Assembly (NCBI GenBank): GCA_041305345.1 | Contig: JBFYLP010000005.1 | Location: 109,817 to 173,816 of the forward strand | Source: Candidatus Micrarchaeota archaeon | GTDB taxonomy: Archaea > Micrarchaeota > Micrarchaeia > Norongarragalinales > SBBD01 | Length of the DNA: 64,000 nt | Reading direction: 5' to 3' | Shown: one piece after another, positions 1 to 64,000 of the stretch | How positions within the stretch are numbered: position 1 is the first letter of the stretch | Layout: every line of letters starts with the position of its first letter | The notes under the pieces: generated by a model | The model's database searches: none | Seen by the model: only the letters and a program-made list of their open reading frames with translations | What the model was told of the DNA's origin: nothing | Position numbers and translations under genes: made by a program

Positions 1-351
1 GTTGTCGAAATCGGTCTTGATGATTGAGAGGGGCGCTTTGGCGCCCGCCTTCCTTAAGTTCTTTTGCAAGAGCTCGTTGATCTTCCATTTAGTGAACACG
101 CCCGTAAGCTTGTCGATTTCCGCATTCTCGCGCACCCTGCCCGCACGCGCGCCCATTATATACCCCCCGACAACCGGAAGCAGGCTCAGGCCGATTCCCG
201 CGATTTTCTCCCTTGTGCTCACCGGCAGGTGGCCCCATTTCCTCGCAAACCATTTTCCCCCGGCCAAGACCCAGCTCCTCCTGGCATCGGTAAAGCGCCG
301 TTTTTCCCCTTGGGATGCGAAATATTCCAAAAGATTCCATTTCATGAACAT
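1..351 (-). CDS. Partial (runs off window) membrane-associated GGDEF-like (diguanylate cyclase-fold) protein
   Basis: Manual translation from ATG 351: MFMKWNLLEY...IAGIGLSLLPVVGGYIMGA (hydrophobic)...EIDKLTGVFTKWKINELLQKNL...PLSIIKTDFDN. This matches the start of GGDEF domains (D.LTG..N.......L...PLS....D.D.FK). Not in the ORF track; the GGDEF motif itself would lie outside the window. Confidence 0.6.
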   Translation of the reverse strand, partial: MFMKWNLLEYFASQGEKRRFTDARRSWVLAGGKWFARKWGHLPVSTREKIAGIGLSLLPVVGGYIMGARAGRVRENAEIDKLTGVFTKWKINELLQKNLRKAGAKAPLSIIKTDFDN

Positions 352-439
352 CCTTGCGTTCCCGAGGCATAAAAGGCTTCCGTTGCGTTGAGGGGCAAGG
401 TATTTAATTCTGCTAGCGCAGTTTAATACCGGTGTGAAC

Positions 440-1114
440 ATGGTCAACCTTACCTACCTGGGCCATTCCGCATTTGAATTGAATTTCGGTAAAAAAACGG
501 TCCTGATCGACCCGTGGCTCAACCCGCACCCGAAGGAGGAAAGGCTTGTGCAGCCCGCATATTCCGCGGAACAGGTGAAGAATGCGGACCTGATACTTAT
601 TTCGCACGAGCATTTCGACCATTTCGACCCGCTGGACGTCAAGCGCATCTATGAGCGCACCTTCGCGCATATCGTGGCCCCGGAAACCGTGTTTGAAAGG
701 ATCGAGATTCCAGAGAACAGGAAGATGGTAGCCTACCTGGGCGACAGGTTCACCTACCAGGGATTCGACATACAGGTTGTCGAGGCTAAGCACCCCCAGG
801 CGGCATATTCGGTTGGCTACATCATTTCAGATGGCCTCCAGAGCGTCTACTTCGCAGGCGATACATATGATTTCTACGGGCTTAGCAAAATCAAGGCGGA
901 TGTTGCGTTAATTCCAATCGGCGGTACTTATACGATGGATATGATAGGCGCGCTATCCGCGGCAAAGAAGCTCCACGTATCCCACATAATCCCAATGCAT
1001 TACAACACTTTTAGCAACATCAAGGCCAACCCCTACGAGTTTGCAAAGCGCGCCCGAACCGAGACCAAGGCGCAGGTGCACGTCCTTGAAGTTGGGCATT
1101 CAATTGAGCTTTAA
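440..1114 (+). CDS. Metallo-beta-lactamase-fold metal-dependent hydrolase (UPF0173-like)
   Basis: LGHS, IDPW, SHEHFDH, H...GY, YFAGDT, PIGG.YTM and PMHYNTF motifs; GGTGTGA SD before ATG 440. Confidence 0.9.
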   Translation: MVNLTYLGHSAFELNFGKKTVLIDPWLNPHPKEERLVQPAYSAEQVKNADLILISHEHFDHFDPLDVKRIYERTFAHIVAPETVFERIEIPENRKMVAYLGDRFTYQGFDIQVVEAKHPQAAYSVGYIISDGLQSVYFAGDTYDFYGLSKIKADVALIPIGGTYTMDMIGALSAAKKLHVSHIIPMHYNTFSNIKANPYEFAKRARTETKAQVHVLEVGHSIEL

Positions 1115-1179
1115 GCAAGTCATTTAGCACAAAGCCTTTCAACTCCCACATATCATTTACTCCAAAGACCACAAGCGTT

Positions 1180-3606
1180 CTAATCCTGGGTGCCGCTAAT
1201 GAATTCGGACACCTGCTGCACAATCTGCGCATATGAAAGCTCCATCTGCTCCCAAACATTCACCACATTGAAAAGGCTGCCAATGCCTGTTGCGGTCTCA
1301 TTCCCCGTCAGGTAATTGAAACCCCAAGCCTGGTTCCCAAGTGTCGCAACTTCGTCAAAACTCCCAAAGGAGTGCCCGCCTTGCTGATCAACAAGGTAAA
1401 CCTTCTGGTCGGCTTGGATCGCAGAATCCGGAATAGCGCTGCGTATTCCCTCCAGGATGGCCGCCCTCCCAGTGGATTCATTAACGGATTTCTGCACCAG
1501 GGCAATCCGGACAGTGAGGGAGTGGTTCAAATATACCAAAACCGATTCCGGGAAATAGTCGGGATCCCTAGCTGCGGTGAAATTGTGCGGCGCATAGGTC
1601 ACGTTGACGGTCTTGTTGCCAATGAATTCGGTCACCAGGACGGGGTTCGTGATGCCATCAACCGCTTCAAGGTTCAGGTATTCCGGGAATGACGAGGAAG
1701 AGTTGGTGATGTTCACCTTTGCGCCGGATACGAGGCTGCTTGCCTCATCGGTTACGTTGACTGCTGCATAATGCCTTACCCTCGCCTCGGAAAGCCCGGA
1801 GTAGGAGATGTTGGAAACAACCGCGCTTGAAAAGTTCACGAAGGTGAAATTCGATCCCACGAGGAACGCGATCCTAGGGTTGGTGGAATTCACGTACATC
1901 TCGTCAATGGCGCAGCTCTCGCCCGAAACCCTATAAAGGCCCTTCCGAAGGTTAACGTATTGGTTTGCCGTGAAGTTGAGGTTTTTCGTCTGGGAATCCC
2001 CATAATACACCTCAAATGACGGGTCCAGGCTGATGTTTGCAATCGTATTCCTGATGAACGATAAATTGGTAACCGTGCCCGAAAAGGAGAAGAGCGCCTG
2101 TGAATCCGTGCCATAGGTGCCGACAAACGCATTGTCGTTGAATGCCAAGTCCCTGGTTGTTGTCAGGAAGGCATAGTGGTACTGGCTGAAGTTCTCAAAG
2201 GAATTGTTGCTGAATTGCGAATTGTTCACGTTTTGCAGCCAGAGGATGTTGATATTCGTATTGGGCGCTGCACCGTATTTCACCACGTAGTTCTTCACCA
2301 GCAGGTCCTTCGATTGGTGAAAATAGAAAATCTCGTTGCTTACGTTGTTGATTGGCGAATTGGCGCCATCAAAAACGATTTTCTCCGATGCATAAACCCT
2401 GAAAAAATACTCGAATTCCGGTTTTTGCGGGTCATATGAGAAGCTCGTGTTCCTGAAGCTCAGGCGCGAGGAATTGAATATGTTGAAATGGTGCCTGTTA
2501 TCGTCGTATGTATCCGAAAAATTGGAGGAATTCACGCCATTGAGGTAAAGGCCGTACTGGTAACCGACATTGGAGGCGGAAATGCTGGTGATGTTGGAGC
2601 AGATGAAGTCCTCAATGGATGAATTTGTGGAATTGTAAAAATACGCGCCAAACGCCGTGCTGCCTTGGACCAACGATCTCGAATAGATGGAGTTGGCGAC
2701 TAGGTTTCTCGCGTGCACCTGCGATGACGACTCGACCTTAAGGCCGTATGTGAGCACGGATGCGACAGCGTACCCGAACTGCTCCGATACGTCGATACCC
2801 TCCAGCTCCACCTCACGGGAACCGCTGACCTTCACCCCGGTGTTGAAGTTCTTGATTTTGCAATCCCGGATGGTCACATTCCTCCTGTTCGCAATCGTGA
2901 TCCCAACGCTGCCCGGAGCGCGCGAGCCGCTGATGATGAACCCGTTGCAGTCCAGCGTGACGTTATCCGCAAGCACATATATGCAGCTTGATGCTGCAGA
3001 AATGCTCTGGTTCAGCTCATACACCTGGTTTGGGGATGCGAGGTTCCCGCAGGCGGAAGTGGTGTTCGGGTCCAGGATTGCCGGCTGTGCGCTTCCGCCG
3101 GAGAGTGTGAGGTTCCACGTTCTCTCAAATGAGTTTGGCATTTCCCAGTAGATGTCAAACCACCTCCTTTCCGGGCTTAGGGAAAGCGAAGCAGGCAAGG
3201 GCCTTGGATCGACGAATCTTACATTCCTAATGGTAACAGGAGAATGGCGGCAAATCGTTGCATTTAGCAATTCATCAAAAATACAATCCATTTGAAGCAC
3301 GGTTTCATCGAAATAGGCCGGGCCGACTTCCATTATTGCAAGATTCCGCGTTCCCGTTGAATCAGATAGAGCTGGCTGCATCACATACTCACTCAGAATG
3401 GGCCGGCCTGCTGCCATTGAGATTCCTACATAATTGTGGCATTTGGCATACTCGTCCGAGCCTGCCGGGGCTAAATCGCAATAATGCAAGTCCTCGGAGG
3501 TAATATCAATGCCATTTGTCAGGATAGTTTTGGCCCCGGATGATGGCAACGAAAACAAAAGGCACAATAACGCCAGCAATACGGTGCTCGAACCCGTCTT
3601 CCTCAT
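1180..3606 (-). CDS. Secreted right-handed parallel beta-helix (NosD/CASH-like) surface protein
   Basis: Signal peptide MRKTGSSTVLLALLCLLFSLPSSG at ATG 3606; CIYVLADNVTLDCNG...GI...NVTI..C.I.NF..G beta-helix signature; many N-x-S/T sequons. Confidence 0.75.
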   Translation of the reverse strand: MRKTGSSTVLLALLCLLFSLPSSGAKTILTNGIDITSEDLHYCDLAPAGSDEYAKCHNYVGISMAAGRPILSEYVMQPALSDSTGTRNLAIMEVGPAYFDETVLQMDCIFDELLNATICRHSPVTIRNVRFVDPRPLPASLSLSPERRWFDIYWEMPNSFERTWNLTLSGGSAQPAILDPNTTSACGNLASPNQVYELNQSISAASSCIYVLADNVTLDCNGFIISGSRAPGSVGITIANRRNVTIRDCKIKNFNTGVKVSGSREVELEGIDVSEQFGYAVASVLTYGLKVESSSQVHARNLVANSIYSRSLVQGSTAFGAYFYNSTNSSIEDFICSNITSISASNVGYQYGLYLNGVNSSNFSDTYDDNRHHFNIFNSSRLSFRNTSFSYDPQKPEFEYFFRVYASEKIVFDGANSPINNVSNEIFYFHQSKDLLVKNYVVKYGAAPNTNINILWLQNVNNSQFSNNSFENFSQYHYAFLTTTRDLAFNDNAFVGTYGTDSQALFSFSGTVTNLSFIRNTIANISLDPSFEVYYGDSQTKNLNFTANQYVNLRKGLYRVSGESCAIDEMYVNSTNPRIAFLVGSNFTFVNFSSAVVSNISYSGLSEARVRHYAAVNVTDEASSLVSGAKVNITNSSSSFPEYLNLEAVDGITNPVLVTEFIGNKTVNVTYAPHNFTAARDPDYFPESVLVYLNHSLTVRIALVQKSVNESTGRAAILEGIRSAIPDSAIQADQKVYLVDQQGGHSFGSFDEVATLGNQAWGFNYLTGNETATGIGSLFNVVNVWEQMELSYAQIVQQVSEFISGTQD

Positions 3607-3734
3607 TCCGGCCTCACTCCTATCCCCTGTTGAATGCGACCGGCAAACCAGCCGATCCTTAAACCCGCAAGCCTTATGGAGCCCCTTTTTTAATAACCCT
3701 CCGAACGCCCACCAGACCGCTCTCCGAATCCCTT

Positions 3735-4490
3735 TCCTTTCCAGTGTAAAGATACCTTGATTTCGCATCGTAGAGCGGTTCGCCGAAGGGTTTGTAATTG
3801 GTGTCCTCGACCACCGCGCCAGATTCATTCGTAACTAAGGTAGTGCTCCCAAGATGGTCTGGATGATAGAAATACTTCTTGCCATCGGGGTCTTTCCTCG
3901 CGATAAGCTGGGAATCGGCGTAATAGTAGATTGTGTCGAAGGTGCCCGTCGCATTTATTACTCGGAGGAAATTCGGGTTGAAGTAGAAGACGGTTTCGTT
4001 CTTGATTCTGTCGGATTTCCTGATGCGGTTGCCATCCGAATCGTAGAGGTATTCGGAAATGACGGTTCCAGTCGAATTTCCATCTCGGATTTTCGAGAGC
4101 TGATTAAACGAATTATACTCGTAATAGGATTGCGAATCCTGAACCATATTCCCGTTGGCATCGTAAATGAACGATTGGGTGAGGTTGGAAGCATTACGGG
4201 AGGTGTTTTGCCCGATTGCGAGGGATTGCTGGCTCCAGAGAGTGAGATTTCCTGCTCTTGCGGTTATTTTGTAATCTGTTGAATTCGAGTAGTTGTATGC
4301 GAGGTAGACGAAAATGCTCTCTTGGGAGGTGAGGTTGATGGGGATTGTTGAGTTGATTTGCGAAACTCCCGTGAAGAACGTGAAATTGATGTTCGAAATG
4401 TTGAAATTCGCGTTGTTCCTGATGTGGAAGCCGAAGATTTTGAGGGTGGCGTTTGTGGAGAGGAGGCGGAGGTCTTTGAGTTCGGAGAGG
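3735..4490 (-). pseudogene. Silent Rhs cassette 2: Ig-like insert plus Rhs core, truncated at DSESGL with no toxin tip
   Basis: Highly similar to 9400-10130 of the main Rhs gene; reading frame preceded by TAA with no start; homology stops just before MYYGARYY. Confidence 0.85.
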
Positions 4491-4509
4491 TGTCGGCAGA
4501 GTTTTTAGC

Positions 4510-4715
4510 ATTGGTTGCTAAAAAAAGAAAAAAAAGGGCTCTGTGCAGTTGTCAAAAGCGATAAAAAAAGAACTGCGTCTTCGCGTCTGGGCGAAGGGCT
4601 GACATCGACTTATGCGGAAAGACCGCATGTTGAAAAAAATTAAAATTTCAATGCATCGAATAACTTTGACAAAATACCTTTTTTGGCCCATTTTGTCAGT
4701 TACCGAAGGATTATC
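4510..4715 (-). repeat. Inter-cassette repeat copy A (decayed Imm 3' tail plus three-hairpin spacer)
   Basis: Near-identical to 6803-7008; inverted repeats gcagtt/aactgc (4545/4571), cttcgc/gcgaag (4579/4591), atgcgg/ccgcat (4612/4623). Confidence 0.9.
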
Positions 4716-4763
4716 ATCCACCTTTCCCAATAAATGTTCATTGATCAATAATTTTCATTTTTT

Positions 4764-5228
4764 TCACTTTTTGGTATTTTTTAATTTTTCAATTACGTCT
4801 AAAGCAATTCGATCATCTGGATATTTTTTTAAGACATCTTTTGCAATTTTTAATGCTTCACTTTCGGAAATCAACCTCTCTGGTAAATTATAGAAAAAAA
4901 GTAAAAACTGTTTGTGACCAATATTTTTTGGGGATAAATTAACTGCTCGCCTTGCATGAAATAAGGCTAAATTATACGCGTTTGGTAAATAATTAATTCC
5001 ATTGGAAAGTAGGACGGATGCAATCGAATGATATTCTGCATTTTCATTTTCATTTATTAAAAACCAAATGAAACCATATGGTGCAATACTCTTTCCATGA
5101 TAAGTTAGCTTGAAAAGAATTTCGTCTAATTTTTTAATTGTTAAATGTTTAACCAGTATTTTTGCTTTATAAAAATCTCCTGACAAGATATATTTTTCTA
5201 ATTTTGACTCCTCGGCATATATTTTCAT
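4764..5228 (-). CDS. Putative cognate immunity protein (helical/TPR-like) of the Ntox35-like tip
   Basis: ATGA overlap with the toxin stop; AT-rich; YHSIASVLL...AYNLALFHARRAVNLSP helical repeat. Confidence 0.7.
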   Translation of the reverse strand: MKIYAEESKLEKYILSGDFYKAKILVKHLTIKKLDEILFKLTYHGKSIAPYGFIWFLINENENAEYHSIASVLLSNGINYLPNAYNLALFHARRAVNLSPKNIGHKQFLLFFYNLPERLISESEALKIAKDVLKKYPDDRIALDVIEKLKNTKK

Positions 5229-6802
5229 TTTTTATTCACCCATGCATTTGAAATTGTTCTTCCACTTCCTTCTTTTTTCCAAGTCACAGTTACAACTTCC
5301 CTATTAATTTTTAATGTTGACTGATAAACTCCCTTTCCCGATTGATAAGAGCTAATCGTCCCTTCTTTTAATGTCTTATCGATAACTCCACTAACATCGC
5401 CCCAATCTTTAGGATCGCTAACAACTTTCCCCCAATCGTGTTTATCTGCCAGTATATGTGCTTGATGCGCTTGGTCGATTGCCTTAACTTCGGGTAATAA
5501 TTCTTTAACTGCTACTTTTCCGATATTTTTAGCCTCATTGGCTCTCTCCGCCTTCTTAAAATCACCTCCAGCTTCTAACGCCTTCTTCGCATCATTAAGG
5601 TCATCCGTATGCAATGCAGCCTTAGCGACAACGCCTCCACCGCCAATTAAAGGCGCCGCAGTTGATATTATATCGGCGCCAAAGCAGACCCAATTTTCCA
5701 AATGACTGAAATAACCCGCGGGATCATTTTTGATGTCGTTTATATCTTGCGCCAAGCTCAAATAATCCATGAAATCGGTAGGGGAAGCCCACTTTCCGGT
5801 TGGATCGACATACTTGTAGGGATTATTGGTTACATATGAGTAGCGGTTCATTGATTGCGGGGCATATTCGTACTCCTGCAATTCAGTATCGGGTTGAATG
5901 AATTTCCCAATCACCGGACTATAATATCTCGCCCCATAATACATCAAACCAGATTCCGAATCCCTTTCCTTCCCAGTGTAAAGATAACGCGATTTCGCAT
6001 CGTACAATGGCTCGCCGAAGGGTTTGTAATTGGTGTCCTCAACAACAGCACCACTTTCATTCGTAACGAGAGTCGTGCTTCCCAGATGGTCGGGATGGTA
6101 AAAGTATTTCTTGCCGTCGGGGTCTTTGCGGGCGATCAATTGGGAATCGGCGTAATAGTAGATTGTGTCGAAGGTTCCCGTCGTGTTTATGACTCTCAAG
6201 AAATTCTGATTGATGTAGAGGATGGTTTCGTTCTTGATTTTATCGGATTTCCTGATTCGGTTGCCGTCTGAATCATATAAATATTCGGAGATGATTGCGC
6301 CACTCGAATTTCCCTCTCTGATTCTGCTCATCTGGTTGAAGGAATTGTACTCATAATATGATTGCGAATCCTGAACCATATTCCCGTTGGCATCGTAAAT
6401 GAACGATTGGGTGAGGTTGGAGGCGTTCCGAGAGGTGTTTTGCCCTATTGCGAGGGATTGCTGGCTCCAGAGCGTTAGGTTCGATGCGCGAGCGGTTAAT
6501 TTGTAATCGGTTGAGTTAGAGTAGTTGTAGGCGAGGTAGACGAAAATCGACTCTTGGGAGGTGAGATTGATTGAAATTGTGGAGTTGATTTGTGATATTC
6601 CTGTAAAGAATGTGAAATTGATGTTCGAGATGTTGTAATTCGCGTTGTTCCTGATGTGGAAGCCGAATATTTTCAAAGTGCCATTTGTTGAGAGTAATCG
6701 TAGATTATTTACCTCGATAATTGGGCCTGTTTGGGAGATGGTTTTTTGAGCATGGGCGGGGGAGTTTTGGTAGGTGTAATTGCTGATTGTGTTGTTGTTC
6801 GT
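5225..6802 (-). pseudogene. Silent/orphan Rhs cassette 1: Rhs core plus alternative C-terminal toxin (Ntox35-like predicted RNase)
   Basis: Core YYGARYY...NPYKYVDPTG then a distinct tip HILADKHDWGKVV...ISNAWV. The only upstream ATG (6832) lies in the poly-T tract of the repeat (MPFFFFF). Confidence 0.8.
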
Positions 6803-7008
6803 ATTGGTTGCGAAAAAAAAGAAAAAAGGCATGTGCAGTTGTCAAAAGCGAGAAAAAAAGAACTGCGTCTTCGCGTCTGGGCGAAGGACTGACATCGACT
6901 TATGCGGAATGACCGCATTTTGAAAAAAATTATAATTTCAATGCATCGGATAACTTAGATAAAAACCCTTTTTTTGCCCATTTGGTTGGTTTACCAAAAG
7001 TATAATCT
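6803..7008 (-). repeat. Inter-cassette repeat copy B
   Basis: Direct repeat of 4510-4715; includes the last ~22 codons of the 6930-7562 gene. Confidence 0.9.
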
Positions 7009-7562
7009 GAAATCTTCCTAAACCAGATATTTTTCAAATTAGCCTTTTCCATAATTTGCTTGAGTTTAGATGTAACGATGAATCTTGTCTTAGAGTCAAC
7101 TGAAAAGAAATATTCGCCATTCCAATGATGTAAATCAAAATAAAATCCCTTCATGGCTGAAAGATATTTCTTCCCTTCCGAGTCTATCGAGTATTCAGGT
7201 TCACACTCGCCGATTAATAATGGTAAGGGATCAGATTTTGTTTCCATATAATAATATTTTGCCAGTATACTATTATAATTTACTTGGATTGGCCAGACAT
7301 GAAAATCACCAATATTGTTGTTCTTAAGTAAGGAGACAATTTTCTTAGAGTATACTTGTGTTGCCCACGAAGTAGCTAAAATATCCCCATACGTCGTTCC
7401 TGTTTGCGGAATAAGAGTAATTTTACCTCCTTTAACATATTCATCAAAATTTCTTTTTTGATTTAACTCTATATTTGAGATTTCTCCAGTTAACCAAAAA
7501 TATTTAGTTGCCCAACCATGCTCTAGAATATAAAAATCAGAATATCTCTGTTCAAGATTCAT
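6930..7562 (-). CDS. Orphan immunity protein, Imm11/DUF1629-like
   Basis: GDILAT...YSKKIVSLL and GFYFDLHHWNGEYFF...FIVTSKLKQIMEKANLKNIWF pattern; GGTGA SD; AT-rich; located in the toxin locus. Confidence 0.6.
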   Translation of the reverse strand: MNLEQRYSDFYILEHGWATKYFWLTGEISNIELNQKRNFDEYVKGGKITLIPQTGTTYGDILATSWATQVYSKKIVSLLKNNNIGDFHVWPIQVNYNSILAKYYYMETKSDPLPLLIGECEPEYSIDSEGKKYLSAMKGFYFDLHHWNGEYFFSVDSKTRFIVTSKLKQIMEKANLKNIWFRKISDYTFGKPTKWAKKGFLSKLSDALKL

Positions 7563-7645
7563 ATAGTATCACCCGCCATAATAACCATAGTAAATATCAA
7601 AATTATATTTTGAAGACATCAAATCTTTCCTCATGGTTTCACTTT

Positions 7646-8515
7646 TTAATATATTGATTCGGGAGCTCCCTCAATTCTTAATGGTTTCAGGTACTCGTTA
7701 AGTTTTTTCAAGTCATTTACATACCGAGTAGTTCCAAAATAGTTGTTAAGATTGATTTCGTAATTGGTTAGTTGTAGATAGGCTCCATTCGAGACTGATT
7801 TGACGATGGCTACGGGGGCTTCATTCTTGACTTTCTCAATCCCCCCAAGCCGGGCTAAATGATGTTTATTGAGGAAATTGCCCCAATAGGCTTTAAAGAT
7901 ATTTTTACAAACCCGATTTTGGTTTATTTGGTAAAATCTGACCTCGTCATTAAGTTTCTTTTCATAAGGGGTTTCTACAAGTCCTCGATCAATATCGAAA
8001 TAGGTGATTGGGGAGAGTGTCGCTTGCCTCATATAATCCGCTAAATTATTATGAAAAGTTATAAACCCGTATTCGAAGTTTTTTAAAAGCGATTCACTTA
8101 CTATTTCATTAATCTTAAAAGCTAAATTTGCGTCTATAAAATTAATACTTAAATTTTGTGGTTTTTCAAATTTTGGAGATAAGTCAAGATGAAAACTTAA
8201 TCCAATATTTTGGTTTTTTTCCTTAAATTGATTTTTTGATCGATTTTCAATAATAATAGAATAAAATCGGTCATCCTTTATTTTATTGATTATCTTGCCA
8301 ATATTCCTTGCGGATATTTTTTCAAATCGTTCGGCTGTTGCTGTTTCCTTTTTCATAAACGAATAAGTATCGAACGGATTCTCGGCATATTTATTAATTG
8401 TTTTTACTAGGGTCAATAATTCAAGAGGGGCTTTACGAACTTCTATATGAAAATATACTGTGAACCCATATTGTAATGACTTCCAATTTTCATGTTTTAA
8501 TTCTTTTGAATTCAT
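7646..8515 (-). CDS. Putative cognate immunity protein of the REase-fold toxin
   Basis: Immediately downstream of the Rhs stop; AGGTGA SD before ATG 8515; YWGNFL...LGGIEKV...GAYLQLT resembles immunity proteins of PD-(D/E)xK toxins; AT-rich. Confidence 0.65.
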   Translation of the reverse strand: MNSKELKHENWKSLQYGFTVYFHIEVRKAPLELLTLVKTINKYAENPFDTYSFMKKETATAERFEKISARNIGKIINKIKDDRFYSIIIENRSKNQFKEKNQNIGLSFHLDLSPKFEKPQNLSINFIDANLAFKINEIVSESLLKNFEYGFITFHNNLADYMRQATLSPITYFDIDRGLVETPYEKKLNDEVRFYQINQNRVCKNIFKAYWGNFLNKHHLARLGGIEKVKNEAPVAIVKSVSNGAYLQLTNYEINLNNYFGTTRYVNDLKKLNEYLKPLRIEGAPESIY

Positions 8516-8524
8516 ATATTTCAC

Positions 8525-11500
8525 CTACCTATATGGAACAATTTCAAAGCTCCACGCTCCGGATTTACCCCAATCAGCAGGTTTGCCATATTTACTCCAG
8601 TCGGCATTTTTTGCTGCATCAATATAGCCACTAACCTGATCCCTCGTGCTTTTTAAATTTACACGCCCCTCAGGTTTTAATTCATAAATTACCCTATTAT
8701 TTAGATCTATCGCATCTGGTCTAATGCGATATCCGGGAATAGCTTTATTGGTTATCATTCCTTTTTCTCCCATTATATTGTAGAATTTTTGATGTTCGGC
8801 CATACCTTTTACTATGGCTTCTCGAGTGTTTGGATTTGCTGCTCCTCTTAAAGTTGACTTGGAACCACTATTAATCTCGCCTTCGGTAACGCTCATTGCA
8901 TTGCCAGAACCGCTTAAGGCCTTCCCAACCCCATGCCCAACCCCTCCCAGGACAATATCAAATCCTATGCCACCCGGGTCAAGCAGATTCTGGGTTAAAT
9001 CCTGCCCGGTTAAAGCATTTTCTGCCACTTGGGCCGCTCTGCCGGAGGCTACGCTAGAGCCAACTGTTGCTAATAGAGATGCACATCCTGTTAATCCTGC
9101 AACGCCCCCTGCTACACCACCAACAACTGCCGCTCGGCCTACATCTGCTAAATTTACCTGTCCGGTTGCCATATATTGTGTGCCGGCAGAAATTGCAGCC
9201 CCCAAGGCGCCTCCAACCACGGCGCCAATCACGGCCGCAGGCAAAGTAATGAAATTCCCGCTTTCATCCGTGAATTTGTACGGATTGTTTTGAACGTACG
9301 AGTATCTGTTCAAGGATTGCGGTGCGTAGGGGAATTGGATCATTGGATCTGGTTGGTAGAATCTTCCAACGTTTGGGCTATAGTAACGGGCGCCATAATA
9401 CATCAAACCCGATTCAGAATCTTGCTCCTTCCCAGTGTAAAGGAAACGGGATTTCGCATCGTAAAGTGGTTCACCGAAGGGCTTGTAATTGGTGTCCTCC
9501 ACTACTGCTCCGCTTTCATTCGTAACCAATGTGGTTGATCCTAAATGGTCGGGATGGTAAAAGTATTTCTTGCCGTCGGGGTCTTTCCTCGCAATTAGTT
9601 GCGAATCGGTATAATAGTAAATCGTGTCGTAAGTGCCAGTCGCATTTATAACTCGGAGGAAATTCGGATTTATGTAGAAGACGGTTTCGTTCTTGATTCT
9701 GTCGGATTTCCTGATGCGGTTGCCGTCTGAATCGTAGAGGTATTCGGAAATGACGGTTCCAGTCGAATTTCCATCTCGGATTTTCGAGAGCTGATTAAAC
9801 GAATTATACTCGTAATAGGATTGCGAATCCTGAACCATATTTCCATTGGCATCGTAGAGGAATGATTGGGTGAGGTTGGAGGCGTTTCGGGAGGTGTTTT
9901 GCCCGATTGCGAGGGATTGCTGGCTAATAAAAGTGAGGTTTCCTGCTCTTGCGATGATCTTGTATTCCGACGAGTTCGAGTAATTGTAAGCGAGGTAAAC
10001 GAGGATGCTCTCTTGGGAAGAAAGGTTGATTGGGATTGTGGAGTTGATTTGGGAAACTCCCGTGAAGAAAGTGAAGTTGATGTTGCTGATGTTCTGGTTG
10101 CCATTGTTCTTGATGTGGAAGCCGAAAACCTTCAAAGTTGCGTTTGTGGAGAGGAGGCGGAGGTTCTCAACGGAAATGATGGGGCCGGTTTGACTGATGG
10201 AATTGGGGGCGTGGACTGGGGAGTTTTGGTAGGTGTAATTGCTTATTGTGTTTCCATTGTTTTCGGTGATTGTTAGGATATTTCCGATTGAGGAGTAGGA
10301 GTAGTTGAGAAGGTAGTCTTCCTTCTGGGGGGAATTATCGGTCCTGCGAGCGTAAATTAAACGGTTCAATTTGTCGTAGTCCATCGTTTGAAGTATCGAG
10401 TTGTAGGTGTCTTGAATCTGCATAATGTTGGAAACGTTGTCGTATTGGTAATTGAGGTCTTGGAGGTTGGAAGTGTAAATTCTGGTGAGCCTTGAAGTTG
10501 GGAAGTCGTAAGTGAAGGAGGTGTTGAGGTCGTTGCTGTAAGCTCGGAGAACGGGTTTGTTGAAGGCATTGTGCTGTGTGAGGTTGAGGATGCCTTGAAT
10601 TGTTGAGAGCTGGTTTTGCGAGGAGTAGTTGTAGGTGATGGTTTCGGAGTTGGGCAAGGTTTCGGTTCTGAGCCTATCGAGGGAATCGTAGGTGTAATTC
10701 GTGCTGGAAGTGTTGTGGCCTATAGTCTTGAGTTCGGAGGTTTTGCGGTAGCGGGAGTCGTAGGAGAAATTGAAAGAGAAATTAACTGCTGAAATGGATG
10801 AAAGGGTTCCGTTGAGCTGGCGGTCGTAGAGGAAGCTGATGGATTCGGTTGTGGAGTTTATACGGATGAGGCGGTTGAGATCGTCGTATTGGAGGGTTAT
10901 GGCTGTGCTGCGGTTGTCCTTCTGGGTGATGAGGTTGCCGGCTGCATCATAAGAGTAGTTCCAGATGCCTAAATCCGGGTCGATTAATGAGGTTTTCCTT
11001 CCGAGAGTGTCATAGGAGAATTTGAAGGTGTTTTGCTCGTTGTCGGTGATGTTGAGGAGCTGGGAGGCTGCGTCGTAGGAGTATTTGGTGACGTATGGAG
11101 TGACTGAGTTGAATTCGTGGATTTCGGTGATTTGACCGTAAGCGTCCTGAACCTGCTTGATTTGGTTGCCGTTCTCGTCCGTGGTTGTGGTGTTCCATCT
11201 GCTGTAATTGAACGATTTGGTGGTGTTGTCGGGGTTCCTGATGGAAAGGATGCGGCTTAGAGGGTCGTAGGTGATGTTGGAGAAGGGGATGGAGGCGTTG
11301 GGGGAGGAGTAGTTTTGGGAAGGAGTGGCAAAGTAGGGGTTGGATTTTCGCTGGACGCGGAATGAGGAGTCGTAGAAAGTGTCCTGGATGATGGATTGGT
11401 TGTTTTCGGCTTCCGAGCGGGTCTGGATTAGGTTGCCACGGCCGTCATAGAAGGAGATGGAATCATAAGTGTTATTTGTGGCATTTTCCTCGCGCTGAAC

Positions 11501-14500
11501 GACTTTTATTTTTTCAGGCGCGATGCCGTCGAATTCGTACTCATAGAGGGTTGAGGGGTAGATGGGGGAGTCGTAGGGCTTGATGATTTTGATGAGGCGG
11601 CTGAAATTGTCGTAGGAGTAGTTGGTGGTAAAGCCGTTGGAATCCGTTGTTGAGAGGAGGTTGCCGGTGCCTAAATCGTAGAGGGAGGTTGTGGTATGGT
11701 TGAGGGCGTTTATTGTTTTTTCGGGGAAGGTGAATGTTGAATCCGTTATGTTGTAAATGAATTTTGTGGTGCGGTTGAGGGGGTCGGTGGTGTTGATGAG
11801 GTTGCCGTAGGAATCGTAGGAGTAGTAAGTGAATGGGTTGGTGCCGCCTTCTAGCGTTTCTTCCTTTTTAGTAAGGAGGCCTTTGTGGGGCGCTGCACCA
11901 TATGAAAGGCCGTCGTAATAGTATTTGGTCCTGCGTAGAATCTGGCTGTCAAAACCTATCAGATGATGCGAGTATGGCTCATCCATTATCCACTCGCTCG
12001 TGTTGTAAGCGTACTGGTAGATTTCGTATTTCTCATCTCCGGAAACGCCGTTCTCGCCAAAATTCGAGATTGAGAGGGGGTTGCCGTAATCATCGTAGGA
12101 ATAGGTGGTGTTGGTGATTCTGGGGTTTGAGGAGGAGCCGTCAAAAGTGAAGGATGTTTCTCCTTGGAGATGGGTTGTGTAGTAGTTGTTTGAGAAATTG
12201 GTCGTGAAGTTGTATTCCTTTTTTAGGTAGGGGTTATTGGCTGCTTCATAGGTTTCGGTTCTGAATTCCATCCCCTTCCTGCCGGAATCCTGATGGAAAT
12301 AGTGGGTTGCCTTTGAACCGTCCGCATAAGTGATGTTTGCATTGGCAAAGCCCTTGAACTCACGATCTGGGTTGGACCACACGCCGCCGGAATAGGAATA
12401 ATTTGTGGTTGAGTTTATGTGTGCGGAGCCGTTCAGACTGTTGCTCAATGTGACCGAGGAGACGAGCCAGAGGTTGAAAGGGAGGTCTGAAAACGAGTCG
12501 TTGCCGGTGTTGTTGAGTTTTGTGGATTTGAGGTAGTCGACGCTGGTTTTACCGCCGAACTGGTTCACGGAATAATTGAGCAAATATGCTTTGCTTCCGT
12601 TGTTGATGTATGCTTTATTCGTGTTGCCGCCGCCGGCATTCGTGAAGGATTGCAGGATGTCTACTGATCCATCTCCATTCGCATCTGCAAGCCTGACTCC
12701 TAAATCACCCCTGCCGTCAATCGCGAACTCCATCGGGAAGGGAGCTAAACCATAGGAGGCTTCATAAACCCAGGCGGAGCCATTGTTGAGATATGCTTTA
12801 TTCGTGTTGCCGCCCCCATAATTCGTGAATGATTGGAGAACGTCTATAAGGCCATCGCCGTTGGCATCCTCAAGCCTCGTGCCTAGGTCGCCCCTTCCAT
12901 CGATGGCAAACTCTATTGGGAAGGGAGCTAAACCGTAGGATGCATCGTAGTTCCAAGCGGTGCCGTTGTTGAGAAAAACCTTATTCGTGTTGCCGCCGCC
13001 GGCATTCGTGAAGGATTGCAGGACATCGACGAGTCCGTCGCCGTTGGCATCTGCTAACCTGACGCCTAGGTCGCCCCTCCCATCAATTGCGAATTCGACC
13101 GGAAACGGGGCTAATCCCCAAGAGGATTGGTTGTTCCAGGCGGTGCCGTTGTTTATGTAAACGGTATTGGCGTTGCCGCCGCCGGCATTCGTGAAGGATT
13201 GCAGGACATCGACGAGTCCGTCGCCGTTGGCATCTGCTAACCTGACGCCTAGTTCGCCCCTCCCATCAATTGCGAATTCAACTGGGAAGGGGGAAGGACC
13301 ATACGAGGTTTGGTTGTTCCAGGCAGTGCCATTGTTTAGGTAAATCTGGTTTGTGTTGGCTCCCAGCGAATTGGTGTATGATTGCAGGAGGTCTATGGCC
13401 CCATCGCCGTTGGCATCCGCTAACCTTATCCCTAAATCGCCCCTCCCATCGATTGCGAATTCGACTGGGAATGGGGTTGGGCCATAGGAAGCATCGTAAA
13501 CCCAACCGGTTCCGTTGTTGAGGAAAACTTTGTTCGTGTTGCCGCCCAGGGCGTTTGTATAGGATTGGAGAACATCAATAAGGCCGTCACCGTTTGCATC
13601 CGCCAACCTTACTCCTAGATCGCTTCTGTTCTCAATTGCGAATTCTACTGGGAAAGGAGAAAGACCATAGTAGGTTTCGTAAGTCCAACCCGTTCCAGCA
13701 CCAATAAAGTAAAATTTGATTGGAGCCAGTGATTGGTTTTCATTATTCCCGAATTCGGTAATATTGGCAAGGAAGGAACGGGGGCTGAAGCTTACATTGG
13801 CGTAAGCAAGACCATATTTTCTGACGAGTCGGTCGTTTGCATTTATTTGTATCTCCTTCAGCCGCCTGGAAAGCCGCACGATGTTGGAGGCATCGAATAC
13901 CTTCCAGATGTCCGGGCGGTCGGAGGTTTCATAGATGAACTGCACATCGCGCTTTCTGTCGTTGTTGAATTGGATGGAAATGGGGTAGGTCGAGCCCAAA
14001 TCGTTCGGGAAGGGATTTTCGGAATAATTGTGGAAAATGGAGTTGTTGTGGGCATCCGTGATGGAATCAAGGTACCAGCGGGTGGCGAACAAACCGGTGT
14101 GTGAGACCATTTCGGAGCTGTTCTGCGAGCCGAAAACATAGGTTTTGCCGTCCTTGGAGCGCACGCGCCAGTAAGAGCCCATCTCATTGCTTGAGGCAGT
14201 AAGATTTTCAATTGAGAGGAAGGTTTCGATCTTTGTGTGGAAGCGGTTGTCCGCATTAGAAAAAACGAGCTCGAACTCGGAACCGCCAAGCACCAGCTTG
14301 AAGGAATCGTCCGAGAAATTGTATAAAGTGTGATTGAAAGCCCTCTCGATGTAACTTAGCGAGATTTCCCATCCGGCGCCCAATACCGTAGGCAATGAGT
14401 TGGTTTTCTGGTGGTTGTAGAAGAGGGTAACTGAAGGCTGCAAACCGTTTGTGCCCGGGGGAAGCTTGATTTGGTGATTATAAGTGAACGCGCCCGTGAA

Positions 14501-14647
14501 TAAGGAAGTCTTGAACGAATCATCCTGCTTGAAATCCGGTGGCGCAACGAATTCCGGCCGGGGCTGGCCTGGCGGATCGATTGCGGCAACCGGGAATGGA
14601 ATAAGGGAAAATGCAAGCAGGAAAAGCAGCAAGCAAGATTTGCCCAT
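8525..14647 (-). CDS. Large Rhs/YD-repeat polymorphic toxin: signal peptide, SpvB/TcB-like N-terminus, FG-GAP-like repeats, YD repeats, Rhs core, Tox-REase-9-like C-terminal nuclease
   Basis: MGKSCLLLFLLAFSLIPFPVAA signal; TGAFTY...LPPGTNGLQPSVTLFYN...LGAGW (SpvB-like); DANGDG repeats; YSYD..GN repeats; HPDHLGS...YTGKEQDSESGLMYYGARYY...NPYKFTDESG; tip IRPDAID...IYELKP...Q..GY. Confidence 0.92.
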   Translation of the reverse strand: MGKSCLLLFLLAFSLIPFPVAAIDPPGQPRPEFVAPPDFKQDDSFKTSLFTGAFTYNHQIKLPPGTNGLQPSVTLFYNHQKTNSLPTVLGAGWEISLSYIERAFNHTLYNFSDDSFKLVLGGSEFELVFSNADNRFHTKIETFLSIENLTASSNEMGSYWRVRSKDGKTYVFGSQNSSEMVSHTGLFATRWYLDSITDAHNNSIFHNYSENPFPNDLGSTYPISIQFNNDRKRDVQFIYETSDRPDIWKVFDASNIVRLSRRLKEIQINANDRLVRKYGLAYANVSFSPRSFLANITEFGNNENQSLAPIKFYFIGAGTGWTYETYYGLSPFPVEFAIENRSDLGVRLADANGDGLIDVLQSYTNALGGNTNKVFLNNGTGWVYDASYGPTPFPVEFAIDGRGDLGIRLADANGDGAIDLLQSYTNSLGANTNQIYLNNGTAWNNQTSYGPSPFPVEFAIDGRGELGVRLADANGDGLVDVLQSFTNAGGGNANTVYINNGTAWNNQSSWGLAPFPVEFAIDGRGDLGVRLADANGDGLVDVLQSFTNAGGGNTNKVFLNNGTAWNYDASYGLAPFPIEFAIDGRGDLGTRLEDANGDGLIDVLQSFTNYGGGNTNKAYLNNGSAWVYEASYGLAPFPMEFAIDGRGDLGVRLADANGDGSVDILQSFTNAGGGNTNKAYINNGSKAYLLNYSVNQFGGKTSVDYLKSTKLNNTGNDSFSDLPFNLWLVSSVTLSNSLNGSAHINSTTNYSYSGGVWSNPDREFKGFANANITYADGSKATHYFHQDSGRKGMEFRTETYEAANNPYLKKEYNFTTNFSNNYYTTHLQGETSFTFDGSSSNPRITNTTYSYDDYGNPLSISNFGENGVSGDEKYEIYQYAYNTSEWIMDEPYSHHLIGFDSQILRRTKYYYDGLSYGAAPHKGLLTKKEETLEGGTNPFTYYSYDSYGNLINTTDPLNRTTKFIYNITDSTFTFPEKTINALNHTTTSLYDLGTGNLLSTTDSNGFTTNYSYDNFSRLIKIIKPYDSPIYPSTLYEYEFDGIAPEKIKVVQREENATNNTYDSISFYDGRGNLIQTRSEAENNQSIIQDTFYDSSFRVQRKSNPYFATPSQNYSSPNASIPFSNITYDPLSRILSIRNPDNTTKSFNYSRWNTTTTDENGNQIKQVQDAYGQITEIHEFNSVTPYVTKYSYDAASQLLNITDNEQNTFKFSYDTLGRKTSLIDPDLGIWNYSYDAAGNLITQKDNRSTAITLQYDDLNRLIRINSTTESISFLYDRQLNGTLSSISAVNFSFNFSYDSRYRKTSELKTIGHNTSSTNYTYDSLDRLRTETLPNSETITYNYSSQNQLSTIQGILNLTQHNAFNKPVLRAYSNDLNTSFTYDFPTSRLTRIYTSNLQDLNYQYDNVSNIMQIQDTYNSILQTMDYDKLNRLIYARRTDNSPQKEDYLLNYSYSSIGNILTITENNGNTISNYTYQNSPVHAPNSISQTGPIISVENLRLLSTNATLKVFGFHIKNNGNQNISNINFTFFTGVSQINSTIPINLSSQESILVYLAYNYSNSSEYKIIARAGNLTFISQQSLAIGQNTSRNASNLTQSFLYDANGNMVQDSQSYYEYNSFNQLSKIRDGNSTGTVISEYLYDSDGNRIRKSDRIKNETVFYINPNFLRVINATGTYDTIYYYTDSQLIARKDPDGKKYFYHPDHLGSTTLVTNESGAVVEDTNYKPFGEPLYDAKSRFLYTGKEQDSESGLMYYGARYYSPNVGRFYQPDPMIQFPYAPQSLNRYSYVQNNPYKFTDESGNFITLPAAVIGAVVGGALGAAISAGTQYMATGQVNLADVGRAAVVGGVAGGVAGLTGCASLLATVGSSVASGRAAQVAENALTGQDLTQNLLDPGGIGFDIVLGGVGHGVGKALSGSGNAMSVTEGEINSGSKSTLRGAANPNTREAIVKGMAEHQKFYNIMGEKGMITNKAIPGYRIRPDAIDLNNRVIYELKPEGRVNLKSTRDQVSGYIDAAKNADWSKYGKPADWGKSGAWSFEIVPYR
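12575..13669 (-). repeat. Six tandem 183-bp (61-aa) FG-GAP/VCBS-like coding repeats
   Basis: Unit YGLAPFPVEFAIDGRGDLGVRLADANGDGLVDVLQSFTNAGGGNTNKVFLNNGTAWNYDAS repeated six times with high identity. Confidence 0.92.
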
Positions 14648-14718
14648 CAACCCAAGCGCCCCGAAAGGTAAGATTTCAAGTAATATTTAAAGCAGTTGGA
14701 ACGGACCCTCTTTGCCGA

Positions 14719-14844
14719 TCAGAACCTATAATCCCAAGGCGTCTTCGCCGGCTTCTTCCTTCCCTGGAAGCCAAGAATCCAAACGAGTATCACTACGCCA
14801 ACGGCAATCAGGACGGCTGTTTGGGAATCGATGAAATCGGCCAT
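14719..14844 (-). CDS. 41-aa single-TM microprotein
   Basis: MADFIDSQTAVLIAVGVVILVWILGFQGRKKPAKTPWDYRF; TM followed by basic residues; TTTAAATA box and GGGA SD upstream; below the ORF-track cutoff. Confidence 0.5.
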   Translation of the reverse strand: MADFIDSQTAVLIAVGVVILVWILGFQGRKKPAKTPWDYRF

Positions 14845-14895
14845 ATCCCTACTATTCTCACTAACTATTTAAACCCGAAGCGTGTGGATTTAATC

Positions 14896-16020
14896 ATGAA
14901 CCAGGAACGGGACAGGAGGCCGGAGGAACCCAAGCTTCTTGCCGCATATTCCGGGGGGATCCCGCAGTGGGTACTGATCAGCATCATCGTGATAATCCTG
15001 GTTATCGGCGCACTATTATATTTCCAATCGAGGAAGATTGACATCGTTCCCACGGCAACACCTACTGTGCGGCCGGCAATAAGCCCGACACCCTCCGCAA
15101 CTGTGGCAACTCCAACAAAGGCTCCAACTCCAACCGATGAGCCGATACCCACAATCAAGCAAGTTGTGAAAACCGCCTGCGGCGCCGTTTCCCAAAGCAT
15201 CACGCTCCAAAACGATCTCAAGGCCCAGGCGACGTGCTTTACCGTGATAAGCGAAGGCGTGACCATCGATTGCAACGGCTTTGTGATTGATGGGGGCGGG
15301 GTTGAGAACTCGAGTGCGATATATTCCGAATTTGCAAACACAGCAATCAAGAACTGCAACATCGGCGGCTTCGAGGTCGGCGTATGGCTCAAGAAGGCCG
15401 ATGGGAGCAGCGTGCTTTATTCGACGATCGCAAACAACATCGGCGGGATCGTGATCGAAAAATCTAAGGGTGTACGCGCAAAGGGAAACAGGGTTTATAA
15501 CAGCACCGAGGTCGCCATAATGCTCTCGGCAGTTGAGGATAGCACGATAGAGGATAATTTTGCGGACGGCGGCAAGAAATACGGAATCCAGATGGTCGCC
15601 TCGAACGGCAATGCCGTCAGGAGAAATGTCGTTTATGGAATGAACATTGGCCTCCAGCTATCGCAGTCAAGACGGAACGAGGTTGAGGCGAACAACATCA
15701 GCTTCAATTTCGCCGGGATGAAGATGACGAGCGGATCAACGGACAACACGCTGACCCGAAACAACATCGTGGACAACAAGGCCATCGGATTGCACATATT
15801 GGATTCCAATGGCAACCGCCTCATTGGAAACACAATGACGGGAAACGAATACGGCATCCACCTTCTTGACTCTCGGAACACCCTGCAGGACAATTACGTC
15901 TGCGGCAATGTGATCGAGGACATCGAATGCGAGATTGCGCAGGAAAATGCCACCGGAAACACCTGCTTCCTTAGGGCGATGACCTGCGGATTCGATTGCG
16001 CAAGGCGCTGCCCTACTTGA
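14896..16020 (+). CDS. Membrane-anchored NosD/CASH parallel beta-helix protein with Pro/Thr linker
   Basis: TM WVLISIIVIILVIGALLYF, PT-rich linker, CFTVISEGVTIDCNG, repeated N.I..N..GI.L..S. Confidence 0.85.
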   Translation: MNQERDRRPEEPKLLAAYSGGIPQWVLISIIVIILVIGALLYFQSRKIDIVPTATPTVRPAISPTPSATVATPTKAPTPTDEPIPTIKQVVKTACGAVSQSITLQNDLKAQATCFTVISEGVTIDCNGFVIDGGGVENSSAIYSEFANTAIKNCNIGGFEVGVWLKKADGSSVLYSTIANNIGGIVIEKSKGVRAKGNRVYNSTEVAIMLSAVEDSTIEDNFADGGKKYGIQMVASNGNAVRRNVVYGMNIGLQLSQSRRNEVEANNISFNFAGMKMTSGSTDNTLTRNNIVDNKAIGLHILDSNGNRLIGNTMTGNEYGIHLLDSRNTLQDNYVCGNVIEDIECEIAQENATGNTCFLRAMTCGFDCARRCPT

Positions 16021-16041
16021 AAATACGCGGTATGAACGAGT

Positions 16042-16197
16042 ATGCCTGACGGCGAATGGTCGGATGACGAACCCCGGATGGACCTTGGCACGGGAAGGAT
16101 CGTATGCGACATCTGCGGCTCGGCGATGCGCTTTGCCGGCGGATGCTATTTCTGCACCAAGTGCGGACAGAAAAAGTGCACCTCGGATTTGACGTGA
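16042..16197 (+). CDS. 51-aa zinc-ribbon microprotein
   Basis: MPDGEWSDDEPRMDLGTGRIVCDICGSAMRFAGGCYFCTKCGQKKCTSDLT; CxxC...GGC..CxxCG...C. Confidence 0.6.
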   Translation: MPDGEWSDDEPRMDLGTGRIVCDICGSAMRFAGGCYFCTKCGQKKCTSDLT

Positions 16198-16287
16198 ACA
16201 CCCGGCCAAGGCGTTTATTATTATTCTTCTTATGGTAAGCCCGCAAAAGATACATTTATATATAGATTTAGCATAAAATTGTAAAAT

Positions 16288-17118
16288 ATGAGAAAACTAT
16301 ATACAAGGAAATTACACATACCCAAGGAAGTTCGGGAGTTCATTGCCGGCAGCGATGTCACTACGGCTATGCAGCTAAGCAAGCGTTTTGGGTTTTCAGA
16401 AATTACCGCAATGAATTACCTGAGCCGGGCGAAGAAATTGGGGCTGGGAACAAGGGTGGCCCCAAAGATGCTAATGAAGGCAAGGCACGACTATCCCGAA
16501 TTTTCAAAAGAAAAAAAACGCGTTTATGATGCGATAAGGAAAGACATGCCATTTGTGCCCATTACCATCTGGTCTACCTTTGACCTTAACCGGTATGCGC
16601 ATAACATTATAATGAAGGGAGTGATTTTTGTTGAAACTGAAGGATTTGCAGTTGAAACCGTAAAAGATAAACTTCTATCGAATGGCGTCAAGGCAATAAG
16701 TTTCAACAGCAAGGCTGACCTCCGCAATATTTTTGATCTTATGGAAACACCCGTATTGGTGATGGGAAGAAAGGACAAGGCGGGCACGAATGCAGACAAG
16801 AAAGATAAGAATTTGCATCTGCCTTCATTTGAAAGGATATTTGTAGATGTTTATTTCCTGAATACCCGAAAATACCTCTCGCTGCCGCTTTCCGAGCTTG
16901 GGAATGTACTTGAGAATATATCCGCATTCGGGTACTCACTCAACTATTCCCTGCTGAATTGGGTTGCAATGCGAAGAAATGTCCTTGCGGAAATCGAAAC
17001 CGCGTTATACTTGTTCAAGAAGAAAAGCAGCCGCTTTGCGTCAATTCCTGAAAAATTTGCAAGGAAAAGGAAGTTAAGCAAGAAGCAGTTAAATTCCGTA
17101 ATGCAAATGGTTGGTTAA
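16288..17118 (+). CDS. AbiEi-like type IV antitoxin / transcriptional regulator (N-terminal HTH)
   Basis: N-terminal wHTH-like segment, PSFERIFVDVY motif; directly upstream of an AbiEii-like gene. Confidence 0.65.
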   Translation: MRKLYTRKLHIPKEVREFIAGSDVTTAMQLSKRFGFSEITAMNYLSRAKKLGLGTRVAPKMLMKARHDYPEFSKEKKRVYDAIRKDMPFVPITIWSTFDLNRYAHNIIMKGVIFVETEGFAVETVKDKLLSNGVKAISFNSKADLRNIFDLMETPVLVMGRKDKAGTNADKKDKNLHLPSFERIFVDVYFLNTRKYLSLPLSELGNVLENISAFGYSLNYSLLNWVAMRRNVLAEIETALYLFKKKSSRFASIPEKFARKRKLSKKQLNSVMQMVG

Positions 17119-17119
17119 G

Positions 17120-18163
17120 ATGGCGGAAGAATTCAAAAGCAAGGAAATATTGGAAAAGGCAACGGCAGCCTTCACGTTTCTAAAACTCCTGACAGAGTAC
17201 GGCCTTAAGCCTTTATTCAAAGGTGGAACATGCGCCCAGCTATTCCTGCCTTCAAAACAGCAAAGGCTTAGCGGCGATATTGATATTGCATATGGTAATG
17301 AGATCGAAGTTGAAACCGCCCTAAGTAAAACCGAGAAGGATTCCTACAAGATAAAGCGCTGGCCGGATAATCCCGATCCAAACCTCCCTTTCATCAGATA
17401 TACAATAACCGCCCCGAACAAAGCCGAATTTTACCTCGATCTTATCCTTAAAGAACCCAAATACAAAACCCAGCTAACGAAGCTTGAAACAACGTATTTT
17501 ATCTCTGCAATCAAAGTCAGGACGCCCACCCTTCACTCAATTATCGGGGATAAGCTTACTACTTTGGGACCCTCGACAGTAGGGAGGGCGTTAACCGAGA
17601 AAAAAGGAGCCATCGAATATGCGAAACAGGTATATGACCTTGCGCATCTTTTGCCCCTTGCTTCAGATCAGGAGGAAATTTACGATGCTTACGGGATGGT
17701 GGTTGAGGATCAAAAGATCTTCCGCCCAACCAAAGTAATTACCCTTGAAAATTCGATTGAGGATTTGCTTTACGTTGCAAGGATGCTAACGATGACCGGG
17801 CAGGATGTTGGGAAGTTGAAAGACAAAGAAATAGGTGGGCAAATCGCATATATCAAGAATGGCATCGATGGCTTGGGTAACTTTTTGAATTCCAGCATCA
17901 AATTTGGACCCAACGAGGCGAGGGTTGCAGGAGGCCAAATTGCGTTAATTGGCATGGCGCTTAAGAAATTATCGACGGGAGAGAATCCGGATTATTCGGG
18001 GCTTAGGAAAAAAGCGCTGAGTAAGCCCGATGATGAAAGTTTTCTTCAAGAAGCCTCAAAACGGCTCATAGAATTTGAACCACTAATCGAATGGAAGCGC
18101 CTGCAGGTTTTAACGCCTAGGTCCATTCCCTACTGGTATTTTGCTTATTTTGGAGAAAGCTGA
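17120..18163 (+). CDS. AbiEii-like nucleotidyltransferase toxin (type IV TA)
   Basis: LFKGGTCAQL...RLSGDIDI motif, IIGDKLT, KQVYDL. Confidence 0.85.
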   Translation: MAEEFKSKEILEKATAAFTFLKLLTEYGLKPLFKGGTCAQLFLPSKQQRLSGDIDIAYGNEIEVETALSKTEKDSYKIKRWPDNPDPNLPFIRYTITAPNKAEFYLDLILKEPKYKTQLTKLETTYFISAIKVRTPTLHSIIGDKLTTLGPSTVGRALTEKKGAIEYAKQVYDLAHLLPLASDQEEIYDAYGMVVEDQKIFRPTKVITLENSIEDLLYVARMLTMTGQDVGKLKDKEIGGQIAYIKNGIDGLGNFLNSSIKFGPNEARVAGGQIALIGMALKKLSTGENPDYSGLRKKALSKPDDESFLQEASKRLIEFEPLIEWKRLQVLTPRSIPYWYFAYFGES

Positions 18164-18351
18164 AATCTGAAACAGGCAACATGACCCTCCATGAATCCAA
18201 GTATTGCTCGATCTCTGCCCAGTAAACAAAGCACCCGAACTGACCCTACATTTCCTTTTTAAGCCCAAATTTAGTCCCTTATGAGTAACAAAAATTGAAA
18301 AATGGCGGATTTGGCGAATGATTTAAGCGACTTTTAACAGAGGCGGTTTGC

Positions 18352-18729
18352 ATGGGGACTTCAACTCTTTTTAAGAGATTTAATGATTTGAGCAGTAAAT
18401 TATCTAGTTTGTCAAAGGAGGAATTGAAGGAAATTGATGAGCTAAGCCCATATGGCGAGCAAAAAGAAAGGGTCCGGGGCTGGAGCGTTGAAATGGAACT
18501 TCATAACGGTAATTTCGAACCTTTGATTTGGTGGTACGGTCGACTTATGCGCCTTCGGGATGCGTCAAGGCTATTGGCGAAAAAGCATTACGATACATAT
18601 AGGGGAAAGCAAATGCAAATTTCAGAATGGAAACTAATGAAAGGTGTGCTGGAAAAAGAGTTGGAAAGATACGACAAGGAGTTCGAAAAGCAAAGGGCAA
18701 GAGAGTATCGGCAGAGGGGTAAAAAATGA
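18352..18729 (+). CDS. Hypothetical protein
   Basis: 125-aa ORF with ATGA overlap to the next gene. Confidence 0.55.
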   Translation: MGTSTLFKRFNDLSSKLSSLSKEELKEIDELSPYGEQKERVRGWSVEMELHNGNFEPLIWWYGRLMRLRDASRLLAKKHYDTYRGKQMQISEWKLMKGVLEKELERYDKEFEKQRAREYRQRGKK

Positions 18730-19139
18730 ACAACAAACTCACGCAAAAACTCTTCGAAAAATACCCTAAAATATTCCCAAAAAAGAATCGCGCACATAAG
18801 GAAAGCCTCATGAGCTACGGATTTGAATGCGGGGATGGCTGGTATTGGCTCATAGACAGCCTTTGCGACATCATCCAGAGATATTACAATGCCAACTCAA
18901 AGCGCCAGGGTTTCAAGCAGCCGGTAGCAGAGCAGGTGAAGGAGAAGTTTGGTGCTTTACGGTTTTACACCACGGATACTGATCCAGCCATACATTCAAT
19001 GATCGCTTTCGCGGAGGAACTAAGCGTTAGGATCTGCGAGGATTGCGGGGCAATAAGGGGAGGAAAAACCAAGCCGATTAATGGCTGGTACAAGGCGCTT
19101 TGCGAAAAATGTTACAAGAAAAAATCCAAAAGCAAGTGA
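18726..19139 (+). CDS. Phage/MGE-type conserved hypothetical protein with C-terminal CxxC...CxxC
   Basis: GFECGDGWYWLI...QVKEKFGALRFY...ICEDCG...LCEKC, a pattern I associate with phage-borne hypotheticals. Confidence 0.7.
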   Translation: MNNKLTQKLFEKYPKIFPKKNRAHKESLMSYGFECGDGWYWLIDSLCDIIQRYYNANSKRQGFKQPVAEQVKEKFGALRFYTTDTDPAIHSMIAFAEELSVRICEDCGAIRGGKTKPINGWYKALCEKCYKKKSKSK

Positions 19140-19344
19140 ATCGTTAACAAGCGGAATGACAGATGAAATCTGAGATAAACTGATCGAGGAAGCTGGAGAA
19201 CTGGAGGAAGCATTACTGCAAAAACCAGACAAGGAAGTTGTTTGGGAAGCTGCGGATCTGCTGGTCTTCACGCTGGTTGGGCTAGAGAATAGGGGGATTG
19301 ATCTAAAGGAAGTGATGGAGGAATTGAAAAAAAGAAGGCGATAG
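19138..19344 (+). pseudogene. hisE-like phosphoribosyl-ATP pyrophosphohydrolase (MazG-fold) remnant
   Basis: Frame reads ESLTSGMTDEI*DKLIEEAGELEEA...EVVWEAADLLVFTLVGLENRGIDLKEVMEELKKRRR*; in-frame TGA at 19171-19173. Confidence 0.7.
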
Positions 19345-19398
19345 GGTATTAATATTTGCCGCTAAAATAAAGTAAAACGTAAAAAACAGGTTGATTAA

Positions 19399-19719
19399 AT
19401 GAAACTTGGAATTGTAATAAGCACTGATGAAGTTGAAGCCGTCTGGAATGCTTTCCGGCTGGCTAATTTTTCCAGGGGAAAGGGCGACGAGGTCCGGGTT
19501 TTCCTTGTGGGCAAAGGTGTTGACTACGAGAAATTGAGCAATGAGAAGTTCGATGCTGTCTGCGAAGCGAAAAAGCTGCTTAATGCAGGGGGGATCATCA
19601 TGGCTTGCGGAAACTGCCTGAAAATTAGGCAAAAGGGCGGAAGTGACGTTTGCCCGATTTCAAGCCTCAAGGATCTTTATGATTTGGTGAATGAAAGCGA
19701 TAAGGTATTGTCGTTTTAG
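19399..19719 (+). CDS. DsrE/DsrF-like family protein
   Basis: WNAFRLANF...VFLVGKGV...ACGNCLKIR...CPISSLKDL. Confidence 0.85.
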   Translation: MKLGIVISTDEVEAVWNAFRLANFSRGKGDEVRVFLVGKGVDYEKLSNEKFDAVCEAKKLLNAGGIIMACGNCLKIRQKGGSDVCPISSLKDLYDLVNESDKVLSF

Positions 19720-19933
19720 AAGTTGTTGCCAACCAGCTACCAACCCGTAGCTATTCAGCAACACTTGAGAGTGGGGTTTACCAGGGCGCAGTGCTTGAGG
19801 CCCCAGTGCTCGGCCAAGGCGTCATTATTATTCCGGTCATTATTCGCAACCCAATTTACCTTACATTTTATTTCAAAATGTGTGCTAACTTTGCCACTAA
19901 TTTGTTTAGGCATACATTTCAACAGGCAAATGT

Positions 19934-20905
19934 GTGGTAAGATTAATTAAGCCCAAAATCCATATTATTACCATGAGGATAAGGAAAAAGGGCGTCAACG
20001 GCAACGGATACTACTACTTAGAGGAAACGATAAGACTGGAAAAGCCAAAAGTCTACTCCATATTCCTTGGAGCCAAACTACCCGAAAAGATCCAAATCGG
20101 GGGCTTTAAGCGAAAGTTGGTTGACAAGATTTACAATGACCTATTAGGGGAAAAGGAACGGATTTACCTAACAAAGGAGCAGCTGATCGAAGCTGAAAAG
20201 AGAAGGAGGAGGTATGCAGCCAAAGTAAAACTTCTCGGAAAAGCAAGGCAGGATGAAAAGGACGAAATGGATACAGTCAACTTCGTTTATACCACCCTTA
20301 CAACGGAAGGAGTCCCAATAACTAAGGAAGATGCGAATCTGGCCTATAGACTAACTCAGAAAAACATGAAAAACCTAAGGGATGAAAACCTTCGGGTCGC
20401 ATTGGACATGATCAAGGGAATCAGGTTCGTCAAGGAGAGCAAAACAGGTATTTTTAATGAATTTATCCTAAAATTGCACAATATCATCATGTCCCAATAT
20501 TCTGATAAGGGACCCGGCAGCATAAGAGATATTCCTGCTTATATCTATTTGAAAAGCTATGAAAAAGTTGAGGAAATCGGGTTTAGGCCAACTCCGCCGG
20601 AAATGATAAGGAAGAGACTTGAAGAACTGATTAAATGGTACAATGATAATGTCGGCAAAATGAATGCAATTGAATTTGCTAGTCTTTTTCACCTGCGCTT
20701 TTACACGATCCATCCATTCAAGGATGGGAATAAGAGGATGTCAAGGCTTTTGCTGAACAAAGCTTTCTTGGATTCGGGTTATCCGATGCTCAATATATCC
20801 AAGCAGTCGCAGGCATATTTTGATGCCCTGATCGGCTCAGTAGAAGGCAAGGATGAAAAGCCGTTTGTTGAGTTCGTTTATGGAAGGTTTATTTCGGATA
20901 TCTAA
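19934..20905 (+). CDS. Fic/Doc family protein
   Basis: HPFKDGNKRMSRLL motif; start may be ATG 19973. Confidence 0.9.
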   Translation: MVRLIKPKIHIITMRIRKKGVNGNGYYYLEETIRLEKPKVYSIFLGAKLPEKIQIGGFKRKLVDKIYNDLLGEKERIYLTKEQLIEAEKRRRRYAAKVKLLGKARQDEKDEMDTVNFVYTTLTTEGVPITKEDANLAYRLTQKNMKNLRDENLRVALDMIKGIRFVKESKTGIFNEFILKLHNIIMSQYSDKGPGSIRDIPAYIYLKSYEKVEEIGFRPTPPEMIRKRLEELIKWYNDNVGKMNAIEFASLFHLRFYTIHPFKDGNKRMSRLLLNKAFLDSGYPMLNISKQSQAYFDALIGSVEGKDEKPFVEFVYGRFISDI

Positions 20906-20950
20906 CGCCATTAGAATTCAAGCATTGCTTAACCTTGGCCAATGCGCCCA

Positions 20951-21649
20951 TCATCTAAGCGACTCCCAAAGCAGCTCCTCCCTCGCGTTTATTTCAAGCC
21001 CGCGGTCCGTGATCTCGAAGGGATGGACGGCCTTGTCGTTGTTCGTGCCCCTCATCTTGCGGACGAACATCGACCTGTGGGGCGGGAAGAAGTATAGCAT
21101 TATTACCCCATCCGTCAGGAACTCCTCGACGCCAAAGCGCGAGAGCTCATCCTTCTTGCCCGAGGTTTCGCACGTGAGAAGGGTCGTCACGTCCATCTTC
21201 CGAAGCTCCTCTATTAGCGAATACATTGCATACCGGATCTTATTAGTGTCCTCCAGCCAGAGGGAGAAAGCGGTCACCGAATCAATGACGAGCCGCTTCG
21301 CATTCATCTCCCTGGCCTTTTCCAGGATGCGTTTCGTCTGGCCCTCGATGTCGTCCTTCATCGAAAGCGATGGCTCGAATTTGTAGATTTTAAGCAGGTT
21401 TTCCTTCTCCAGGGGCAGCAAGTCCCACTTGAAGCGCTGCATGTTCCACCAAAGGTTGTGCGCGCCCTCCTCGAGGGTGATGTAAGCGCCGCGCTCCCCG
21501 TACTCCTTCGCGCCCTGGTAGAGGAACTGCATGCAAAAGATGCTCTTCCCGCAGCCCGGGCCGCCGGATACGAGGATGCTTGAGCTTTCGGGGAAGCCTC
21601 CTTCTATCAATTCATCCAGCCCCGGGATCCCTGATTTTATCCTGTTCAT
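20951..21649 (-). CDS. KaiC-like / RAD55 RecA-superfamily ATPase
   Basis: SGIPGLDELIEGG, GGPGCGKS Walker A, LVIDS Walker B, VRKMRGT. Confidence 0.92.
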   Translation of the reverse strand: MNRIKSGIPGLDELIEGGFPESSSILVSGGPGCGKSIFCMQFLYQGAKEYGERGAYITLEEGAHNLWWNMQRFKWDLLPLEKENLLKIYKFEPSLSMKDDIEGQTKRILEKAREMNAKRLVIDSVTAFSLWLEDTNKIRYAMYSLIEELRKMDVTTLLTCETSGKKDELSRFGVEEFLTDGVIMLYFFPPHRSMFVRKMRGTNNDKAVHPFEITDRGLEINAREELLWESLR

Positions 21650-21658
21650 CTGTGATCA

Positions 21659-22162
21659 TCAAAATTTGGGCTTGCGGATCCGAACCTTCAGGACCATCAA
21701 GACTGTTGCAATGAGCATTGCATAGGGCGCGAGGGGCCTTATGAAATAAAAGGTGCCAACGGTAAGCAGGGCCGCTGCAGGTATCGGAAGCCCCCAATAG
21801 AAGCCCTCCTCCTTCTGGAGATTGAAAGCAGCCAGCCTAAGTATACCTGCGCACACGTAGCAGATGGCAAAAACGAGGGTCAGGGAGGAATACGAAACTG
21901 AAACCACAATCGCCGCAGGTGCCACGCCGAATGAGACCACGTCCGAAAGCGAGTCGAGCTGCTTGCCAAAATCGTTGCTCTTCCTCGTCTCACGAGCGAC
22001 CTTTCCATCTAGGTAATCGAACGCGGCTGAAATCGCAATGAAGATGAATGCCGCAGCGGGGTTCGAGGAGAGCGCGTAATAGACCGCGAGGAATCCGGAG
22101 GCCGCGTTCGCAAGGGTCAGAAAGTCCTTTGCTTCGAGCATTTCAAGGGCGTCGTGGATCAT
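21659..22162 (-). CDS. CDP-alcohol phosphatidyltransferase (archaetidylserine synthase/PssA-like)
   Basis: DYLDGKVAR...FGKQLDSLSDVVSFGVAPA signature. Confidence 0.9.
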   Translation of the reverse strand: MIHDALEMLEAKDFLTLANAASGFLAVYYALSSNPAAAFIFIAISAAFDYLDGKVARETRKSNDFGKQLDSLSDVVSFGVAPAAIVVSVSYSSLTLVFAICYVCAGILRLAAFNLQKEEGFYWGLPIPAAALLTVGTFYFIRPLAPYAMLIATVLMVLKVRIRKPKF

Positions 22163-22292
22163 GTAAGGCTAACCCTTACTTGGTTAAAAAGACTTTTGGA
22201 TGCAAATGGCCGCACTTGCCGCTCACCTCCAATCGTTAAAAAGGCGACACGGCATAAATAAACCGGGCCTGCAGAAATGAAAGTTCTGCAAA

Positions 22293-22645
22293 GGGCTTGT
22301 AGGTGCGCCTGCTTGCAGCCGCATCAAAGAAGCTCAGCCTGGTCTAGAGCGCCAACGAACCTTTTTTTCCCGAAAGAAAAAAGCCCTCCATAAAAAAAGA
22401 AGGGGCTTTTTTGCGGTTTGGAAAATCAAAGGTTCGGCGTTCGTCTTATACGACGACGGAACACGTTTTCGTTCGACTAGGAGAACTGGATGTCCCGGGT
22501 TCAAATGACTTGCTTTGCCTTATAAAAAGGCAAAGTGGTGCACCGCAATGGTTTTTTTGCAAATCAAAGCCGTTCCTTGGCGCGCGGGGCAATCGCACCT
22601 TTCATTAAAAGGAAGGGGCAAGGCGTGAAAATCCCGGCAGGCCCA
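22293..22645 (+). tRNA. tRNA-Ile(UAU) with four introns (about 9/10, 29/30, 37/38, 59/60)
   Basis: Exons 22293-22301, 22332-22354, 22443-22450, 22484-22505 and 22632-22645 join to 76 nt: GGGCTTG TA GCTC AGCCTGGTCTA GAGC G CCAGT CT TAT AA ACTGG ATGTC CCGGG TTCAAAT CCCGG CAGGCCC A. BHB-like motifs at the junctions; the first junction is the weakest. Confidence 0.85.
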
Positions 22646-22730
22646 TCTGCTTCTTTTTTTGAAAGGATGCCCCACATCGAACAGCTAATCCTATTAAAAA
22701 ATCTTTTTACTCATTAATAGGGTGGTAAAA

Positions 22731-23867
22731 ATGGCGCTTGAAGGTGAGAAGATGAAATTGGTTGCAGCTGTGGTCGTGGTAATTGCAGTAATTGCATTGG
22801 TTTTCGCTTATGCCAATGGCAATAATGAGGCTCCCTCGGGAGCAGTCGGGCAGGCTTATGAGGCAGGGAACTCGACGCCGACCCCTACGCCAACAACTGG
22901 AAGCATTCAGGCATCAACCTACCCCCAAGGAGCGACGATACGCCTTGATGGATTGAAAAAGGGCATCACGCCAAGGACGATCACGGGCGTAAACCCGGGC
23001 ACGCACACGATTGAATTTGTGAAGACCCAGTACGTGACCCACTCCCAACCGGTGATCGTGACCAGCGGGCAGACAACCTATGTCAGCGTCAACCTCACCC
23101 ACGTAAACCAAACCGGGAAAATCTACGCAACATCCACACCCAGGAGGGCAAGGGTATATGTAGATGGCATTTCCAAGGGCCTAACCCCAATTACCATCCA
23201 ATACCTGATGCCTGGAATCCACTCCGTGAAATTCACCTATTCCGGCTATCCGGATTACCTAACGACCGCAACGGTTTATGCAATGCAGACAACAAACGTA
23301 TATGCGAACATGTCATCACCAAATCCAAGCCCTTCTCCCTCGCCTATTCCAAGCCCCTCTCCTTCTCCTAGCCCTTCGCCAACGCCAATTCCAAACAACT
23401 GCTCCGATACCGATGGCGGCTTCAACGTGAACCTTATGGGAACTGCTTACGGCTATCAAGGCGGGGCCCCATATTCCTACACGGATAACTGCCATTCAAC
23501 CAGCCTTCTGGACGAATACTACTGCGCGGGATCATCGCTATACAACACCACATACAACTGCAATGCAAACGGGACTGCAACTTGCATCAGCGGCAGGTGT
23601 GTGCCAAATCCAAGCCCTTCGCCAATACCTAGCCCATCGCCTTCCCCCATGCCAAACAGCTGCAATGACTCCGATGGAGGATTCTACCTGTTCACGCAAG
23701 GAACAGCCAGTGGCATCTTTGGCAACGCCCCATACTCCTACACCGACTTCTGCCCGGACAATGCCACGCTATTGGAGTATTATTGCGGGGGCACGCTCGC
23801 ATACAATTACACGACGAGCTGCATGGTGAACACGTCCACGGCCTGTATTGATGGAAGATGCGTCTGA
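22731..23867 (+). CDS. Secreted PEGA-domain protein with Ser/Pro linkers and two Cys-rich CxDxDGG modules
   Basis: N-terminal TM; two STP.GA.(I/V).(L/V)DG..KG.TP PEGA-like repeats; (SP)n tracts; CSDTDGG and CNDSDGG modules. Confidence 0.8.
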   Translation: MALEGEKMKLVAAVVVVIAVIALVFAYANGNNEAPSGAVGQAYEAGNSTPTPTPTTGSIQASTYPQGATIRLDGLKKGITPRTITGVNPGTHTIEFVKTQYVTHSQPVIVTSGQTTYVSVNLTHVNQTGKIYATSTPRRARVYVDGISKGLTPITIQYLMPGIHSVKFTYSGYPDYLTTATVYAMQTTNVYANMSSPNPSPSPSPIPSPSPSPSPSPTPIPNNCSDTDGGFNVNLMGTAYGYQGGAPYSYTDNCHSTSLLDEYYCAGSSLYNTTYNCNANGTATCISGRCVPNPSPSPIPSPSPSPMPNSCNDSDGGFYLFTQGTASGIFGNAPYSYTDFCPDNATLLEYYCGGTLAYNYTTSCMVNTSTACIDGRCV

Positions 23868-23953
23868 TTTTTTTCTTTTTTTCCTTTTTTTCTTTCCGCA
23901 CCCTAATTTGAAAAAGCTTAATAACGGGCCGAAATTAACCCGTATGAACCTAT

Positions 23954-24400
23954 ATGCCAGACTTCCTTACGGTAATGGTTTCCATTTTCGTTGCCGCAAT
24001 GCTAATTGGCGCTGGCTACTATGCTTACAAAACATATGGGATGCCGGACGTGGCAAAACTTGCAAATTCCTCCGCTTATGGAAATCCTTCACCTATTGTG
24101 ACAAAAAAATCCCTGCCAACAAGCACCATCCAGAATTATGTCACGCCAACGCGCTCCTTCTCTTCCCCAACGCCAAGGCCGCCTGCGGTCCAAAAAAGCT
24201 GCACCGATTCGGATTCGCATAACACCTCATCCAAAGGCTATGTTACGGGAGTTGCAGCAAGCGGGAGCTACAAGACGTGGGATTATTGCTTCGATTACCA
24301 CACGGTAATGGAGCAGTATTGCGACGAGAATTCCTCAAGGGAAATTGGCTACTCGTGCAAGTTCACCTCACAGACCTGCGCGGATGGGAGGTGCGCGTAA
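23954..24400 (+). CDS. Membrane-anchored protein with one Cys-rich CxDxD module
   Basis: N-terminal TM, S/T/P linker, CTDSD...KGYV...DYC...EQYC...C...CADGRC. Confidence 0.7.
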   Translation: MPDFLTVMVSIFVAAMLIGAGYYAYKTYGMPDVAKLANSSAYGNPSPIVTKKSLPTSTIQNYVTPTRSFSSPTPRPPAVQKSCTDSDSHNTSSKGYVTGVAASGSYKTWDYCFDYHTVMEQYCDENSSREIGYSCKFTSQTCADGRCA

Positions 24401-24462
24401 AATAGAACTTTTTTAAATCCCGCTAGCGTCCATATTCACAACCACTTTTGCAGGTGATCCGA

Positions 24463-24705
24463 ATGGGTTCAGACGAAAAGGCGTATTCTTCAAGGCATAT
24501 GTATCATCACGCGGCAAGTTCCGGAATGACCCAAAAACAGCAGGAGCAGTTGATGAAAGAAAGGGAGGAATTGAAAAAAAATGCAAAAAAAGCCTTCGGC
24601 GGGGGAAGTGAGGAGGGGCTTATACAACAAATGATGAATACGGGCATGTCCAGGGATGCGGCAAAGAGGGCCATCAAGGGCATACAGGACCATCACGAAC
24701 GCTAG
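24463..24705 (+). CDS. Small hypothetical protein
   Basis: AGGTGA SD before ATG 24463. Confidence 0.55.
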   Translation: MGSDEKAYSSRHMYHHAASSGMTQKQQEQLMKEREELKKNAKKAFGGGSEEGLIQQMMNTGMSRDAAKRAIKGIQDHHER

Positions 24706-24706
24706 T

Positions 24707-25438
24707 CTAATGGACCCGTTCCATCGAATATGAGCCGTAAGCTTCCCGGAATAGCCGCGAGGCAATTTCGGGCCTGAGCCGTTTGTTGAGCAGGGCAAGG
24801 ATTGCGGAGTTCCGGTGCGAGAGCGCATCGGGATTTCCTTTTTCCAGGGATGCCTTCAACTTTTCCATGCTTGGGATCGCTTCCTTGTGGTTTTTCAGCC
24901 AGAGCTCAAGGTAATCGTTGCTGCCGGGAAGAGTCAAAAACGAGGTGAGCCGGGCATATCTGTCAGGCAACCTGCTTGCACCGTGCTGGAGGCGTTTGGA
25001 GTAATCAAGGGCTTTCCTTTTAAGGACCGGCTCTAGCAACCACCCTAGTTTGCGGACACGGTTGCGATAAAGGTGGAAATTCTTCGGATTGATGAGCCAG
25101 GTTCGCTTGATCCAAATCCTTGTCATGGGCCCCAGCCTCGAATGCCTTCCTCCAAGAAGGGAAATTGCATCCACAAGGTCCCCTAGCATTTTCCGGGCAT
25201 CTCCGGATGGGTTGAAAAGATAACGTATCGTCAAATGGAATAAACCGCGGCCTCCCTTCTCCCGCAAGGCAGAAATCTGATAGCCGATGTGCGTCGCATC
25301 CCCCATTTTTTCCTCAAGCCTACGGAATTCGGGGGTTCCTGCCATTGGGGAATCGTGCGGTTCCCTTTGAGCGTGCAGGATTTTTCCGCCGGATATTAGG
25401 ATGCGGCCCGCACAGCGATAAGTCCGAATTTCTGCCAT
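24707..25438 (-). CDS. Basic hypothetical protein
   Basis: 243-aa ORF filling the gap; no recognised motif. Confidence 0.55.
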   Translation of the reverse strand: MAEIRTYRCAGRILISGGKILHAQREPHDSPMAGTPEFRRLEEKMGDATHIGYQISALREKGGRGLFHLTIRYLFNPSGDARKMLGDLVDAISLLGGRHSRLGPMTRIWIKRTWLINPKNFHLYRNRVRKLGWLLEPVLKRKALDYSKRLQHGASRLPDRYARLTSFLTLPGSNDYLELWLKNHKEAIPSMEKLKASLEKGNPDALSHRNSAILALLNKRLRPEIASRLFREAYGSYSMERVH

Positions 25439-25487
25439 AGGGTGTTTCAGCTGGAAAAATTAAAAAAATCATTGGGAGGAGGGGGCA

Positions 25488-26645
25488 TCATTGCACGGCA
25501 TCTTTGTAAAGCTCCTCATACCCCTTTGCGGATAGGTCCCACGTGAAGTTCCTCGCGCACCGCTCCCTTGCATTCACTCCCATCCGCCTGCGGAGCTTGT
25601 CATCCCTTAGCAGGATTAGCATCTTTTCCTTCATTTGCGCAGCGTTTCGAATTTCAAAAAGGAAGCCCGATTCGTCCTGGATGATTTCAGGGATGCCGCC
25701 CACGTTCGTGCCAATGACCGGCTTCCCGCTTGCCATCGCCTCGCACAAAACCATCCCGAAGGGCTCCCATACCGAGGCGAGAACAAAGAATTCGCACGCA
25801 GCGTACATTTCAGTGATGTCCGCCTCGGTGATCTTCTCCGTTATGAAAATGACGCTTTTGCCAAGCCCCAAATCCGATGCGTATTTTTTCAGGTAAGCCT
25901 CCTGCGGCCCCTTGCCCAGGATCACGAGGGTCACGTCGCGCTCCTCCTTCACTATTTCTGCGAAAGCCTGCAGCAGGTAGATGAAGCCCTTTTGCTGCTG
26001 AAGCCTTGCAATGGATAGGATGAGGCGATCCTCCCCCAGGCCATATTTCTTACGGATGTTCCCTTCGCCATTTTTGGGGTTGAAGAGCTCAATGTCAACG
26101 CCATTATATATTACGCGGGACTTTCCGTGCAGGTTAGGCGGTGCGGTGTTTTGGAGCGTATCCCTGCTTACTGCTGCAAGCGCATCGCACGCATTCATCA
26201 TCGGCTTCCCGAAAAGGTCGTCGTAAGCATCGCCAAAAAAATCCGTGACCGGCTCCACGGCCCGAAGCCTTGCGTTATGGAGGGTAAGCCCTAGCGTTTT
26301 CCTCCCATACCTCTTGATGAGAGCCATGTCCAGCAGATTGTAGAAGAACCGGTTGTGCATGTGGAAGATATCGTGCCGCGGTATTTCGGAAATTAGCGAA
26401 GTGAGGAAGAAGGGCGAGAGCGGAACTGGCGGGGGCAGTGGATGGGGCGCATCGTAGAAGATCCTGCAAGGGATCCGCTTCACCTTCACGCCATCGATTT
26501 CCTCGTAAGCAAGGGTATTTGGCAGCCTGGAAGTCAGCACCGTGACATCGTGCCTTTTCGCGAGCCGGCGCGAAACCTCAAGGACGTGCTTTTCCGTCCC
26601 TCCCTGGTAAGGGTGGAAGAAAGGGTTCAGCATACAGATGTTCAT
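25488..26645 (-). CDS. GT4 family glycosyltransferase
   Basis: MNICML...GGTEKHV, YNGVD, ARLQQQKG, EPFGMVLCEAMASGKPVIGTNVGGIPE. Confidence 0.95.
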   Translation of the reverse strand: MNICMLNPFFHPYQGGTEKHVLEVSRRLAKRHDVTVLTSRLPNTLAYEEIDGVKVKRIPCRIFYDAPHPLPPPVPLSPFFLTSLISEIPRHDIFHMHNRFFYNLLDMALIKRYGRKTLGLTLHNARLRAVEPVTDFFGDAYDDLFGKPMMNACDALAAVSRDTLQNTAPPNLHGKSRVIYNGVDIELFNPKNGEGNIRKKYGLGEDRLILSIARLQQQKGFIYLLQAFAEIVKEERDVTLVILGKGPQEAYLKKYASDLGLGKSVIFITEKITEADITEMYAACEFFVLASVWEPFGMVLCEAMASGKPVIGTNVGGIPEIIQDESGFLFEIRNAAQMKEKMLILLRDDKLRRRMGVNARERCARNFTWDLSAKGYEELYKDAVQ

Positions 26646-26854
26646 TGCAATCCCAAGGGAGCACATCCCCCTTAGTCTTGCCGGACGCGCCGAAACCCCC
26701 GGAGGTTCTTCGCATGCCAGGAAACCCAAAGTTTTCTGGAAGCGCGCCAAAAAACCCATAAAATGGAGTTTCCGAAGCACAAATTACTAAGAAGGATTCA
26801 GAATATGTTATTGGTAAGAATAGGCAGAATAAAAATATATGCGACCCCCCTAAA

Positions 26855-27115
26855 TCAGCCCTTCATCGATTCGAGCTCGCTCATCAGGTTCCAGATGATC
26901 GTGCGCGCGTGCATCGGCAGGTTGATGTCGCTGCTCGCCTCGTCAAGCGTGTAGATCACTGAACCGATTGCAAGGTCGGTATCCGTGTTGTCCTTGAGCT
27001 TCATCTGCGCGGCCTGCAGGTTCGTCCGAACGTTGCGCGGGATCGAAGTATCGCCAACAAGCAAGTCGAGCATGCCCGAGATCTTCTCCAGCTCCGCCTT
27101 GTCAACCTTGCCCAT
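26855..27115 (-). CDS. UPF0147 family protein
   Basis: L..DTSIPRNVR...LDEASSDINLPMHARTIIWN. Confidence 0.9.
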   Translation of the reverse strand: MGKVDKAELEKISGMLDLLVGDTSIPRNVRTNLQAAQMKLKDNTDTDLAIGSVIYTLDEASSDINLPMHARTIIWNLMSELESMKG

Positions 27116-27199
27116 ATCGCTCACTGTAAGCTGCATAAAATCAGGAAAGGTATTTTACGCAGGGAGATTTATTAAACCCTCCTGAAATTTTTTGGATTC

Positions 27200-28426
27200 C
27201 TAGTATTTTATCAGAATCTTCTCGCCGATGTTGGAGATGCTAGGAAAGCCAAGGTCGATCTTCTGCCCCCTCTCGGTCTGAACGATGATCGCTTCCTTCT
27301 CCCTATCGACGCCCGTAATCTTGCCAAGGTAGCCGCCTATTTCCGTGTAAACCTCCTTGCCCTCGAGCTTCATCTTCGCGATGATGTTCTTCTTTAACTG
27401 TTTCGAGAGGTAGATCACGAGGTACATTATTATGATCGTGAAAAGAAGCGAATAGAAGAAGTTCTCGAAGCTCTGGCTGCCAATGACCCATTCGGCCGCA
27501 TTGTTCGCAATGAGCCAGAAGAGAACAACAGCTGCAGCAGAAATCCCAAAGTTGGGCAGTGCGTAATGCTTACGCTCGTTCCACGCCTCGAGCACGTTGC
27601 CGCCAATCATCAGGAGGAGCGCGATTGGGAAGAGTAGGAGGAAGCTCTTGAGCCCTTCCGCGGCAAGCTTTGCGATGTTTTCGACGCCTTCAGCCTGCTT
27701 CGTTGAGACCTTGTCCACCGCAAGATAGAGGGAAATTATGATGAATGCAGCCGAAGTGAAAAGGAAGATGAAGCTGATCCTTTCGGTTGAAAGCTCGGCG
27801 CGGGTGAATCGCTGCAATATCGCCTCCTCGATCCCAAAGCCCTTGAGGATGAGGTAACCGCCAACAAGCCCAATGAAGAGCCGGATTCCCGCCTCCTGGA
27901 AGAGGAATGCCAGTAAAAGAAGCACGCCCGGAACCCCAAACACGATCCTGGCGAACTGCGGTTCCTTCAGCTTTTCGAGCAGGACGAAATAGGTCTTCTC
28001 AAGCTCCTTTGATTGCTTGACAACTAACGTATGCACGCTGTTCACCTTGACGCGCGATTGTATCAGCGGCAGCACCTGCTCATCGCTTGCGCCGTCGGAT
28101 ATGAAAACGCACGCCTCTGGCTTGAAATCGCCGAGCACTTTTTCCAGCTGCTTCACGATTTCCCTATCCGCATAGTAGCCAAGCCTGTTGCTGCCTGTAA
28201 TCGTGACTATTTCCGCCTGGTAATTCTGCTTTAGCAGCTCATCGTACCTCTTCACAGCCTGGAAGATGGTGTTCCCGTCGGTGTCGCCCGGGTCGGCAAT
28301 TGAGAATTTGGTGGCGGCCTCGACGTTGCGCTTCCTTCCGATGATCGGGCCCCTCACCCTTGCCTTCTCATAAAGGTCGTTGTCCACATCAACGCATAAA
28401 ACCAGCAGTCTTTTCGCTTCGGGCAT
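27200..28426 (-). CDS. DUF373 family membrane protein
   Basis: LVLCVDVDNDL...DPGDTDGN, ISDGASDE...VVKQSKELEKTY; C-terminal PRC-barrel-like segment. Confidence 0.9.
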   Translation of the reverse strand: MPEAKRLLVLCVDVDNDLYEKARVRGPIIGRKRNVEAATKFSIADPGDTDGNTIFQAVKRYDELLKQNYQAEIVTITGSNRLGYYADREIVKQLEKVLGDFKPEACVFISDGASDEQVLPLIQSRVKVNSVHTLVVKQSKELEKTYFVLLEKLKEPQFARIVFGVPGVLLLLAFLFQEAGIRLFIGLVGGYLILKGFGIEEAILQRFTRAELSTERISFIFLFTSAAFIIISLYLAVDKVSTKQAEGVENIAKLAAEGLKSFLLLFPIALLLMIGGNVLEAWNERKHYALPNFGISAAAVVLFWLIANNAAEWVIGSQSFENFFYSLLFTIIIMYLVIYLSKQLKKNIIAKMKLEGKEVYTEIGGYLGKITGVDREKEAIIVQTERGQKIDLGFPSISNIGEKILIKY

Positions 28427-28476
28427 TTTTCCACCATTATCCTTAGCAAACCAAAATAACTCCTGTAATTAAGGAA

Positions 28477-31400
28477 CTAGTTGCCATTTAAATTACGCGC
28501 CTGCTTGCAGGCAAGAAAGTAATGGTAAAGCATATGCATTACCTGATCGGTCGCATCTATCGGGGGCACATATTCTGCCATAGGTGTTGGGCTGGGGCTC
28601 GTTTTTGGCGAATCGTAGGAGGGGCACCAATTCCGCTCATTCGATACGGCAACTTTAACGGCACTTTCGGGCAGGGGCTTTATCGCAACGAAGGTGTCAT
28701 CCGCAGCAGCGGGTTTTTCCACTAGCTTGCCTTCATCCAACCAGCACCGGGATGAAAAAATCGTCCCGTCGGGCTTTTCAAGCGCAAGGCATATGTTCTT
28801 GCCCTCGAAGAGCTTTCTTTGGATGAATAATTCGGTTTCCTTGTCGCCAATGTCTTCCGGCTCGGATTTCGTGCCGGTGCAATCCTTGTTGTCGCATACC
28901 CTGGCTTTTGTCCCGGGGGGCAATTTTGACAGGTCCAGCTGGGCGTTCACGCAAACCTTATCCTTCGTTGCCGTAAATTCATCCTCTTCAGAGCCTTTAT
29001 CCACCGGCAGGCATTTATCAGTATTCTCAGTGCTGACCGGGGTTAGGCTGATGCGCTGTATTGCCTCTTCTGCCAGGGCCGTGCCTTCCATCGACGCCCC
29101 AAAAATTTCCGTTGATTGGTTCTTGGGCTGGTTCTTCACGCCGTATTCGTCCGGCTTGAATGTGAACAGCCAGTAGGCGTCATCCTGGTATTTTGAAATG
29201 TCCCACATCCCCACGGGTTTTCCATCGTGGGTCAGATCAAATTGCGCGCCCTCCCTCAGAAGGTATTTCAGTGCTGCCTTGAAAGCCTCCTCGCTGATGT
29301 CCGAAAAGTCGGCGGAGGAAACGGTGTCCTTTATTTTGCAGTTTTCGGGAGTGGCCATCACGAATGGGATTTGGACATCGCACGCTGAGAATGTTTTCAC
29401 TGACACGAATGTGAGCTCCTTGTTTGCAGGATCAAGCATTACGAATGAAAACGGCTCGAGCATGTTGAAATCATTTACCTTGTCGAGCTTTATCCCCATA
29501 TCAGCACAGCTGTTTTCAATGCCGGTGTAATCGAGAAGCAGGCCGCGGTCATCCAGCCAATCAGGCGGCTGCTTCAGGCCGATGTTGCAGCTCTTGATCT
29601 TGATGTCCCTATTTCCACCAGTTCCCTTAAGGGCACCGAAGGATTCGTCATATATTTTCAGCTTGTCCTGGGTTAGGTCCGTGCTGAACGCATACTTGTT
29701 CATCGTGTAAAGCGTCGGGAGACCGGGTGCATCCTGCTTCACAATCACGGGGTTCTCCAGGTAATGGTATATTGGCGCATTGTTGGAGTTGTCAAGGGAA
29801 ACTGCAATGAAGCGGTCCTTTGGCTGGGGTTTGAGCTTCTCGGATACTTCATTCTTGTTCTTGGAAAGCGCCTTTTGGAGTCCCGCATCAACTGATTCGG
29901 AGGAAAGCGCCTGGTCAAGGGTGAAGAAACCTCCGGAGCTGCTTGAGCCCTGCTCTTCCGTGAGGGCGCTAAAGCTCTTTAGCACGTAGCCCGCGGTCTT
30001 CGCGGAAGCATCCGTCTTGAAGAGGACCGAAACCTCGAGCCCCCTCGTGTCCACTATTGGCTTTGCGTATTGCACGCGCGGCTGGAAGGGGAAGCCCTTT
30101 TGCATCATCCGGTTCATCATCGCCTGCTTGATCGCGCCGAAATTGTTCGTTGCTGCAAGCGCCTCGAAAGTGTTGAGGAATTCCGAGTCGCAAACTGAGG
30201 CATCGAGCATATCCTTCTCAACTGCCCAAAGCTCAGAGCCCGTGACCGTCTGGTCGCAGTAAGCGCCCTCGACGCAGTTATAATCATAGCTGCTCGAAAC
30301 CGACTGCTTGCAAAAGCCGTCGGTCAAAGCCTCGACACCCTTGCAAAGCTCGTATTGCGCCTTGTCTGCAATGTAATCCTGCAAAGTGAGCGCAGCTGCT
30401 TCGGCGATCCTTTCAAGCGCATAGTCGCCAAAGCCCGCAAAATCGAGTTTCTGTATGCGGATGTCCTCGTGGGCCTCCTCGATGTCCTTTGCAACCTCCT
30501 CTGCAGCTTCCTGAAGATCCTTTTCCGAGCAGAAATTATTGCCGCTGCATTGAAGCCCGCCATCGCCTTCGGAGCCCGGATTGCCAATCACGTCGTATGC
30601 GCCATCCGAATCCAGGGTTGTTGGCGAGGGAAGCGCAAGTGGGAAAGGGTCCTCGTCGCGGATCCTCCTTAAATCAAACGTCCGTTCCGTTCCCAGTTTT
30701 AAATTCTGTTCAAAATAATAGAGCTTGTAGAAATCGTCATTTCCCCTGCAGAGTTTGTTTGGGTTTGCTTGATTGCACAGGTCGCCGTTATCAGGAACAT
30801 CAACTAGCTTGCTGCCGGGGATGTTGTTCACCAGATAGAAAGGCTCGACGGCGTCCGTGCCTTCATCGTTCCTTGCGGTTATTTGGGAGGAAACGGGCAC
30901 CGACTGCAGCACGTATTTCCCGATCCCCTCGTTATGGATGATGAATTCAAATTCGATTGAGAACTCCTGCCCGGTTGGCACGAACTTCATAACTATCCGC
31001 TGTTTCTTCGTTTCCTTACCGTCATCGAAGAGGAGCCTGCCTTCCGTTGAGCCCGCTTCCCCGGAGAACTCGTATTTCATCTTCCTCGGATCGTTCGTGA
31101 AAATGAAGGTGGTATAGCGGGGAGCAATGCCGATGATGCTGTTTAGGTCCTGCAATGCGCCGATGATCTTCCCGTCTGGGCCGTTCTTGTCCGCATAGTA
31201 GCCTGCAAGGTATTTGAGTTCTTCGCCGGTGTCGTACAATTGGATGTTCGAGGCGGAGCCGTATGCAAGCGCATAATCATTGATGATCGAGAATGCGGCG
31301 CCGTTGATTGGCAGGAAAGGCGAGAGGTGGACCTTGCAGCTAAAGCCCGCGCCGTTCCCAACGACTTCGCAAATCCCCGGGTCATCCGCAGTTTGGAGGG

Positions 31401-34400
31401 AGGAATACGGCCCCATCTGCAGCTGGTTTTGCTGGTAATACTGCATATTCTGCGAAGCTGCCGGGTTCCAGCTGTTCGTGAAGCCGTTGAAATTCTGGCC
31501 GTAAACCGCAGGCTGCGCAAGCCCGGGGCTTTTAACTGCCTGGATGCCGTTGGTATAAACGTAGAATTTGTAAAAGCTGCTGTATGCTACCTGCTTTGAT
31601 TTTCCCGCCTGGGGCTCGAGCTGGCCGATTAGTCCCTTCGTGAGATGGCCAACGAACCTTTGCGCAAAGTAGTTGTTGTTCTTGTACTTGCAAATCGCAT
31701 CCACATTCCCAACGTACACGATGCCCTTCATCGAATTTTCGCCCATATCCCGGTAATTGTAAATGCCGCTCCTGGTGAATTGGAAGGAATACGTCTTCCC
31801 GGGCTGGATCGAACCCGACTTGAAGGGTACGCCGGAGGGCGATTTGTAGCCCGAAATCGATTGCAGCTGGTGCGCCTTTGAATCCTGGTTGACCCACGTG
31901 ACCTTTGCATTCTCGGGGATCGAAACTGCGGGCGGTTCGAAACCATAGCTGGTGATCACAACGATGGTTCCATTCGTATCCGTTGTCTGCGAAGCGCCGG
32001 GCTTGACAGCTGGCCCTGTGATCACGACTCGGACGCTAAGTTGGGGCTTGTTCGAAAAAGTGATGTAAAGCCTTCCGGTTTGAACAACCGCCCTTTTATT
32101 GGTATCGAGCGTGGCATCCGTGCTTGTTGCAGCTTCCGTTTCGGGAGTGCACGCATCAACTGTGCAGCCAAGAGTTTCCTCAAGCTGCTCGCACGCCTCC
32201 TTCTGTGCAAGGGTGCCAACTTCCGGGCACCTTTGCCTGACGGTGCCGTCTGATTTGTAGTATGTCTTGCCGGTGCTAGCTGTTTTGCTAACGACAACGT
32301 AGCCGCCATCGGTGCAGGAATAAATGGTTTCGACATTCGCATCCCCGCACCTTGAGGAGGGGTCTGCTGCAAACGAAAGCGTTCTCAATTCCGGCCCGCT
32401 GAAGGATAAGGAGCTTGCCTCCTTCCCGCCAAAATTCAAATTGTCAAGATCAGCATAAATGACTCCCTTGTAATACGGATGGCCCGAATAATCCGCCAAA
32501 ACCACAAGGACGCTTGGGTCCGTGGAGCAGTCGAGATTCACGTAATTTTCCATCTTTGCATTCTCATCGGTTTCGGGGCTCCTTATGGTGCAGCCTGTGA
32601 TCGTGCTCCCCCGGGTTATTTCCTGCAGCGAATAATAACCGTTGAACTGCAAAGCCTCATCGAGCTCGAGCGTAAGCGTATCCGTTGGAAGGGCGCCGTA
32701 GGGGGTTGCAGTTGGCGTTAGTTCAATCTTCTTGCAGATGTTCTCAACGCAGGCCATCCCCGCATCGCACTGCGAATCAAGCGTGCAGAATTTTGGCAGG
32801 GCGCAATTGATCTTCACCGGGATCTTGATGTTTGCGTGGCTGCCTCCTGCGGCCTCGCCATCGATGCTAAGGTCGCACGCGCTTCCCTGCCTTGTTGGCG
32901 TAAGCACGAGGCTTTTCTTTTTCTTCGCGCCAAGGGTGAATGCAGCGCCGGTTCCGGATGCTATGGTGTTGACGCCATCGCCTATCAGGGTTATGCAGTT
33001 GGACTGTGCGAGTACGTTGATCTCCGCATTCAGCAGGTTCTCGACATCAAGGGTGCTGCCGTCGCACGAAAGCAGTATCGATTGCGAGCTTGCTGAAAGG
33101 AACTCGGTTAGCGAGACCGCAACCTCCTTCTTTGCATTGCGGAACCCTTCGCGTTTTGCAATGACGGTGAACCTTCCGGTGTTAAGCGGATGCAGCCTTC
33201 GGAACTCGTACACCCCATCAGCGCCCTCCTTTTCCGATCCGTCACCGACGATGGAATCGGGGACCATTCCATCGAATGCGGCGCTTTCGTCCTCCTCTAT
33301 TGTGATTGTGGCATCCGTGATCGCACTTTCATCAAGTGCGTTCTGCAGGAGCACGCGCAGGCTGGAATCATCATTCGCCTGCATCTGCAGGGGCGCAACC
33401 TGCATAAGGAAATCGTTTGTGCCAGTAACCTGCACTGACGATTTCAATGAGATGTATTGGGAATCCGCATCTCCAAAAATAAGCTCCATTCTCGAGTATG
33501 CAGTTGAAAGTAACCCAAGGAGCTCGATCTCGCCCGAAATGGTGCTGCCTTCCTCGAGGCTTTCGAGCTGCCACGTCCATTCCTTCCTCCCTTCCGCATT
33601 CCCGCTGCTGCTTCCGAGCCTGAATGCGCCAAAGGAGAGTTCGCTATCGTCGGTGAGCTTGAGGAACGGTGAGTTTTCATAGCGCTTCAAGGCGCGGAGG
33701 GAGAAATATGCCTTGAAGGGAACGCCTACGTCAACTGCAAAGCCCTTGGAAACCCTTGGCAGGTTGGCTTCCCCGAACTGCAGCGAAAGGCACGCTTTGT
33801 CGTTGCATATGAACCGGTCCTCCGAGATGCGGAAGGAAACGGCATCCGATTCGGCGTAGCACGAATCCCACTCATCGGTCCGCTCCGCAGTGCCTAGGGC
33901 GGCATCCTCCGGAACGCGGGTGAAAATACTCCCGCTTGACGCATAACCGCGATAGTTTATGGAGATCTCGTCGTTTTGCTTTGCCGTAGGCTTGATGAAA
34001 ATCTTAAGCACAACCGCCTTCGTATTTTGCTGCTTTGGAAATTCGTATTGCACCCATTTTGCCATTTTGGCGCTCCCATCGACATCAGAGGACTTGTCGG
34101 ATTTGCAGCTTTGGGAAGGATTGTACGAGAAGCCCTTCGTGACAGCGGAGTTCGCAGGCTTGTCATAATAGGATATTGCCGCAATGTCCTCCTCGGCTGT
34201 CTTTGAATCGCTTCCGCCAACCCTTATGAACATCCCGCCCATTTCGCTTCCAGCTGGTATGTTGAGGACGAATTTCGCATAATAGTACGAGCCCTTGGAA
34301 AGGGATGGAAAATCGCGGGCGTATGTGCCGCCCTCGGTCGATGCAAGGCCCTCAAAGTTGACCGACAGTTCGTTCTTCAATGCCGCGGGTATGAGCTTCA

Positions 34401-36252
34401 CTTCGATTTTCTTCTCGGATTGGGGTTCGACGAAAAGGTCCTCGGTTTCATATTCGAGGTAATTCTGCGATGAGATCTTGAGGTACACCTGCTTGTTTGC
34501 GGGCACCTTAATGCTGCAAGAACCGCTTGAGAAGGCGCACTCGCCATCGGGGATAGCAAGCCCATCCGACCTCAGGAACGCCTTTGCCCCTCCTGCGGGA
34601 ATGGTTTTCTGGTTAGTGGCATCCCTAAGGGAAACAATAAGCGTGCCCATCGGCCTTGCCAGCTTTACAACCACCTCATTTGCATCCCCTACCTCGGGGA
34701 TGAAGGATGAAGATGCGCCGCTTACGCAGTCCTTGCTTGCCGTGACGTAGTACTTGGCTTGGCCGCCAAAGAGCAATGTTGGCACGTTCGAAAATGCGGT
34801 TGTGCCATCTTCGATCGTCAGCTGGTCCTTAAGCCCTAGGAAGAAGCCATCTTCCGTGAAGATGTTTACCTTTGCTGCCTGGGTGAGCTCGCCATCGGAG
34901 TCGAGCACAGTTACCTTGATCCTTGCGGAATTGTCATCCCTTGCATTTTCGAGCTCGATGGAATAGGACTCTCCCATCTGGCCGTCGAGCAAAAGGTTTG
35001 GGAGATACCCATCCTTGTAAGCGCTTATGTACACGATCTTGTCCGTGGTAAATGTTGTTTGGCCCTGGCCATCCGTAGTATTGGAGGCAAGGAGCGCATT
35101 CGTTTCCTGGTTGTACATTCTCACGGCCGCAGCTTCAAGGTTGCTGCCGCCAACTTCCTTCACAGTTATCGTTACCCCGTAGTCGCGGCCGACATCCTTC
35201 TCTTCCAGTTGCAGCTGAAATTCCAATGCGGTTCCGGAAAGTAGGATTTGGGATCCCTCGCTGTCATCCAAGGGGAGGTACGCCTCATCAATGGGATTCG
35301 CAACAACATAAACGCGCTGGCCTACTGCATCGATGTCCGTGAAAAGCACCTTTCCCGACAGATATGTTCTGCCGGAATCAAGAAGCTCGTCATTGCCCGC
35401 AAGGAATAGGCTTACGGTTGCGTCAACGGGATTCCCATCGGTGTCCTTGATGGAAACGAGCACCTCTCCCTTTAAGGGCGCGACCTCGCCGCCCTCGTCA
35501 ACAGGAACCTGCGATTTTTTTGAAAGCGTGACCTGCTTGCTTTTTTCAACCGAAACAACCAGCCTTACCTGCGATGCAACGTAGTTGCTTTTCTCGATTG
35601 TCACGCTCAGCTCGGAATCCAGGTTTGCCGCGGTAAGCAACGCTAGCCCGGACGCATCGGTCACTGCCTGGTCGTAAAGCCCGTTCTCGGAATCGAAATA
35701 TGAAACTGAAGCGCCGCCAAGGGGCACTCCGCTTGCGTCCGCGACCTTGATGGTTACTTTCACCTTCTGGCTTATGCTAGCCCCCCCGGACTGGAGCGCT
35801 GCCGTTATCTCCGGCGTTTCCTTGCTTACAATGAATTCCTTCTCGAATTTCTGCAATCCCGGCTGCTCCGCAACCACCCTTGCGGATTTCCCAACAGGCA
35901 CCTTTTCGAATACCGCCCTTCCCTCGTCATCCGACTCGATGGAACCGAATTCGTTCCCGTCTATTTCCAAAATCACAAGAACGCCGGAAAGCGGATCGCC
36001 ATTTTGCAGCACGGTTATGCCAAGGGACGTTGTGCCTTGGAAGAAAATCCCAAGAGCAAAATATGCGCCAACTGCAATCCCAAGGAGGAGCAGGAGGAAA
36101 ATTGGCAGGGAGGGGACGCCGCGGCTTTCAATTGGGGTGATGAACCAGTCGTAAACGGGCAGCTTTAGCTGCTGCTGGAGGAAATCGCAAAAACCATAGT
36201 AGGAATCCTCAATTTGCCCATAAAGCCCCCTGTCAGTGCCAGTGCTTGCCAT
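28477..36252 (-). CDS. Giant membrane-anchored surface protein 1 (carboxypeptidase-regulatory/Ig-like repeats, cupredoxin-like domain)
   Basis: ~2590-aa ORF; N-terminal TM; repeated V...G.PL.GA.V / TD..G.A beta-sandwiches; GFEP..V.I......WVN.D...H cupredoxin-like segment. Confidence 0.85.
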   Translation of the reverse strand: MASTGTDRGLYGQIEDSYYGFCDFLQQQLKLPVYDWFITPIESRGVPSLPIFLLLLLGIAVGAYFALGIFFQGTTSLGITVLQNGDPLSGVLVILEIDGNEFGSIESDDEGRAVFEKVPVGKSARVVAEQPGLQKFEKEFIVSKETPEITAALQSGGASISQKVKVTIKVADASGVPLGGASVSYFDSENGLYDQAVTDASGLALLTAANLDSELSVTIEKSNYVASQVRLVVSVEKSKQVTLSKKSQVPVDEGGEVAPLKGEVLVSIKDTDGNPVDATVSLFLAGNDELLDSGRTYLSGKVLFTDIDAVGQRVYVVANPIDEAYLPLDDSEGSQILLSGTALEFQLQLEEKDVGRDYGVTITVKEVGGSNLEAAAVRMYNQETNALLASNTTDGQGQTTFTTDKIVYISAYKDGYLPNLLLDGQMGESYSIELENARDDNSARIKVTVLDSDGELTQAAKVNIFTEDGFFLGLKDQLTIEDGTTAFSNVPTLLFGGQAKYYVTASKDCVSGASSSFIPEVGDANEVVVKLARPMGTLIVSLRDATNQKTIPAGGAKAFLRSDGLAIPDGECAFSSGSCSIKVPANKQVYLKISSQNYLEYETEDLFVEPQSEKKIEVKLIPAALKNELSVNFEGLASTEGGTYARDFPSLSKGSYYYAKFVLNIPAGSEMGGMFIRVGGSDSKTAEEDIAAISYYDKPANSAVTKGFSYNPSQSCKSDKSSDVDGSAKMAKWVQYEFPKQQNTKAVVLKIFIKPTAKQNDEISINYRGYASSGSIFTRVPEDAALGTAERTDEWDSCYAESDAVSFRISEDRFICNDKACLSLQFGEANLPRVSKGFAVDVGVPFKAYFSLRALKRYENSPFLKLTDDSELSFGAFRLGSSSGNAEGRKEWTWQLESLEEGSTISGEIELLGLLSTAYSRMELIFGDADSQYISLKSSVQVTGTNDFLMQVAPLQMQANDDSSLRVLLQNALDESAITDATITIEEDESAAFDGMVPDSIVGDGSEKEGADGVYEFRRLHPLNTGRFTVIAKREGFRNAKKEVAVSLTEFLSASSQSILLSCDGSTLDVENLLNAEINVLAQSNCITLIGDGVNTIASGTGAAFTLGAKKKKSLVLTPTRQGSACDLSIDGEAAGGSHANIKIPVKINCALPKFCTLDSQCDAGMACVENICKKIELTPTATPYGALPTDTLTLELDEALQFNGYYSLQEITRGSTITGCTIRSPETDENAKMENYVNLDCSTDPSVLVVLADYSGHPYYKGVIYADLDNLNFGGKEASSLSFSGPELRTLSFAADPSSRCGDANVETIYSCTDGGYVVVSKTASTGKTYYKSDGTVRQRCPEVGTLAQKEACEQLEETLGCTVDACTPETEAATSTDATLDTNKRAVVQTGRLYITFSNKPQLSVRVVITGPAVKPGASQTTDTNGTIVVITSYGFEPPAVSIPENAKVTWVNQDSKAHQLQSISGYKSPSGVPFKSGSIQPGKTYSFQFTRSGIYNYRDMGENSMKGIVYVGNVDAICKYKNNNYFAQRFVGHLTKGLIGQLEPQAGKSKQVAYSSFYKFYVYTNGIQAVKSPGLAQPAVYGQNFNGFTNSWNPAASQNMQYYQQNQLQMGPYSSLQTADDPGICEVVGNGAGFSCKVHLSPFLPINGAAFSIINDYALAYGSASNIQLYDTGEELKYLAGYYADKNGPDGKIIGALQDLNSIIGIAPRYTTFIFTNDPRKMKYEFSGEAGSTEGRLLFDDGKETKKQRIVMKFVPTGQEFSIEFEFIIHNEGIGKYVLQSVPVSSQITARNDEGTDAVEPFYLVNNIPGSKLVDVPDNGDLCNQANPNKLCRGNDDFYKLYYFEQNLKLGTERTFDLRRIRDEDPFPLALPSPTTLDSDGAYDVIGNPGSEGDGGLQCSGNNFCSEKDLQEAAEEVAKDIEEAHEDIRIQKLDFAGFGDYALERIAEAAALTLQDYIADKAQYELCKGVEALTDGFCKQSVSSSYDYNCVEGAYCDQTVTGSELWAVEKDMLDASVCDSEFLNTFEALAATNNFGAIKQAMMNRMMQKGFPFQPRVQYAKPIVDTRGLEVSVLFKTDASAKTAGYVLKSFSALTEEQGSSSSGGFFTLDQALSSESVDAGLQKALSKNKNEVSEKLKPQPKDRFIAVSLDNSNNAPIYHYLENPVIVKQDAPGLPTLYTMNKYAFSTDLTQDKLKIYDESFGALKGTGGNRDIKIKSCNIGLKQPPDWLDDRGLLLDYTGIENSCADMGIKLDKVNDFNMLEPFSFVMLDPANKELTFVSVKTFSACDVQIPFVMATPENCKIKDTVSSADFSDISEEAFKAALKYLLREGAQFDLTHDGKPVGMWDISKYQDDAYWLFTFKPDEYGVKNQPKNQSTEIFGASMEGTALAEEAIQRISLTPVSTENTDKCLPVDKGSEEDEFTATKDKVCVNAQLDLSKLPPGTKARVCDNKDCTGTKSEPEDIGDKETELFIQRKLFEGKNICLALEKPDGTIFSSRCWLDEGKLVEKPAAADDTFVAIKPLPESAVKVAVSNERNWCPSYDSPKTSPSPTPMAEYVPPIDATDQVMHMLYHYFLACKQARNLNGN

Positions 36253-36374
36253 CAGCTTCACCGTTTAAAACGTATCCTCGAAGGAATAAAAACATACCTT
36301 TTGCATCAATGCACGTTGTGGCCGGTTGCCAAATACCCTTTTTAATTCCATTTCCCAAACCCTAATTGATCCCG

Positions 36375-36719
36375 ATGGTTGATGCTAACGCCGTTCTGGA
36401 TGGGATCATCGTCCTCGAGACCGTGATCATCCTCTATAAGCTGCTGCAGCCTTCGCCATCGCAGTTCAAGACAGCTGACTACAAGCGTGAGAAGGTATTG
36501 AAGGAAAAGGGCCTTTCGGAAGTCAAGGCAACGGCAATGAAGCGGCTCAACTCCCTGCTTGATGTCCGGGGAAGGATCACAAGGGAGATTTCGGATGCAA
36601 AAAAAAGGTACATGGCCGGCGAGATCACCTACGAGGCGATGAGAATCATCGAAGCGGAAGGCGAGGGCAGGATCGATGAGGTCGATTTGAAGCTCGCCGA
36701 ATTCGAGGGCGCTTACTGA
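36375..36719 (+). CDS. Hypothetical protein with N-terminal TM and coiled-coil
   Basis: ORF immediately upstream of folD. Confidence 0.6.
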   Translation: MVDANAVLDGIIVLETVIILYKLLQPSPSQFKTADYKREKVLKEKGLSEVKATAMKRLNSLLDVRGRITREISDAKKRYMAGEITYEAMRIIEAEGEGRIDEVDLKLAEFEGAY

Positions 36720-36741
36720 TTTGAAGGGGGGATGATGCGCT

Positions 36742-37644
36742 ATGGTTTTGCTGATGGATGGAAGGAAGGTTTCCGAGAGGGTGCTTTTGGAGGTCAGGCG
36801 GGAGGCGGGGGCGCTTTTGAGGAGGCGCATCGTGCCATCCCTTTCCGTCGTGCTCGTGGGGAACGACCCATCCTCCGAAATATACGTAAATTCGAAGGAG
36901 AAAAAGGCAAATGAGCTCGGGTTCGTTTCCAGGAAGACCAGCCTGCCATCGAACATATCGGAAAAGGAATTGCTTCTCAAGGTGGAGGAGCTTAATTCGG
37001 ACAAGTCCGTTAATGCAATCCTTGTCCAGTTCCCGCTGCCCGAAAAAATCAACGAGAGGAGGGTTAGGGATGCGATTAAGCCCGAAAAGGACGTGGACGG
37101 GCTGTGCTCCCTCAATGTGGGAAGGCTAATCAATGGCGATGAGACGCTAGCACCCTGCACCCCAAAGGGCATCATCAGGCTTCTTGAGGAATATGGCATC
37201 ACGCCGGAGGGGAAGCACGCGGTCGTGATTGGAAGGAGCCTCCTCGTGGGAAAGCCAATTGCAAACATGCTCCTAAATAGGAACGCAACGGTTACGATGT
37301 GCCATTCAAAAACGCGAAACCTTGGTGAAATCGCAAACACTGCGGACATTCTGGTGGTTGCTGTTGGGAAGCCAAGGCTAATCACCGTTGAGATGGTTAA
37401 GGAAGGCGCAGTTGTCATTGATGTTGGGATCAATAGGCTGATGGGCGAAGCCATCAAGGAGGACGTGGGCCAGGCGGTGAAGCCGAAATTGGTGGGCGAT
37501 GTTGATTTTCAAGAAGTTAGCAGGAAGGTGCACGCGATTACTCCCGTTCCCGGCGGGATTGGCCCAATGACGATTGCGATGCTGATGAGAAACACTTTGA
37601 ATTGCGCAAGAATCCAGCACGGGCTGATTGGAAAAAGGCATTAG
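36742..37644 (+). CDS. folD: Bifunctional methylenetetrahydrofolate dehydrogenase/cyclohydrolase
   Basis: YVNSK, ILVQFPLP, KDVDG, PCTPKGI, GRSLLVGKP, TPVPGGIGPMT. Confidence 0.97.
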   Translation: MVLLMDGRKVSERVLLEVRREAGALLRRRIVPSLSVVLVGNDPSSEIYVNSKEKKANELGFVSRKTSLPSNISEKELLLKVEELNSDKSVNAILVQFPLPEKINERRVRDAIKPEKDVDGLCSLNVGRLINGDETLAPCTPKGIIRLLEEYGITPEGKHAVVIGRSLLVGKPIANMLLNRNATVTMCHSKTRNLGEIANTADILVVAVGKPRLITVEMVKEGAVVIDVGINRLMGEAIKEDVGQAVKPKLVGDVDFQEVSRKVHAITPVPGGIGPMTIAMLMRNTLNCARIQHGLIGKRH

Positions 37645-37834
37645 AAGAAGGAAGGTTGCAAGGCCCCGCCTGTGGATGTGGCCGCATCCCAATTTGGCAT
37701 TCGGCTTCGATGGATTTTTTCCTTGCCCACCGCAGGCGCTTTGCCTCAAAAATATATCGCCCCCGCTTCTCCCTTGCGCCTCAAACGATATGGTTTAAAT
37801 TCCCCTATCGCTTAAATGCGTAAAGGTCATCGGA

Positions 37835-38797
37835 ATGGCATTCCTGGACGTGCTGAAGCAGAAATGGATCTCAAGGAATCCGCTCCTAATAATTGCAATC
37901 GGATTTGGTGCCTCGCTCCTTGGAACCGGAACCGCACTGGTTGTCTTTCCAAGGGACGTTGGGCTCATGGGCCTTGCATTCGCGGCATTGATATTGCAGC
38001 CGCTTGTCGCAAGGCTCGTCACGTTCGAGGAGGAGCGCGATTTTAGGAAGAAGCGCATTTCGAGGCAAATTTTCCAGGACCATTCGCAGACATTCAAGAC
38101 GATACTGCTATTATTCTTCGGGATCCTGCTCGCATATGCATTGATGGGCCTTTACCTAAACGAGCTTCGGGTGAAGACGTTCTTTAGCCCGCAGCTTGAG
38201 CCTTACTTAAACCCATCCGACCGCGTTTCGCTTGAATGCTTTTTGGATTTCGATTGCTTCCTTCTTTCCAGGGCCGATACGAGTGCGGACCTTAGGGTCA
38301 TTGGCACCGATGGCAGGATCGAATCCTTGTTTGGGGACAATGCGCCAAGGCAGCCGGTTGGGAATGCGGGCCAGGCGGCGTTCCAATGCACTCCGGGCTG
38401 GGGATGTTTCTACCAGTACGTTGCAAACAACACCGTCGTCCTTGTAATCGTGCTGCTACTCTCTTGTTTTTACGGCGCGGGAGCGATGCTCTACCTTGCA
38501 TACAATGCTAGCGCGTGGGGCACAATCTTTGCATTCGTCGCAAGGGAATCGGTGACCGGGGGCAGCAAGATAGGCGCCTTTTCCTCCCTTTTTGCGAAGG
38601 TATTTCCGCACACGCTCCTTGAGGCTTCATCTTACTTCCTTGCAGTAATATCTGGCGTTGTCGTGATGAAGGCGCTGCTTAAGGAGACGGATCCGGCAAG
38701 GGTGCGCTTTGTCCTGAAGGATGCGGTTGTGTTCTTCTTCCTAGCGATCATCGTGATGCTGATTGCGGCATTCGTGGAGGCGTTCGTCTTCCGGTAG
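37835..38797 (+). CDS. Stage II sporulation protein M (SpoIIM)-like membrane protein
   Basis: Multi-TM; NN..V...YGAG...YNAS..G, PHTLLE..SYFLA..SG, AAFVE. Confidence 0.8.
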   Translation: MAFLDVLKQKWISRNPLLIIAIGFGASLLGTGTALVVFPRDVGLMGLAFAALILQPLVARLVTFEEERDFRKKRISRQIFQDHSQTFKTILLLFFGILLAYALMGLYLNELRVKTFFSPQLEPYLNPSDRVSLECFLDFDCFLLSRADTSADLRVIGTDGRIESLFGDNAPRQPVGNAGQAAFQCTPGWGCFYQYVANNTVVLVIVLLLSCFYGAGAMLYLAYNASAWGTIFAFVARESVTGGSKIGAFSSLFAKVFPHTLLEASSYFLAVISGVVVMKALLKETDPARVRFVLKDAVVFFFLAIIVMLIAAFVEAFVFR

Positions 38798-38861
38798 CAG
38801 AATTAGTTACGTTTGCATTAATTTCACTTCCGTGCCTCCGCAATTTAATTGGGAACAGCGC

Positions 38862-39629
38862 TCACTTGAGCTTTTCTAAAAGCTGCCTGTGGAGAATGCC
38901 GTTGCTCGCCGCGGCATTGAAGCTCCGGTCATCCAAATTGATCCGTTCCCCGCCAAACCGGCTGGCAATGCCGCCCGCCTCTTCCAGTATGCAAATCCCA
39001 GCCGCAACATCCCAGATGTAAAGGTAGGCGGAAATGAATGCATCGAACCTGCCGCACGCAACGTATGCCAGGTCAAGAGCCGAGGAGCCAAAGGTTCGAA
39101 CCCGGTGCTTCAACGCAAGGTTTTTTTCAAGGAGGAGCGTCCTTCTAATCACGTTTTCCTTCGGGGCCATCTCAACCGAAAGCAAAAGGTCGTAGAACTC
39201 CGCCTGCCTAGAAACGGATATTTTTTTTCCATTAAGTGTTGCTCCCAATCCCTTCCCGCCGCAGAACATTTCCCTAAGGGTTGGGGAATAGATCGCGCCT
39301 GCGACCATCTCATCGCCTTTCCTTAGGCCCACGGAAACGCAGAATAGCGGGTTCTCGTGCGCAAAATTGCCCGTGCCGTCAATTGGGTCGACGATCCAGA
39401 CATATTCCTTCTTGCTGCTAACGTACGGTGTTTCCTCGGATAGGAAATCGTGCTCCGGGAAGTTATCCTCGATTAGGATTTTCCTTAGCAGCGCCTCGGA
39501 TTTCTTGTCCGCTGCGGTTGTGATGTCGCGCTCCGCCTTGAAATGGCAGCCCTTCTCCTTGCCCTGGAATTCGAGCACGAGTTCGCCCGCCTCCTTCGCG
39601 GCCTTCCTTGCGATTTCTGAGAAATGCAT
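38862..39629 (-). CDS. Inositol monophosphatase family protein
   Basis: WIVDPIDGTGNF, GSSALDLAYVACGRFD, WDVAAG. Confidence 0.95.
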   Translation of the reverse strand: MHFSEIARKAAKEAGELVLEFQGKEKGCHFKAERDITTAADKKSEALLRKILIEDNFPEHDFLSEETPYVSSKKEYVWIVDPIDGTGNFAHENPLFCVSVGLRKGDEMVAGAIYSPTLREMFCGGKGLGATLNGKKISVSRQAEFYDLLLSVEMAPKENVIRRTLLLEKNLALKHRVRTFGSSALDLAYVACGRFDAFISAYLYIWDVAAGICILEEAGGIASRFGGERINLDDRSFNAAASNGILHRQLLEKLK

Positions 39630-39769
39630 ACGTTTTGGTTATTGATGGAAGTTTTAAATATGCAAGGCTTTTTTCAATCCCGTAAAAGGGATCCGCCTCC
39701 TATTGAAAATCGATACCCCCTTCACCCCATTCAACATCACGTTTAAAAGGATTATTTCCGTTTAAGTTT

Positions 39770-40186
39770 TTGGGGGGAGGCAAAATGGGAGATTTGAAGG
39801 AGATAACGGTAGTTGCAAGGGATCGGATCGGGCTGCTTGCCGACATCAGCGAGGCGCTTTCTGAAAGGAAGATCAACATCGAATCGATATCCGTTGAGAC
39901 TTCGGAGCGCACCGCAATCATAAGGCTAATACTGCAGGACTCGGGCAAGGCAAAATCCATACTTGAAGGGAAGGGGATGAAGGTTATGAACAACGACTGC
40001 CTGGTTGTTGGCATTCCCGACCATCCAGGCGAGCTCGCCAAGCTTTCAAGGCTGCTTGCTGACCATAAGGTGCACATCGAGAGCGCGTACGTGCTCGACA
40101 AGGAGGGCGAGAAGACTGTGCTTGCGCTCAAGATCAGCGATTACAAGAAGGCGAAGGACCTGCTAAGGAAGAGGAGGTACCTTTAA
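39770..40186 (+). CDS. Tandem ACT-domain protein
   Basis: DRIGLLADIS...INIE and DHPGELAKLS...HIESAY. Confidence 0.9.
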   Translation: MGGGKMGDLKEITVVARDRIGLLADISEALSERKINIESISVETSERTAIIRLILQDSGKAKSILEGKGMKVMNNDCLVVGIPDHPGELAKLSRLLADHKVHIESAYVLDKEGEKTVLALKISDYKKAKDLLRKRRYL

Positions 40187-40218
40187 TTCTCGCTCGGACG
40201 GCCGGATGGGAAAAAACA

Positions 40219-43200
40219 TCAATTTCTGATTATCCTGCAGACGACTTTGGGACTTCCATTTAGCGGTTTTCCATCGCGGTAAAGCTGCGCATAAATATTG
40301 GAGCAATCGTCAACATCCTCATTGTCCCAATATGCTACCTCGATGTTTTCAAATGGGAGGGATCGGAAAACGCCCCCGATATCGTTTTCTCCAATTCCCA
40401 GCTCGGATTTGGGCTTAATATTTTCACTGCAAAAGGTGGCGACGCCATAATGCTTTAAATTCGCATAAATCGTGCCGCCGTTGGCACCGATTATTTTTTT
40501 AATGTCTGATTTTGATGGGTCCGACATCCAAATCCTAAATTTCACTCCGCCACCTAATAGCCAGGATCTCGGGCTTACCTCACAATTTGCAACGGCCCAC
40601 GCCTCCGATGAATCGGTTGTTTGGGAAGATTGCAGCGCCAGTATCACAATGCCCCTGAATCCGTCGTTTTCTAGGATGCCACGCCATTTTTTCTCGATCT
40701 TCATTTGTTCGCCAATCTGCTTTACCTCGTCGGTCACGACCAGGCCGAATAATCCATCCCCGTCGGGCATCTTCACTTTGGCATCGGAAGGCAGTTGGTT
40801 CTCGAAAAATTCGATGGGAGCAACGGATAGCGAATTTTCTGATGCAGAACCCGCAACTTCCCGGCCATTGGCCTTGACACCGACCTTCGTGAACTTCAGC
40901 CCGAGCTTATGCTTGACGGTCACGTCAGCATTGCCATCCAGCCGGACTTCCAACTTGAATTCCTCGCTTGGCGAAGCGCTCACCTGCCCCTCCACGCGCC
41001 CCTCGTTCCCTTCGGGGTATTCGCCGGAAATGCAAATGTTGCTTATATCATACTTCAGGTCAGTTGATTTGGCTATTTCAACAATGATGGTTTTATCCTC
41101 CCCTCCGAGAAGCGTTTTGCAGGCGGTTTTTTTTGCCTCCTTTGCAGCAGCGGATTGGGCGGGCTCGTCGCCTGATTCAGTTGGTCTCGATTCATCCGGA
41201 AGCTGGCGATCCGCACCTTTGGTGAAAACATTCAACTCCAGCTCCGCTAGCTTCCTTTTCTCGAATGCGGCTTTTTCCCCCTCTTCTGGAACGCTGTAGA
41301 GGCTTATTGTCAGCAGGTCAATGATCTCATCCGGTTCAGATTCCTTTTCCGAAGTGCCCCGTTCCTTGAGCAGCTCTTCGTAATCAGCATCAATATGAAG
41401 GCCTTTTTCGTTGAAAACGCACTTAAGGAATTCGGTTTGCTTGGTTTGGGGGAATGTTGACGATTCGATTTCACAAAGGTATGCCTTCCCATCATCCGGA
41501 GTGATGATCTTGCCCGCATAAGGAACATCATAAGCCAGTTTCCGCTTCCCTGCCTCGCTAGGAATTTCCTGCTCATTGTTTTTCCTAAAGGATGCGGAGT
41601 GCAGCGTGGAGGAATGCGTACGCAGGATTCCATCGCAGCTAAGCTTCCCTCCCATTGGGAGGGGAATTTCAACCGATGATGAATCCTTGTTGTCTTCAGG
41701 AATTAGCAATGCGGGGTTATTCCCGTCTGGCTTGAATTTCCCGTTTTCCACCTCAATTGGAATGCCAACAACGCCTCCAAGACCGCCAAGTTCGGAAACC
41801 TTTGCCTCATCAGCGCTGCCCCAGCTGGAAAGCTTGCAATTTTCCGTGAGGACATCATCCGTCTGCTTGAATTTTGCAGCAGCAGGACCATTCCCATCGG
41901 TCAGGACAAATTGGAGGTTTTTTGAGAGGGGCTCGAGGTCGTACTCTTTCTTGGAGCCCAGTTGCAATGCCAATGGCAGGAGCTTTGTCAGGCCTACCGA
42001 GGGGTAATGGAGGATTGCATACAACTCCCCTTCCTTGTTTAGCGTTCCGTCCTTTTTCCCTGATGGCGCCGCGGCCTTGCCCAAATCAACTTCGTAGTCA
42101 AGGATTACGCCATTTTGGGATTGGGAGCATTTCTTCACATTCACGGCATTTTGCAGCTTGCTTGAGGGAGAACTCCCGAAATTTTGGGCGGATGGCGCGC
42201 CCGTGCGGTAGTTCGTCATCGACTGGAGCTGGCTGAAATAAGCCGGATCAGAGCCAAGCTTGCAGTTCATTGCGCTTGGCATTTGCGTTTGGGAAATAAA
42301 CGAGATTTCGTGGTGCACAAACCTCTTGAAAGTGAATGGGTCCACCTCTGCGCCCGCTTCGGGAAGCACCTCGTTTTGCATCGTGAACGTGGTTGCCGTG
42401 CTTTGCCTTGGAACCGTTGCGCCTTCCGCAATGATCCGGATTTTCACGCTCCTTGTCCCTCCCGACTGGAACCTCACGAGCAGCGAGCCCTCCACGTAGC
42501 CTGCATTGCACGCAGCTGCATTGAATCTGGAATCGTAAGTTGATGTGCCATATTGCTGCGAAACGGAAATTCCCTGCCCCAGGTTGGATTGGGTGGCTGC
42601 GATTTGCGGATAGGAAAAGGCGGATACGCCCATCTGCGGGTAGCTTGAGTAATCGACATACCCCTGCGCGTATTGCGGCAATGGGTAGTAGCCATTCCCG
42701 TTGATATTCACCTGCGAGTAGCCCCCGTCATAATATTGGCCTGAAGTGCCGAGGTTGGAATTGCCATAGCCCGCATTCTCAAAGTAGTAATAGCACGCGG
42801 GGTTGCTTGAATATATCCTTTGGAGGAGCTTGTTGTACGTGTCGTATCCTGAGAAATCCGCAAGCACGTGGACCCGCTGCTCAAGAGGGCCGCAGATGTC
42901 AGCTGTTATGCCATAATCAATTCCCTGGACCTCGCATCCATCAACAAGGCCGCCTAAATTCCCAAGGGAATAATAATTGTCGAACCTGCGGGTGTTGGGG
43001 TTGAGAGTGAAGACTATGGGATCCGGAAGGGGCGGGAGCTCCCTGTAATAGATGGGCTGAGCGGATGCAATTGCACCTGCAGTGGGCGATGCGTCGATGA
43101 TTGGCGCATCAGGCGCGGTTACGATGACCGTAAAAGTCCTGGTGAGTTGGCCTGTTGTGCGGACGATGACGCTCCCTTTCTGCCGGAACGAACGGTCGAT

Positions 43201-46200
43201 TGTTTCGGAGGAATAATCGGCGGAAATGTGCACCATATCCTTGTTGCACTCGGCGGCAACGTTGAAATCATCACTTCCGCGGATGTCGCAGAAAGCAACT
43301 TCCCCGATGCCGGAGGTGGAAAAGAACTTGTCGGCAAAACCGTTCTCATCAAGTGCAAGGTTCACAATAGAGGGCATCACCGGAAGCGCGGGGTTGCCAA
43401 TCGCCTGAACTTCGGGCGAGGTCACATCAATCCTGACGGGGATTGCAATGCGCACCGACTCCTTTTGCGAAAGCGCGTTTTCAAATATCAATTGGCAGTT
43501 TGACGCGACCGTAATGTTTGGAAGCACGCCCACCTGCACCTCTATGGAATCCTTGAAGTTCGCAACCGAATTCGGGAATGCATAAAGCACAGGCGAAGTT
43601 GCGCTCCCGCAATTTGAGATTACTAGAAGAGTCCCCTTCGCGTCATCCAATGTCGAGGCTACCTCCACCGATTGCTCCAAAAGCCCGCTCGAATCGCCCT
43701 TGAACGTAAGGCTCGAAGGCACCGTTTTTAGGGAATCTTCGGGAGTTTCAACATTGATGATGCACCCGTCATACCGCTTGAATTCGGGATGGTCGACACG
43801 GATCCCAATTTTCCCGGAGGAGATGGCAGAAAGGTCAAATGAATAGATGCCACCTTCGCCCTCGCCCTTATCACCGTTTCCGGAAAGGAGCAACTCGTCG
43901 CCGCCAAGGGGGCTGCGCTCGCAATCGTAAAGGGTGATGATCGCATCGGGAACAGCCACGCCCTGCTCATCAAACACCGATGCCCTAATCTTCCTTTGCT
44001 CCCCTGCAATGATTTTGAGCGGGGTTGCTGCAACCTTAAGGAGGTTCTGGCCGGATATTTTGACATTTTGGTGGAACGTGAATGAGCGCGCCTCCGACTT
44101 GAATTTCAGCTGCAGGTCGGTGGTGCCTGCGCGGATCGCCTTCATCCGTAGGGTGCCTGGAGTGCGCAGGTTCACCGGTATTTCAACGGCAATGCCCTGC
44201 TCCTTACCGGAAGTAATTGCTATAGGTTCATCCGCAAGGTCGGTCCCTGCTGTTGCCTCGAGCAGCTTGACGTTGCCGCTTTGCACTGCAATTGTGCTGA
44301 TCCGTTCAGTTGAAAGCACCTCGAATTGGATGTTGAAGTCGGATCCAAGCAGGATCTCATCCTCAAGACGGAATTTCCTGCAGAAGCTTGAATCCGCTGC
44401 GCAGATCAGGGGCGATGAGGTTACTCGCTGCTCAAAGACCGAATTCCCAAAGCTGCAGGCGCGTTTTACAAGGTCGAATGGCGTAAGCAGGGGTTCAGCC
44501 TCAAGTTGCTCCTCGGATGGGCTGGTAAAGATGATTCCGTTCTTTTGCGCGTAAGATTTGAAGTTGAGCGCAAACGACGAATCTGCAGGCGCAGTTGCAT
44601 CAACGCGGATCTTGGCAACTACCTGCTTCGCGCCTGTTGTGCCTTTTGGGAATATTAGGTCAAGAGATGTGATCTTTCCCTTTGCATCCTCATCCAAGTA
44701 GCAACCTTCCTTCGAATATTTTGATGAGGTATATACGGATTGGCCGGCAAAGTCCCATTCGCCAATTTCCACGAAGCCCGATGGGGAAGTGAGATGCAAG
44801 TGGAAGCCGGCAACATCAGCAGATAGCGGGAATCCCACAAGGAATTTGGCATCGTATGTTTCGCCGTTGCCAGCTTCCGTAATGGCTTCCCCTCTCTGGT
44901 TGGTCAGGCCCACGAATGCAACGGTTACGCTGCTTGCATCAGCTTGGGAAATCAGCTGCAATGCAACCTTCCGGAACTCGGATGGGGAAAGTGAAAGGGG
45001 CGCGGAAGTGGTCACAAGGTACTGCGGCGATTGGGCCCTTAGCGTGATTTCGGAATTTGCCGGCAGCTCCTCGAGCACGCATTTCCCTGCGGTTAGTTCA
45101 CAGCTTGCAAGCATCACTCCCCCCTCATCCAATGCTTCGATCCTTCCGGATGGGACCTGCTGCTTCTTTAGCGCATCAGTTAGGGAAATTTCAATGGATG
45201 CGGGATTGCCAACAAGCGTGATTTCGATTGCCTCATCGAATCCCGAGGTGATCATTGCGCTTTCGCCTGCGCTTGCATCCTTCACGGCCTTTGCATAAAA
45301 TTTGTAGGCCGCGCCGCTTATTTCACTTGGAAGGGAAAATACGGCACGCCCCTCGTGGTCCGTGTATTTCGGCGGTATTCCAAGGAACGATCCATCTTCC
45401 TTAAAAATGGAAATTTCCGCGCGTTCGGCGCCGTCGCCTTCCTCGATTGCGGTAATTTCCAAATCGAAGGAGTTCTCCTCGGTTTCCCTCGTAAGTTCCA
45501 ATGTGCGCCGCGAGCTTGATGCGCCTGCGATGAAGGATGCGGGCAGGAAGCCTTGCGAGTATGCCGTAAGGTAGAACTCCTCGTCCTTCGAAACAAGCAT
45601 CGTGGCCTTCCCATCCCCAACCGTTTGCACCTTGCCAAGATGCTTGCCTTCCAAATCAAAACGGTTGATGACAGCCCCACCCAGGGCGGCGCCATCACCT
45701 GTCACGAGAAGGTCGATGTAATCGCCAGTTAGTTTCTCCTCGAGGAAAACTGAAAGCTCCAACACGTCACCTGATGAGGAAAGCCTGAATGGGTTGGAGC
45801 TCGAGCCGAGGTATTTCGCGCTTTCTGAAACCTCCACAACCAATTCCCTTCCGATAAGGACGCCCTCGAAAAGCACGGCGCCATCCCCGTCGCTCCTTGC
45901 GCTCTTAAGCAAACGGAAGGTCGATGCATCCTTGAGGGAAACAAGAATATCCGAGAGCTGAGTATCTGATGCAGAGGTGAGTGAAATGCTAATGTCGCCA
46001 ATTTCTGGCACCTGTTCCTTGGAGGAATCGTCCGTGCGATCTGATTCAAGTGAAACGCTAATCGAGCCCGCCTCGATGTCACGCGCCCTAATGTCCTTCG
46101 CATATTCCTCGAAATCATCTGCAATAACCCTAAGGGTCGCGTGTTCCGGCACGTTTTCGAATGAGAATGTGGCAACCCCGGAGAAATCCGATGTTAGCGT

Positions 46201-46734
46201 TTCCGCGCTGCCATCGTCAAGAATTAGCCTCACTTCCGCCTCCCGCACGTACTGGTTGGCGGTGTCGGAAACCCATACTGCAAATTGCGTGATCTGCGCC
46301 TCCCCGCCCTGCACCTGCGTGAGGCTTATTTCCGTGGCCGAGAAGCTGATGCTCTCTTCTATTTCCGCATAAACGCCATTCGGATCCGTCACCTTCGCCT
46401 TCAAATCCGAATCCAATGGGACCTCCTTGAAGGTCGCCTTCCCATCAAAATCCGTCTCGGTTTTGCCAATTGGGCTATCCTTGTCATAAAGCCTAACTTC
46501 CATCCTAGGAAGCGGGTTGCCCTCGGAATTTTTGATCAGGAGCGTTAGGGAATCCGTGCGCTTCACAACCGAGGGTAATGAGAAATACGCGCCCGCAAGC
46601 AGAAGAGCAATAAGCAGCACCGGAAGGATGGCACGCGGCGAAGGAACCCCTTTTTCCTCGAGGCTTGCCATCAGCCCTTCATACTGCTCCTTTAGGTTTT
46701 CGATGAAGGATGGCTGCGAATCCTGCGCGCTCAT
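40219..46734 (-). CDS. Giant membrane-anchored surface protein 2 (paralog of 28477-36252)
   Basis: 2171 aa; EEKGVPSP+TM; Ig-like repeats; shared AYSQGFLP and DGSFLG motifs. Confidence 0.85.
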   Translation of the reverse strand: MSAQDSQPSFIENLKEQYEGLMASLEEKGVPSPRAILPVLLIALLLAGAYFSLPSVVKRTDSLTLLIKNSEGNPLPRMEVRLYDKDSPIGKTETDFDGKATFKEVPLDSDLKAKVTDPNGVYAEIEESISFSATEISLTQVQGGEAQITQFAVWVSDTANQYVREAEVRLILDDGSAETLTSDFSGVATFSFENVPEHATLRVIADDFEEYAKDIRARDIEAGSISVSLESDRTDDSSKEQVPEIGDISISLTSASDTQLSDILVSLKDASTFRLLKSARSDGDGAVLFEGVLIGRELVVEVSESAKYLGSSSNPFRLSSSGDVLELSVFLEEKLTGDYIDLLVTGDGAALGGAVINRFDLEGKHLGKVQTVGDGKATMLVSKDEEFYLTAYSQGFLPASFIAGASSSRRTLELTRETEENSFDLEITAIEEGDGAERAEISIFKEDGSFLGIPPKYTDHEGRAVFSLPSEISGAAYKFYAKAVKDASAGESAMITSGFDEAIEITLVGNPASIEISLTDALKKQQVPSGRIEALDEGGVMLASCELTAGKCVLEELPANSEITLRAQSPQYLVTTSAPLSLSPSEFRKVALQLISQADASSVTVAFVGLTNQRGEAITEAGNGETYDAKFLVGFPLSADVAGFHLHLTSPSGFVEIGEWDFAGQSVYTSSKYSKEGCYLDEDAKGKITSLDLIFPKGTTGAKQVVAKIRVDATAPADSSFALNFKSYAQKNGIIFTSPSEEQLEAEPLLTPFDLVKRACSFGNSVFEQRVTSSPLICAADSSFCRKFRLEDEILLGSDFNIQFEVLSTERISTIAVQSGNVKLLEATAGTDLADEPIAITSGKEQGIAVEIPVNLRTPGTLRMKAIRAGTTDLQLKFKSEARSFTFHQNVKISGQNLLKVAATPLKIIAGEQRKIRASVFDEQGVAVPDAIITLYDCERSPLGGDELLLSGNGDKGEGEGGIYSFDLSAISSGKIGIRVDHPEFKRYDGCIINVETPEDSLKTVPSSLTFKGDSSGLLEQSVEVASTLDDAKGTLLVISNCGSATSPVLYAFPNSVANFKDSIEVQVGVLPNITVASNCQLIFENALSQKESVRIAIPVRIDVTSPEVQAIGNPALPVMPSIVNLALDENGFADKFFSTSGIGEVAFCDIRGSDDFNVAAECNKDMVHISADYSSETIDRSFRQKGSVIVRTTGQLTRTFTVIVTAPDAPIIDASPTAGAIASAQPIYYRELPPLPDPIVFTLNPNTRRFDNYYSLGNLGGLVDGCEVQGIDYGITADICGPLEQRVHVLADFSGYDTYNKLLQRIYSSNPACYYYFENAGYGNSNLGTSGQYYDGGYSQVNINGNGYYPLPQYAQGYVDYSSYPQMGVSAFSYPQIAATQSNLGQGISVSQQYGTSTYDSRFNAAACNAGYVEGSLLVRFQSGGTRSVKIRIIAEGATVPRQSTATTFTMQNEVLPEAGAEVDPFTFKRFVHHEISFISQTQMPSAMNCKLGSDPAYFSQLQSMTNYRTGAPSAQNFGSSPSSKLQNAVNVKKCSQSQNGVILDYEVDLGKAAAPSGKKDGTLNKEGELYAILHYPSVGLTKLLPLALQLGSKKEYDLEPLSKNLQFVLTDGNGPAAAKFKQTDDVLTENCKLSSWGSADEAKVSELGGLGGVVGIPIEVENGKFKPDGNNPALLIPEDNKDSSSVEIPLPMGGKLSCDGILRTHSSTLHSASFRKNNEQEIPSEAGKRKLAYDVPYAGKIITPDDGKAYLCEIESSTFPQTKQTEFLKCVFNEKGLHIDADYEELLKERGTSEKESEPDEIIDLLTISLYSVPEEGEKAAFEKRKLAELELNVFTKGADRQLPDESRPTESGDEPAQSAAAKEAKKTACKTLLGGEDKTIIVEIAKSTDLKYDISNICISGEYPEGNEGRVEGQVSASPSEEFKLEVRLDGNADVTVKHKLGLKFTKVGVKANGREVAGSASENSLSVAPIEFFENQLPSDAKVKMPDGDGLFGLVVTDEVKQIGEQMKIEKKWRGILENDGFRGIVILALQSSQTTDSSEAWAVANCEVSPRSWLLGGGVKFRIWMSDPSKSDIKKIIGANGGTIYANLKHYGVATFCSENIKPKSELGIGENDIGGVFRSLPFENIEVAYWDNEDVDDCSNIYAQLYRDGKPLNGSPKVVCRIIRN

Positions 46735-46790
46735 GTTAATACAGATGAATAAAATCGTTTAAAAGGATGCTCATTTCTATCTAACCTGAC

Positions 46791-47023
46791 AGCCCCGTCG
46801 TCTAGCGGTCAAACCTAATTCTTTCCCAATCGTAAAGGAAAGGATTTTGGGAACACGGATAGAGGCCTCTGGAATTGCAATTCGCAATTGAGAAAGCCTT
46901 TGACGGCAGTTCGAAATGCCTTGCCTTTCTTATCAGAAAAGAAAGGCGATGGCGCCGCGAAAGAAAACAATTTAGCGGCTCCGCCAAATTCATCGGCAAG
47001 GCACGAACATCTGCCCGGGGCTA
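46791..47023 (+). tRNA. tRNA-Gln(CUG) with three introns (21/22, 37/38, 59/60)
   Basis: Exons 46791-46812, 46857-46872, 46895-46915 and 47010-47023 give 73 nt: AGCCCCG TC GTCT AGCGGTCAA GGAT A GAGGC CT CTG GA GCCTT TGAC GGCAG TTCGAAT CTGCC CGGGGCT A. Perfect BHB at 59/60; TTTAAAA box upstream and T-run downstream. Confidence 0.92.
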
Positions 47024-47085
47024 TTTTTTTTTAACGCTAGGCCAAAGCACTTATTTTTTATTCCCACGCTGCCTCTAATTTTCCT

Positions 47086-47625
47086 ATGAGGATAGGCTTC
47101 CTTGATAGCATATTCAATTACGCGGACGTGTACGAGGAGGCAGCAAAGGTGCTTGAGGAGAGGATCCCCGCGGTTTCGCTTGAGAGGATGACCGTCCCCC
47201 ATTTGCTGAAAATCCCCCTTTTCTCGAAATTGCTTTTGAAAAACAATTGCGATGCGGTCGTAGTATTCCTTACCATGCTCGAGGAGGATGCGTCCGAGCT
47301 TGACCTTGTGCACGAGAAGGTAATCGACCTTGAGGTTGAGGAGGGAAGGCCGGTTTATTTTTGCATCATTGCCGATTCCGAATTCAAGGACCAGGAGGAG
47401 CTCGTGGCGGTGATGGCGCCCAAATTGGGCTTCATCGCCGAGGCGGTTGCAAAATTGGTGGCATCCCCATCCGGATTATCATCGGATATTGCAAACCAGG
47501 ATCTTACAAGTGCGATGAGCATGTTCGGCGGCACTGCGATTGCAGCGGAAGGACAGAATGAAACCGGATCCGACCTCGATGCGCCAGACCTTGGCGGTGC
47601 TGGGGAGGGAAAAAGCTTGTTCTGA
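47086..47625 (+). CDS. Divergent lumazine-synthase-fold / archaeal riboflavin synthase-like protein with acidic tail
   Basis: MRIGFLDSIF..D...A...L......R.TVP....IP...K.LL....CDAVV parallels archaeal RibC (MKIGI.DTTFAR.DM...R.TVPG.KDLP...K.L....CD.V). Confidence 0.6.
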   Translation: MRIGFLDSIFNYADVYEEAAKVLEERIPAVSLERMTVPHLLKIPLFSKLLLKNNCDAVVVFLTMLEEDASELDLVHEKVIDLEVEEGRPVYFCIIADSEFKDQEELVAVMAPKLGFIAEAVAKLVASPSGLSSDIANQDLTSAMSMFGGTAIAAEGQNETGSDLDAPDLGGAGEGKSLF

Positions 47626-47722
47626 TTGATTGCCTCCTGAAAGGAAGGGAAAAAACGTCTGCTTACCTGAAGAACCCGATCCGATTTACGGATAGGTTTG
47701 CCATCGGGGAGTTTTCCCCAAA

Positions 47723-50700
47723 TCAGCACGCATCGCCGTTCCTGCAAACGCTAATGCCGTATGCGGACACGGAGCAGTCGCCAAAACCGCACGCGCGGCA
47801 GCTTTCCACTTCAACATCCCCGAATACCAGCGGGTAATTCGCAAGGTCATACGGCTCGAATATGAGGAATATCGAACGCCGCTTCCTCGTGCCGGTGCCA
47901 AGGAAGCCGCATTTGCCCCGCGCAAAAAACTTGCTGAGGAGGGCCGGGTAATCGCCTTCCTCCCCCTGCTTCGTGGCAAATGCAAATTGATTTGTTGCCG
48001 GCACGTGATTCTGCCAGCCGATGAAGGAATATGAACGTAAATCAAATGCATTGGGGAAATTCGCGACGAATTGGTCCTTGGCTTTTCCTGAAGCACACGA
48101 TAAAGGGCTGCAGGAACGGTCCCAAATGGCAGATGCAACCGCATTCTTGTCATAGCGCGCATCGCCGTCAGGGACAACGGGGTATTCGTTCGTAAGGCAC
48201 CGCTCAAGATATTCATCCTCGGGATACATATCAGCTGGAATCTTGCCCGGGAACCTTGAGTGCAGCCCATACGGGTCGAACAGGTTGCAAGCGACGACGT
48301 TGCCGCAGAAATCCTGCGTGCCCGCCCCCATCGAATCGGGATAATTGTCGCTTATTGCAAGGGGAGAAAGCCCAAAATTCCTCTCCCCGAAGAAGAAGTC
48401 CTCGCCGTTCGTTGTCTGCACCGAGAGCAGGTATATTCCCTGGCGGTATTTGCAATCATCGGGCAGTTGGGCGATCTCAACTAGGTTTTCCCTTGCAGAA
48501 GAGAACTCGGGGTATCTGTTGAATTTGTTATAGACGATGTCCGCACTCAGGGGGAATACCGCCGAGAATGTGATCGGGGCGCTTTCCGCGTTCTGCACGA
48601 AATATTTGTATGGCGACCTGCTTTCAAGCCCGCCAATGCCGGCGCCCATCGTTACCTCGTACAATTCCGCGTCACCGTTCTCCCAGACGTATTCGTACCC
48701 TTCGTCAATCAGGGTGGTGCGGAGGCCTTCAGGGCTGCAATCGCATTCCTCAGGCGTCCCGCAATAATCGCCCTCCGCGATGGATTTCTCCGAGCACGAG
48801 TAGAGGCACTGAATCCCTTCATCGGAGTCTTCGGGAACCCCCGAATCATCGCACGCGTACGCGGTTCCGTCGGGGCCGATGTAGGTTTCGTTGCCCTCCA
48901 CATATGCGCAATGGCCGGTTTCGCACTCGTCGGAAGGCAGGCACCTGATATCGCAAACGTCAACATTGTAGTTGTCCTCGGAGGGCGCACCATATGTTTC
49001 TTCATATGTATCGTGGCAGAAGGTGCACGCCGCGACCTCAATCCTCTGCTTGTTCGTAACCCTCATCCACGCAGCAGCGGAATCCCTGCAAATCTCGGGG
49101 TCATAAGTATCCTCATTGGAAATATCTTCGGGAGGCTTGATGCAATAGAAGGTGGCATCAAAGCTGCGCTTGAACGCGGTCTTCCGCAAGATGTTGCCTG
49201 CAATTTCCTTGAAGGATTCAAGAACTGCGGGGGCATACGCCAACGCGGTCACGTTGGAGTGGCCGATCCTTTGGAATGCCTTGGAATTCAGGTAGGAAGC
49301 AAGGCCCGTGCCTGCCGGGGATGACGAAGCGATGGTTGCAACAACTGGCGGCCTTTGGTTTGCAACAGCGCCCGCATCGGGGTGCACGAATATCTTCTCC
49401 TTCCGGGAATCGTCCCACGAAACCAGGGAAGCATCCTGGCCCGAGCCGATTAATTTGGTGCTCGTTGTGCTTCTTTTAAAATAGCCCGCCGATGGGGAAT
49501 ATTCAGCAGCCCAATATTCCTCATTGTTCGTTATGCCCTTCACGCGGTTGTTGAGCGCATATACCAGCTTCATGGATGATGCCTCCGTGTCGTAATCGTC
49601 GCCATAGAAGGAGAGCGGTAGCGCGGAATCTTTCAAATACGGGGTCTTGTAGTTAATGCCCGAAAACTCCAATGCATTGAGGTCCCCGATGTCGGAATAA
49701 TTCGCAATCGTGATGTTTATGATGCGGCCAGCTGTTCCCGTGCAATTAACCCTCATCTGGATGTTATCGGCTGATGGGACCATGTTGCCAATTGGCTTTA
49801 AGGGGCACGTATCCTTCTTGCCGGGCCAGAAACGCAGCGCATTCCCGCCGGGGGTTGCGCCGGTCACGAAGCAATCGTTATATTTTCTTGGTTCAGAGGC
49901 GGTGCCGAAAGCGTACCCGAGATTGCAGCCTCCAAGGCCCGAATCGTTGAGGGGGATTGCATCTGCGGGGAAGAAGGAATCCACCCTGAATACGATTCTG
50001 TCGCAGGAGGATTCGATGACGGGCTGGCCGGCGCCCGAGTAGGTTTTCTTCATCAATGTGAGCGCATTGCAGCTAAACGGGTTCGGTAGCTGAATGGGAG
50101 GCGAGGCGGGCATGTTCGATGCAATGACAACGTAAGGTTTGATCACAACAGCAGGTGCTGTGCTCGAATGCGAATACGATGCCTTGATGATTGCTGTGCC
50201 GTGCTCCTTGGGAGTGAGGGTGATCCTGCCTTGGAGCTTCGAGCTGTCGGTTATCTGAAGCGTAAATGAATCGGAATCAGCAAGGCTGAACACTTGATTT
50301 CCAACAAGCGCCGTCACGGGAACGAGCAGGTCGTTGCCCAGTATGTCCGAGGAAGCGTCCTGGTTGTAAAGCTCGATCCTCAAGGTTCCGGGCAGCTTGT
50401 TTGCTACCTCGGTAATGTCATAGCTTATCTCGAGCTCGCCTTCGACGCACGAGTTTCCGCAATCCTTGAGGGAATGCGCATTGAACCCATTGCCGCTTTC
50501 CTCCTCATCGCATAAATCTGCGAGGTCCGGATCGATCAGCCCCCTTGGGCATTGCAGCTGCTTGAAATTGAGCTCGACGCACATTTCGTTGTTGCAGTCC
50601 CTATTCCCGAACTTGCAGATGTTTTCCTGCTGGTTGCACATCGTATTTTGCTGGGTGCATTGCGGGTCGGAATCGCAGCACATCTCCCCTTCCTCCCCGC

Positions 50701-53700
50701 ACGGGGTGCAAGCGCCATTCGAACACATAAGGCCAGGAAGGCACTTATTCTCATCATCCTGGCAGCAATATTCATCCTCATCACCGCAGGATTTGCACAG
50801 CCCAAGGTCGCTGCCCTGTTGCTCTATGCAAGCGCCGTTTTCGCACGCATAAGTATCATCCGCAATAGTGCAAAGCTCGCCAAGCCCGCCAAATTCGCAT
50901 AAGGCAAAATCGCTTATGCAGTCCCTGCACTGCGGGTTGTTAAGATTGGTGGTGTCGCATCCCTGGTCGAACCTGCAATCCAAGCACTGGGCCTTCAGGG
51001 TGCAATCATCAACGTAAACGCATTGCCCTTCCTTGCCGGCATCGTAGCAGCAAACAGTGGCGCCCGTGCACTCGTTTTGCGCTGCGCCGCAAAGCTGCTT
51101 TTGGCTGCAAATCCCTTCTGGTGCGCACCAAAGGCCCTCATTGCACGCATCATCCGGATGCTGCCTCGAATATTCGCAGCAAGAATCGGAAAGCCCACCG
51201 CAGGGGATGCACGCATTTTCTGAAGAGCAGGTAAGCCCATCGTCGCATTTATTTGCAGCGCCTGTGCAGCAAGATTCGCCTTCCATCCCGCAGATGTCCT
51301 CGATATCCCTGCATATCGCTAGGCTTCCGGAAGAATCGCAGAACATATTGCCGCCATAGGAAATGCATTCAGGCGTGCATTCGGCGACGCCCCCGTAGCA
51401 TTCTGATGGGGGCACGCACCCCTTCCCCGATCCTTCATTGCAGCAGAGGTCAAAGCCGGTGCAGAAGGTACCTGCGCTTCCGCAGGAGGTAGGGTAGGTG
51501 CAAATCCCCCTTGGGATCGCGCTGGTCACGCTGCATTTCAAATTTTCCACGCACGGGGATGAACCCTCTTGGCCAATTTCGCTTTGGCTGCAGCAAGTCT
51601 CGCCGAAATTGCCGCACGCAAGCACGTCATAGGTCACATTCCTTGTCCTGGCAAAGCACCACGGCTTGCCAGGAATTTCATATGAAAAGCCTAGTTCGGA
51701 ATCAATGGGGTCGCGGATGTATTCGCCATTCGAGACTGCAAAGCCGCGGTAATTTATGACCAGCTCCTCAGCTATTATGTTGGGCACCACCTTGAATCTC
51801 ATCACGACTTTCGAGGAGCCTTCGTATGAATATTCCGCATTCAGCCACGAAAGGCCTACGAAATCATCCTCGCTTGAAATAAAGGGCGCCTCGCATTCCT
51901 CCAGATCAGATAAGCTGCTAGAGCCCTTCACGATAACAGGCGCAAAGCCGTCGTGGGAATAGTTAGTGAAGTATGCGATCTCGGACCCATCGCCTCCGGA
52001 GAGCTGCACGAATAGCCCCCTTGAAGCCGCTCCGGGCTTGCTGTACAAATCGAATGAGACAAGGTATTCCTGGCCTGAAACGAGCCTTGCCTTCGCATTC
52101 CCGTTAAGGTCGGTTATCCGGTCAAGCGTGGCCTTGATGATCGTCCTTGAATCCAAGCGTGCCATCTGCGCATTAACCGGCAAGTCCGCATTCGGGCTTG
52201 CCTTCCTTTTGCCCGAGGCATTCTGGTAATTCCTCGAGTTGATGACCCATTTGAACGTTTTGTCGGACCTCGCCTCTATGGCGCACGAGCCAGTTAGCGA
52301 GGAGCAGGAGCCGTAAAGCGCATTGTTCTTCTCGTTGTCATAATATACGAAGGCGTCAAGCTGGCTAATTGAACCGTTCGTGTCCAGGTCCGTGGCACTA
52401 AAAATAAGCCGGCCCTTGGGCGCATACATCGTGATGTTCGCTTCGAGGTTCAAGGAGAGATCCACTGTTTCAGAGCCTGAAAACTGGTCCTTCGAGGCAA
52501 AAATCGTGTAAGAGGAATATTTCGCAAGGTTCCGAACAACCGCCTTCCCGTTATTGTCGGTCCTCTGTTCATACGGGGGAATCTGGTCGCCAAGCTCGTC
52601 GAAGAATGCAAGCGGGACTGTGCGCATCTTAACGCCATCCTCATTGATTGTGTTGAGGGTGAGGTTGGCGGAATTGTTTGCATATGCCTTGTAGAGGGTG
52701 ATTTTCTTCTCCTGGGAGCCGGCGAATGCGAGCGTCCTTCCCGGAAGGTATCCGTCCTTGAATGCGGTTGCATAGTACCACGTGAGGCTTGAGATCGGGA
52801 ATGTAAGCACGGATGACGCGGCCTCCTTCTTCACGGCGGAATAGTTGCCCTCATCGGAATGTTCCCAAAGCCATATCTGGGATTGCAAGGAAGCATTGCG
52901 CTCATCTTGCACGCGGATGGTAACCGTGCCGTTTTGCAAACCGGATGTTGCACCTATCTTTTTCAATGAAATGGGCCACGCCGTCGTTTCCCTTAGCGTT
53001 TTTTCACTTGCCTTGGGCTCATACCCCTCTGCCCTTGCAATGACCTTGAGCCTCATTCCAACGCGGAATTCATCATCATTCTCATAGGAGCCAAATTCGG
53101 TTTCAACGACCTTCAGCTCGTCCTCTGTTACCGAATCCAGGATCGTTAGCACCGCATCAATGCCCGCATTTGTCGCCTCATCCTTTATGGTGATCTGCAG
53201 CTGGCTGAATTCCAATGAGGCGGGGGTGGGGATTGGCGAAGCCGCCTTGTTGAGCGTTATCCGCCTTGGCTTGCCTGCTTCCGGTGTGTACGTGACTCCG
53301 GAGCTTGTTTGATACCCCGCAAGAGTCACGCTTACCGTGAGCTCCTTATTTTCGGGTACTGGAATGACAACCTTCCCGTCGGCATCCGTACTCGCGCTGC
53401 CGCCTTCTGCCTCATATGAATATTCGACTAATGCGCCTCGCAGCGGCAATCCGGAAAAATCGCTCACGATTATTTCAGCATCGAACAACTCGGGCCTTCT
53501 TAGGCGGATCGTGATTTCCGGCGAATCGCCGATCCTAAAACTCCTCCTTGCATCCGGGAATCCCTCCAAGCTTACGGTTAGGGTCGCTTCCTTGCCCTTT
53601 GGGGGCTTTTCGAATCTGGCGAGCCCGTTCTCGGTTGTCAATAGCTTGGAGTACTCGCCTGCCTCCAGGAGCACGGTTGCGCCCTCGACAGCGCCGTCAT

Positions 53701-53950
53701 CGGAAATGACAAGGACCCGAAGGGTCATTGGCTGCAGCGATACGAAGGCGAATGCGCCTGCGGCAATTAATAGCAAAAACAGCAGGATTGCAACTGGAAA
53801 TGACGGTATTCCCTTTCCCTCTATCGGGTTCACGAATACGTCGTAGATGGGGAATTTGAGGTCCTTTTGGAGGTAATCGCAAAACGAGTAATAGCCCTCC
53901 TCGAGGCCTTTGTAGAATTGATCCACGGAGTCCTTGAGCCCCATTTGCAT
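47723..53950 (-). CDS. Giant membrane-anchored surface protein 3 with Cys-rich repeat block (paralog)
   Basis: 2075 aa; N-terminus nearly collinear with protein 1; CG..G..CC repeats. Confidence 0.85.
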   Translation of the reverse strand: MQMGLKDSVDQFYKGLEEGYYSFCDYLQKDLKFPIYDVFVNPIEGKGIPSFPVAILLFLLLIAAGAFAFVSLQPMTLRVLVISDDGAVEGATVLLEAGEYSKLLTTENGLARFEKPPKGKEATLTVSLEGFPDARRSFRIGDSPEITIRLRRPELFDAEIIVSDFSGLPLRGALVEYSYEAEGGSASTDADGKVVIPVPENKELTVSVTLAGYQTSSGVTYTPEAGKPRRITLNKAASPIPTPASLEFSQLQITIKDEATNAGIDAVLTILDSVTEDELKVVETEFGSYENDDEFRVGMRLKVIARAEGYEPKASEKTLRETTAWPISLKKIGATSGLQNGTVTIRVQDERNASLQSQIWLWEHSDEGNYSAVKKEAASSVLTFPISSLTWYYATAFKDGYLPGRTLAFAGSQEKKITLYKAYANNSANLTLNTINEDGVKMRTVPLAFFDELGDQIPPYEQRTDNNGKAVVRNLAKYSSYTIFASKDQFSGSETVDLSLNLEANITMYAPKGRLIFSATDLDTNGSISQLDAFVYYDNEKNNALYGSCSSLTGSCAIEARSDKTFKWVINSRNYQNASGKRKASPNADLPVNAQMARLDSRTIIKATLDRITDLNGNAKARLVSGQEYLVSFDLYSKPGAASRGLFVQLSGGDGSEIAYFTNYSHDGFAPVIVKGSSSLSDLEECEAPFISSEDDFVGLSWLNAEYSYEGSSKVVMRFKVVPNIIAEELVINYRGFAVSNGEYIRDPIDSELGFSYEIPGKPWCFARTRNVTYDVLACGNFGETCCSQSEIGQEGSSPCVENLKCSVTSAIPRGICTYPTSCGSAGTFCTGFDLCCNEGSGKGCVPPSECYGGVAECTPECISYGGNMFCDSSGSLAICRDIEDICGMEGESCCTGAANKCDDGLTCSSENACIPCGGLSDSCCEYSRQHPDDACNEGLWCAPEGICSQKQLCGAAQNECTGATVCCYDAGKEGQCVYVDDCTLKAQCLDCRFDQGCDTTNLNNPQCRDCISDFALCEFGGLGELCTIADDTYACENGACIEQQGSDLGLCKSCGDEDEYCCQDDENKCLPGLMCSNGACTPCGEEGEMCCDSDPQCTQQNTMCNQQENICKFGNRDCNNEMCVELNFKQLQCPRGLIDPDLADLCDEEESGNGFNAHSLKDCGNSCVEGELEISYDITEVANKLPGTLRIELYNQDASSDILGNDLLVPVTALVGNQVFSLADSDSFTLQITDSSKLQGRITLTPKEHGTAIIKASYSHSSTAPAVVIKPYVVIASNMPASPPIQLPNPFSCNALTLMKKTYSGAGQPVIESSCDRIVFRVDSFFPADAIPLNDSGLGGCNLGYAFGTASEPRKYNDCFVTGATPGGNALRFWPGKKDTCPLKPIGNMVPSADNIQMRVNCTGTAGRIINITIANYSDIGDLNALEFSGINYKTPYLKDSALPLSFYGDDYDTEASSMKLVYALNNRVKGITNNEEYWAAEYSPSAGYFKRSTTSTKLIGSGQDASLVSWDDSRKEKIFVHPDAGAVANQRPPVVATIASSSPAGTGLASYLNSKAFQRIGHSNVTALAYAPAVLESFKEIAGNILRKTAFKRSFDATFYCIKPPEDISNEDTYDPEICRDSAAAWMRVTNKQRIEVAACTFCHDTYEETYGAPSEDNYNVDVCDIRCLPSDECETGHCAYVEGNETYIGPDGTAYACDDSGVPEDSDEGIQCLYSCSEKSIAEGDYCGTPEECDCSPEGLRTTLIDEGYEYVWENGDAELYEVTMGAGIGGLESRSPYKYFVQNAESAPITFSAVFPLSADIVYNKFNRYPEFSSARENLVEIAQLPDDCKYRQGIYLLSVQTTNGEDFFFGERNFGLSPLAISDNYPDSMGAGTQDFCGNVVACNLFDPYGLHSRFPGKIPADMYPEDEYLERCLTNEYPVVPDGDARYDKNAVASAIWDRSCSPLSCASGKAKDQFVANFPNAFDLRSYSFIGWQNHVPATNQFAFATKQGEEGDYPALLSKFFARGKCGFLGTGTRKRRSIFLIFEPYDLANYPLVFGDVEVESCRACGFGDCSVSAYGISVCRNGDAC

Positions 53951-54066
53951 CCTTCAGGATTATGGAAGAGGGGTTTAAATAATTAACAATGCGATCGGTT
54001 GGGTGAACCGGTTTTTTTTATTAAAAAAATACGAGCTTTTAATAAGGTTTTATGCGAAATCCTGCT

Positions 54067-55542
54067 ATGAAAACCGAATTCGCAGTCGCACACGAGGGCA
54101 TCCGCAGCACAGCGGAGGTAAGGATACCCAAAGATCCACTCGAGCAGGTGATCGGGCAGGATGGGGCCGTAAGGATCGCAAAGCTTGCTGCGACGCAGAA
54201 GAGGCATCTTCTGCTCGTGGGGCCGCCGGGAATTGGGAAATCCCTAATTGCGCAAAGCATCGCATACCACCTCTCCAAGCCCACCGAGGAAATTTCGGTC
54301 CTCCATAATCCCGAGAACCCCGAAAGGCCAATTGTGGAAATCAAGAACATCGCCGACCTCGAGAAGGAAAAGACCATCGTGAAGGAATTGCAAGGAAAGC
54401 TCGTGGAGCCAAAAGAAGTCCCATCCTTCGTTGCCGAGAAGCTTGGTTTCCGGTGCAGGAAATGCAACCGCCTAAGCAGGGCATCCGAAATCAGCTGCCC
54501 TAACTGCGGCACCGACAAGTACAGGAAGGAATATTCGCCCTTCGGGGACCTTTTATCGGACTATTTCTCCGTGCAGCAATCCGACCGGGTCCACACAACC
54601 CGCGTGAACGATGCGGGAAAGGAGGAAATAATAGTATACGAAAGGCACGGCGAGAAGGTCAGGATGCTCGACCAGAAATCGCTTGAAAGGCTAGATGAGA
54701 TCAAGCAGCGCAGGCCAAGGAAGGTGCTTATTCCCCTTGGAAGGAAGAATTTCGTGATAGCAACTGGCGCATCCGAAACTGAGCTCCTTGGAGATATCAG
54801 GCACGACCCGTATGGGGGAAGGGTCACGCCAAGCGGGCCTAACACGTTCATAGGCTCGCATCCTTACGAGAGGGTCAACCCGGGCACGATCCACGAGGCG
54901 CACGAGGGCGTGCTCTTCATCGACGAGCTAGGCGCCCTAAGCTACCTGCAAAGGTACCTGCTTACCGCCCTTCAGGAAAGGAAATATGCGATCGTTGGGA
55001 GGAACCCCCAAAGCTCGGGCGCATCCGTGAAGGTAGATGACGTGCCCTGCGATTTCGTCCTGATCGCTGCAAGCAACATCAACGATTTGCAATACATCAT
55101 CCCGCCGATGCGGTCAAGGATCATCGGGAACGGCTATGAAGTGCTGCTTGATACGCATATGCCAGATACGCAGGCAAACCGCGAAAAAATGCTCCAGTTC
55201 ATCGCGCAGGAGATAAGGAAGGATGGCAAGATCCCGCACGCGACCCTGGACGCCGCGGATGAGATAATCGGGGAGGCAAGGAGAAGGGCGAAGATCAATG
55301 ACAATGCCCCGGACGCGCTGACCCTTAGGTTCCGCCACCTGAGCGGGATCATAAGGCTCGCAGGCGACATCGCAAGGACCGAGGGAACGGAGCTCATCAC
55401 GAGGGATTACGTGAAGGAGGCAACGAAGCGCAACAGGAACATCGAGGAGCAGATGAAGGAGAAGTACGGGAGCGTCTGGAGGGCGTCCGCAAGCGAAACG
55501 ATGAACGTGGACTCCAACAGGGATGGGAAGGAAATAAGCTGA
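54067..55542 (+). CDS. Lon-like (LonB-type) AAA+ ATPase lacking the protease domain and TM insert, with a Zn-ribbon insert
   Basis: DPLEQVIGQD, GPPGIGKS, GDIRHDPY, GTIHEAHEGVLFIDE, PCDFVLIAA; CRKC...CPNC; stops before any Lon_C Ser-Lys dyad region. Confidence 0.85.
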   Translation: MKTEFAVAHEGIRSTAEVRIPKDPLEQVIGQDGAVRIAKLAATQKRHLLLVGPPGIGKSLIAQSIAYHLSKPTEEISVLHNPENPERPIVEIKNIADLEKEKTIVKELQGKLVEPKEVPSFVAEKLGFRCRKCNRLSRASEISCPNCGTDKYRKEYSPFGDLLSDYFSVQQSDRVHTTRVNDAGKEEIIVYERHGEKVRMLDQKSLERLDEIKQRRPRKVLIPLGRKNFVIATGASETELLGDIRHDPYGGRVTPSGPNTFIGSHPYERVNPGTIHEAHEGVLFIDELGALSYLQRYLLTALQERKYAIVGRNPQSSGASVKVDDVPCDFVLIAASNINDLQYIIPPMRSRIIGNGYEVLLDTHMPDTQANREKMLQFIAQEIRKDGKIPHATLDAADEIIGEARRRAKINDNAPDALTLRFRHLSGIIRLAGDIARTEGTELITRDYVKEATKRNRNIEEQMKEKYGSVWRASASETMNVDSNRDGKEIS

Positions 55543-55547
55543 TCTTT

Positions 55548-55832
55548 ATGCCGATAAAAAAATTTTTTGAACTTGCCGCGGAATTCGAATTCCATTTCAA
55601 AGGGAGCAGGACGCCGGAAAACGTGGGAAAATTGAACGAAATTGCCCTTGGCATAAAGAAAATCCGGCCATCGGCCTTGGAACGGGCAAATGCATTGAAA
55701 AAATTGTTAAAGCGTCCATCTCCAATCAGCCCCGAACATCTGGAGGAATTGGGGAAATTCAAAAAGGCGGAGGAGATATTGGAACGGCTTAGCAAAGAAA
55801 ATAAGAGCTTGCGGAATGGGTTCCTGCACTGA
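55548..55832 (+). CDS. Hypothetical protein
   Basis: 94-aa ORF following the Lon-like gene. Confidence 0.5.
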   Translation: MPIKKFFELAAEFEFHFKGSRTPENVGKLNEIALGIKKIRPSALERANALKKLLKRPSPISPEHLEELGKFKKAEEILERLSKENKSLRNGFLH

Positions 55833-56294
55833 TCACTTGGGCGACGCAGCAGCGGTGAGCTTCTTTTTATGCGCCTCCAGCTTCTTCCTTAGCTCTCCAT
55901 TTTTCATCGCAAATATCTTGATGGCGAAAAGCGCGGCATTCTCCGGTTCAAGGATGGTCGCAGGCACGATCCCAGAAGGCATCCTAAGGGAGGAGAGGAC
56001 GTCCATCCCGCCGTATTTTTCGGAATGGGGGGGGTTGTTGATCACGGGATTTGGGGAATTGCCATCGAGAACGCCGCCAAGCGCGTTGCTCCTTCCCGCA
56101 ACCGCCAGGTAGACTATCGGCCTTCCAAGTCCGTCGTAGTAATGCACAAGGTCGAGAAGGTATTTCGTGGCCTTGTGCGCGCTGCAAACCTTTATTTGGG
56201 ATTCGACCCCGAATTCCCTTAGGTAATCGTAGATTTTTTTCGCGTAATCCTCATCGGCCTTTGAGCCAATTATTATCGGCACGAGTTCATCCAT
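55833..56294 (-). CDS. purE: AIR carboxylase (PurE, class II/PAICS-like)
   Basis: IIGSKAD, SAHK, AGRSNALG...PVINNPP, SSLRMPSG. Confidence 0.9.
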   Translation of the reverse strand: MDELVPIIIGSKADEDYAKKIYDYLREFGVESQIKVCSAHKATKYLLDLVHYYDGLGRPIVYLAVAGRSNALGGVLDGNSPNPVINNPPHSEKYGGMDVLSSLRMPSGIVPATILEPENAALFAIKIFAMKNGELRKKLEAHKKKLTAAASPK

Positions 56295-56571
56295 ACCAGT
56301 CACCCTTCCTCCTGTCCGCGAGCACGTGCTTGTGGTAGACGTGGGATATGAGGCTCGATAGGACGTAGAAGCAACAGAAAATCAGCACAACTGAAACATA
56401 CGCGCCAACCGTGCCCGTCACGGTGAAGGGGAAGTAGAGGATTGGCATGTATTTTGCCTGCAATTGGGACGCTAATGCTTGGGGCAGCGGGATTGGCACC
56501 AGCATGAAGAATGCGGTGACCAGCAATTTCCCGATGGTCGGGTCAAGGAAGCGCTTCCAGTTCATCATCAT
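56287..56571 (-). CDS. Small two-TM membrane protein
   Basis: RFLDPTIGKLL followed by two hydrophobic segments. Confidence 0.7.
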   Translation of the reverse strand: MMMNWKRFLDPTIGKLLVTAFFMLVPIPLPQALASQLQAKYMPILYFPFTVTGTVGAYVSVVLIFCCFYVLSSLISHVYHKHVLADRRKGDWYG

Positions 56572-56888
56572 CAGCCCTGCTCGTAATAATATGCATACGC
56601 CTCATTCCTTAAAAGCTTGTATGCGAGGAAGAAGATGCACGAAATCACGTATGCAAGGATGGTTAGCGAAACGGCATAAAGCGTCTTTGTTCGCTCGCAG
56701 GTTGAAAGCGCATCGTATTCGGAGGAGACGCACGCCGCATCCCCGAGCCTGCAGTTGCTCCCATAGTAGCAAGGAACGGAATACGAAGGGTAAATCAACG
56801 CGTATATTGGGATCACGAGCGCAATTAAAGCGACAAGCTTTCCGTAATTCGGTTCCACGAACTTACCTATCGGCAGCATCCATTTCAC
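56571..56888 (-). CDS. Small two-TM membrane protein with Cys-rich loop
   Basis: KFVEPNYGKLV, TM, four-Cys loop, TM. Confidence 0.7.
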   Translation of the reverse strand: MKWMLPIGKFVEPNYGKLVALIALVIPIYALIYPSYSVPCYYGSNCRLGDAACVSSEYDALSTCERTKTLYAVSLTILAYVISCIFFLAYKLLRNEAYAYYYEQG

Positions 56889-56960
56889 TCTCAGAAATTC
56901 ATTATTGCAAACGACTGCTTTCCGCAGTTAAAGCCCCCTTAAGCTCCCCATTGATTATGG

Positions 56961-57689
56961 TCAAATGAATTTATCCGATATTTCCGCTGCAACCCGAAAG
57001 CCATCGAGCACCGCATCGAGCCCAACTTTTCCTTCCCGGTATAGTTGCTTATCTAGCATCCTATCCTTCCTCCCTTCCGGCCAGATCCTCCACGCATTGT
57101 TGGTAATGTCATCCCCGACTAAAAGCCTTCCCTTCGCGTCCCTCCCATATTCAACCTTGAGGTCGACGAGGGCTATTGCCTGCTTTGCAAACGCCTTCTC
57201 CAAAATCTCAAATATCCGCTTTGTAGTGATCCGAATCTCATCGATCTCCTTCTGGTCCGCTACCTTGAGTGCAACCGCGTGATCATCGTTTATGAACGGG
57301 TCGTGCAGCGCATCGTCCTTGAGGAACAATTCGAACAACGGGGAAGTGAACACCGTTCCTTCCTTGAACGGCACTCTTTTCAATAGTGAACCGGTTGCAA
57401 CCCTCCTAACCACGCATTCAAGCGGGATCATCTTCATCTTCAAGACCACCATATGGTTGTCCTCCGGGGCCGAAACATAATGGGAAGGAATGCCGTTCCT
57501 TGAAAGCAGCTCGAAGCAGTTTTTGGTGGTCCGCCAGTCGTACTTCCCCTTCCCCTTCAGGATGTCGTGCTTCGCGCCGTCCCCGGCGGTGATGTCATCC
57601 TTGAAGAAGAGCACCGCATTTCCCGGATCAGAGGCATCCTGATACACGATTTTTGTCTTGCCTTCCGCGATTTTTTCACCGAGCTTCAT
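56961..57689 (-). CDS. purC: SAICAR synthetase
   Basis: EGKTK, FKDDITAG, IPLECVVR..ATGS, LKDDALHDP, LVDLKVEYG. Confidence 0.95.
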   Translation of the reverse strand: MKLGEKIAEGKTKIVYQDASDPGNAVLFFKDDITAGDGAKHDILKGKGKYDWRTTKNCFELLSRNGIPSHYVSAPEDNHMVVLKMKMIPLECVVRRVATGSLLKRVPFKEGTVFTSPLFELFLKDDALHDPFINDDHAVALKVADQKEIDEIRITTKRIFEILEKAFAKQAIALVDLKVEYGRDAKGRLLVGDDITNNAWRIWPEGRKDRMLDKQLYREGKVGLDAVLDGFRVAAEISDKFI

Positions 57690-57697
57690 TTATGAAT

Positions 57698-58999
57698 TCA
57701 CCTAAGAAAAATGATCTCCTCCCTCTCCGGCCCGACCGACACGGAAACGATAGGCACATTGAGTTCGTGCTGGATGTAATTAATATAGGCGAGTGCAGGT
57801 TTGGGCAGTGCCTTCAATTTCTCCTTTTTCCCCTTTTTGGCGACCGATTTCCAATCCTGCTCGCCAAAACCCAAAAAGGTTTTGTAAACCGGCTTGCATT
57901 GCGGGAGCAGGTGGGAATCGGCAGGGAAATGATCGAGCTGCTTGTTTTTGATTTTGTAATGAGTAGCAACTTTGATTTCCTTCAAGCCGCCTAGGACATC
58001 CAATTTTGTCAGGTGCAATCCGGTGAACCCATTTAGCATTATTGCGGTCCTAAGCATCGGCAGGTCGAGCCACCCGATCCTTCTGGCCCTTCCGGTAGTG
58101 GTGCCGTATTCACCGCCCTTCAAACGGATTTTCTCTGCCAACTCTCCTGAAAGCTCGGTTGGAAAAATCCCATTTCCAACCCTGGTAGTGTACGCTTTCA
58201 CTACCCCTTCGGGATTGGTGATGAAATTTGCAGGGATCCCGCAGCTTACAGCGGCTGCGGAAGCGGTCACATTCGATGATGTGGAATAGGGGTAGGTGCC
58301 GAAATTGTTGTCTAAAAAAGTGCCCTGGGCGCCTTCGAAAAGGATCGATTTTCCCCTCGAGGCCGCATCGTTAAGCTCTGCTGGGACGTCAGCTCCATAG
58401 TCCCTAAGCACGCGGCTGTAAGCGGAATACTCGGATACCACTCCCGCATAGGTGAAATCAGCAGGGAAGTAAACGTCCATATGCTCGAGCAGCTTTATTT
58501 TCTGCTCGTATATGGCCTTGATTTTTAAGGGAAGCGTATCCAGGTGCAAAAGGTCCTCGAACCTAAGCCCAACCCTCGCGGCCTTGTCCTCATAGCACGG
58601 CCCAATCCCCCTCTGGGTGGTGCCGATTTTCTTTGAATTCTCGCCTGCCTCCTGGAGGATGTGCCAGGGCATTATGAGGTGCGCGCGGTAATCGATCCCA
58701 AAAGTCTTGTTGGTGAGGCGAACGCCATTCTTCCTTAAGGTTTCCATTTCCTGTAAAAGCACTTTGGGGTTGACCACGACCCCGGAAGCTATCAAATTGC
58801 GCTTTCCTTGATGGAAAACCCCGCTTGGAAGCAGGTGCTGCTTATATTCCTTCGAGCCGATTTTCACGGTATGGCCGGCGTTGTTGCCCCCATTGAACCG
58901 GACGATGTAATCCGCCTTCTCAGCAAGAAAATCAACAATTTTGCCCTTGCCCTCGTCGCCGAACTGGGAGCCTATGATCGCTAAGCCTTTTTTCATCAA
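57698..58999 (-). CDS. purA: Adenylosuccinate synthetase (long form)
   Basis: GSQFGDEGKGK, GGNNAGHT, GTTQRGIGP, FEGAQG, EYGTTTGRARR, TKLDVL. Confidence 0.97.
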   Translation of the reverse strand: MMKKGLAIIGSQFGDEGKGKIVDFLAEKADYIVRFNGGNNAGHTVKIGSKEYKQHLLPSGVFHQGKRNLIASGVVVNPKVLLQEMETLRKNGVRLTNKTFGIDYRAHLIMPWHILQEAGENSKKIGTTQRGIGPCYEDKAARVGLRFEDLLHLDTLPLKIKAIYEQKIKLLEHMDVYFPADFTYAGVVSEYSAYSRVLRDYGADVPAELNDAASRGKSILFEGAQGTFLDNNFGTYPYSTSSNVTASAAAVSCGIPANFITNPEGVVKAYTTRVGNGIFPTELSGELAEKIRLKGGEYGTTTGRARRIGWLDLPMLRTAIMLNGFTGLHLTKLDVLGGLKEIKVATHYKIKNKQLDHFPADSHLLPQCKPVYKTFLGFGEQDWKSVAKKGKKEKLKALPKPALAYINYIQHELNVPIVSVSVGPEREEIIFLR

Positions 59000-59083
59000 A
59001 ACCCCTCTAAACTAGTTAAGAAAAAGCCTTTTAAAAGCTCTTTGGCATAACCCCATACTCTCTGATATTAAGAGGTCGGAATA

Positions 59084-59269
59084 ATGGTTAACAAATGCCA
59101 GCGTTGCAACAAGGAAGCTCATTATGTAGAGAAATGCATGACCTGCGGCAGGTACGTGTGCAGGAACTGCCAGAAGGCGAGCAAGAGCGCAAGCAAAACC
59201 TCAAGGCTCATAATTTGCAAGGACTGCTGGGGAAAGATGCCAAAAAGGAAGGCGTGGGAATCCGCTTAA
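59084..59269 (+). CDS. Small multi-Cys zinc-finger protein
   Basis: Four CxxC motifs in 61 aa. Confidence 0.75.
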   Translation: MVNKCQRCNKEAHYVEKCMTCGRYVCRNCQKASKSASKTSRLIICKDCWGKMPKRKAWESA

Positions 59270-60336
59270 GCACCCTGCAGGCTGCTTTCGAGGACGAATT
59301 GGGATAGGATGAATGCCAGATAGATTAGCAATAGCATCAGCCCTTCCTTCCGGTCCAGCTGCCTTCCCGTGCGGATGAACTCGAGTGCCATGAATCCAAC
59401 AATCACCATTGAAAATCCCGTAAGGAGGCCAAGCGGGAGCTGCGGAATCCTGAAGGGGAATAGGAATGCGATCACGCCAAGGGTCAACGTAGCATCAGTC
59501 GCCACGTTTCCAAGTATGTCGCCAAGGCCAAGCCCCTTCTTTCCCTCCCTGATCGCCTCAAGGGAGAACGTGAGCTCGGGAAGGCACGTTGCAGCAGCGA
59601 TCAAAACGCCAACGAAAATAGCCGGCAGCCGTAAAATGCCCGCAAGCGAAATCGCATTGTCAGCAACTATGTTGGCACTTGAGAAAAGCACGAACAACGA
59701 GAGCGCAATTAGCATTGACCCTGAAAATGCCTTCATCTTGTGCTGACCAATTTCGGCGATCACTTCGCCTGGCGACTTCCTGCTGCGGGAAATATGCCTC
59801 ACGTAAAATGCGAATGCGGCAAGGAGTGCCACGCCGTCAAGCCGCGAGTACTCTCCATCAAGCATAAGCAGCACGGGAAGCGCCAAAAGCGCCAGGTAGA
59901 ATTTGCTGCCCCCCGCTATCAGCGTGCTTGTGAATTTGACGGACGATGCAATGATTGCAATAGCCCCGAGAATCAACGTAAGGTCGGTGACGTTTGAGCC
60001 CAGCAGCAGGCCAAGGCCGAAACCCGGATTCCCGTCCATTGCGGCACTTAGGGAAATTGAAAATTCCGGCAATACGGCAGCTATCCCTATGACGAGGAAG
60101 CTGGTTGTGAATTGGGATATGCCCAGCATTTTTGATAGCGCGACAAGCGCCTTGACAAGCATCTGCACGCTTTGGAGCAGCAAGAGAAAGCCGGCGGAAA
60201 GAAGGATCAGGGAATAAGCGAAATTTCCTTCTGGGAGGCTCGAAAAAACCGGTTTAAAGAGGTCGTTCAAAGGATCGAATAAAAGCAACATCAAGGAATA
60301 GAAAGCGAGCAGAACGATTGGTGCGCTGGTTTTCAT
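59266..60336 (-). CDS. Na+/Ca2+ (CaCA family) antiporter
   Basis: alpha repeats IAAVLPE...GSNV and ATCLPE...GNV. Confidence 0.9.
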   Translation of the reverse strand: MKTSAPIVLLAFYSLMLLLFDPLNDLFKPVFSSLPEGNFAYSLILLSAGFLLLLQSVQMLVKALVALSKMLGISQFTTSFLVIGIAAVLPEFSISLSAAMDGNPGFGLGLLLGSNVTDLTLILGAIAIIASSVKFTSTLIAGGSKFYLALLALPVLLMLDGEYSRLDGVALLAAFAFYVRHISRSRKSPGEVIAEIGQHKMKAFSGSMLIALSLFVLFSSANIVADNAISLAGILRLPAIFVGVLIAAATCLPELTFSLEAIREGKKGLGLGDILGNVATDATLTLGVIAFLFPFRIPQLPLGLLTGFSMVIVGFMALEFIRTGRQLDRKEGLMLLLIYLAFILSQFVLESSLQGA

Positions 60337-60348
60337 TTTTTCCTCACG

Positions 60349-61293
60349 CTAAATGCTCCCCGCACCGAAAATCACAAGGAACGCAAGGTAGCCAAGCACG
60401 AGCAGCATTCCGGCCCTCTTGTCTATGCCCTTCCTCACTACGACCAAATAAAGCAGGAGGATGTTTGCCATCACTGAAAAGATTATCAGTTTAAGCGCGG
60501 GCGCGAAGGAAATTGCGGGATTTATCATCAATGCAATCCCAAATATCATCGTGAGGTTCACGATTGCGCTCCCAACGGCATTGCCTATCGCCATTTTTTC
60601 CTTGTTCTTCCTTGCCGCCGCGATGCTGACCGACAGCTCGGGGAAAGTAGTGCCAAGTGCTATGAGGGTGCCTCCGATTACGGTCTCGGCAATCCCTAGG
60701 ATGTTGCTCAGCTTAATCGCATTATCGACGACAATTTGCGCCATGAAGAGCACTATTGCTATGAAGAAAATGAATTTGGTCATGTGGGGCAGGAACACGC
60801 GTTTTTTGGGCTCCATTTTCGCCTCCTCCCCCTTTTTTCCTTTCGAAAGCATCCAATATACGTATGCGAGGAAGATCAGGAACAAGGCCGCGCCCGTCAA
60901 CCTTCCGGGTTCGTAAATCACGAAAAAAAGGGATATCAGGCTTGTGCCAAGCATTATCATCACGAGTTCGTTCAGGTCCCTGCGCTTTATTGCAACAACG
61001 CCCAGGATCGCTGCCACTCCCAGGACGAAGGTCACATCCGCAATGTTTGCGCCAAATACGTTTCCGACCGAGAGATCGGTTCCGCCCTTGAGCGCAGCGG
61101 TTGTTGAAATCACGAATTCCGGCAGGGAGGTCGCAATAGAAAGGAGGATGAAGCCAATTGCAAGCTCGCTTATGCCAAAAATCCTCGCAAGCTCGGCTGC
61201 GTGCTCGGTGCTCCTTTCAGCGGACCATAGAACTGCAAACATGCCTCCGACCACGAAAGCCAGGGGGATAAGCCATTCTTCCATCTTCATCAC
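60349..61293 (-). CDS. Na+/Ca2+ (CaCA family) antiporter
   Basis: IATSLPE...GNVFGANI; LGTTFPE...GNAVGS. Confidence 0.92.
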   Translation of the reverse strand: MMKMEEWLIPLAFVVGGMFAVLWSAERSTEHAAELARIFGISELAIGFILLSIATSLPEFVISTTAALKGGTDLSVGNVFGANIADVTFVLGVAAILGVVAIKRRDLNELVMIMLGTSLISLFFVIYEPGRLTGAALFLIFLAYVYWMLSKGKKGEEAKMEPKKRVFLPHMTKFIFFIAIVLFMAQIVVDNAIKLSNILGIAETVIGGTLIALGTTFPELSVSIAAARKNKEKMAIGNAVGSAIVNLTMIFGIALMINPAISFAPALKLIIFSVMANILLLYLVVVRKGIDKRAGMLLVLGYLAFLVIFGAGSI

Positions 61294-62537
61294 TCTTTCT
61301 TCTTTGCATAAGGGTATCTTGTGCCGGCACGTATGATCCTGGGCTTTGCAGCGCCGAGCAACGATTCGTACCGGTAAACGCCAACGGTCGCGACCACGTT
61401 TGTTAGGAGGATCACGAGGAACATTATTTCCTGGAAGTATGGTATCGAAACCCCCTTGCCGATTAGCAGGAAGGTCAGCACTGCTGCAATCAGGTCCCGG
61501 GGGATCATCGTTAGTATGAGGGAATTCTGGAAACCGTCCGCGAACAATTTGCCAAGGAGCCTAATGCCCAAAAATCTGGCAAGAATTATCAGAAGCACAA
61601 GCGCAGCGGATACCGAAACGAGCCCAGGGGAAAGCTCCTTGATGTTGATCATTAGCCCCAGGTAAACGAAGAAGAAGGTGCGCACGAAGAAGGAGACCTC
61701 GGTTTGGAATTGGCGCATCTTGTCCTCCAGGTGGAAGTTGCCCTGGATCTTAAGCAGCTTGGCGAATTCCTCGCTGCTCGCAAGGGCAATCCCGAACACG
61801 AGAATGGATATCGCGCCGCTTCCTCCCATCGCCTCGACGATGGAATATTGGATCAAAAGGACCGCAATTGTCAGGAGGTACCCGAAGGGCTTCCCGTAGA
61901 ATCTTTGCAGGATGAATGCCCAGCCCGCCGCGAACAATATGGCAAGCACAATGCCAATTGAAAATGCCGAAGCGATCTGGCTTCCGAATATGGAAAGGTT
62001 CACGGACTTGGAGATGATGATTTGGGCGAAAAGCAGCGCGCCTATCACGCTTAGCGCATCGGTCATGGTGGATTCGAGGGTCAGGAGGGTTTTGGGCTCC
62101 TCGCCTACCCGGATTTTCGTGATGATGGAGATGACGGCAGCCGAGGAGCTTCCGCCAATCACCGCGCCGAGAAGTAGGCCTTCGGCAAGAGGCCAAGGCC
62201 CCAGGAAGAACATCGCCACCCCGACGAGGAAGACGGATATGATGAACACCAGGAATGTAAATGTGCTTGCCCTTCCGATTTCTTTCATTACCCGGAATAT
62301 GTTCAGGTTGATGCCCCCATCGAAAAGCAATATTACCAGCGCGAGAGTCCCTATGAACGGCGCCAATTCATATATGATGGAGGTCTGGGAGATGTCAATG
62401 ACGTTGAATATGGGGCCCAGCAGCACGCCAAGCAGTATTAGGAAGATCACGTCTGGGATTTTCGTCCTCTCGAAGAACATCATCGAGAAGAACCCGATTA
62501 CTATGATGGTGCCCAATATGAAAAATTCCTGGATCAT
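61290..62537 (-). CDS. Cation:proton antiporter (CPA1/NhaP-like)
   Basis: KIPDV..LI..G..LGP, LFDGG, GGSSSAAV, LESTMTD, FFVYLG. Confidence 0.9.
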   Translation of the reverse strand: MIQEFFILGTIIVIGFFSMMFFERTKIPDVIFLILLGVLLGPIFNVIDISQTSIIYELAPFIGTLALVILLFDGGINLNIFRVMKEIGRASTFTFLVFIISVFLVGVAMFFLGPWPLAEGLLLGAVIGGSSSAAVISIITKIRVGEEPKTLLTLESTMTDALSVIGALLFAQIIISKSVNLSIFGSQIASAFSIGIVLAILFAAGWAFILQRFYGKPFGYLLTIAVLLIQYSIVEAMGGSGAISILVFGIALASSEEFAKLLKIQGNFHLEDKMRQFQTEVSFFVRTFFFVYLGLMINIKELSPGLVSVSAALVLLIILARFLGIRLLGKLFADGFQNSLILTMIPRDLIAAVLTFLLIGKGVSIPYFQEIMFLVILLTNVVATVGVYRYESLLGAAKPRIIRAGTRYPYAKKKE

Positions 62538-62608
62538 CTCAATCCGTTAAAGTACGGAGTAGCCAATTATAAATTTTCCCTCCTGCCCCGGAAGCCCAAT
62601 GCATCGAA

Positions 62609-63001
62609 TCAGACAAGGACCGCGTTCACGACCCCGTGCTGCGAGGGCCTGCTCGTGACCTTCGCCTTGCCGATCTCGGTTTCGAGGATCGCGCCCTTGG
62701 TGATGACGTTCTCCGAAGCATAATGCCTATTGTCCGGAGACTGGACCACATTAACGATCTTTACCTTCTTGATCTTCCCATCCTTCGAAACCACGTTGGC
62801 GAAAATCGCCGTCTTCAGCTTCACCTTGTGGTTGGCACCCTTCCCTCTCTGCCTCTCCCGCATCTCCTCCTTTGATTCCCTCTGGAGCCTTGGCCTGGCG
62901 AAGAAACCCCCGTAATTTGCAAGCGTCTTGTCGCGGTTGGGCCGCTTCTGCGCGCCTGTGCCCGAAGTTTTTGTCTTGAAGGATGCGTGATATTGTACCA
63001 T
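62609..63001 (-). CDS. rps8e: 30S ribosomal protein S8e
   Basis: [21 protein letters not shown]...[32 protein letters not shown]. Confidence 0.96.
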
Positions 63002-63057
63002 CTGCCAACACCTCAACTGACCGAAATATTAATTATTTCCAGCCTCGTCTTAAGCTG

Positions 63058-63510
63058 ATGCTGTATTTTTACACCCTCAAATCGGAGCTGAAAAATGAGG
63101 AGATAATTAGCGCCATCAAGAATTATAAAGCCATAGCAATACGGCCCGAATTGGCGCTCCTAAGGGTGTTTATAAGCTTCGGTTTTGGAAAGGCGCAGGA
63201 GGATTTCGGGAAGAAAAAAAACGCGGCAAATGCATTCCCGATCGAATGGCTCCTAAGGATTGCGTGCACGCGCAGCATCAAGAAGGCAATTGAGTTTTGC
63301 ACTCCGGATTCGGATGCGATTGGGGTCGTAGGCGAAAGGCCAATTCCAAAAAAAATTTTGGCCAAAATCGGGCGCAGGTACAAAACCAGGTTGAATGGAA
63401 AAATGCTTGGGGAAGTTGCCAATCAATACGGCATCAGCCGGATTTCCCTCGTAAAATATCCCCTGGAGAAGCTGCTTGAGGAAAAATGCATCGTTTCCTT
63501 CCTCGAGTGA
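63058..63510 (+). CDS. cgi121: KEOPS complex subunit Cgi121-like protein
   Basis: KA...F....N.A....IE.LL..A.TR.I.KAI and YGIS...L...LE.LL.EK pattern. Confidence 0.6.
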   Translation: MLYFYTLKSELKNEEIISAIKNYKAIAIRPELALLRVFISFGFGKAQEDFGKKKNAANAFPIEWLLRIACTRSIKKAIEFCTPDSDAIGVVGERPIPKKILAKIGRRYKTRLNGKMLGEVANQYGISRISLVKYPLEKLLEEKCIVSFLE

Positions 63511-63585
63511 AAAAAAGTTTTATAATGATGTCACGAGAGGATTTTACAATACCTATATATATTTTATCCGAGTATAGGTTTGACT

Positions 63586-64000
63586 ATGCGAAGCGTGCCC
63601 AAGCATCCCAAAGGCGCAAATTTCGTAAAATACCTTCACGAATTCGTTCTGGAAAGCATCGGAAACAAGGGATTGCAGGTGCTTCTTTGCACCGGCGATG
63701 GCTGCACCGATGAAATCATCGAGGAGCGCACGAAATTGAAGATCGCTGAGATCAGGTCCATATTAAACCACCTCCACTCGTACGGCTTTGTCGATTATAC
63801 GAGGGAGAAGAACATGCAGAACGGATGGTTCACATACACGTGGAAGTCGAATGGCGATAGGGCGATGCAGAATTTCCTCATGATCAAAAGGAAGGAGGCG
63901 GAGAGGCTCCGCAGCGGGATAGAGTGCTCGGATGGCGCCGTATTCTACAGGTGCGGCAAGGGATGCGTAAAGCTGATGTTCGATTCCGCAATGGAGCAAA
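63586..64000 (+). CDS. tfe: Transcription factor E (TFE alpha), partial
   Basis: Manual translation: ...CTDEIIEERTKLKIAEIRSILNHLHSYGFVDYTREKNMQNGWFTYTW...FYRCGKGC..LMFDSAME; not in the ORF track. Confidence 0.9.
   Translation, partial: MRSVPKHPKGANFVKYLHEFVLESIGNKGLQVLLCTGDGCTDEIIEERTKLKIAEIRSILNHLHSYGFVDYTREKNMQNGWFTYTWKSNGDRAMQNFLMIKRKEAERLRSGIECSDGAVFYRCGKGCVKLMFDSAMEQ

Follow-up and report, generated by a model that had tools for sequence, protein, structure and literature searches.

Results

The Rhs locus is on the minus strand of the 64,000-nt stretch of DNA analyzed here (the window) and consists, in this order, of a main Rhs gene, a candidate immunity gene (imm1), an orphan Imm11-like immunity gene, a second Rhs cassette with a candidate immunity gene of its own (imm2), and a third cassette. 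Both downstream core fragments are in direct orientation, and a 179-nt repeat lies ahead of each cassette. An earlier note on this DNA had described the order as full Rhs gene, immunity gene, orphan immunity gene, repeat, cassette, repeat, and truncated core; all of these elements are present and their coordinates agree nearly to the base. Judged by its gene content, the host is a Micrarchaeota archaeon, in agreement with the DPANN origin proposed in that note. Located 0.4–1.1 kb to the left, a flanking MBL gene shares 75% identity with a gene of a Micrarchaeota MAG. Ribosomal protein S8e (62609-63016), PurA (84% identical to a Micrarchaeota MAG protein), and DUF373 are to the right of the locus. 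The best homologue of the Rhs scaffold (54% identity) and the best PurA match are encoded in the same MAG. Neighboring genes code for large surface proteins. Scans of the window for tRNAs and Rfam families found nothing. A symbiotic lifestyle of the host is uncertain because the closest relatives with a name belong to Norongarragalinales, a group proposed as possibly host-independent (PMC12892359), and because purA, purC, and purE are carried within the window.

The main Rhs gene (8525-14647, stop codon included) is apparently intact and encodes, from an ATG, a TcB-TcC-type fusion of 2,040 aa with 641 homologues at E ≤ 1e-10. A TATA-box-like sequence, TTTAAATA, is located 44 nt upstream of the ATG (14684..14691, minus strand) and was read as a candidate archaeal promoter, with a predicted transcript start ∼18 nt upstream of position 14647; there is no comparable TATA-like motif at a like distance before cassette 2 or 3. 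Residues 1–22 (14582..14647; MGKSCLLLFLLAFSLIPFPVAA, then ID) are predicted to be a Sec-type signal peptide based on a hydrophobicity heuristic (a KD>2 window at aa 1–20, an h-region at aa 5–20, and a V-A-A motif), and 104 of 115 homologues that start with M have an equivalent hydrophobic N-terminal segment. An SpvB-like N-terminal domain (14015..14497; PF03534, 45.7 bits), six FG-GAP/calcium-loop repeats of 61 aa each, predicted to form a beta-propeller (12597..13628), and a TcdB_toxin_midN domain (12278..12703; PF12256, 71.4 bits) precede an RHS/YD-repeat shell (9488..12250; RHS_repeat 101.8 bits and TIGR01643, YD_repeat_2x, 85.9 bits). The FG-GAP region has a tandem period of 183 nt (direct-repeat family D1, 71–77% identity), and its translation has six PFPxEFAI...DANGDG units that match FG-GAP_3 with 53.4 bits and include EF-hand-like loops. 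Scores to SpvB, FG-GAP_3, and TcdB_toxin_midN all exceed the respective Pfam cut-offs. The shell has an Ig-like insertion near aa 1490–1560 and, in sequence searches of the PDB, matches T6SS Rhs shells and teneurin-like proteins more strongly than the BC cocoon of Tc toxins. The Rhs-associated core domain (aa 1721–1797, 9257..9487; NCBIfam TIGR03696, Rhs_assc_core, 72.8 bits, cut-off 32.5) finishes with an intact autoproteolysis motif, PYKFTDESG (PxxxxDxxG, aa 1789–1797), that marks the end of the conserved core.

This domain content bears out the claim that a signal peptide, a TcB-like part (SpvB and FG-GAP), and a TcC-like part (Rhs) are fused, and supports the assignment of the protein to the TcdB/TcaC-type class of Rhs polymorphic toxins, as a TcB-TcC-fused and Sec-exported member. 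The five families named for checking in the earlier note (SpvB, TcdB_toxin_midN, RHS_repeat, Tox-REase-9, and Ntox35) all gave Pfam matches. In the scanned window ORFs of at least 120 aa, among them three that encode proteins of more than 2,000 aa, there was no Pfam match to TcA (VRP1, TcA_TcB_BD, or neuraminidase-like), nor did these ORFs or the Rhs protein have PAAR, VgrG, or Phage_base_V. The claimed absence of TcA and T6SS/PAAR genes nearby therefore holds for this set of ORFs. TcA domains were also absent from the examined loci of relatives.

Tip 1, the C-terminus of the main protein, has two parts. Its first half (aa 1798–1920, 8888..9256) is a Gly/Ala-rich "glycine-zipper" pre-toxin module recognized by hydrophobic windows. 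The second half (8528..8887) is a Tox-REase-9 nuclease of the PD-(D/E)xK type (PF15650), a predicted DNase in which the GxxxH, D, and ELKP motifs (as in PMC3482391) are found. The match to Tox-REase-9 is marginal (27.4 bits vs. a cut-off of 27.3), and the nuclease shares 35% identity, across 122 aa, with its Tox-REase-9 counterpart in protein P0131. An alignment of 328 aa (64% identity) to a Micrarchaeota orthologue (P0002) spans the glycine-zipper region and ends before a differing terminal toxin domain, and in another Micrarchaeota contig (L099) the same module sits before Ntox35. Thus, the toxin domain is variable among relatives, with P0002, L099, and L102 bearing different tips on homologous scaffolds.

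The small genes downstream of the tips are tightly coupled to them and all lack signal peptides. The first, imm1 (7646-8515, minus strand, 289 aa), starts 10 nt after the Rhs stop and is the candidate cognate immunity gene. Of its distant relatives, 18 of 44 match TsiV (best E of 1.5e-6) and none match another family, so a distant relationship to TsiV is likely; imm1 itself matches TsiV (DUF3396, PF11876) with 16 bits, short of the gathering cut-off of 25 that would place it in the family. Its closest relative (P0122) belongs to a bacterial Rhs/EndoU/VgrG island, where the upstream gene, of 326 aa, was considered as a relative of tip 1 and ruled out, as the two are not similar. Likewise, an imm1-like partner was ruled out for the Tox-REase-9 cassette of contig L101, where the adjacent immunity gene is DUF4304. 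A single-sequence AF2 model of imm1 had a pLDDT of 34, and PDB sequence searches with imm1, the imm1 family profile, and the tip 1 nuclease returned nothing meaningful. PADLOC identified no defense-system match for the three immunity genes of the locus.

The second small gene (6930-7562, minus strand, 210 aa) is an orphan. It matches positions 36–194 of the 194-position Pfam profile Imm11 (PF07791) with 19.5 bits (E = 6e-4; below the cut-off of 22.1), and the locus has no HNH/AHH toxin to match it. Its end overlaps the first copy of the leader repeat (6813-6991), which is 88% identical to the second copy (4523-4701), both on the minus strand. Copy 1 holds the 3′ end of the Imm11-like gene (∼20 codons plus the stop), a T7 run, two small hairpins, and T-runs. 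Copy 2 includes a remnant of an Imm11-like C-terminus (4646-4696) that is 88% identical to aa 193–209 of the Imm11-like protein. RNA folding of the leader hairpins gave a z of only −1.8. A sigma-70/intrinsic-terminator scan, which is uninformative for an archaeal host, flagged no leader hairpins.

Cassette 2 (5225-6832, minus strand) combines a 0.84-kb core fragment (homology at 5945-6787; TIGR03696, 73.9 bits) with its own pre-toxin region and an Ntox35 tip. The tip (aa 452–532, 5237-5479, minus strand) matches the full profile, positions 1–78, of this BECR-fold RNase family (PF15534; 35.2 bits vs. a cut-off of 23.6) and has the H...KH motif, HQAHILADKHDW. The cassette is a 535-aa ORF that was called as a gene (P0123), but its ATG falls inside a T-run, giving the N-terminus MPFFFFFATN..., and it has neither a signal peptide nor a TATA-like box. 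In short cassette-like homologues elsewhere, 73 of 100 have a signal peptide of their own. The ATG of imm2 (4764-5228, minus strand, 154 aa) overlaps the stop of cassette 2 by 4 nt (ATGA). This candidate Ntox35 immunity gene is 50% identical to a 153-aa gene that follows an Ntox35 cassette in contig L099, and the L099 toxin cassette is in turn 51% identical to cassette 2 over a 280-aa alignment. The Ntox35/imm2 pairing thus recurs in a second Micrarchaeota contig. The AF2 model of imm2 (pLDDT of 69) is all-alpha and TPR-like, with nine helices; a fold search of the PDB with this model found no significant match, only generic TPR/helical-repeat ones at E ≥ 0.05.

Cassette 3 (3674-4504, minus strand) comprises 277 open codons of core and has no start codon, tip, or immunity gene. 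It is 92% identical at the amino-acid level to aa 1493–1749 of the main protein (tblastn), and homology stops after ...DSESGL, ahead of the YYGARYY motif. The three core copies share 80–85% DNA identity across 759 aligned nt, with dS of 0.75–1.15 and dN/dS of about 0.08, values that are those of copies diverged under purifying selection. Against this background, a tract of 171 nt has at most three differences between the main gene (9674..9844) and cassette 3 (3983-4153), both on the minus strand. It contains a run of 113 identical nt, and cassette 2 has 30–31 differences across the whole tract. The tract shows that the main gene and cassette 3 have undergone gene conversion. Six relatives, none of them a near-identical strain, came out of a metagenome scan; tip-switched alleles were consequently not observable in these collections. 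The array claimed earlier, of 3′-core fragments in direct orientation with an alternative tip and immunity gene and without an export-competent N-terminus, is recovered, with cassette 3 tip-less. We infer that both cassettes are silent.

Base composition separates the modules of the locus. GC content is 0.28–0.32 in immunity genes, 0.40–0.42 in toxin domains, and 0.49 in the core. At third codon positions, the Rhs core and the host genes have the same GC content (GC3 of 0.63), and tips and immunity genes range from 0.21 to 0.41. These values support tip and immunity modules that are compositionally foreign and a scaffold that is native to the archaeon. The tips and immunity genes had been described as far more AT-rich than the core. 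That description fits the immunity genes and toxin domains but not the glycine-rich first half of tip 1, which has a GC content of 0.54 and yet a low GC3 (0.41 vs. 0.63 in the core).

The scaffold has its nearest homologues among DPANN proteins, and these are encoded within archaeal gene contexts. Cassette arrays were found in three of the relatives' contigs (L099, L100, and L101), and the loci of three others (L012, L016, and L017) have no downstream core fragment. A further contig (L018) was considered and rejected as an array because its extra core matches look like an interrupted main gene. The architecture class has been known since 2012, and DPANN MAGs frequently contain homologues and comparable arrays, though these are apparently undescribed.

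Discussion

We consider it probable that this is a chromosomal Rhs toxin locus of the TcdB/TcaC-type class in Micrarchaeota, from which the tip nuclease is delivered, in which imm1 protects, and whose cassettes are recombination substrates or carriers of immunity. The Rhs protein would be exported via Sec and then fold extracellularly to form a closed, BC-like cocoon, within which the aspartyl autoprotease of the core domain would free a tip of roughly 243 aa. Upon contact with a target cell, the tip would exit and the glycine-zipper module may take the nuclease across the target membrane, with no TcA injector. To our knowledge, TcA-less BC fusions have no known delivery partner, and this entry step is for that reason a guess. 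The producer and its kin would be protected by imm1. The cassettes are most likely not export-competent toxins, given that they have no signal peptide and no recognizable promoter, and that cassette 3 has no start codon. Instead, they may be substrates of recombination that can replace the tip and may also carry extra immunity genes. A 3,459-nt exchange between direct repeats, for example, is predicted to join tip 2 and imm2 to the main core. Nevertheless, a silent reserve is not the sole use of such pieces because many short cassette-like genes of relatives have signal peptides.

The locus has features of several known systems. In Bacillus subtilis, the Rhs/YD protein WapA is exported through Sec, carries a nuclease tip, is encoded next to its immunity gene, and mediates contact-dependent competition without a T6SS or TcA. 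It resembles the Micrarchaeota system with its predicted export, repeats, nuclease tip, and candidate immunity gene but differs in having no SpvB/propeller part and in being anchored in a Gram-positive cell wall. Rhs loci with orphan C-terminal cassettes were reportedly described in E. coli, Salmonella, Dickeya, and Serratia by Jackson in 2009, Poole in 2011, and Koskiniemi in 2014. As in the Micrarchaeota locus, fragments that share just the 3′ core follow a main gene, each bearing a separate tip with its immunity gene; the tip sequences are foreign and rich in AT, and cassettes are direct repeats able to recombine with the main gene. In contrast, those bacterial proteins are linked to T6SS/PAAR or have no TcB part, whereas here a TcB-TcC fusion is predicted to be Sec-exported from a single-membrane cell, and each cassette has a repeated leader containing an immunity-gene remnant.

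The likeness to the BC cocoon of Tc (ABC) toxins (TcdB2-TccC3 and YenB-YenC2) extends over the SpvB N-terminus, beta-propeller, TcdB_midN, and RHS shell to the aspartyl autoprotease motif, which frees the encapsulated tip. Natural B-C fusions of Tc toxins are known (PMC7861908). Unlike in Tc toxins, no TcA was found among the scanned ORFs of the window and candidate immunity genes are present, the latter pointing to prokaryotic rather than animal targets. The TcdB/TcaC-type class of Zhang et al. (2012) also has a signal peptide, SpvB, an integrin-like beta-propeller, RHS repeats, a variable C-terminal toxin, and a downstream immunity gene, with Euryarchaeota as the only archaeal taxon in its table and DPANN unnamed (PMC3482391). 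Both Tox-REase-9 and Ntox35 are in that catalogue, where Imm54 is the partner given for Tox-REase-9 and Ntox35 has no listed immunity; in the Micrarchaeota locus, the candidate partner is TsiV-like in the first case and a new, TPR-like protein in the second. Within DPANN, SPEARE, a surface protein of Nanohaloarchaeota, is reported in passages of PMC6642349 to have a region with predicted similarity to the BC subunit of ABC toxins and a restriction-endonuclease-like domain, both of which have counterparts in the Rhs protein. The same passages present SPEARE as a membrane-anchored multidomain protein of 4,000–8,500 aa and describe no Rhs tip, immunity gene, or cassettes for it.

The purpose of the array could be read differently. 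Tip and immunity modules acquired by transfer may have displaced older C-termini downstream, leaving a fossil record in which immunity genes are kept against neighbors and replacement of the tip is rare or irrelevant. This is a real possibility, if one that we would not favor. The foreign GC3 of tips and immunity genes is consistent with it, and the dS and dN/dS of the core copies are expected if they diverged in functional genes of different lineages before being assembled together. The orphan Imm11-like gene and the remnant of a second such gene, neither with a matching toxin, and the lost tip of cassette 3 also fit. However, the conversion tract indicates that copies do recombine, and cassette 2 retains its core domain, autoproteolysis motif, and catalytic motifs. 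This reading overlaps with the one given above and differs solely in the purpose of the cassettes. A separate role for cassette 2, in which it is expressed alone with imm2 as an intracellular toxin–antitoxin-like addiction module or as a separate subunit that joins the shell, is improbable. The called 535-aa ORF with its ATG, the translational coupling of imm2, and the signal peptides of short homologues elsewhere would be in keeping with expression, but the N-terminus derived from a T-run lacks a signal peptide, no TATA-like box is upstream, the leader has T-runs and hairpins, and the DNA runs colinear with the main core in the manner of recombination cassettes.

Other readings concern the function of the large protein and the origin of the DNA. 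The protein could mainly be a device for adhesion or host interaction, like the BC-like domain of SPEARE or teneurin-like proteins, with C-terminal domains that are not antagonistic toxins. The BC-toxin-like domain reported for SPEARE, the teneurin-like proteins among PDB sequence matches, and the large surface proteins encoded nearby are compatible with this, but both tips score at or above the Pfam cut-offs of toxin families and keep catalytic motifs, a small cytoplasmic gene follows each tip, and the scaffold is conserved among orthologues while the tips vary. We regard such a function as improbable. That the locus is bacterial DNA, placed on an archaeal contig through misassembly or contamination, is hardly credible, even though Rhs systems are far better known from bacteria and the composition of tips and immunity genes is odd. 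The GC3 of the core is that of host genes, the flanks on both sides are archaeal, the best scaffold homologue shares a MAG with the best PurA match, and similar loci are in archaeal contexts on several other contigs.

Antagonism by archaea, and by DPANN especially, is poorly documented, and passages in PMC8416519, citing Makarova 2019, treat archaeal polymorphic toxins as predicted and uncharacterized. As a clean and apparently intact example, the locus is suited for tests, with two candidate toxin/immunity pairs, a visible trace of recombination, and an archaeon-native scaffold. Among DPANN, Rhs scaffolds of the TcB-TcC-fused type are widespread, which raises the question of how cargo is delivered without TcA and whether rival Micrarchaeota, hosts, or bacteria receive it. 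We speculate, while considering it rather unlikely, that DPANN (perhaps also CPR) share a TcA-independent BC cocoon in which a Sec-exported shell and glycine-zipper would take nucleases across the archaeal envelope. Hundreds of "mini-Rhs" proteins, consisting of a signal peptide, the last ∼180 aa of the core, and a toxin, would then be exchangeable plug-toxin subunits for a shared shell. Such a cocoon would be the first Rhs weapon directed against archaeal cells. The role proposed for mini-Rhs proteins resembles that of several TcC subunits serving one TcB.

Architecture of the Rhs locus

The Rhs locus spans positions 3,674-14,647 on the minus strand and, according to the ORF map and translations, opens with a 2,040-aa main gene (ATG at 14647, stop at 8525-8527). 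Residues 1-22 of its product (MGKSCLLLFLLAFSLIPFPVAA) resemble a signal peptide, an equivalent of which is present in 104 of 115 M-starting homologues. The protein matches Pfam SpvB (45.7 bits), FG-GAP_3 (53.4 bits), TcdB_toxin_midN (71.4 bits), and RHS_repeat (101.8 bits), NCBIfam YD_repeat_2x (85.9 bits) and Rhs_assc_core (aa 1721-1797; 72.8 bits, cut-off 32.5), and, at the C-terminal end, Pfam Tox-REase-9 (27.4 bits, cut-off 27.3). Its propeller region comprises six 61-aa PFPxEFAI...DANGDG units, a 183-nt tandem repeat. The core domain ends in PYKFTDESG, which fits PxxxxDxxG, the autoproteolysis motif of TcC proteins (PMC7861908). Downstream on the same strand lie imm1 (289 aa; 7646-8515), an Imm11-like gene (210 aa; 6930-7562), cassette 2 (535-aa ORF; 5225-6832), imm2 (154 aa; 4764-5228; overlapping the cassette 2 stop in ATGA), and cassette 3 (277 open codons; 3674-4504). 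Cassette 2 matches NCBIfam Rhs_assc_core (73.9 bits) and the whole of the Pfam Ntox35 profile (35.2 bits, cut-off 23.6). Domain matches and ORF order thus bear out the list of elements in the earlier note.

An Ig-like insertion lies inside the Rhs shell at ∼9950-10160 (main aa ∼1490-1560), near the start of cassette homology, and is present at the equivalent part of cassettes 2 and 3. It has a weak Glyco_hydro_49N Ig-like match, is rich in N-x-S/T, and is apparently not conserved in P0002, a Micrarchaeota orthologue whose alignment begins only downstream of it. Plus-strand GC skew is very strong (0.4-0.57) in the RHS-repeat part at 9800-11800; the coding strand is therefore C-rich, probably reflecting N/Y/T/S-rich repeat codons.

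Tips and immunity genes

Tip 1 (aa 1798-2040) is bipartite. Its first ∼125 residues form a Gly/Ala-rich hydrophobic "glycine-zipper" region, and the alignment with P0002 (64% identity over 328 aa) extends from the core through this region and ends before a differing toxin domain. The terminal domain carries GxxxH, D, and ELKP, which PMC3482391 gives as Tox-REase-9 motifs, and shares 35% identity with a further PF15650 tip. The same glycine-zipper module precedes an Ntox35 domain in L099, a Micrarchaeota contig, and the Ntox35 of cassette 2 follows a different pre-toxin region, so that pre-toxin and toxin modules are shuffled independently. CdiA-CT shows the same independent shuffling, between its entry and nuclease domains, and the tip of Tse5 contains glycine zippers. 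Tse5 is treated as a pore-forming Rhs tip in a structural study (PMC10684867).

The features of imm1 fit an immunity gene. It has ∼66 relatives, all distant, among 1.84 billion representatives; 18 of 44 aligned relatives match Pfam TsiV and no other family, and the nearest is located in a bacterial Rhs/EndoU/VgrG island. TsiV stands for "type VI immunity for VRR-NUC", and VRR-NUC is another nuclease of the restriction-endonuclease fold. Downstream of the L099 Ntox35 cassette lies a gene that shares 50% identity with imm2, and that cassette is itself 51% identical to cassette 2 over a 280-aa alignment that is best conserved at the Ntox35 end. This conserved pairing is the best available evidence that Ntox35 and imm2 would act as cognate toxin and immunity protein. 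AF2 models imm2 as an all-helical repeat, for which the PDB has no significant match. The Imm11-like gene scores below the cut-off (19.5 bits) with near-full profile coverage, and because the locus has no HNH/AHH-type toxin to match it, "orphan immunity" seems a fair label.

A native scaffold with foreign modules

To our knowledge, the S8e family of ribosomal proteins is known only from archaea and eukaryotes, and the window encodes a member at 62609-63016, as well as DUF373. Its PurA is 84% identical to that of a Micrarchaeota MAG and 73% to that of a Norongarragalinales MAG. The MBL-fold gene adjoining the array (434-1114) is 75% identical to that of another Micrarchaeota MAG, with the next matches in Micrarchaeota and Iainarchaeum. 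The best Rhs homologue, P0002 (54%), comes from JAZDKC01, the MAG that also holds the best PurA match, and its neighbors are archaeal-type genes. The GC3 of the Rhs core (0.63) lies within the range of other chromosomal genes of the window (0.59-0.77). For these reasons, a bacterial contaminant or chimera is very unlikely. The longest contig bearing the main Rhs protein in the protein index is 263 kb.

The tip and immunity modules are foreign and the scaffold is native. Relative to the core, GC3 falls to 0.41 in the glycine-rich half of tip 1, 0.29 in its nuclease half, imm1, and the Imm11-like gene, 0.35 in tip 2, and 0.21 in imm2. AT-richness had been claimed for tips and immunity genes, correctly by this measure (0.21-0.41 vs. 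0.63); the abundance of Gly and Ala in the first half of tip 1 accounts for the high overall GC there (0.54). The same note's "probably symbiotic" host is open to doubt, because a host-independent lifestyle has been proposed for Norongarragalinales (PMC12892359), the closest named relatives, and because purE (AIR carboxylase), purC, and purA are present at 55833-58999 in this DPANN window. PMC12892359 describes Micrarchaeota lineages with a richer metabolism, and these genes are in keeping with them.

Recombination among core copies

The 3' core occurs in three colinear copies (main gene, 9404-10162; cassette 2, 5945-6703; cassette 3, 3713-4471), with 80-85% DNA identity and 87-93% protein identity among them. 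Homology between the main gene and cassette 2 begins at ...NTISNYTYQNSP and fades past the core domain. That of cassette 3 ends directly after ...DSESGL, so that both tip and immunity gene are missing from this cassette. A 179-nt leader repeat (6813-6991 and 4523-4701; 88% identical) stands in front of each cassette. It combines the terminal ∼20 codons of the Imm11-like gene and their stop with a T7 run, a pair of small hairpins, and further T-runs; the matching remnant of the Imm11-like C-terminus is at 4646-4696. No further copies of any array part occur elsewhere within the window.

Pairwise dN/dS among the core copies is 0.08 (dS of 0.75-1.15); this is not pseudogene decay after in-place duplication. 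The copies instead diverged with selection acting on them, the pattern expected of functional-gene fragments that came from separate lineages and were united afterwards. Against a background divergence of 15-24%, main 9674-9844 and cassette 3 3983-4153 differ at ≤3 of 171 nt, with a 113-nt identical run, and cassette 2 differs over the same span at 30-31 positions. The shared tract is one of gene conversion, which means that the main gene and a cassette have recombined in this lineage. No near-identical strain in which complete tip replacement might be seen was found in the searched collections.

There are indications that the cassettes are silent. Cassette 3 lacks a start codon. The ATG of cassette 2 lies within a T-run (MPFFFFF...), and this cassette has neither a signal peptide nor, at the distance expected of a promoter, a TATA-like box; in the main gene, by contrast, the TATA-like TTTAAATA precedes the ATG by 44 nt. 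The leaders contain oligo-T runs, which serve as archaeal termination signals. Elsewhere, such pieces look like autonomous secreted proteins, since 73 of 100 short Rhs homologues, from other DPANN and CPR bins, have a signal peptide followed by the last ∼180 aa of the core and a toxin.

A large "mini-Rhs" family of ∼420-470 aa (P0124-P0242, e.g., P0131 and P0136) is built in this way, with only those last ∼180 aa of core and variable toxins (Tox-REase-9, Ntox35, ribonuclease PF00545, and others). Source names include Woesearchaeota, Pacearchaeota, Nanoarchaeota, Paceibacterota, and Cryomorphaceae. In another relative's locus, L101, the main gene is 1,642 aa long and has no C-terminal shell or tip. 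Mini-Rhs proteins may serve one common shell as interchangeable plug-toxin subunits.

Delivery, targets, and relatives

Tc ABC toxins come with TcA, and T6SS effectors are linked to VgrG/PAAR. As the earlier note had it, no such gene accompanies Rhs here: TcA, VgrG, and PAAR domains are absent from window ORFs of at least 120 aa, and from relatives' loci, and the system is therefore neither a Tc ABC toxin nor a T6SS effector. Its match is the "TcdB/TcaC" export class (Zhang et al. 2012, PMC3482391). Our best guess is that the glycine-zipper module carries the tip to the target cytoplasm. Because immunity genes are present, the targets are probably prokaryotes resembling the producer, most simply rival Micrarchaeota.

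The locus is well preserved and informative, and unsurprising for a polymorphic-toxin specialist, because a 2012 catalogue (PMC3482391) already covers its architecture class and both toxin families and includes Euryarchaeota in its taxa, and similar DPANN homologues and arrays exist. Top scaffold homologues are annotated as proteins of Micrarchaeota, Nanoarchaeota, Pacearchaeota, Woesearchaeota, and Altiarchaeota MAGs, which rank above CPR and other bacteria, and cassette arrays also occur in L099 and two further loci (L100 and L101). Archaeal polymorphic toxins were reportedly predicted again in a 2019 study. A BC-like domain has been noted in a Nanohaloarchaeota surface protein (PMC6642349). 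Among the papers searched, those mentioning both "DPANN" and "Rhs" do not describe such loci.

A sister array occupies positions 1-6200 of L099, from Hainich groundwater, in the order main Rhs end with a Gly/Ser-rich tip, TPR/TM gene, Ntox35 cassette (hydrophobic N-terminus, only ∼60 aa of core), imm2 homologue, core fragment (723 aa, truncated at ...TNESGAI), and housekeeping genes. Both arrays end in a tip-less, 3'-truncated core piece, which might be a distal homology arm for importing modules.

Flanking genes

A small defense island (16288-20905) adjoins the Rhs gene and holds AbiEi (DUF6577), AbiEii, a Fic/SoFic-like gene, and two small ORFs of no assigned family; the island's GC3 (0.49) is between those of host genes and toxin modules. 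About one third of the window encodes three minus-strand proteins of 2,594, 2,171, and 2,075 aa (28477-36261, 40219-46734, and 47723-53950), with only CarboxypepD_reg and Ig-like (Big_1 or SpaA-like) domains, which are probably large surface proteins or adhesins. On the opposite flank lies an 882-aa ORF (1180-3828) that carries a signal peptide and matches no Pfam family. The divergently oriented neighbor of the Rhs gene (14611-16020, plus strand) encodes a membrane-anchored NosD/parallel-beta-helix protein. In a relative's contig (L017, 7459-9270), a NosD/beta-helix gene lies directly upstream of the Rhs homologue P0008, and this neighborhood could be a conserved linkage.

Follow-up and report, generated by a model that had tools for sequence, protein, structure and literature searches.

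A conserved non-coding element ahead of truncated Rhs fragments in a probable DPANN archaeon, a candidate operon-end terminator

Introduction

What is the short, repeated piece of non-coding DNA that stands in front of truncated Rhs fragments in this locus, and what could it do there? Silent arrays of toxin tips are a reservoir of new warheads for Rhs and other polymorphic toxins, and the silencing and exchange of these reserve tips have been studied mostly in enterobacteria. In this work, a 64-kb stretch of DNA (the window) was analysed, in which a preliminary description had noted a three-hairpin repeat at two places and had proposed for it the role of a terminator, a structured RNA or a dedicated recombination site.

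Layout of the Rhs locus and extent of the repeat

Every gene of the repeat/Rhs array lies on the minus strand, as do the parts of the locus listed below. The main gene (8525–14650) encodes a full-length secreted Rhs/TcB-TcC-like toxin of 2041 aa with an N-terminal signal peptide (MGKSCLLLFLLAFSLIPFPVAA), the Pfam domains SpvB, TcdB_toxin_midN, FG-GAP_3, RHS_repeat and Tox-REase-9, and a core ending in ...NNPYKFTDESG, after which Tox-REase-9 forms the C-terminal tip. Directly past its stop begins the putative immunity gene of the main toxin (7646–8524; 292 aa, about 30% GC), with a weak TsiV match (E-value 0.008). The next gene (6930–7562; 210 aa) is Imm11-like, its Imm11 match (E-value 6e-4) being below the Pfam cut-off. 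An identical sequence to this protein is not on record, and a word-indexed search of a 5.8-billion-protein database returned the self-match alone at E-values up to 0.001. It is followed by orphan Rhs fragment B (5225–6793), which carries an Ntox35 tip (Pfam, E-value 2e-8) and is homologous to main-gene positions 10252–9375 (main residues 1462–1800 by blastx) at 79.4% identity (BLASTN), with the core end intact. Fragment B lacks a plausible start codon, since the ATG listed for it, at 6832, falls within the spacer core (element E, below) and reads through the T-run. The immunity gene of the orphan cassette, Imm2 (4764–5228; 154 aa), overlaps the Ntox35 stop, has no match in Pfam or NCBIfam, and shares 50% amino acid identity with the gene after the Ntox35 orphan in a related locus, L071. 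The last Rhs piece, remnant A (3712–4500; main residues ~1494–1750), breaks off behind ...DSESGL at 3712, without a core end, and lacks both a toxin tip and an immunity gene. At the end of the array, the flanking host gene (1180–3606) codes for a secreted 808-aa protein that does not belong to the Rhs system, is rich in N-x-S/T sequons and has about 50% GC. Its signal peptide (MRKTGSSTVLLALLCLLFSLPSSGA) begins at an internal Met, and the start of the listed 882-aa ORF is in another frame inside remnant A.

The direct repeats at both places were confirmed by BLASTN (4501–4693 against 6794–6983, 89.6% identity over 193 nt, E-value 1.5e-66) and by a 30-nt core pattern, which matched these two places alone in the window with no match expected by chance. 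The homology does not end near 4510 and 6803, as had been proposed, but continues for a total of ~1 kb (from 4697 to 3712 in copy A and from 6987 to 5944 in copy B). The ~195-nt repeat is the 5' fifth, or leading edge, of this ~1-kb direct repeat, which consists of the last 19 codons of the Imm11-like gene, a ~140-nt spacer and 740–850 nt of Rhs core, and which brackets a single orphan cassette (Ntox35 tip plus immunity gene) at the 3' end of the Rhs locus. The spacer/Rhs junction is common to both copies; the Rhs homology seemed to start at different points because of a 61-nt gap in copy A just past this junction.

Copy B (6794–6987) opens with the last 19 codons of the Imm11-like gene (6987–6930), ending in ...TKWAKKGFLSKLSDALKL and the stop, followed by T7 (6929–6923), hairpin 1 (6918–6902) and, from 6899, the spacer core that we call element E. 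The parts of E in copy B are hairpin 2 (6886–6869), hairpin 3 with T7 in its loop (6866–6835) and T6CT8 (6827–6813), and a junction hairpin is found at 6814–6798. In copy A (4501–4697), the same order is kept by the 19-codon Imm11 remnant (4697–4640; LTKWAKKGILSKLFDALKF and a stop), T7 (4639–4633), hairpin 1 (4628–4612), and element E from 4609 with hairpin 2 (4596–4579), hairpin 3 (4576–4545) and T8CT7 (4535–4520), after which comes the junction hairpin (4521–4505). The T-run, the three 6-bp stems and the U-rich tract of the preliminary description are thus all present, and folding prediction recovered all three stems. The Imm11-like tail is intact in copy B, whereas the remnant in copy A is truncated and not frameshifted, since an upstream stop codon cuts it off and it holds no indel: its divergence consists of nine substitutions in 57 nt, not of decay by indels. 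Nor does the repeat start every silent cassette. There are two copies, and no cassette lies behind copy A because it heads a toxin-less Rhs remnant that abuts the host gene.

Element E in other archaeal Rhs arrays

Element E is a conserved non-coding spacer core of 75–115 nt (e.g. TCGCCCAGACGCGARGA). Apart from the two copies in the window, it was found in L071 (3827–3942; 88.6% identity over 79 nt) and in L072 (1242–1290; 92% identity over 36 nt), where E is reduced to its 5' half. Both loci are metagenomic, L071 from Hainich groundwater (ERZ1292633) and L072 from SRR22388213. Each of the four copies, which come from three genomes, immediately precedes a 5'-truncated Rhs fragment and shares its strand. 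E and the fragment point the same way in 4/4, and no two copies have the same upstream neighbour. The motif order is GTCG..GTCA, the 6-bp hairpin 2, the 6-bp hairpin 3 and the T8CT7 tract. The hairpin 2 loop, CCAGAC, is invariant in all four copies, and the 20-nt loop of hairpin 3, with its T7 run, is identical between copy A and L071. Hairpin 1 and the Imm11 tail occur in the window only, so the unit was wrongly drawn at first: what is conserved is hairpins 2 and 3 with the T-runs.

Had this genome undergone a recent neutral tandem duplication, it would leave what the window shows, a single pair of copies in 64 kb, spaced by 2290 nt and in direct orientation. The preliminary description would have accepted this explanation had no other copies existed, but two further archaeal Rhs arrays carry the core at an equivalent position. 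Moreover, copy A and the L071 copy occupy syntenic positions, with Ntox35 and Imm2 ahead of E and a tip-less Rhs fragment and then host genes behind it, and the Rhs fragments adjacent to the two window copies differ at a dS of about 0.9, so such a duplication is hardly credible. A MITE or REP-type dispersed repeat was rejected as well: the two copies in 64 kb both belong to the same 1-kb repeat, and none occurs outside Rhs arrays in the loci examined.

It had also been asked whether the core always borders Rhs cassettes. Each E copy does adjoin an Rhs fragment, and no E was found outside Rhs arrays among the loci examined, but some orphans have no E. These include the other orphan of L071 (2508–3350) and, by nhmmer or covariance model, the more distant DPANN orphan loci L075–L079 and L082. 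Orphan arrays in general therefore do not require E. The same searches gave no E in the cluster members L080 and L081, and in two further loci (L069 and L070) the relatives of the main Rhs have neither orphan arrays nor E. In broader scans, a stems-only pattern of hairpins 2 and 3 matched only a chance terminator in a Fuerstiella MAG among genome contigs, and a pattern of hairpins 1 and 2 gave 67 matches among metagenome contigs, none homologous; both patterns were too strict, as hairpin 1 is window-specific, the hairpin 2 stem of L071 is compensated and L072 is without hairpin 3. With the E core, viral contigs gave a single match, which lies within a phage gene and is due to chance.

The locus is probably archaeal, from DPANN and Micrarchaeota-like. 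The closest homologues of the main Rhs are DPANN archaeal proteins, and the Rhs relatives are named as Micr-, Nano-, Pace- and Woesearchaeota. The genes of archaeal context include DUF373, KaiC_arch-like and LonB-like genes, and a tRNA-intron endonuclease gene in L072.

RNA structure and coding potential

In hairpin 2, one of six pairs is compensated (UA to CG in L071) and five are invariant, while hairpin 3 has one GU pair and is doubtful in L072. Of 500 shuffles, 26 reached the observed score. The compensatory pair and the G-U pair point weakly to a structured RNA, as had been suggested, but the folding z-scores against shuffled sequences are only −0.9 to −2.1, there is no Rfam match, and an archaeal polymerase should already halt at the T7 in the hairpin 3 loop. 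Rfam 15 at the gathering threshold gave no match in the window, in agreement with the view that this is not a described element. With E-values up to 10, three weak matches were found in 4400–7100, all outside E, one of which (6954–7044) overlaps the Imm11-tail end of copy B. No tRNA or tmRNA was found in the window, and with no Rfam match on E either, a tRNA or att remnant was rejected. A C/D or H/ACA guide RNA was also discarded on inspection of the sequence, there being no C box or upper stem in E, and a closing helix seen in the L071 fold is absent from the window copies.

The opposite strand was considered too. E could be a small plus-strand gene, whose product would be a basic peptide of 34–43 aa (M-KKRKRR-PLAAVKSDKKRTASSRLGEG...) or else an RNA, antisense or small, that extends into the immunity gene from its 3' end. 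The frame is kept open in copies A and B and in L071 across A-runs, including an in-frame 3-nt indel, with a start of ATG in L071 and TTG in the window copies; substitutions in AVVKSDKKRTASSRLGEG are mostly synonymous or conservative, and this strand has no T-runs before T6–T7 inside the Imm11 tail. However, stops are rare by chance on an A/G-rich strand, and the synonymous pattern is forced, since the two partners of the compensatory pair are 15 nt apart and thus in the same codon phase. Past 'GEG' the frame shifts through a 1-nt indel in L071 while the nucleotides remain homologous, L072 has no start codon, and the periodicity is gone once L072 is included. Furthermore, a suitably spaced TATA box is not consistently present, Pfam gave no match, and the synonymous changes are too few for a constraint on protein alone. 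We therefore regard a plus-strand gene as quite improbable. On the minus strand, the ORF across the spacer gave one weak match only among 1.84 billion representative proteins (E-value 4.4e-05, 32% identity, to a 572-aa protein). A signal-peptide exon or small membrane ORF on that strand was rejected: it has no start codon, and its Phe-rich stretch is an artefact of the T-runs.

Slow divergence of E and recombination of the array

If E and the adjacent Rhs DNA are equally old, as the comparison presumes, E has diverged slowly: between copy A and L071 it differs at 10.6% of positions, compared with 21.8% at codon positions 1 and 2 and 50% at position 3 of the adjacent Rhs sequence. Under the same presumption, copies A and B differ at 5/100 positions of E and at 85/253 third positions of Rhs (Fisher P = 2e-9), and the Imm11 tail (9/57) is also more diverged than E (P = 0.04). 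The best-conserved 40 nt of the syntenic Ntox35–Imm2–E region are in E (37/40).

These figures bear on the possibility that E is a frozen junction with no function, i.e. DNA downstream of an ancestral immunity gene that was carried along and homogenised by the recombination that shuffles cassettes. The Rhs copies are indeed mosaic, since positions 4038–4150 of remnant A match 9729–9841 of the main gene exactly over 113 nt, and the shared sites among A, B and the main gene (M) are split into AB|M 68, AM|B 76 and BM|A 48. The contrast between E and Rhs could thus be in part a matter of history and not of selection, recombination being demonstrably active. Differences between the window copies do spare the stems, as first noted, but this avoidance is not significant (P about 0.10–0.16, calculated by hand for 4–5 substitutions in a 100-nt core that includes 36 nt of stem); besides, the z-scores are low and E is limited to a narrow clade. 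On the other hand, E is an island of 81–89% identity within intergenic DNA that is otherwise unalignable between genomes, and the Rhs coding DNA beside it is only 72–76% identical, with saturated third positions, although a recently exchanged tract should bring its flanks along. The sole change in the hairpin 2 stem, moreover, is compensated. We consider a functionless junction unlikely.

The Rhs fragments have a dS of 0.75–1.15 and a dN/dS of 0.08, and therefore diverged as functional genes. The locus also has the composition of a C-terminal-displacement array: a full-length rhs gene with its toxin tip is followed by immunity genes and, downstream, by the 5'-truncated core fragment B with a different tip and its own Imm2, and the core copies have recombined with each other, as the mosaic sites and the 113-nt match indicate. 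In the circular-intermediate model of C-terminal displacement, as presented in the portion of Jackson et al. (2009; PMC2935791) considered here, such a layout has a ready origin. From the repeat–cassette–repeat footprint we infer homologous recombination with a circular intermediate. A circle composed of core fragment, new tip, immunity genes and spacer would undergo a single crossover within the core, which would push the old tip downstream and set the spacer in front of it.

A dedicated recombination site in cis, attC-like or att-like, at which a site-specific recombinase captures or excises cassettes, would account for several features of E: its small inverted repeats, its ever-changing upstream neighbour, and the different main residues at which it meets the Rhs core (about 985 in L071, 1459–1462 in the window, 1524 in L072). 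Nevertheless, internal deletions, such as the 61-nt gap in copy A and, in L072, the missing 3' half of E, can account for the junctions being unlike. Among the genes scanned beside the arrays in the window, L071 and L072, there was no integrase, recombinase or transposase, and E conserves its sequence including the loops, whereas attC keeps structure with free sequence. The A/B repeat runs ~800 nt into the Rhs core, as homologous recombination uses, and the other orphan of L071 lacks E. Homologous recombination suffices for the layout, so the role of a dedicated site, which had been proposed, is not supported and is very unlikely.

Termination of transcription at E

Archaeal terminators are U-tracts that do not need a hairpin and become stronger with more tracts (PMC8716108). 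By that work, at least one run of at least 4–5 U is expected at the end of a gene or operon on the transcribed strand, and here T7 follows the Imm11 stop, a second T7 is in the hairpin 3 loop, and T8CT7 (copy A) or T6CT8 (copy B) closes the element. With its left flank, E brings T7, T7 and T8CT7 within ~120 nt, oriented to block entry into the fragment, and the T7 inside the loop should by itself stop the archaeal polymerase. Usual gene ends in this genome also have oligo-T directly past the stop, e.g. T7CT7CCT7 at 23868–23891. We hypothesize that E is an operon-end oligo-U terminator that was copied along with the recombining toxin cassettes, and on the sequence evidence we give this reading a probability of about 0.5. 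The consecutive oligo-U tracts would form a strong archaeal terminator at the operon boundary and would halt transcription of the expressed rhs–immunity operon ahead of the promoter-less fragment, while the hairpins may bind a factor or serve to stabilise or define where the RNA ends. Both the termination and any role of the hairpins are what we infer from the arrangement of these motifs. Of the roles suggested earlier, the terminator fits best, but as the archaeal oligo-U type and not as the hairpin-dependent bacterial one.

A bacterial intrinsic terminator has a G+C-rich hairpin with a U-run within 0–2 nt. The T-runs of E are at least 9 nt from the stems or inside a loop, and a consensus scan found no such site in either copy. 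A promoter for the orphan inside E was rejected too: a TATA-like TTTTTTTAT is present, but T8CT7 comes directly after it and copy B is without the A. Against the terminator reading, T-runs leave the conservation of the non-T parts, namely the loops of hairpins 2 and 3, unexplained, the copies number only four, and the one in L072 keeps no more than the 5' half of E. E might go beyond passive termination and be a lineage-specific cis-acting signal, whose invariant hairpin 2 with the CCAGAC loop would be read by a protein or RNA that sets the silence or use of the fragment, either via regulated read-through or anti-termination or because circular toxin cassettes are captured, or recombination is directed, at the E|Rhs junction. 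We regard this as a speculative and rather improbable reading.

Significance and comparison with known systems

The finding is narrow, real but modest, with four copies in three metagenomic genomes. It places the same orphan-array architecture in a probable DPANN archaeon, together with a conserved non-coding boundary element whose divergence lags behind that of the adjacent toxin scaffold. Should E act as a terminator or insulator, it would be a simple case of an archaeon keeping a truncated toxin fragment untranscribed, and a handy sequence marker of array boundaries in this clade. If a factor recognises E, it would give a first way into the study of how cassette use is regulated in archaea.

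The closest parallel is the Rhs orphan arrays. In the portions of Jackson et al. (2009; PMC2935791), Poole et al. (2011; PMC3150448) and Steele et al. (2017; PMC5727410) considered here, a full-length rhs gene with immunity gene is likewise followed by 5'-truncated cores with other tips and immunity genes, these homologous cores recombine with the main gene, and the displaced tip has no start. The single crossover of a circle predicts the same junction sequence before each displaced tip. The known arrays belong to enterobacteria with a T6SS, whereas the present one is in a probable DPANN archaeon with a Sec-secreted TcB/TcC-like Rhs. Those portions of the three papers (PMC2935791, PMC3150448, PMC5727410) describe no conserved non-coding element ahead of the fragments, while here E is better conserved across genomes than the core. 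In T6SS effectors of Vibrio cholerae, successive displacement builds arrays of immunity genes, according to part of Kirchberger et al. (2017; PMC5361080), and the 19-codon Imm11 tail of copy A resembles a leftover of such displacement. The Vibrio cholerae case concerns another toxin family and another domain of life, and that part of the paper (PMC5361080) includes no conserved non-coding boundary element.

Integron attC arrays and the orphan-immunity arrays of Bacteroidales likewise have repeated small elements with inverted repeats between promoter-less cassettes of conflict genes. Such arrays come with a dedicated tyrosine recombinase and a single element for each cassette, and in attC the structure is conserved and not the sequence. 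Ross et al. are said to have described, in 2019, that the orphan-immunity arrays of Bacteroidales are associated with a recombinase. Unlike in attC arrays, no recombinase is seen beside the arrays here, one L071 orphan is without E, and ~800 nt of Rhs homology extend beyond the element. To our knowledge, the sequences of archaeal U-tract terminators are not conserved between genomes. E resembles the U-tract terminators that work with aCPSF1/FttA (Li et al., 2021; PMC8716108) in its runs of 4–7 or more U, which in those terminators, too, are often several. Unlike the known terminators of this type, E has retained two hairpins and, outside the T-runs, ~50 positions.

Organization of the Rhs locus

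All genes of the Rhs region lie on the minus strand. The main gene (14650->8525) encodes a secreted Rhs/TcB-TcC-like protein of 2041 aa with an N-terminal signal peptide, SpvB, TcdB_midN, FG-GAP and RHS repeat domains, and a Tox-REase-9 tip. It is followed by a 292-aa gene with a weak TsiV match (8524->7646), an Imm11-like gene of 210 aa (7562->6930), repeat copy B, fragment B (6793->5225; an Rhs core with intact core end and an Ntox35 tip), a 154-aa gene here named Imm2 (5228->4764), repeat copy A, another Rhs core fragment, termed A (4500->3712), and a host gene (3606->1180). Fragment A ends after ...DSESGL, without core end, toxin tip or immunity gene. An 882-aa ORF following it begins at an upstream ATG in another frame and was rejected as an artefact; the gene truly starts at an internal Met, where a clear signal peptide begins. 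The GC content of the host gene is host-like (50%), and that of the tips and immunity genes is 30–35%. Since fragment A is tip-less and a real host gene comes next, the window contains one orphan cassette (Ntox35 and Imm2) between direct repeats of ~1 kb, and not two marker-headed cassettes.

The N-terminal half of the main Rhs gene (minus strand, 8525-14650) contains five head-to-tail repeats of 183 nt (61 aa), 71–77% identical, at 12597-13628. Directly upstream of the locus are a DUF6577 and AbiEii (type IV toxin-antitoxin) pair and a Fic/DOC gene (16288-18163 and 19934-20905). Three giant minus-strand ORFs of 2075–2594 aa (28477-36261, 40219-46734 and 47723-53950), with CarboxypepD_reg and Big_1 near the N-terminus and little else recognisable, are probably cell-surface proteins. 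The nearest relatives of the main Rhs protein are from DPANN archaea (Micrarchaeota at 54% identity, then Nano-, Pace- and Woesearchaeota), and DUF373, KaiC_arch-like and LonB-like genes are also present in the window; the source organism is probably archaeal.

Extent of the repeat

The direct repeats noted in the preliminary description at 4510-4715 and 6803-7008 were recovered by BLASTN as 4501-4693 and 6794-6983 (193 nt, 89.6% identity, E = 1.5e-66), and a 30-nt core pattern matched these two sites only in the window, where none were expected by chance. The quoted peptide tails, T-runs and three 6-bp stems are all present. By global alignment, the homology between A (4697->3712) and B (6987->5944) covers the Imm11 tail, the spacer and the Rhs core as far as the two copies share it, ~1 kb, and its sole interruption is a 61-nt gap in A just past the spacer. 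The spacer/Rhs junction is common to both copies (...T-run-[A/C]GCAACCAAT...), so that the different starting points of Rhs homology described before are an apparent shift caused by this gap. A fourth small hairpin was observed at the junction (4505-4521 and 6798-6814), in which A and B differ by a compensated pair (TTAGCA/TGCTAA vs TTCGTA/TGCGAA, plus strand). In the related locus L071 this hairpin is not conserved, and its probable origin is Rhs coding sequence.

The spacer core in related genomes

The search with fragment B returned 712 proteins; among the matches listed, most were of 300–900 aa and consisted of an Rhs core end with a variable tip, many from DPANN archaea, where such proteins number in the hundreds. 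The contigs of the two closest proteins, L071 and L072, were compared with the window. In L071, a groundwater contig assigned by NCBI to a Micrarchaeota MAG, the 3' end of an Rhs gene is followed by two small genes, a short orphan of the Ntox35 type, a gene of 153 aa sharing 50% identity with Imm2, an Rhs fragment of 723 aa and host genes. L072, from a Logan assembly, includes a gene for a tRNA-intron endonuclease; its array consists of an Rhs tip, an opposite-strand gene of 113 aa and then an orphan. The conserved core of the spacer (hereafter E) was found in both by BLASTN, nhmmer and a covariance model alike: in L071 at 3827-3942 (88.6% identity to copy A over 79 nt) and in L072 at 1242-1290, as the 5' half only (92% over 36 nt). 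In both, E lies directly 5' of a truncated Rhs fragment and is co-oriented with it. These homologous copies in other genomes refute a simple recent tandem duplication. Neither the window nor the eleven other loci obtained from archaeal Rhs searches contained a further copy, so the known family consists of four copies in three genomes among the fetched loci, the two large-collection scans having used patterns too strict for E and the source genome and its close relatives being almost unsampled. One of these patterns matched by chance an unrelated repeat family of high GC content, which has a pair of small hairpins (CTGCGGCGATCAGCCGCAG ... GCTTCGCC-ATT-GGCGAAGC) and recurs several times within a contig in metagenome Ga0209098. 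Its hairpins were read in L009 (4971-5019, 7261-7309 and 7541-7589), and the copies in L011 (2413-2461, 2725-2773) and L024 (1072-1120) are deduced from identical 49-nt pattern matches only.

The repeat had been proposed to mark the start of every silent Rhs cassette, which does not hold beyond the window. Its core does border Rhs fragments in L071 and L072, but the other orphan of L071 has no E, fragment A is not a cassette, and the first orphan of the more distant DPANN locus L075 (9345-12724) has no spacer. The latter orphan overlaps the upstream gene, beginning 4 nt ahead of its stop, and may be co-translated rather than silent, in contrast to the spacer-separated fragments of the window. 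In another distant locus (L082, 6001-11722), an Rhs gene that has the N-terminal part only (1005 aa; SpvB, TcdB_midN, FG-GAP) is preceded by an Ntox35 orphan with its immunity gene and followed by a LAGLIDADG-like ORF, a gene order unusual for an Rhs locus. In L069, the Micrarchaeota contig of the closest full-length Rhs protein (P0003), a 188-nt direct repeat, 84.6% identical (7944-8129 and 17708-17895), flanks an ATPase gene together with the Rhs gene and the genes downstream of it. One repeat copy is within an ORF of 62 aa, and the other is at the end of a gene of 267 aa.

The upstream neighbour of E is a different one each time: in copy B, the Imm11-like gene; in copy A, what remains of an Imm11 tail behind Imm2; in L071, the homologue of Imm2; and in L072, a gene transcribed divergently. 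Copy A is in synteny with the L071 copy, in the order Ntox35, Imm2, E, tip-less fragment and host genes. Counted in main Rhs residues, the fragment after E begins at ~985 (L071), 1459-1462 (window) and 1524 (L072). These differing starts could reflect independent joinings at a defined end or, equally, one ancestral junction with internal deletions, which do happen, as seen from the 61-nt gap in A and the lost 3' half of E in L072.

Conservation of the spacer core

Along the minus strand, E comprises a GTCG..GTCA motif, hairpin 2 (CTTCGC-ccagac-GCGAAG), hairpin 3 (GCAGTT, a 20-nt loop with T7, AACTGC) and a long T-tract; hairpin 1 and the Imm11 tail are missing from L071 and L072 and are window-specific. 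All four copies have the same hairpin 2 loop, and in L071 one U-A pair of the hairpin 2 stem has become C-G, a compensated change. Hairpin 3 contains a single G-U pair in L071, and L072 has lost this hairpin. Between A and B, the spacer core has 5 differences in 100 nt, compared with 85/253 at Rhs third codon positions (Fisher P = 2e-9), 124/759 at all Rhs positions (P = 0.0016) and 9/57 in the Imm11 tail (P = 0.04). The differences do spare the stems as described earlier (0 in 36 stem positions), but with so few substitutions this avoidance proves nothing (P ~0.10–0.16, hand calculation). Moreover, within-window identity is weak evidence alone because recombination is active here.

By comparison with L071, E is the best-conserved stretch (37/40) of the syntenic Ntox35-Imm2-E region. 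Its divergence from copy A is 10.6%, against 21.8% at Rhs codon positions 1+2 and 50% at position 3; for L072 (5' half of E) the values are 18.8, 17 and 46%, respectively. The intergenic DNA flanking E on both sides does not align between genomes. E would thus be either constrained or younger than its neighbours, and four copies cannot tell which. A neutral frozen junction, in line with the recombination evidence, is at odds with this island of conservation between genomes, and we consider it unlikely.

Possible function of the spacer core

Archaeal termination occurs at U-tracts, requires no hairpin and gains strength with the number of tracts (PMC8716108). Many genes in the window end in oligo-T directly past the stop codon. 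For instance, T7CT7CCT7 (23868-23891) immediately succeeds the PEGA-domain gene (22722-23867), in the same multi-T style as E, which suggests that such a tract is the normal strong terminator of this organism. The spacer has T7 directly past the Imm11 stop, T7 in the hairpin 3 loop and T8CT7, all within ~120 nt, on the strand fit to block transcription of the rhs-immunity operon into the fragment, and the orientation is the same in all four copies. From the U-tract rule, this blocking orientation and the probably archaeal host, we take E to be a putative operon-end terminator or insulator, carried along by cassette displacement (probability about 0.5). The cassette-silencing terminator suggested earlier is consistent with this archaeal type, whereas terminators of the bacterial type were not found at the repeat copies. 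A terminator role leaves the kept non-T positions and the hairpin 2 loop unaccounted for; these may be explained by binding of a factor, by a contribution to setting or stabilising the 3' end of the RNA, or by a younger history of E.

Alternatively, E could encode a small RNA or a basic peptide of 34–43 aa on the opposite strand, where a frame is open in three copies and begins with ATG in L071. However, this strand is A/G-rich and stops are hence rare by chance, 3' of GEG the frame is not maintained although the nucleotides are homologous, L072 lacks a start codon and no family match was obtained, which makes this alternative quite improbable.

Recombination history and comparison with known rhs systems

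The pairwise dS among main, A and B is 0.75–1.15 with dN/dS of 0.08, which argues for their divergence as working genes and not by in-place decay of silent DNA. The copies are mosaic, with sites grouping A and B clustered toward the 5' end. Fragment A equals main exactly over 113 nt (4038-4150 = 9729-9841) at an overall A/main dS of ~0.75, and this is a tract of recent gene conversion. E as a dedicated recombination or insertion site, also suggested earlier, seems very doubtful: no recombinase gene was seen adjoining the arrays, and the repeat extends ~800 nt into Rhs homology.

The preliminary description did not recognise the repeat as a described element. No Rfam family corresponds to E, and the passages of the rhs literature consulted mention no conserved non-coding element at the fragment junction. 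In the model of Jackson et al. (PMC2935791) for rhs loci, a single crossover in the core inserts a circle that bears a new tip along with a core fragment, and the old tip is shunted downstream. Such a circle would carry everything between two core fragments, spacer included, and its integration would put the spacer ahead of the displaced tip. Since the spacer would travel in the circle, its duplication would be accounted for without any special site. The repeat-cassette-repeat footprint and the ongoing core exchange of the window match this proposal. The array architecture is already known and its origin has a published model; DPANN archaea are a new setting for it, not a new kind.

Follow-up and report, generated by a model that had tools for sequence, protein, structure and literature searches.

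On the forward (+) strand of the window, the 64-kb stretch of archaeal DNA analyzed here, a tRNA gene interrupted by four introns lies at positions 22293 to 22645. Removal of the introns in silico yields a 76-nt molecule that ARAGORN identifies as tRNA-Ile(tat), with a perfect cloverleaf (stems of 7, 4, 5, and 5 bp, with U5·G68 as the sole wobble pair) and the anticodon UAU. The anticodon lies within a 7-nt loop, followed by A37 and A38, and is carried by an Ile-type body with A73 as the discriminator. A sequence-only reading of the locus had proposed these four introns, the 76-nt cloverleaf, and an exon of only 8 nt and had suggested running a tRNA finder on the spliced sequence; all of this stood, and the joins are contiguous in relatives.

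The exons are 9, 23, 8, 22, and 14 nt long in the 5′-to-3′ direction, and the intron lengths are exact, with junctions given in standard tRNA numbering. Exon 1 (22293-22301, 9 nt, GGGCTTGTA) covers tRNA positions 1 to 9 and is followed by intron 1 (22302-22331, 30 nt), which is inserted at site 9/10 in a relaxed BHB motif with the bulges UAG and AAG. Exon 2 (22332-22354) comprises positions 10 to 29, i.e., the D arm and the 5′ part of the anticodon stem, and reaches 23 nt because of three extra D-loop residues. Intron 2 (22355-22442, 88 nt, intron family A) occupies site 29/30 in a strict hBHBh′ motif (3/4/9 bp). The 8-nt exon 3 (22443-22450, GTCTTATA) holds positions 30 to 37 with the anticodon TAT and is unchanged in all 14 distinct loci described below, including those in which it is contiguous with exon 2. 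Intron 3 (22451-22483, 33 nt) is located at the canonical 37/38 site, exon 4 (22484-22505, 22 nt) comprises positions 38 to 59, intron 4 (22506-22631, 126 nt, intron family B) is inserted at site 59/60, and exon 5 (22632-22645, 14 nt) contributes positions 60 to 73, ending with the discriminator A73; CCA is absent from the encoded 3′ end. The window sequence by itself would also permit a register of 8/9 in place of 9/10 and of 56/57 to 58/59 in place of 59/60; these registers are excluded by BHB geometry and by one relative (L004), in which the 59/60 junction is unambiguous. Downstream, a T7 run (22654-22660) reads as a candidate archaeal oligo-T terminator, and T-rich trailers are seen in most relatives as well (8 of 13 loci inspected, among them L001, L002, L004, L135, and L137).

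In its unspliced form, the gene escapes annotation tools. ARAGORN reports no tRNA in the unspliced window, with or without the intron option, and a comparison of the unspliced DNA with Rfam gave no tRNA at the gathering threshold, at E ≤ 5 (whole window), or at E ≤ 10 (451-nt locus); on the locus, no Rfam family reached its threshold. Sub-threshold Rfam hits in intron 2 (Plastid-psbA-2, mir-278, and others) lie far under threshold and were discarded as A/U-hairpin noise. RUGAUGA/CUGA box pairs, the sign of C/D-box sRNAs, were not seen in the introns by eye, and a weak C/D-box Rfam hit at the intron 4/exon 5 boundary (snoR44_J54, 16.3 bits versus a gathering threshold of 48, E = 2.8) is sub-threshold noise. 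The Rfam tRNA model matches orthologues with one and two introns over its full length, with 55 and 41 bits, respectively (gathering threshold of 29). No other hidden tRNA emerged when the 64-kb window was searched for T arms with acceptor pairing over at most 700 nt, and a second tRNA, including a tRNA-Ile(CAU), was not found in the window either.

Orthologous loci

A gapped pattern consisting of exon 1, a gap, and exon 2 retrieved a single contig, from a Ca. Norongarragalinales MAG (L001). L001 is syntenic with the window but shows a DNA identity of only ~74% in the flanking genes and therefore represents a different genome. An exon-4 probe detected eight genome loci, all from Micrarchaeota (including Ca. 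Norongarragalinales and Micrarchaeia), and six metagenome contigs, always with one locus per assembly. Four more loci were found by a synteny search with the gene encoding a CDP-alcohol phosphatidyltransferase, the immediate upstream neighbour of the tRNA gene at all loci. After removal of duplicates, 14 distinct loci remained, including the window; the 13 orthologues derive from 11 Micrarchaeota/Micrarchaeia MAGs and 2 metagenome contigs. Twelve of these 13 were spliced in silico, and all 12 gave the same or nearly the same tRNA, identified as tRNA-Ile(tat) by ARAGORN; L014 was mapped through its exons only.

The number of introns among the orthologues ranges from one to five, at subsets of the sites 9/10, 29/30, 37/38, 53/54, and 59/60, and the intron at 37/38 is the only one common to every orthologue. 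It is the sole intron in L008 and L145, is accompanied by an intron at 29/30 in L003 and L007, and by one at 59/60 in L005, L006, and L014. L002 has introns at 9/10, 29/30, and 37/38; the window gene, L001, L004, and L137 have these three and 59/60, L135 has the same three and 53/54, and L136 has introns at all five sites (exons of 9, 23, 8, 16, 6, and 14 nt; introns of 94, 92, 35, 85, and 23 nt). Site 9/10, intron bearing in L001, L002, L004, L135, L136, and L137 (lengths of 30 to 97 nt), is closed in L003, L005 to L008, and L145, where exons 1 and 2 form contiguous DNA, and each exon join of the window gene is found as unbroken DNA in some relative. In eukaryotes, tRNA-Ile(UAU) undergoes intron-dependent modification; the retention of the 37/38 intron in every orthologue, with a central helix that pairs U34 and A35, recalls this.

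Splice motifs

The BHB motifs were scored with a central 4-bp helix formed by exon nucleotides x-5 to x-2 and intron nucleotides n-5 to n-2 and with bulges formed by x-1, x, and i1 and by n-1, n, and x+1. At 29/30, the motif is a full strict hBHBh′ with an outer helix of 3 bp, a central helix of 4 bp, an inner helix of 9 bp, and two 3-nt bulges. The central helix at 37/38 consists of the 4 bp C32-G, U33·G, U34-A, and A35-U, by which the anticodon region is paired with the 3′ end of the intron. At 59/60, the T stem (5 bp) is the outer helix, the central helix is a perfect 4 bp, and the 5′ site is a 3x1 internal loop. Geometry scoring thus agrees with the earlier view of a textbook BHB at 29/30 and full 4-bp central helices at 37/38 and 59/60. 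The relaxed motif at 9/10 has an outer helix of 3 bp (G1-C13, G2·U12, and G3-C11) and a central helix of 3 bp plus a G7·A mismatch.

A 4-bp central helix in combination with an outer helix of ≥2 bp was found for 79% of 24 introns from nine loci, compared to 0.5% of slid frames (shifted up to 8 nt at either end). The central helices of 14 further introns (L135 to L137 and L145) all have 3 to 4 bp, and a BHB frame with a central helix of 3 to 4 bp is present in 38 of the 38 introns scored. The exon side of the motifs is invariant, and changes on the intron side keep the pairing (purine swaps opposite U, pyrimidine swaps opposite G).

Nearest-neighbour folding disfavours the BHB conformers, with forcing costs of 1.5 kcal/mol for intron 4, 5 to 6 kcal/mol for intron 2, 6 to 11 kcal/mol for intron 3, and ~11 kcal/mol for intron 1. 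Folding of the full precursor and of all partly spliced intermediates was uninformative as to the order of splicing: BHB conformers almost never occurred in the ensemble, and the motifs were absent even from the ensembles of single-intron constructs, including the one with the lone canonical intron. Hence, only the argument from nucleotide overlap was retained.

Among the motifs of the window gene, only those at 29/30 and 37/38 overlap, sharing the 4 nt G30 to U33. G30 lies in the 3′ bulge of the 29/30 motif, and U31 to U33 are its outer helix; in the 37/38 motif, the same four nucleotides contribute to the outer helix and the central helix. In addition, the anticodon stem, which is the outer helix at 37/38, becomes contiguous only once the 29/30 intron is gone. 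Because of this sharing and this dependence, 37/38 is probably spliced after 29/30, whereas the introns at 9/10 and 59/60 could be presented independently. An ordered splicing due to overlapping BHBs had been suggested before; such an overlap exists for 29/30 and 37/38 but not for the other pairs. In L136, the 53/54 motif uses C48 to G51 and U54, and therefore, 53/54 should precede 59/60. Formation of the 9/10 motif is in competition with that of the acceptor and D stems.

Intron families

The long introns form two paralogous families, A and B, that occupy different positions. Family A introns are ~90 nt long and have a core, GCCCTCCGG-AAAAGAAAG-AGGGC, that is flanked by ACCTTTTYCTTTC and its complement. 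They are located at 9/10 in L002, L135, L136, and L137, at 29/30 in the window, L135, and L136, and at 53/54 in L135 and L136; these nine copies align end to end with a mean column identity of 69%. Window intron 2 and L137 intron 1 are identical at 67 of 86 positions. Family B is defined by the module TTTCTTGGCG..GGAGCCATCGC.CCTTYYTT..AAGAARGGGGCAAGGC and is located at 59/60 in the window, L001, L004, and L137 and at 29/30 in L001 and L137. Intron 2 of L137 matches intron 4 of the same gene at 49 of 52 positions and window intron 4 at 50 of 61. For each of these three pairs, none of 1,000 dinucleotide shuffles reached the score. No copies of the intron families were found elsewhere in the 64-kb window, and the module cores had no match in a viral collection.

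Upstream leader

Upstream of the gene, a TATA-like box, a GGGYCTK element, and a conserved hairpin accompany the 9/10 intron; none of the three is present in the seven distinct loci without this intron. The TATA-like box TTAAAAA (22236-22242) lies ~22 nt upstream of GGGCCTG and is a candidate promoter that would give a leader of ~28 nt. A TTAWAAA box at the same spacing is found in all seven genomes with a 9/10 intron, and we infer that TTAAAAA functions as the promoter. A second A/T-rich box, ATAAATAAA (22254-22262), reads as an alternative candidate promoter with a leader of ~8 nt and is poorly conserved in relatives. GGGCCTG itself (22265-22271) is exactly complementary to CAGGCCC, the 3′ acceptor strand, and is a possible acceptor mimic; GGGYCTK occurs in 7/7 genomes with a 9/10 intron and in 0/7 distinct loci without it. 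The leader hairpin TGCAGAA/TTCTGCA (22270-22290) contains the block ATGAAAGTTC (22277-22286) in its loop and 3′ arm. This block is exactly conserved in the window, L001, L002, L004, L135, L136, and L137 and shows no enrichment elsewhere in the window. When genomes were scanned for the leader pattern GGGCCTKN{4,24}ATGAAAGTTC, only chance matches in unrelated bacteria were obtained; the pattern is too unspecific.

With the leader included, the MFE fold of each of the four tested loci has GGGYCTK paired to the 3′ acceptor strand and nucleotides 1 to 6 paired to the D-stem strand and to the 3′ end of intron 1. Even so, a continuous helix in a slipped register is favoured over the 9/10 BHB register by 7 to 11 kcal/mol. 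It is tempting to speculate that the acceptor mimic in the leader holds the 3′ acceptor strand and might thereby free nucleotides 1 to 7 for the otherwise unfavourable 9/10 motif. The co-occurrence of leader and 9/10 intron may, however, reflect shared ancestry only; the seven genomes are close relatives.

Two other readings of the leader were rejected. If GGGCCTG were the true 5′ exon, with an extra intron at 7/8, a 2-nt exon (UA) would be needed, and the GGGCCTT of relatives would produce a mismatch at 7-66; the apparent 4-bp helix at GGGCCTG arises because GGCC is palindromic. A small open reading frame that begins at the conserved ATG of ATGAAAGTTC varies in length between the window (40 amino acids) and L001 (16 amino acids).

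Discussion

Gene architecture, BHB geometry, orthology, exon conservation, covariation, and intron paralogy are established here, and we are highly confident that positions 22293 to 22645 of the window are a functional tRNA-Ile(UAU) gene of the single-copy type, spliced as proposed, in a Micrarchaeota (DPANN) archaeon close to Ca. Norongarragalinales. In our model, the whole gene would be transcribed as one precursor, from which the archaeal splicing endonuclease would excise the four BHB introns, and ligation of the five exons would produce the 76-nt tRNA that, once CCA is added, would decode AUA. By analogy with ARMAN-2, the endonuclease is presumably of the broad-specificity ε2 type known from Micrarchaeota. 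ε2 EndA is known from ARMAN-1, ARMAN-2, and Mancarchaeum (PMC3239211, PMC5829648), and it cut the single-intron pre-tRNA-Ile(UAU) of ARMAN-2 as well as a relaxed 59/60 substrate in vitro (PMC3239211). EndA, RNA ligase, and TiaS were not found among 30 open reading frames of the 64-kb window scanned against Pfam. Exons of 6 and 8 nt, splice motifs that exclude each other, and one motif in competition with the acceptor stem would make the window gene and its relatives demanding natural substrates for ε2 enzymes.

Introns 2 and 4 contain T runs (T7 at 22362-22368 and T6 at 22407-22412 in intron 2; T7 at 22552-22558 in intron 4) that could act as archaeal terminators, so that read-through would be needed to complete the precursor. 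One may therefore envisage a split tRNA, in which transcription terminates at these runs, A/T-rich boxes within the introns serve as promoters, and the pieces are joined in trans via the BHB helices. Such an arrangement would fit the TATA-like strings in intron hairpin loops (e.g., TTATAAAAA in intron 4) and the split and tri-split tRNAs that are known in archaea with broad-specificity EndA (PMC3239211). However, in all 14 genomes the pieces follow one another collinearly on one strand and at short distances, the T runs lack conservation (no more than T4 to T5 in L001 and L004) and are paired with A runs in hairpins, and the short introns (23 to 48 nt) at the same sites in relatives leave no room for a promoter. 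We consider a split gene very unlikely.

It could also be argued that the locus is a decaying pseudogene that was invaded by repeats and that AUA is read by a tRNA encoded elsewhere in the genome; the failure of ARAGORN and Rfam to see the locus and the tag "possible pseudo" that tRNAscan-SE gave to an Atabeyarchaeia tRNA-Ile(TAT) (PMC11291895) would be in line with this. The exons argue strongly against it. They are identical at 76/76 positions in the window, L001, and L136, despite ~26% divergence of the flanking coding DNA and introns that differ in length and sequence. All stem pairs of the cloverleaf (100%) are kept in the nine distinct mature sequences, and at 6-67 (U-A to C-G), 10-25 (G-C to A-U), and 50-64 (C-G to U-A or G-C) both partners have changed in a compensatory manner, with a covariation score that was reached by 0 of 500 shuffles; in L137, a gene with four introns, the 50-64 change connects exon 4 with exon 5 over intron 4. 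Moreover, the BHB frame is kept in every intron, the exon-4 probe finds one locus per genome assembly, and AUA accounts for 214 of 985 isoleucine codons (21.7%) in 21 open reading frames of the window, so that a decoder of AUA is required. A pseudogene is therefore extremely improbable, and the probability that tRNA-like fragments lie side by side by chance or through faulty assembly, for which only the small size of exons 1 and 3 could be put forward, is close to nil given the same architecture in independent assemblies from different studies, the intron-less junctions of relatives that confirm every join, and the slid-frame control that backs the BHB frame. Taken together, exon conservation, covariation, AUA usage, and the presence of one locus per assembly exclude chance, artefact, and pseudogene.

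For the functional gene, the question arises how up to five introns were accumulated. The paralogy of introns across sites points to intron duplication within the tRNA-Ile(UAU) gene, and duplication of two intron families between positions of one gene would account for a build-up from one to five introns. As judged from the alignments, the pattern is the signature of the duplicative intron transposition described for Thermoproteales, here in a single gene. A more far-reaching combination, in which the intron families propagate themselves into BHB-compatible sites of the same gene and a co-evolved, transcribed acceptor-mimic leader chaperones the ordered splicing of several introns, appears rather unlikely to us; if true, self-propagation would have driven the gene to five introns in one relative. 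In any case, the orthologues, with one, two, three, four, and five introns at fixed sites, provide a natural experiment in BHB intron gain, and a within-gene series of this kind is both rarer and cleaner than what comparisons between genes offer in Thermoproteales.

Our findings also bear on genome annotation. "Missing" tRNAs in DPANN genomes are a problem that has been raised explicitly (PMC5829648), and a gene that is undetectable by ARAGORN and Rfam/Infernal helps to account for them. A MAG annotated without this gene would seem incapable of decoding AUA, i.e., 22% of its isoleucine codons.

The use of UAU, which the sequence-only reading had regarded as restricted to a few lineages, is not surprising in Micrarchaeota: ARMAN-2, -4, and -5 are reported to have a tRNA-Ile(UAU) and to lack tRNA-Ile(CAU) and TiaS (PMC3239211). 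UAU without TiaS has also been described for Korarchaeum and Nanoarchaeum. TiaS is presumably absent from the host genome of the window as well. The pre-tRNA-Ile(UAU) of ARMAN-2 (Ca. Micrarchaeum acidiphilum; Fujishima et al. 2011, PMC3239211) shares the phylum, the anticodon, and the 37/38 BHB intron with the window gene, but this intron is its only one (25 nt, strict hBHBh′), whereas the window gene has three more (9/10, 29/30, and 59/60), of up to 126 nt. The sites 29/30, 53/54, and 59/60 are known insertion sites, and the tRNA-Pro(GGG) of ARMAN-2 resembles L136 in having introns at 53/54 and 59/60 that enclose a 6-nt micro-exon, although it is a different tRNA with only two introns (PMC3239211, Fig. 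1C).

Four introns in one tRNA gene had been considered exceptional, and reviews up to 2015 indeed give a maximum of three per archaeal tRNA (PMC3239211). This view can no longer be held: four-intron tRNA genes of the Asgard archaea Freyarchaeia and Atabeyarchaeia are tabulated by Valentin-Alvarado et al. 2024 (Supplementary Data 4, PMC11291895), and our relative L136 has five. Like the window gene, the Asgard genes (e.g., Arg-TCT, Ile2-CAT, and Leu-GAG in Freyarchaeia and Trp-CCA in Atabeyarchaeia) have four predicted BHB introns, and several of them are partly missed by tRNAscan-SE (PMC11291895). They differ in not being from DPANN, in having mostly short introns, and in being table entries only, without comparative or BHB analysis; furthermore, Freyarchaeia uses Ile2(CAU) and the window gene UAU (PMC11291895). 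Our literature search found no report of five introns in a tRNA gene nor of four in DPANN, and the five introns of L136 are the highest count that we could find for any tRNA gene.

Non-canonical BHB introns, e.g., at 29/30 and 59/60, are shared with Thermoproteales (Sugahara 2007/2008 and Fujishima 2010, as cited in PMC3239211; PMC4390854), where similar introns at different sites have been read as duplicative transposition (via PMC3239211; review PMC4390854). However, the maximum reported for Thermoproteales is three introns per gene, and the transposition described is between different tRNA genes, whereas here it concerns several sites of one gene. The same isoacceptor is interrupted in the eukaryotic red alga C. 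merolae, whose tRNA-Ile(UAU) has three introns (D region, 37/38, and T loop); its expression was verified experimentally (PMC3728597). In C. merolae, RT-PCR revealed that the 37/38 intron is removed last, which equals the order inferred for the window gene (PMC3728597).

In sum, the window gene takes a known multi-intron phenomenon to an extreme, although one that has precedents. New here are a five-intron relative, the paralogy of long introns within one gene, and an upstream acceptor-strand mimic that accompanies the 9/10 intron; together, the series from one to five introns, the within-gene paralogy, and the leader motif are a real but incremental addition to what is known.

A five-intron orthologue and paralogous intron families

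The orthologous tRNA-Ile(UAU) gene of another Micrarchaeota metagenome-assembled genome (L136:1987-2377, JACRGC010000001.1, minus strand) is interrupted by five introns, at 9/10, 29/30, 37/38, 53/54, and 59/60, and contains an exon of only 6 nt (TTCAAA). Its spliced product is a 76-mer identical to the spliced tRNA of the window, and no published five-intron tRNA gene was found in the literature searched.

Long introns at differing positions within one tRNA-Ile(UAU) gene fall into two paralogous families, A and B, represented in the window by intron 2 (22355-22442) and intron 4 (22506-22631), respectively, and also found among the introns of the orthologous loci L135, L136, L137, L001, and L002. 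In L137, introns 2 and 4 have a 52-nt module in common that is 94% identical. Both window introns contain T runs, namely T7 (22362-22368) and T6 (22407-22412) in intron 2 and T7 (22552-22558) in intron 4. These are potential archaeal termination signals, and transcription must pass through them to cover the whole tRNA gene.

A conserved arrangement upstream of exon 1

A further conserved arrangement is located 5' of exon 1 (window 22236-22290) and is present at the orthologous loci L001, L002, L004, L135, L136, and L137 as well. A TTAWAAA box is followed, after 22 nt, by GGGYCTK and then by a hairpin with ATGAAAGTTC. GGGYCTK is complementary to the 3' acceptor strand of the tRNA. The arrangement as a whole, which is confined to genomes with an intron at 9/10, may represent an acceptor-strand mimic that is transcribed.

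Search for other RNA genes, and gene neighborhood

No further tRNA genes were detected in the 64 kb (window 1-64000) with ARAGORN, Rfam, and a custom T-arm/acceptor scan, although tRNAs with a T loop interrupted to the same degree would escape this search. The archaeal C/D-box sRNA family sR44 has a weak match at 217-286 (minus strand; 18.3 bits versus a gathering cutoff of 45; E = 4.6), which is most likely due to chance.

A Rhs/Tc-toxin-like locus occupies 5225-14650 (minus strand). It encodes a 2041-aa protein in which SpvB, TcdB_toxin_midN, FG-GAP, and RHS repeats are combined with a Tox-REase-9 domain at the C terminus. After this protein come a second RHS protein, whose C-terminal domain is Ntox35, and an immunity gene of the Imm11-like type. 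In this region the GC content is low (0.38 to 0.42 at 4-10 kb) and the GC skew is strong, reaching 0.46 at 10-12 kb, which suggests that these are polymorphic-toxin cassettes acquired by a DPANN archaeon. Just upstream of the tRNA neighborhood lie a Fic/DOC-family protein (19934-20905) and a pair consisting of DUF6577 and an AbiEii-type nucleotidyltransferase (16288-18163), which resembles a type IV toxin-antitoxin pair. Three giant open reading frames are encoded on the minus strand (2594 aa, 28477-36261; 2171 aa, 40219-46734; 2075 aa, 47723-53950). They carry N-terminal CarboxypepD_reg/Ig-like domains, beyond which there are no Pfam matches, and are probably cell-surface proteins of the kind typical of DPANN episymbionts.
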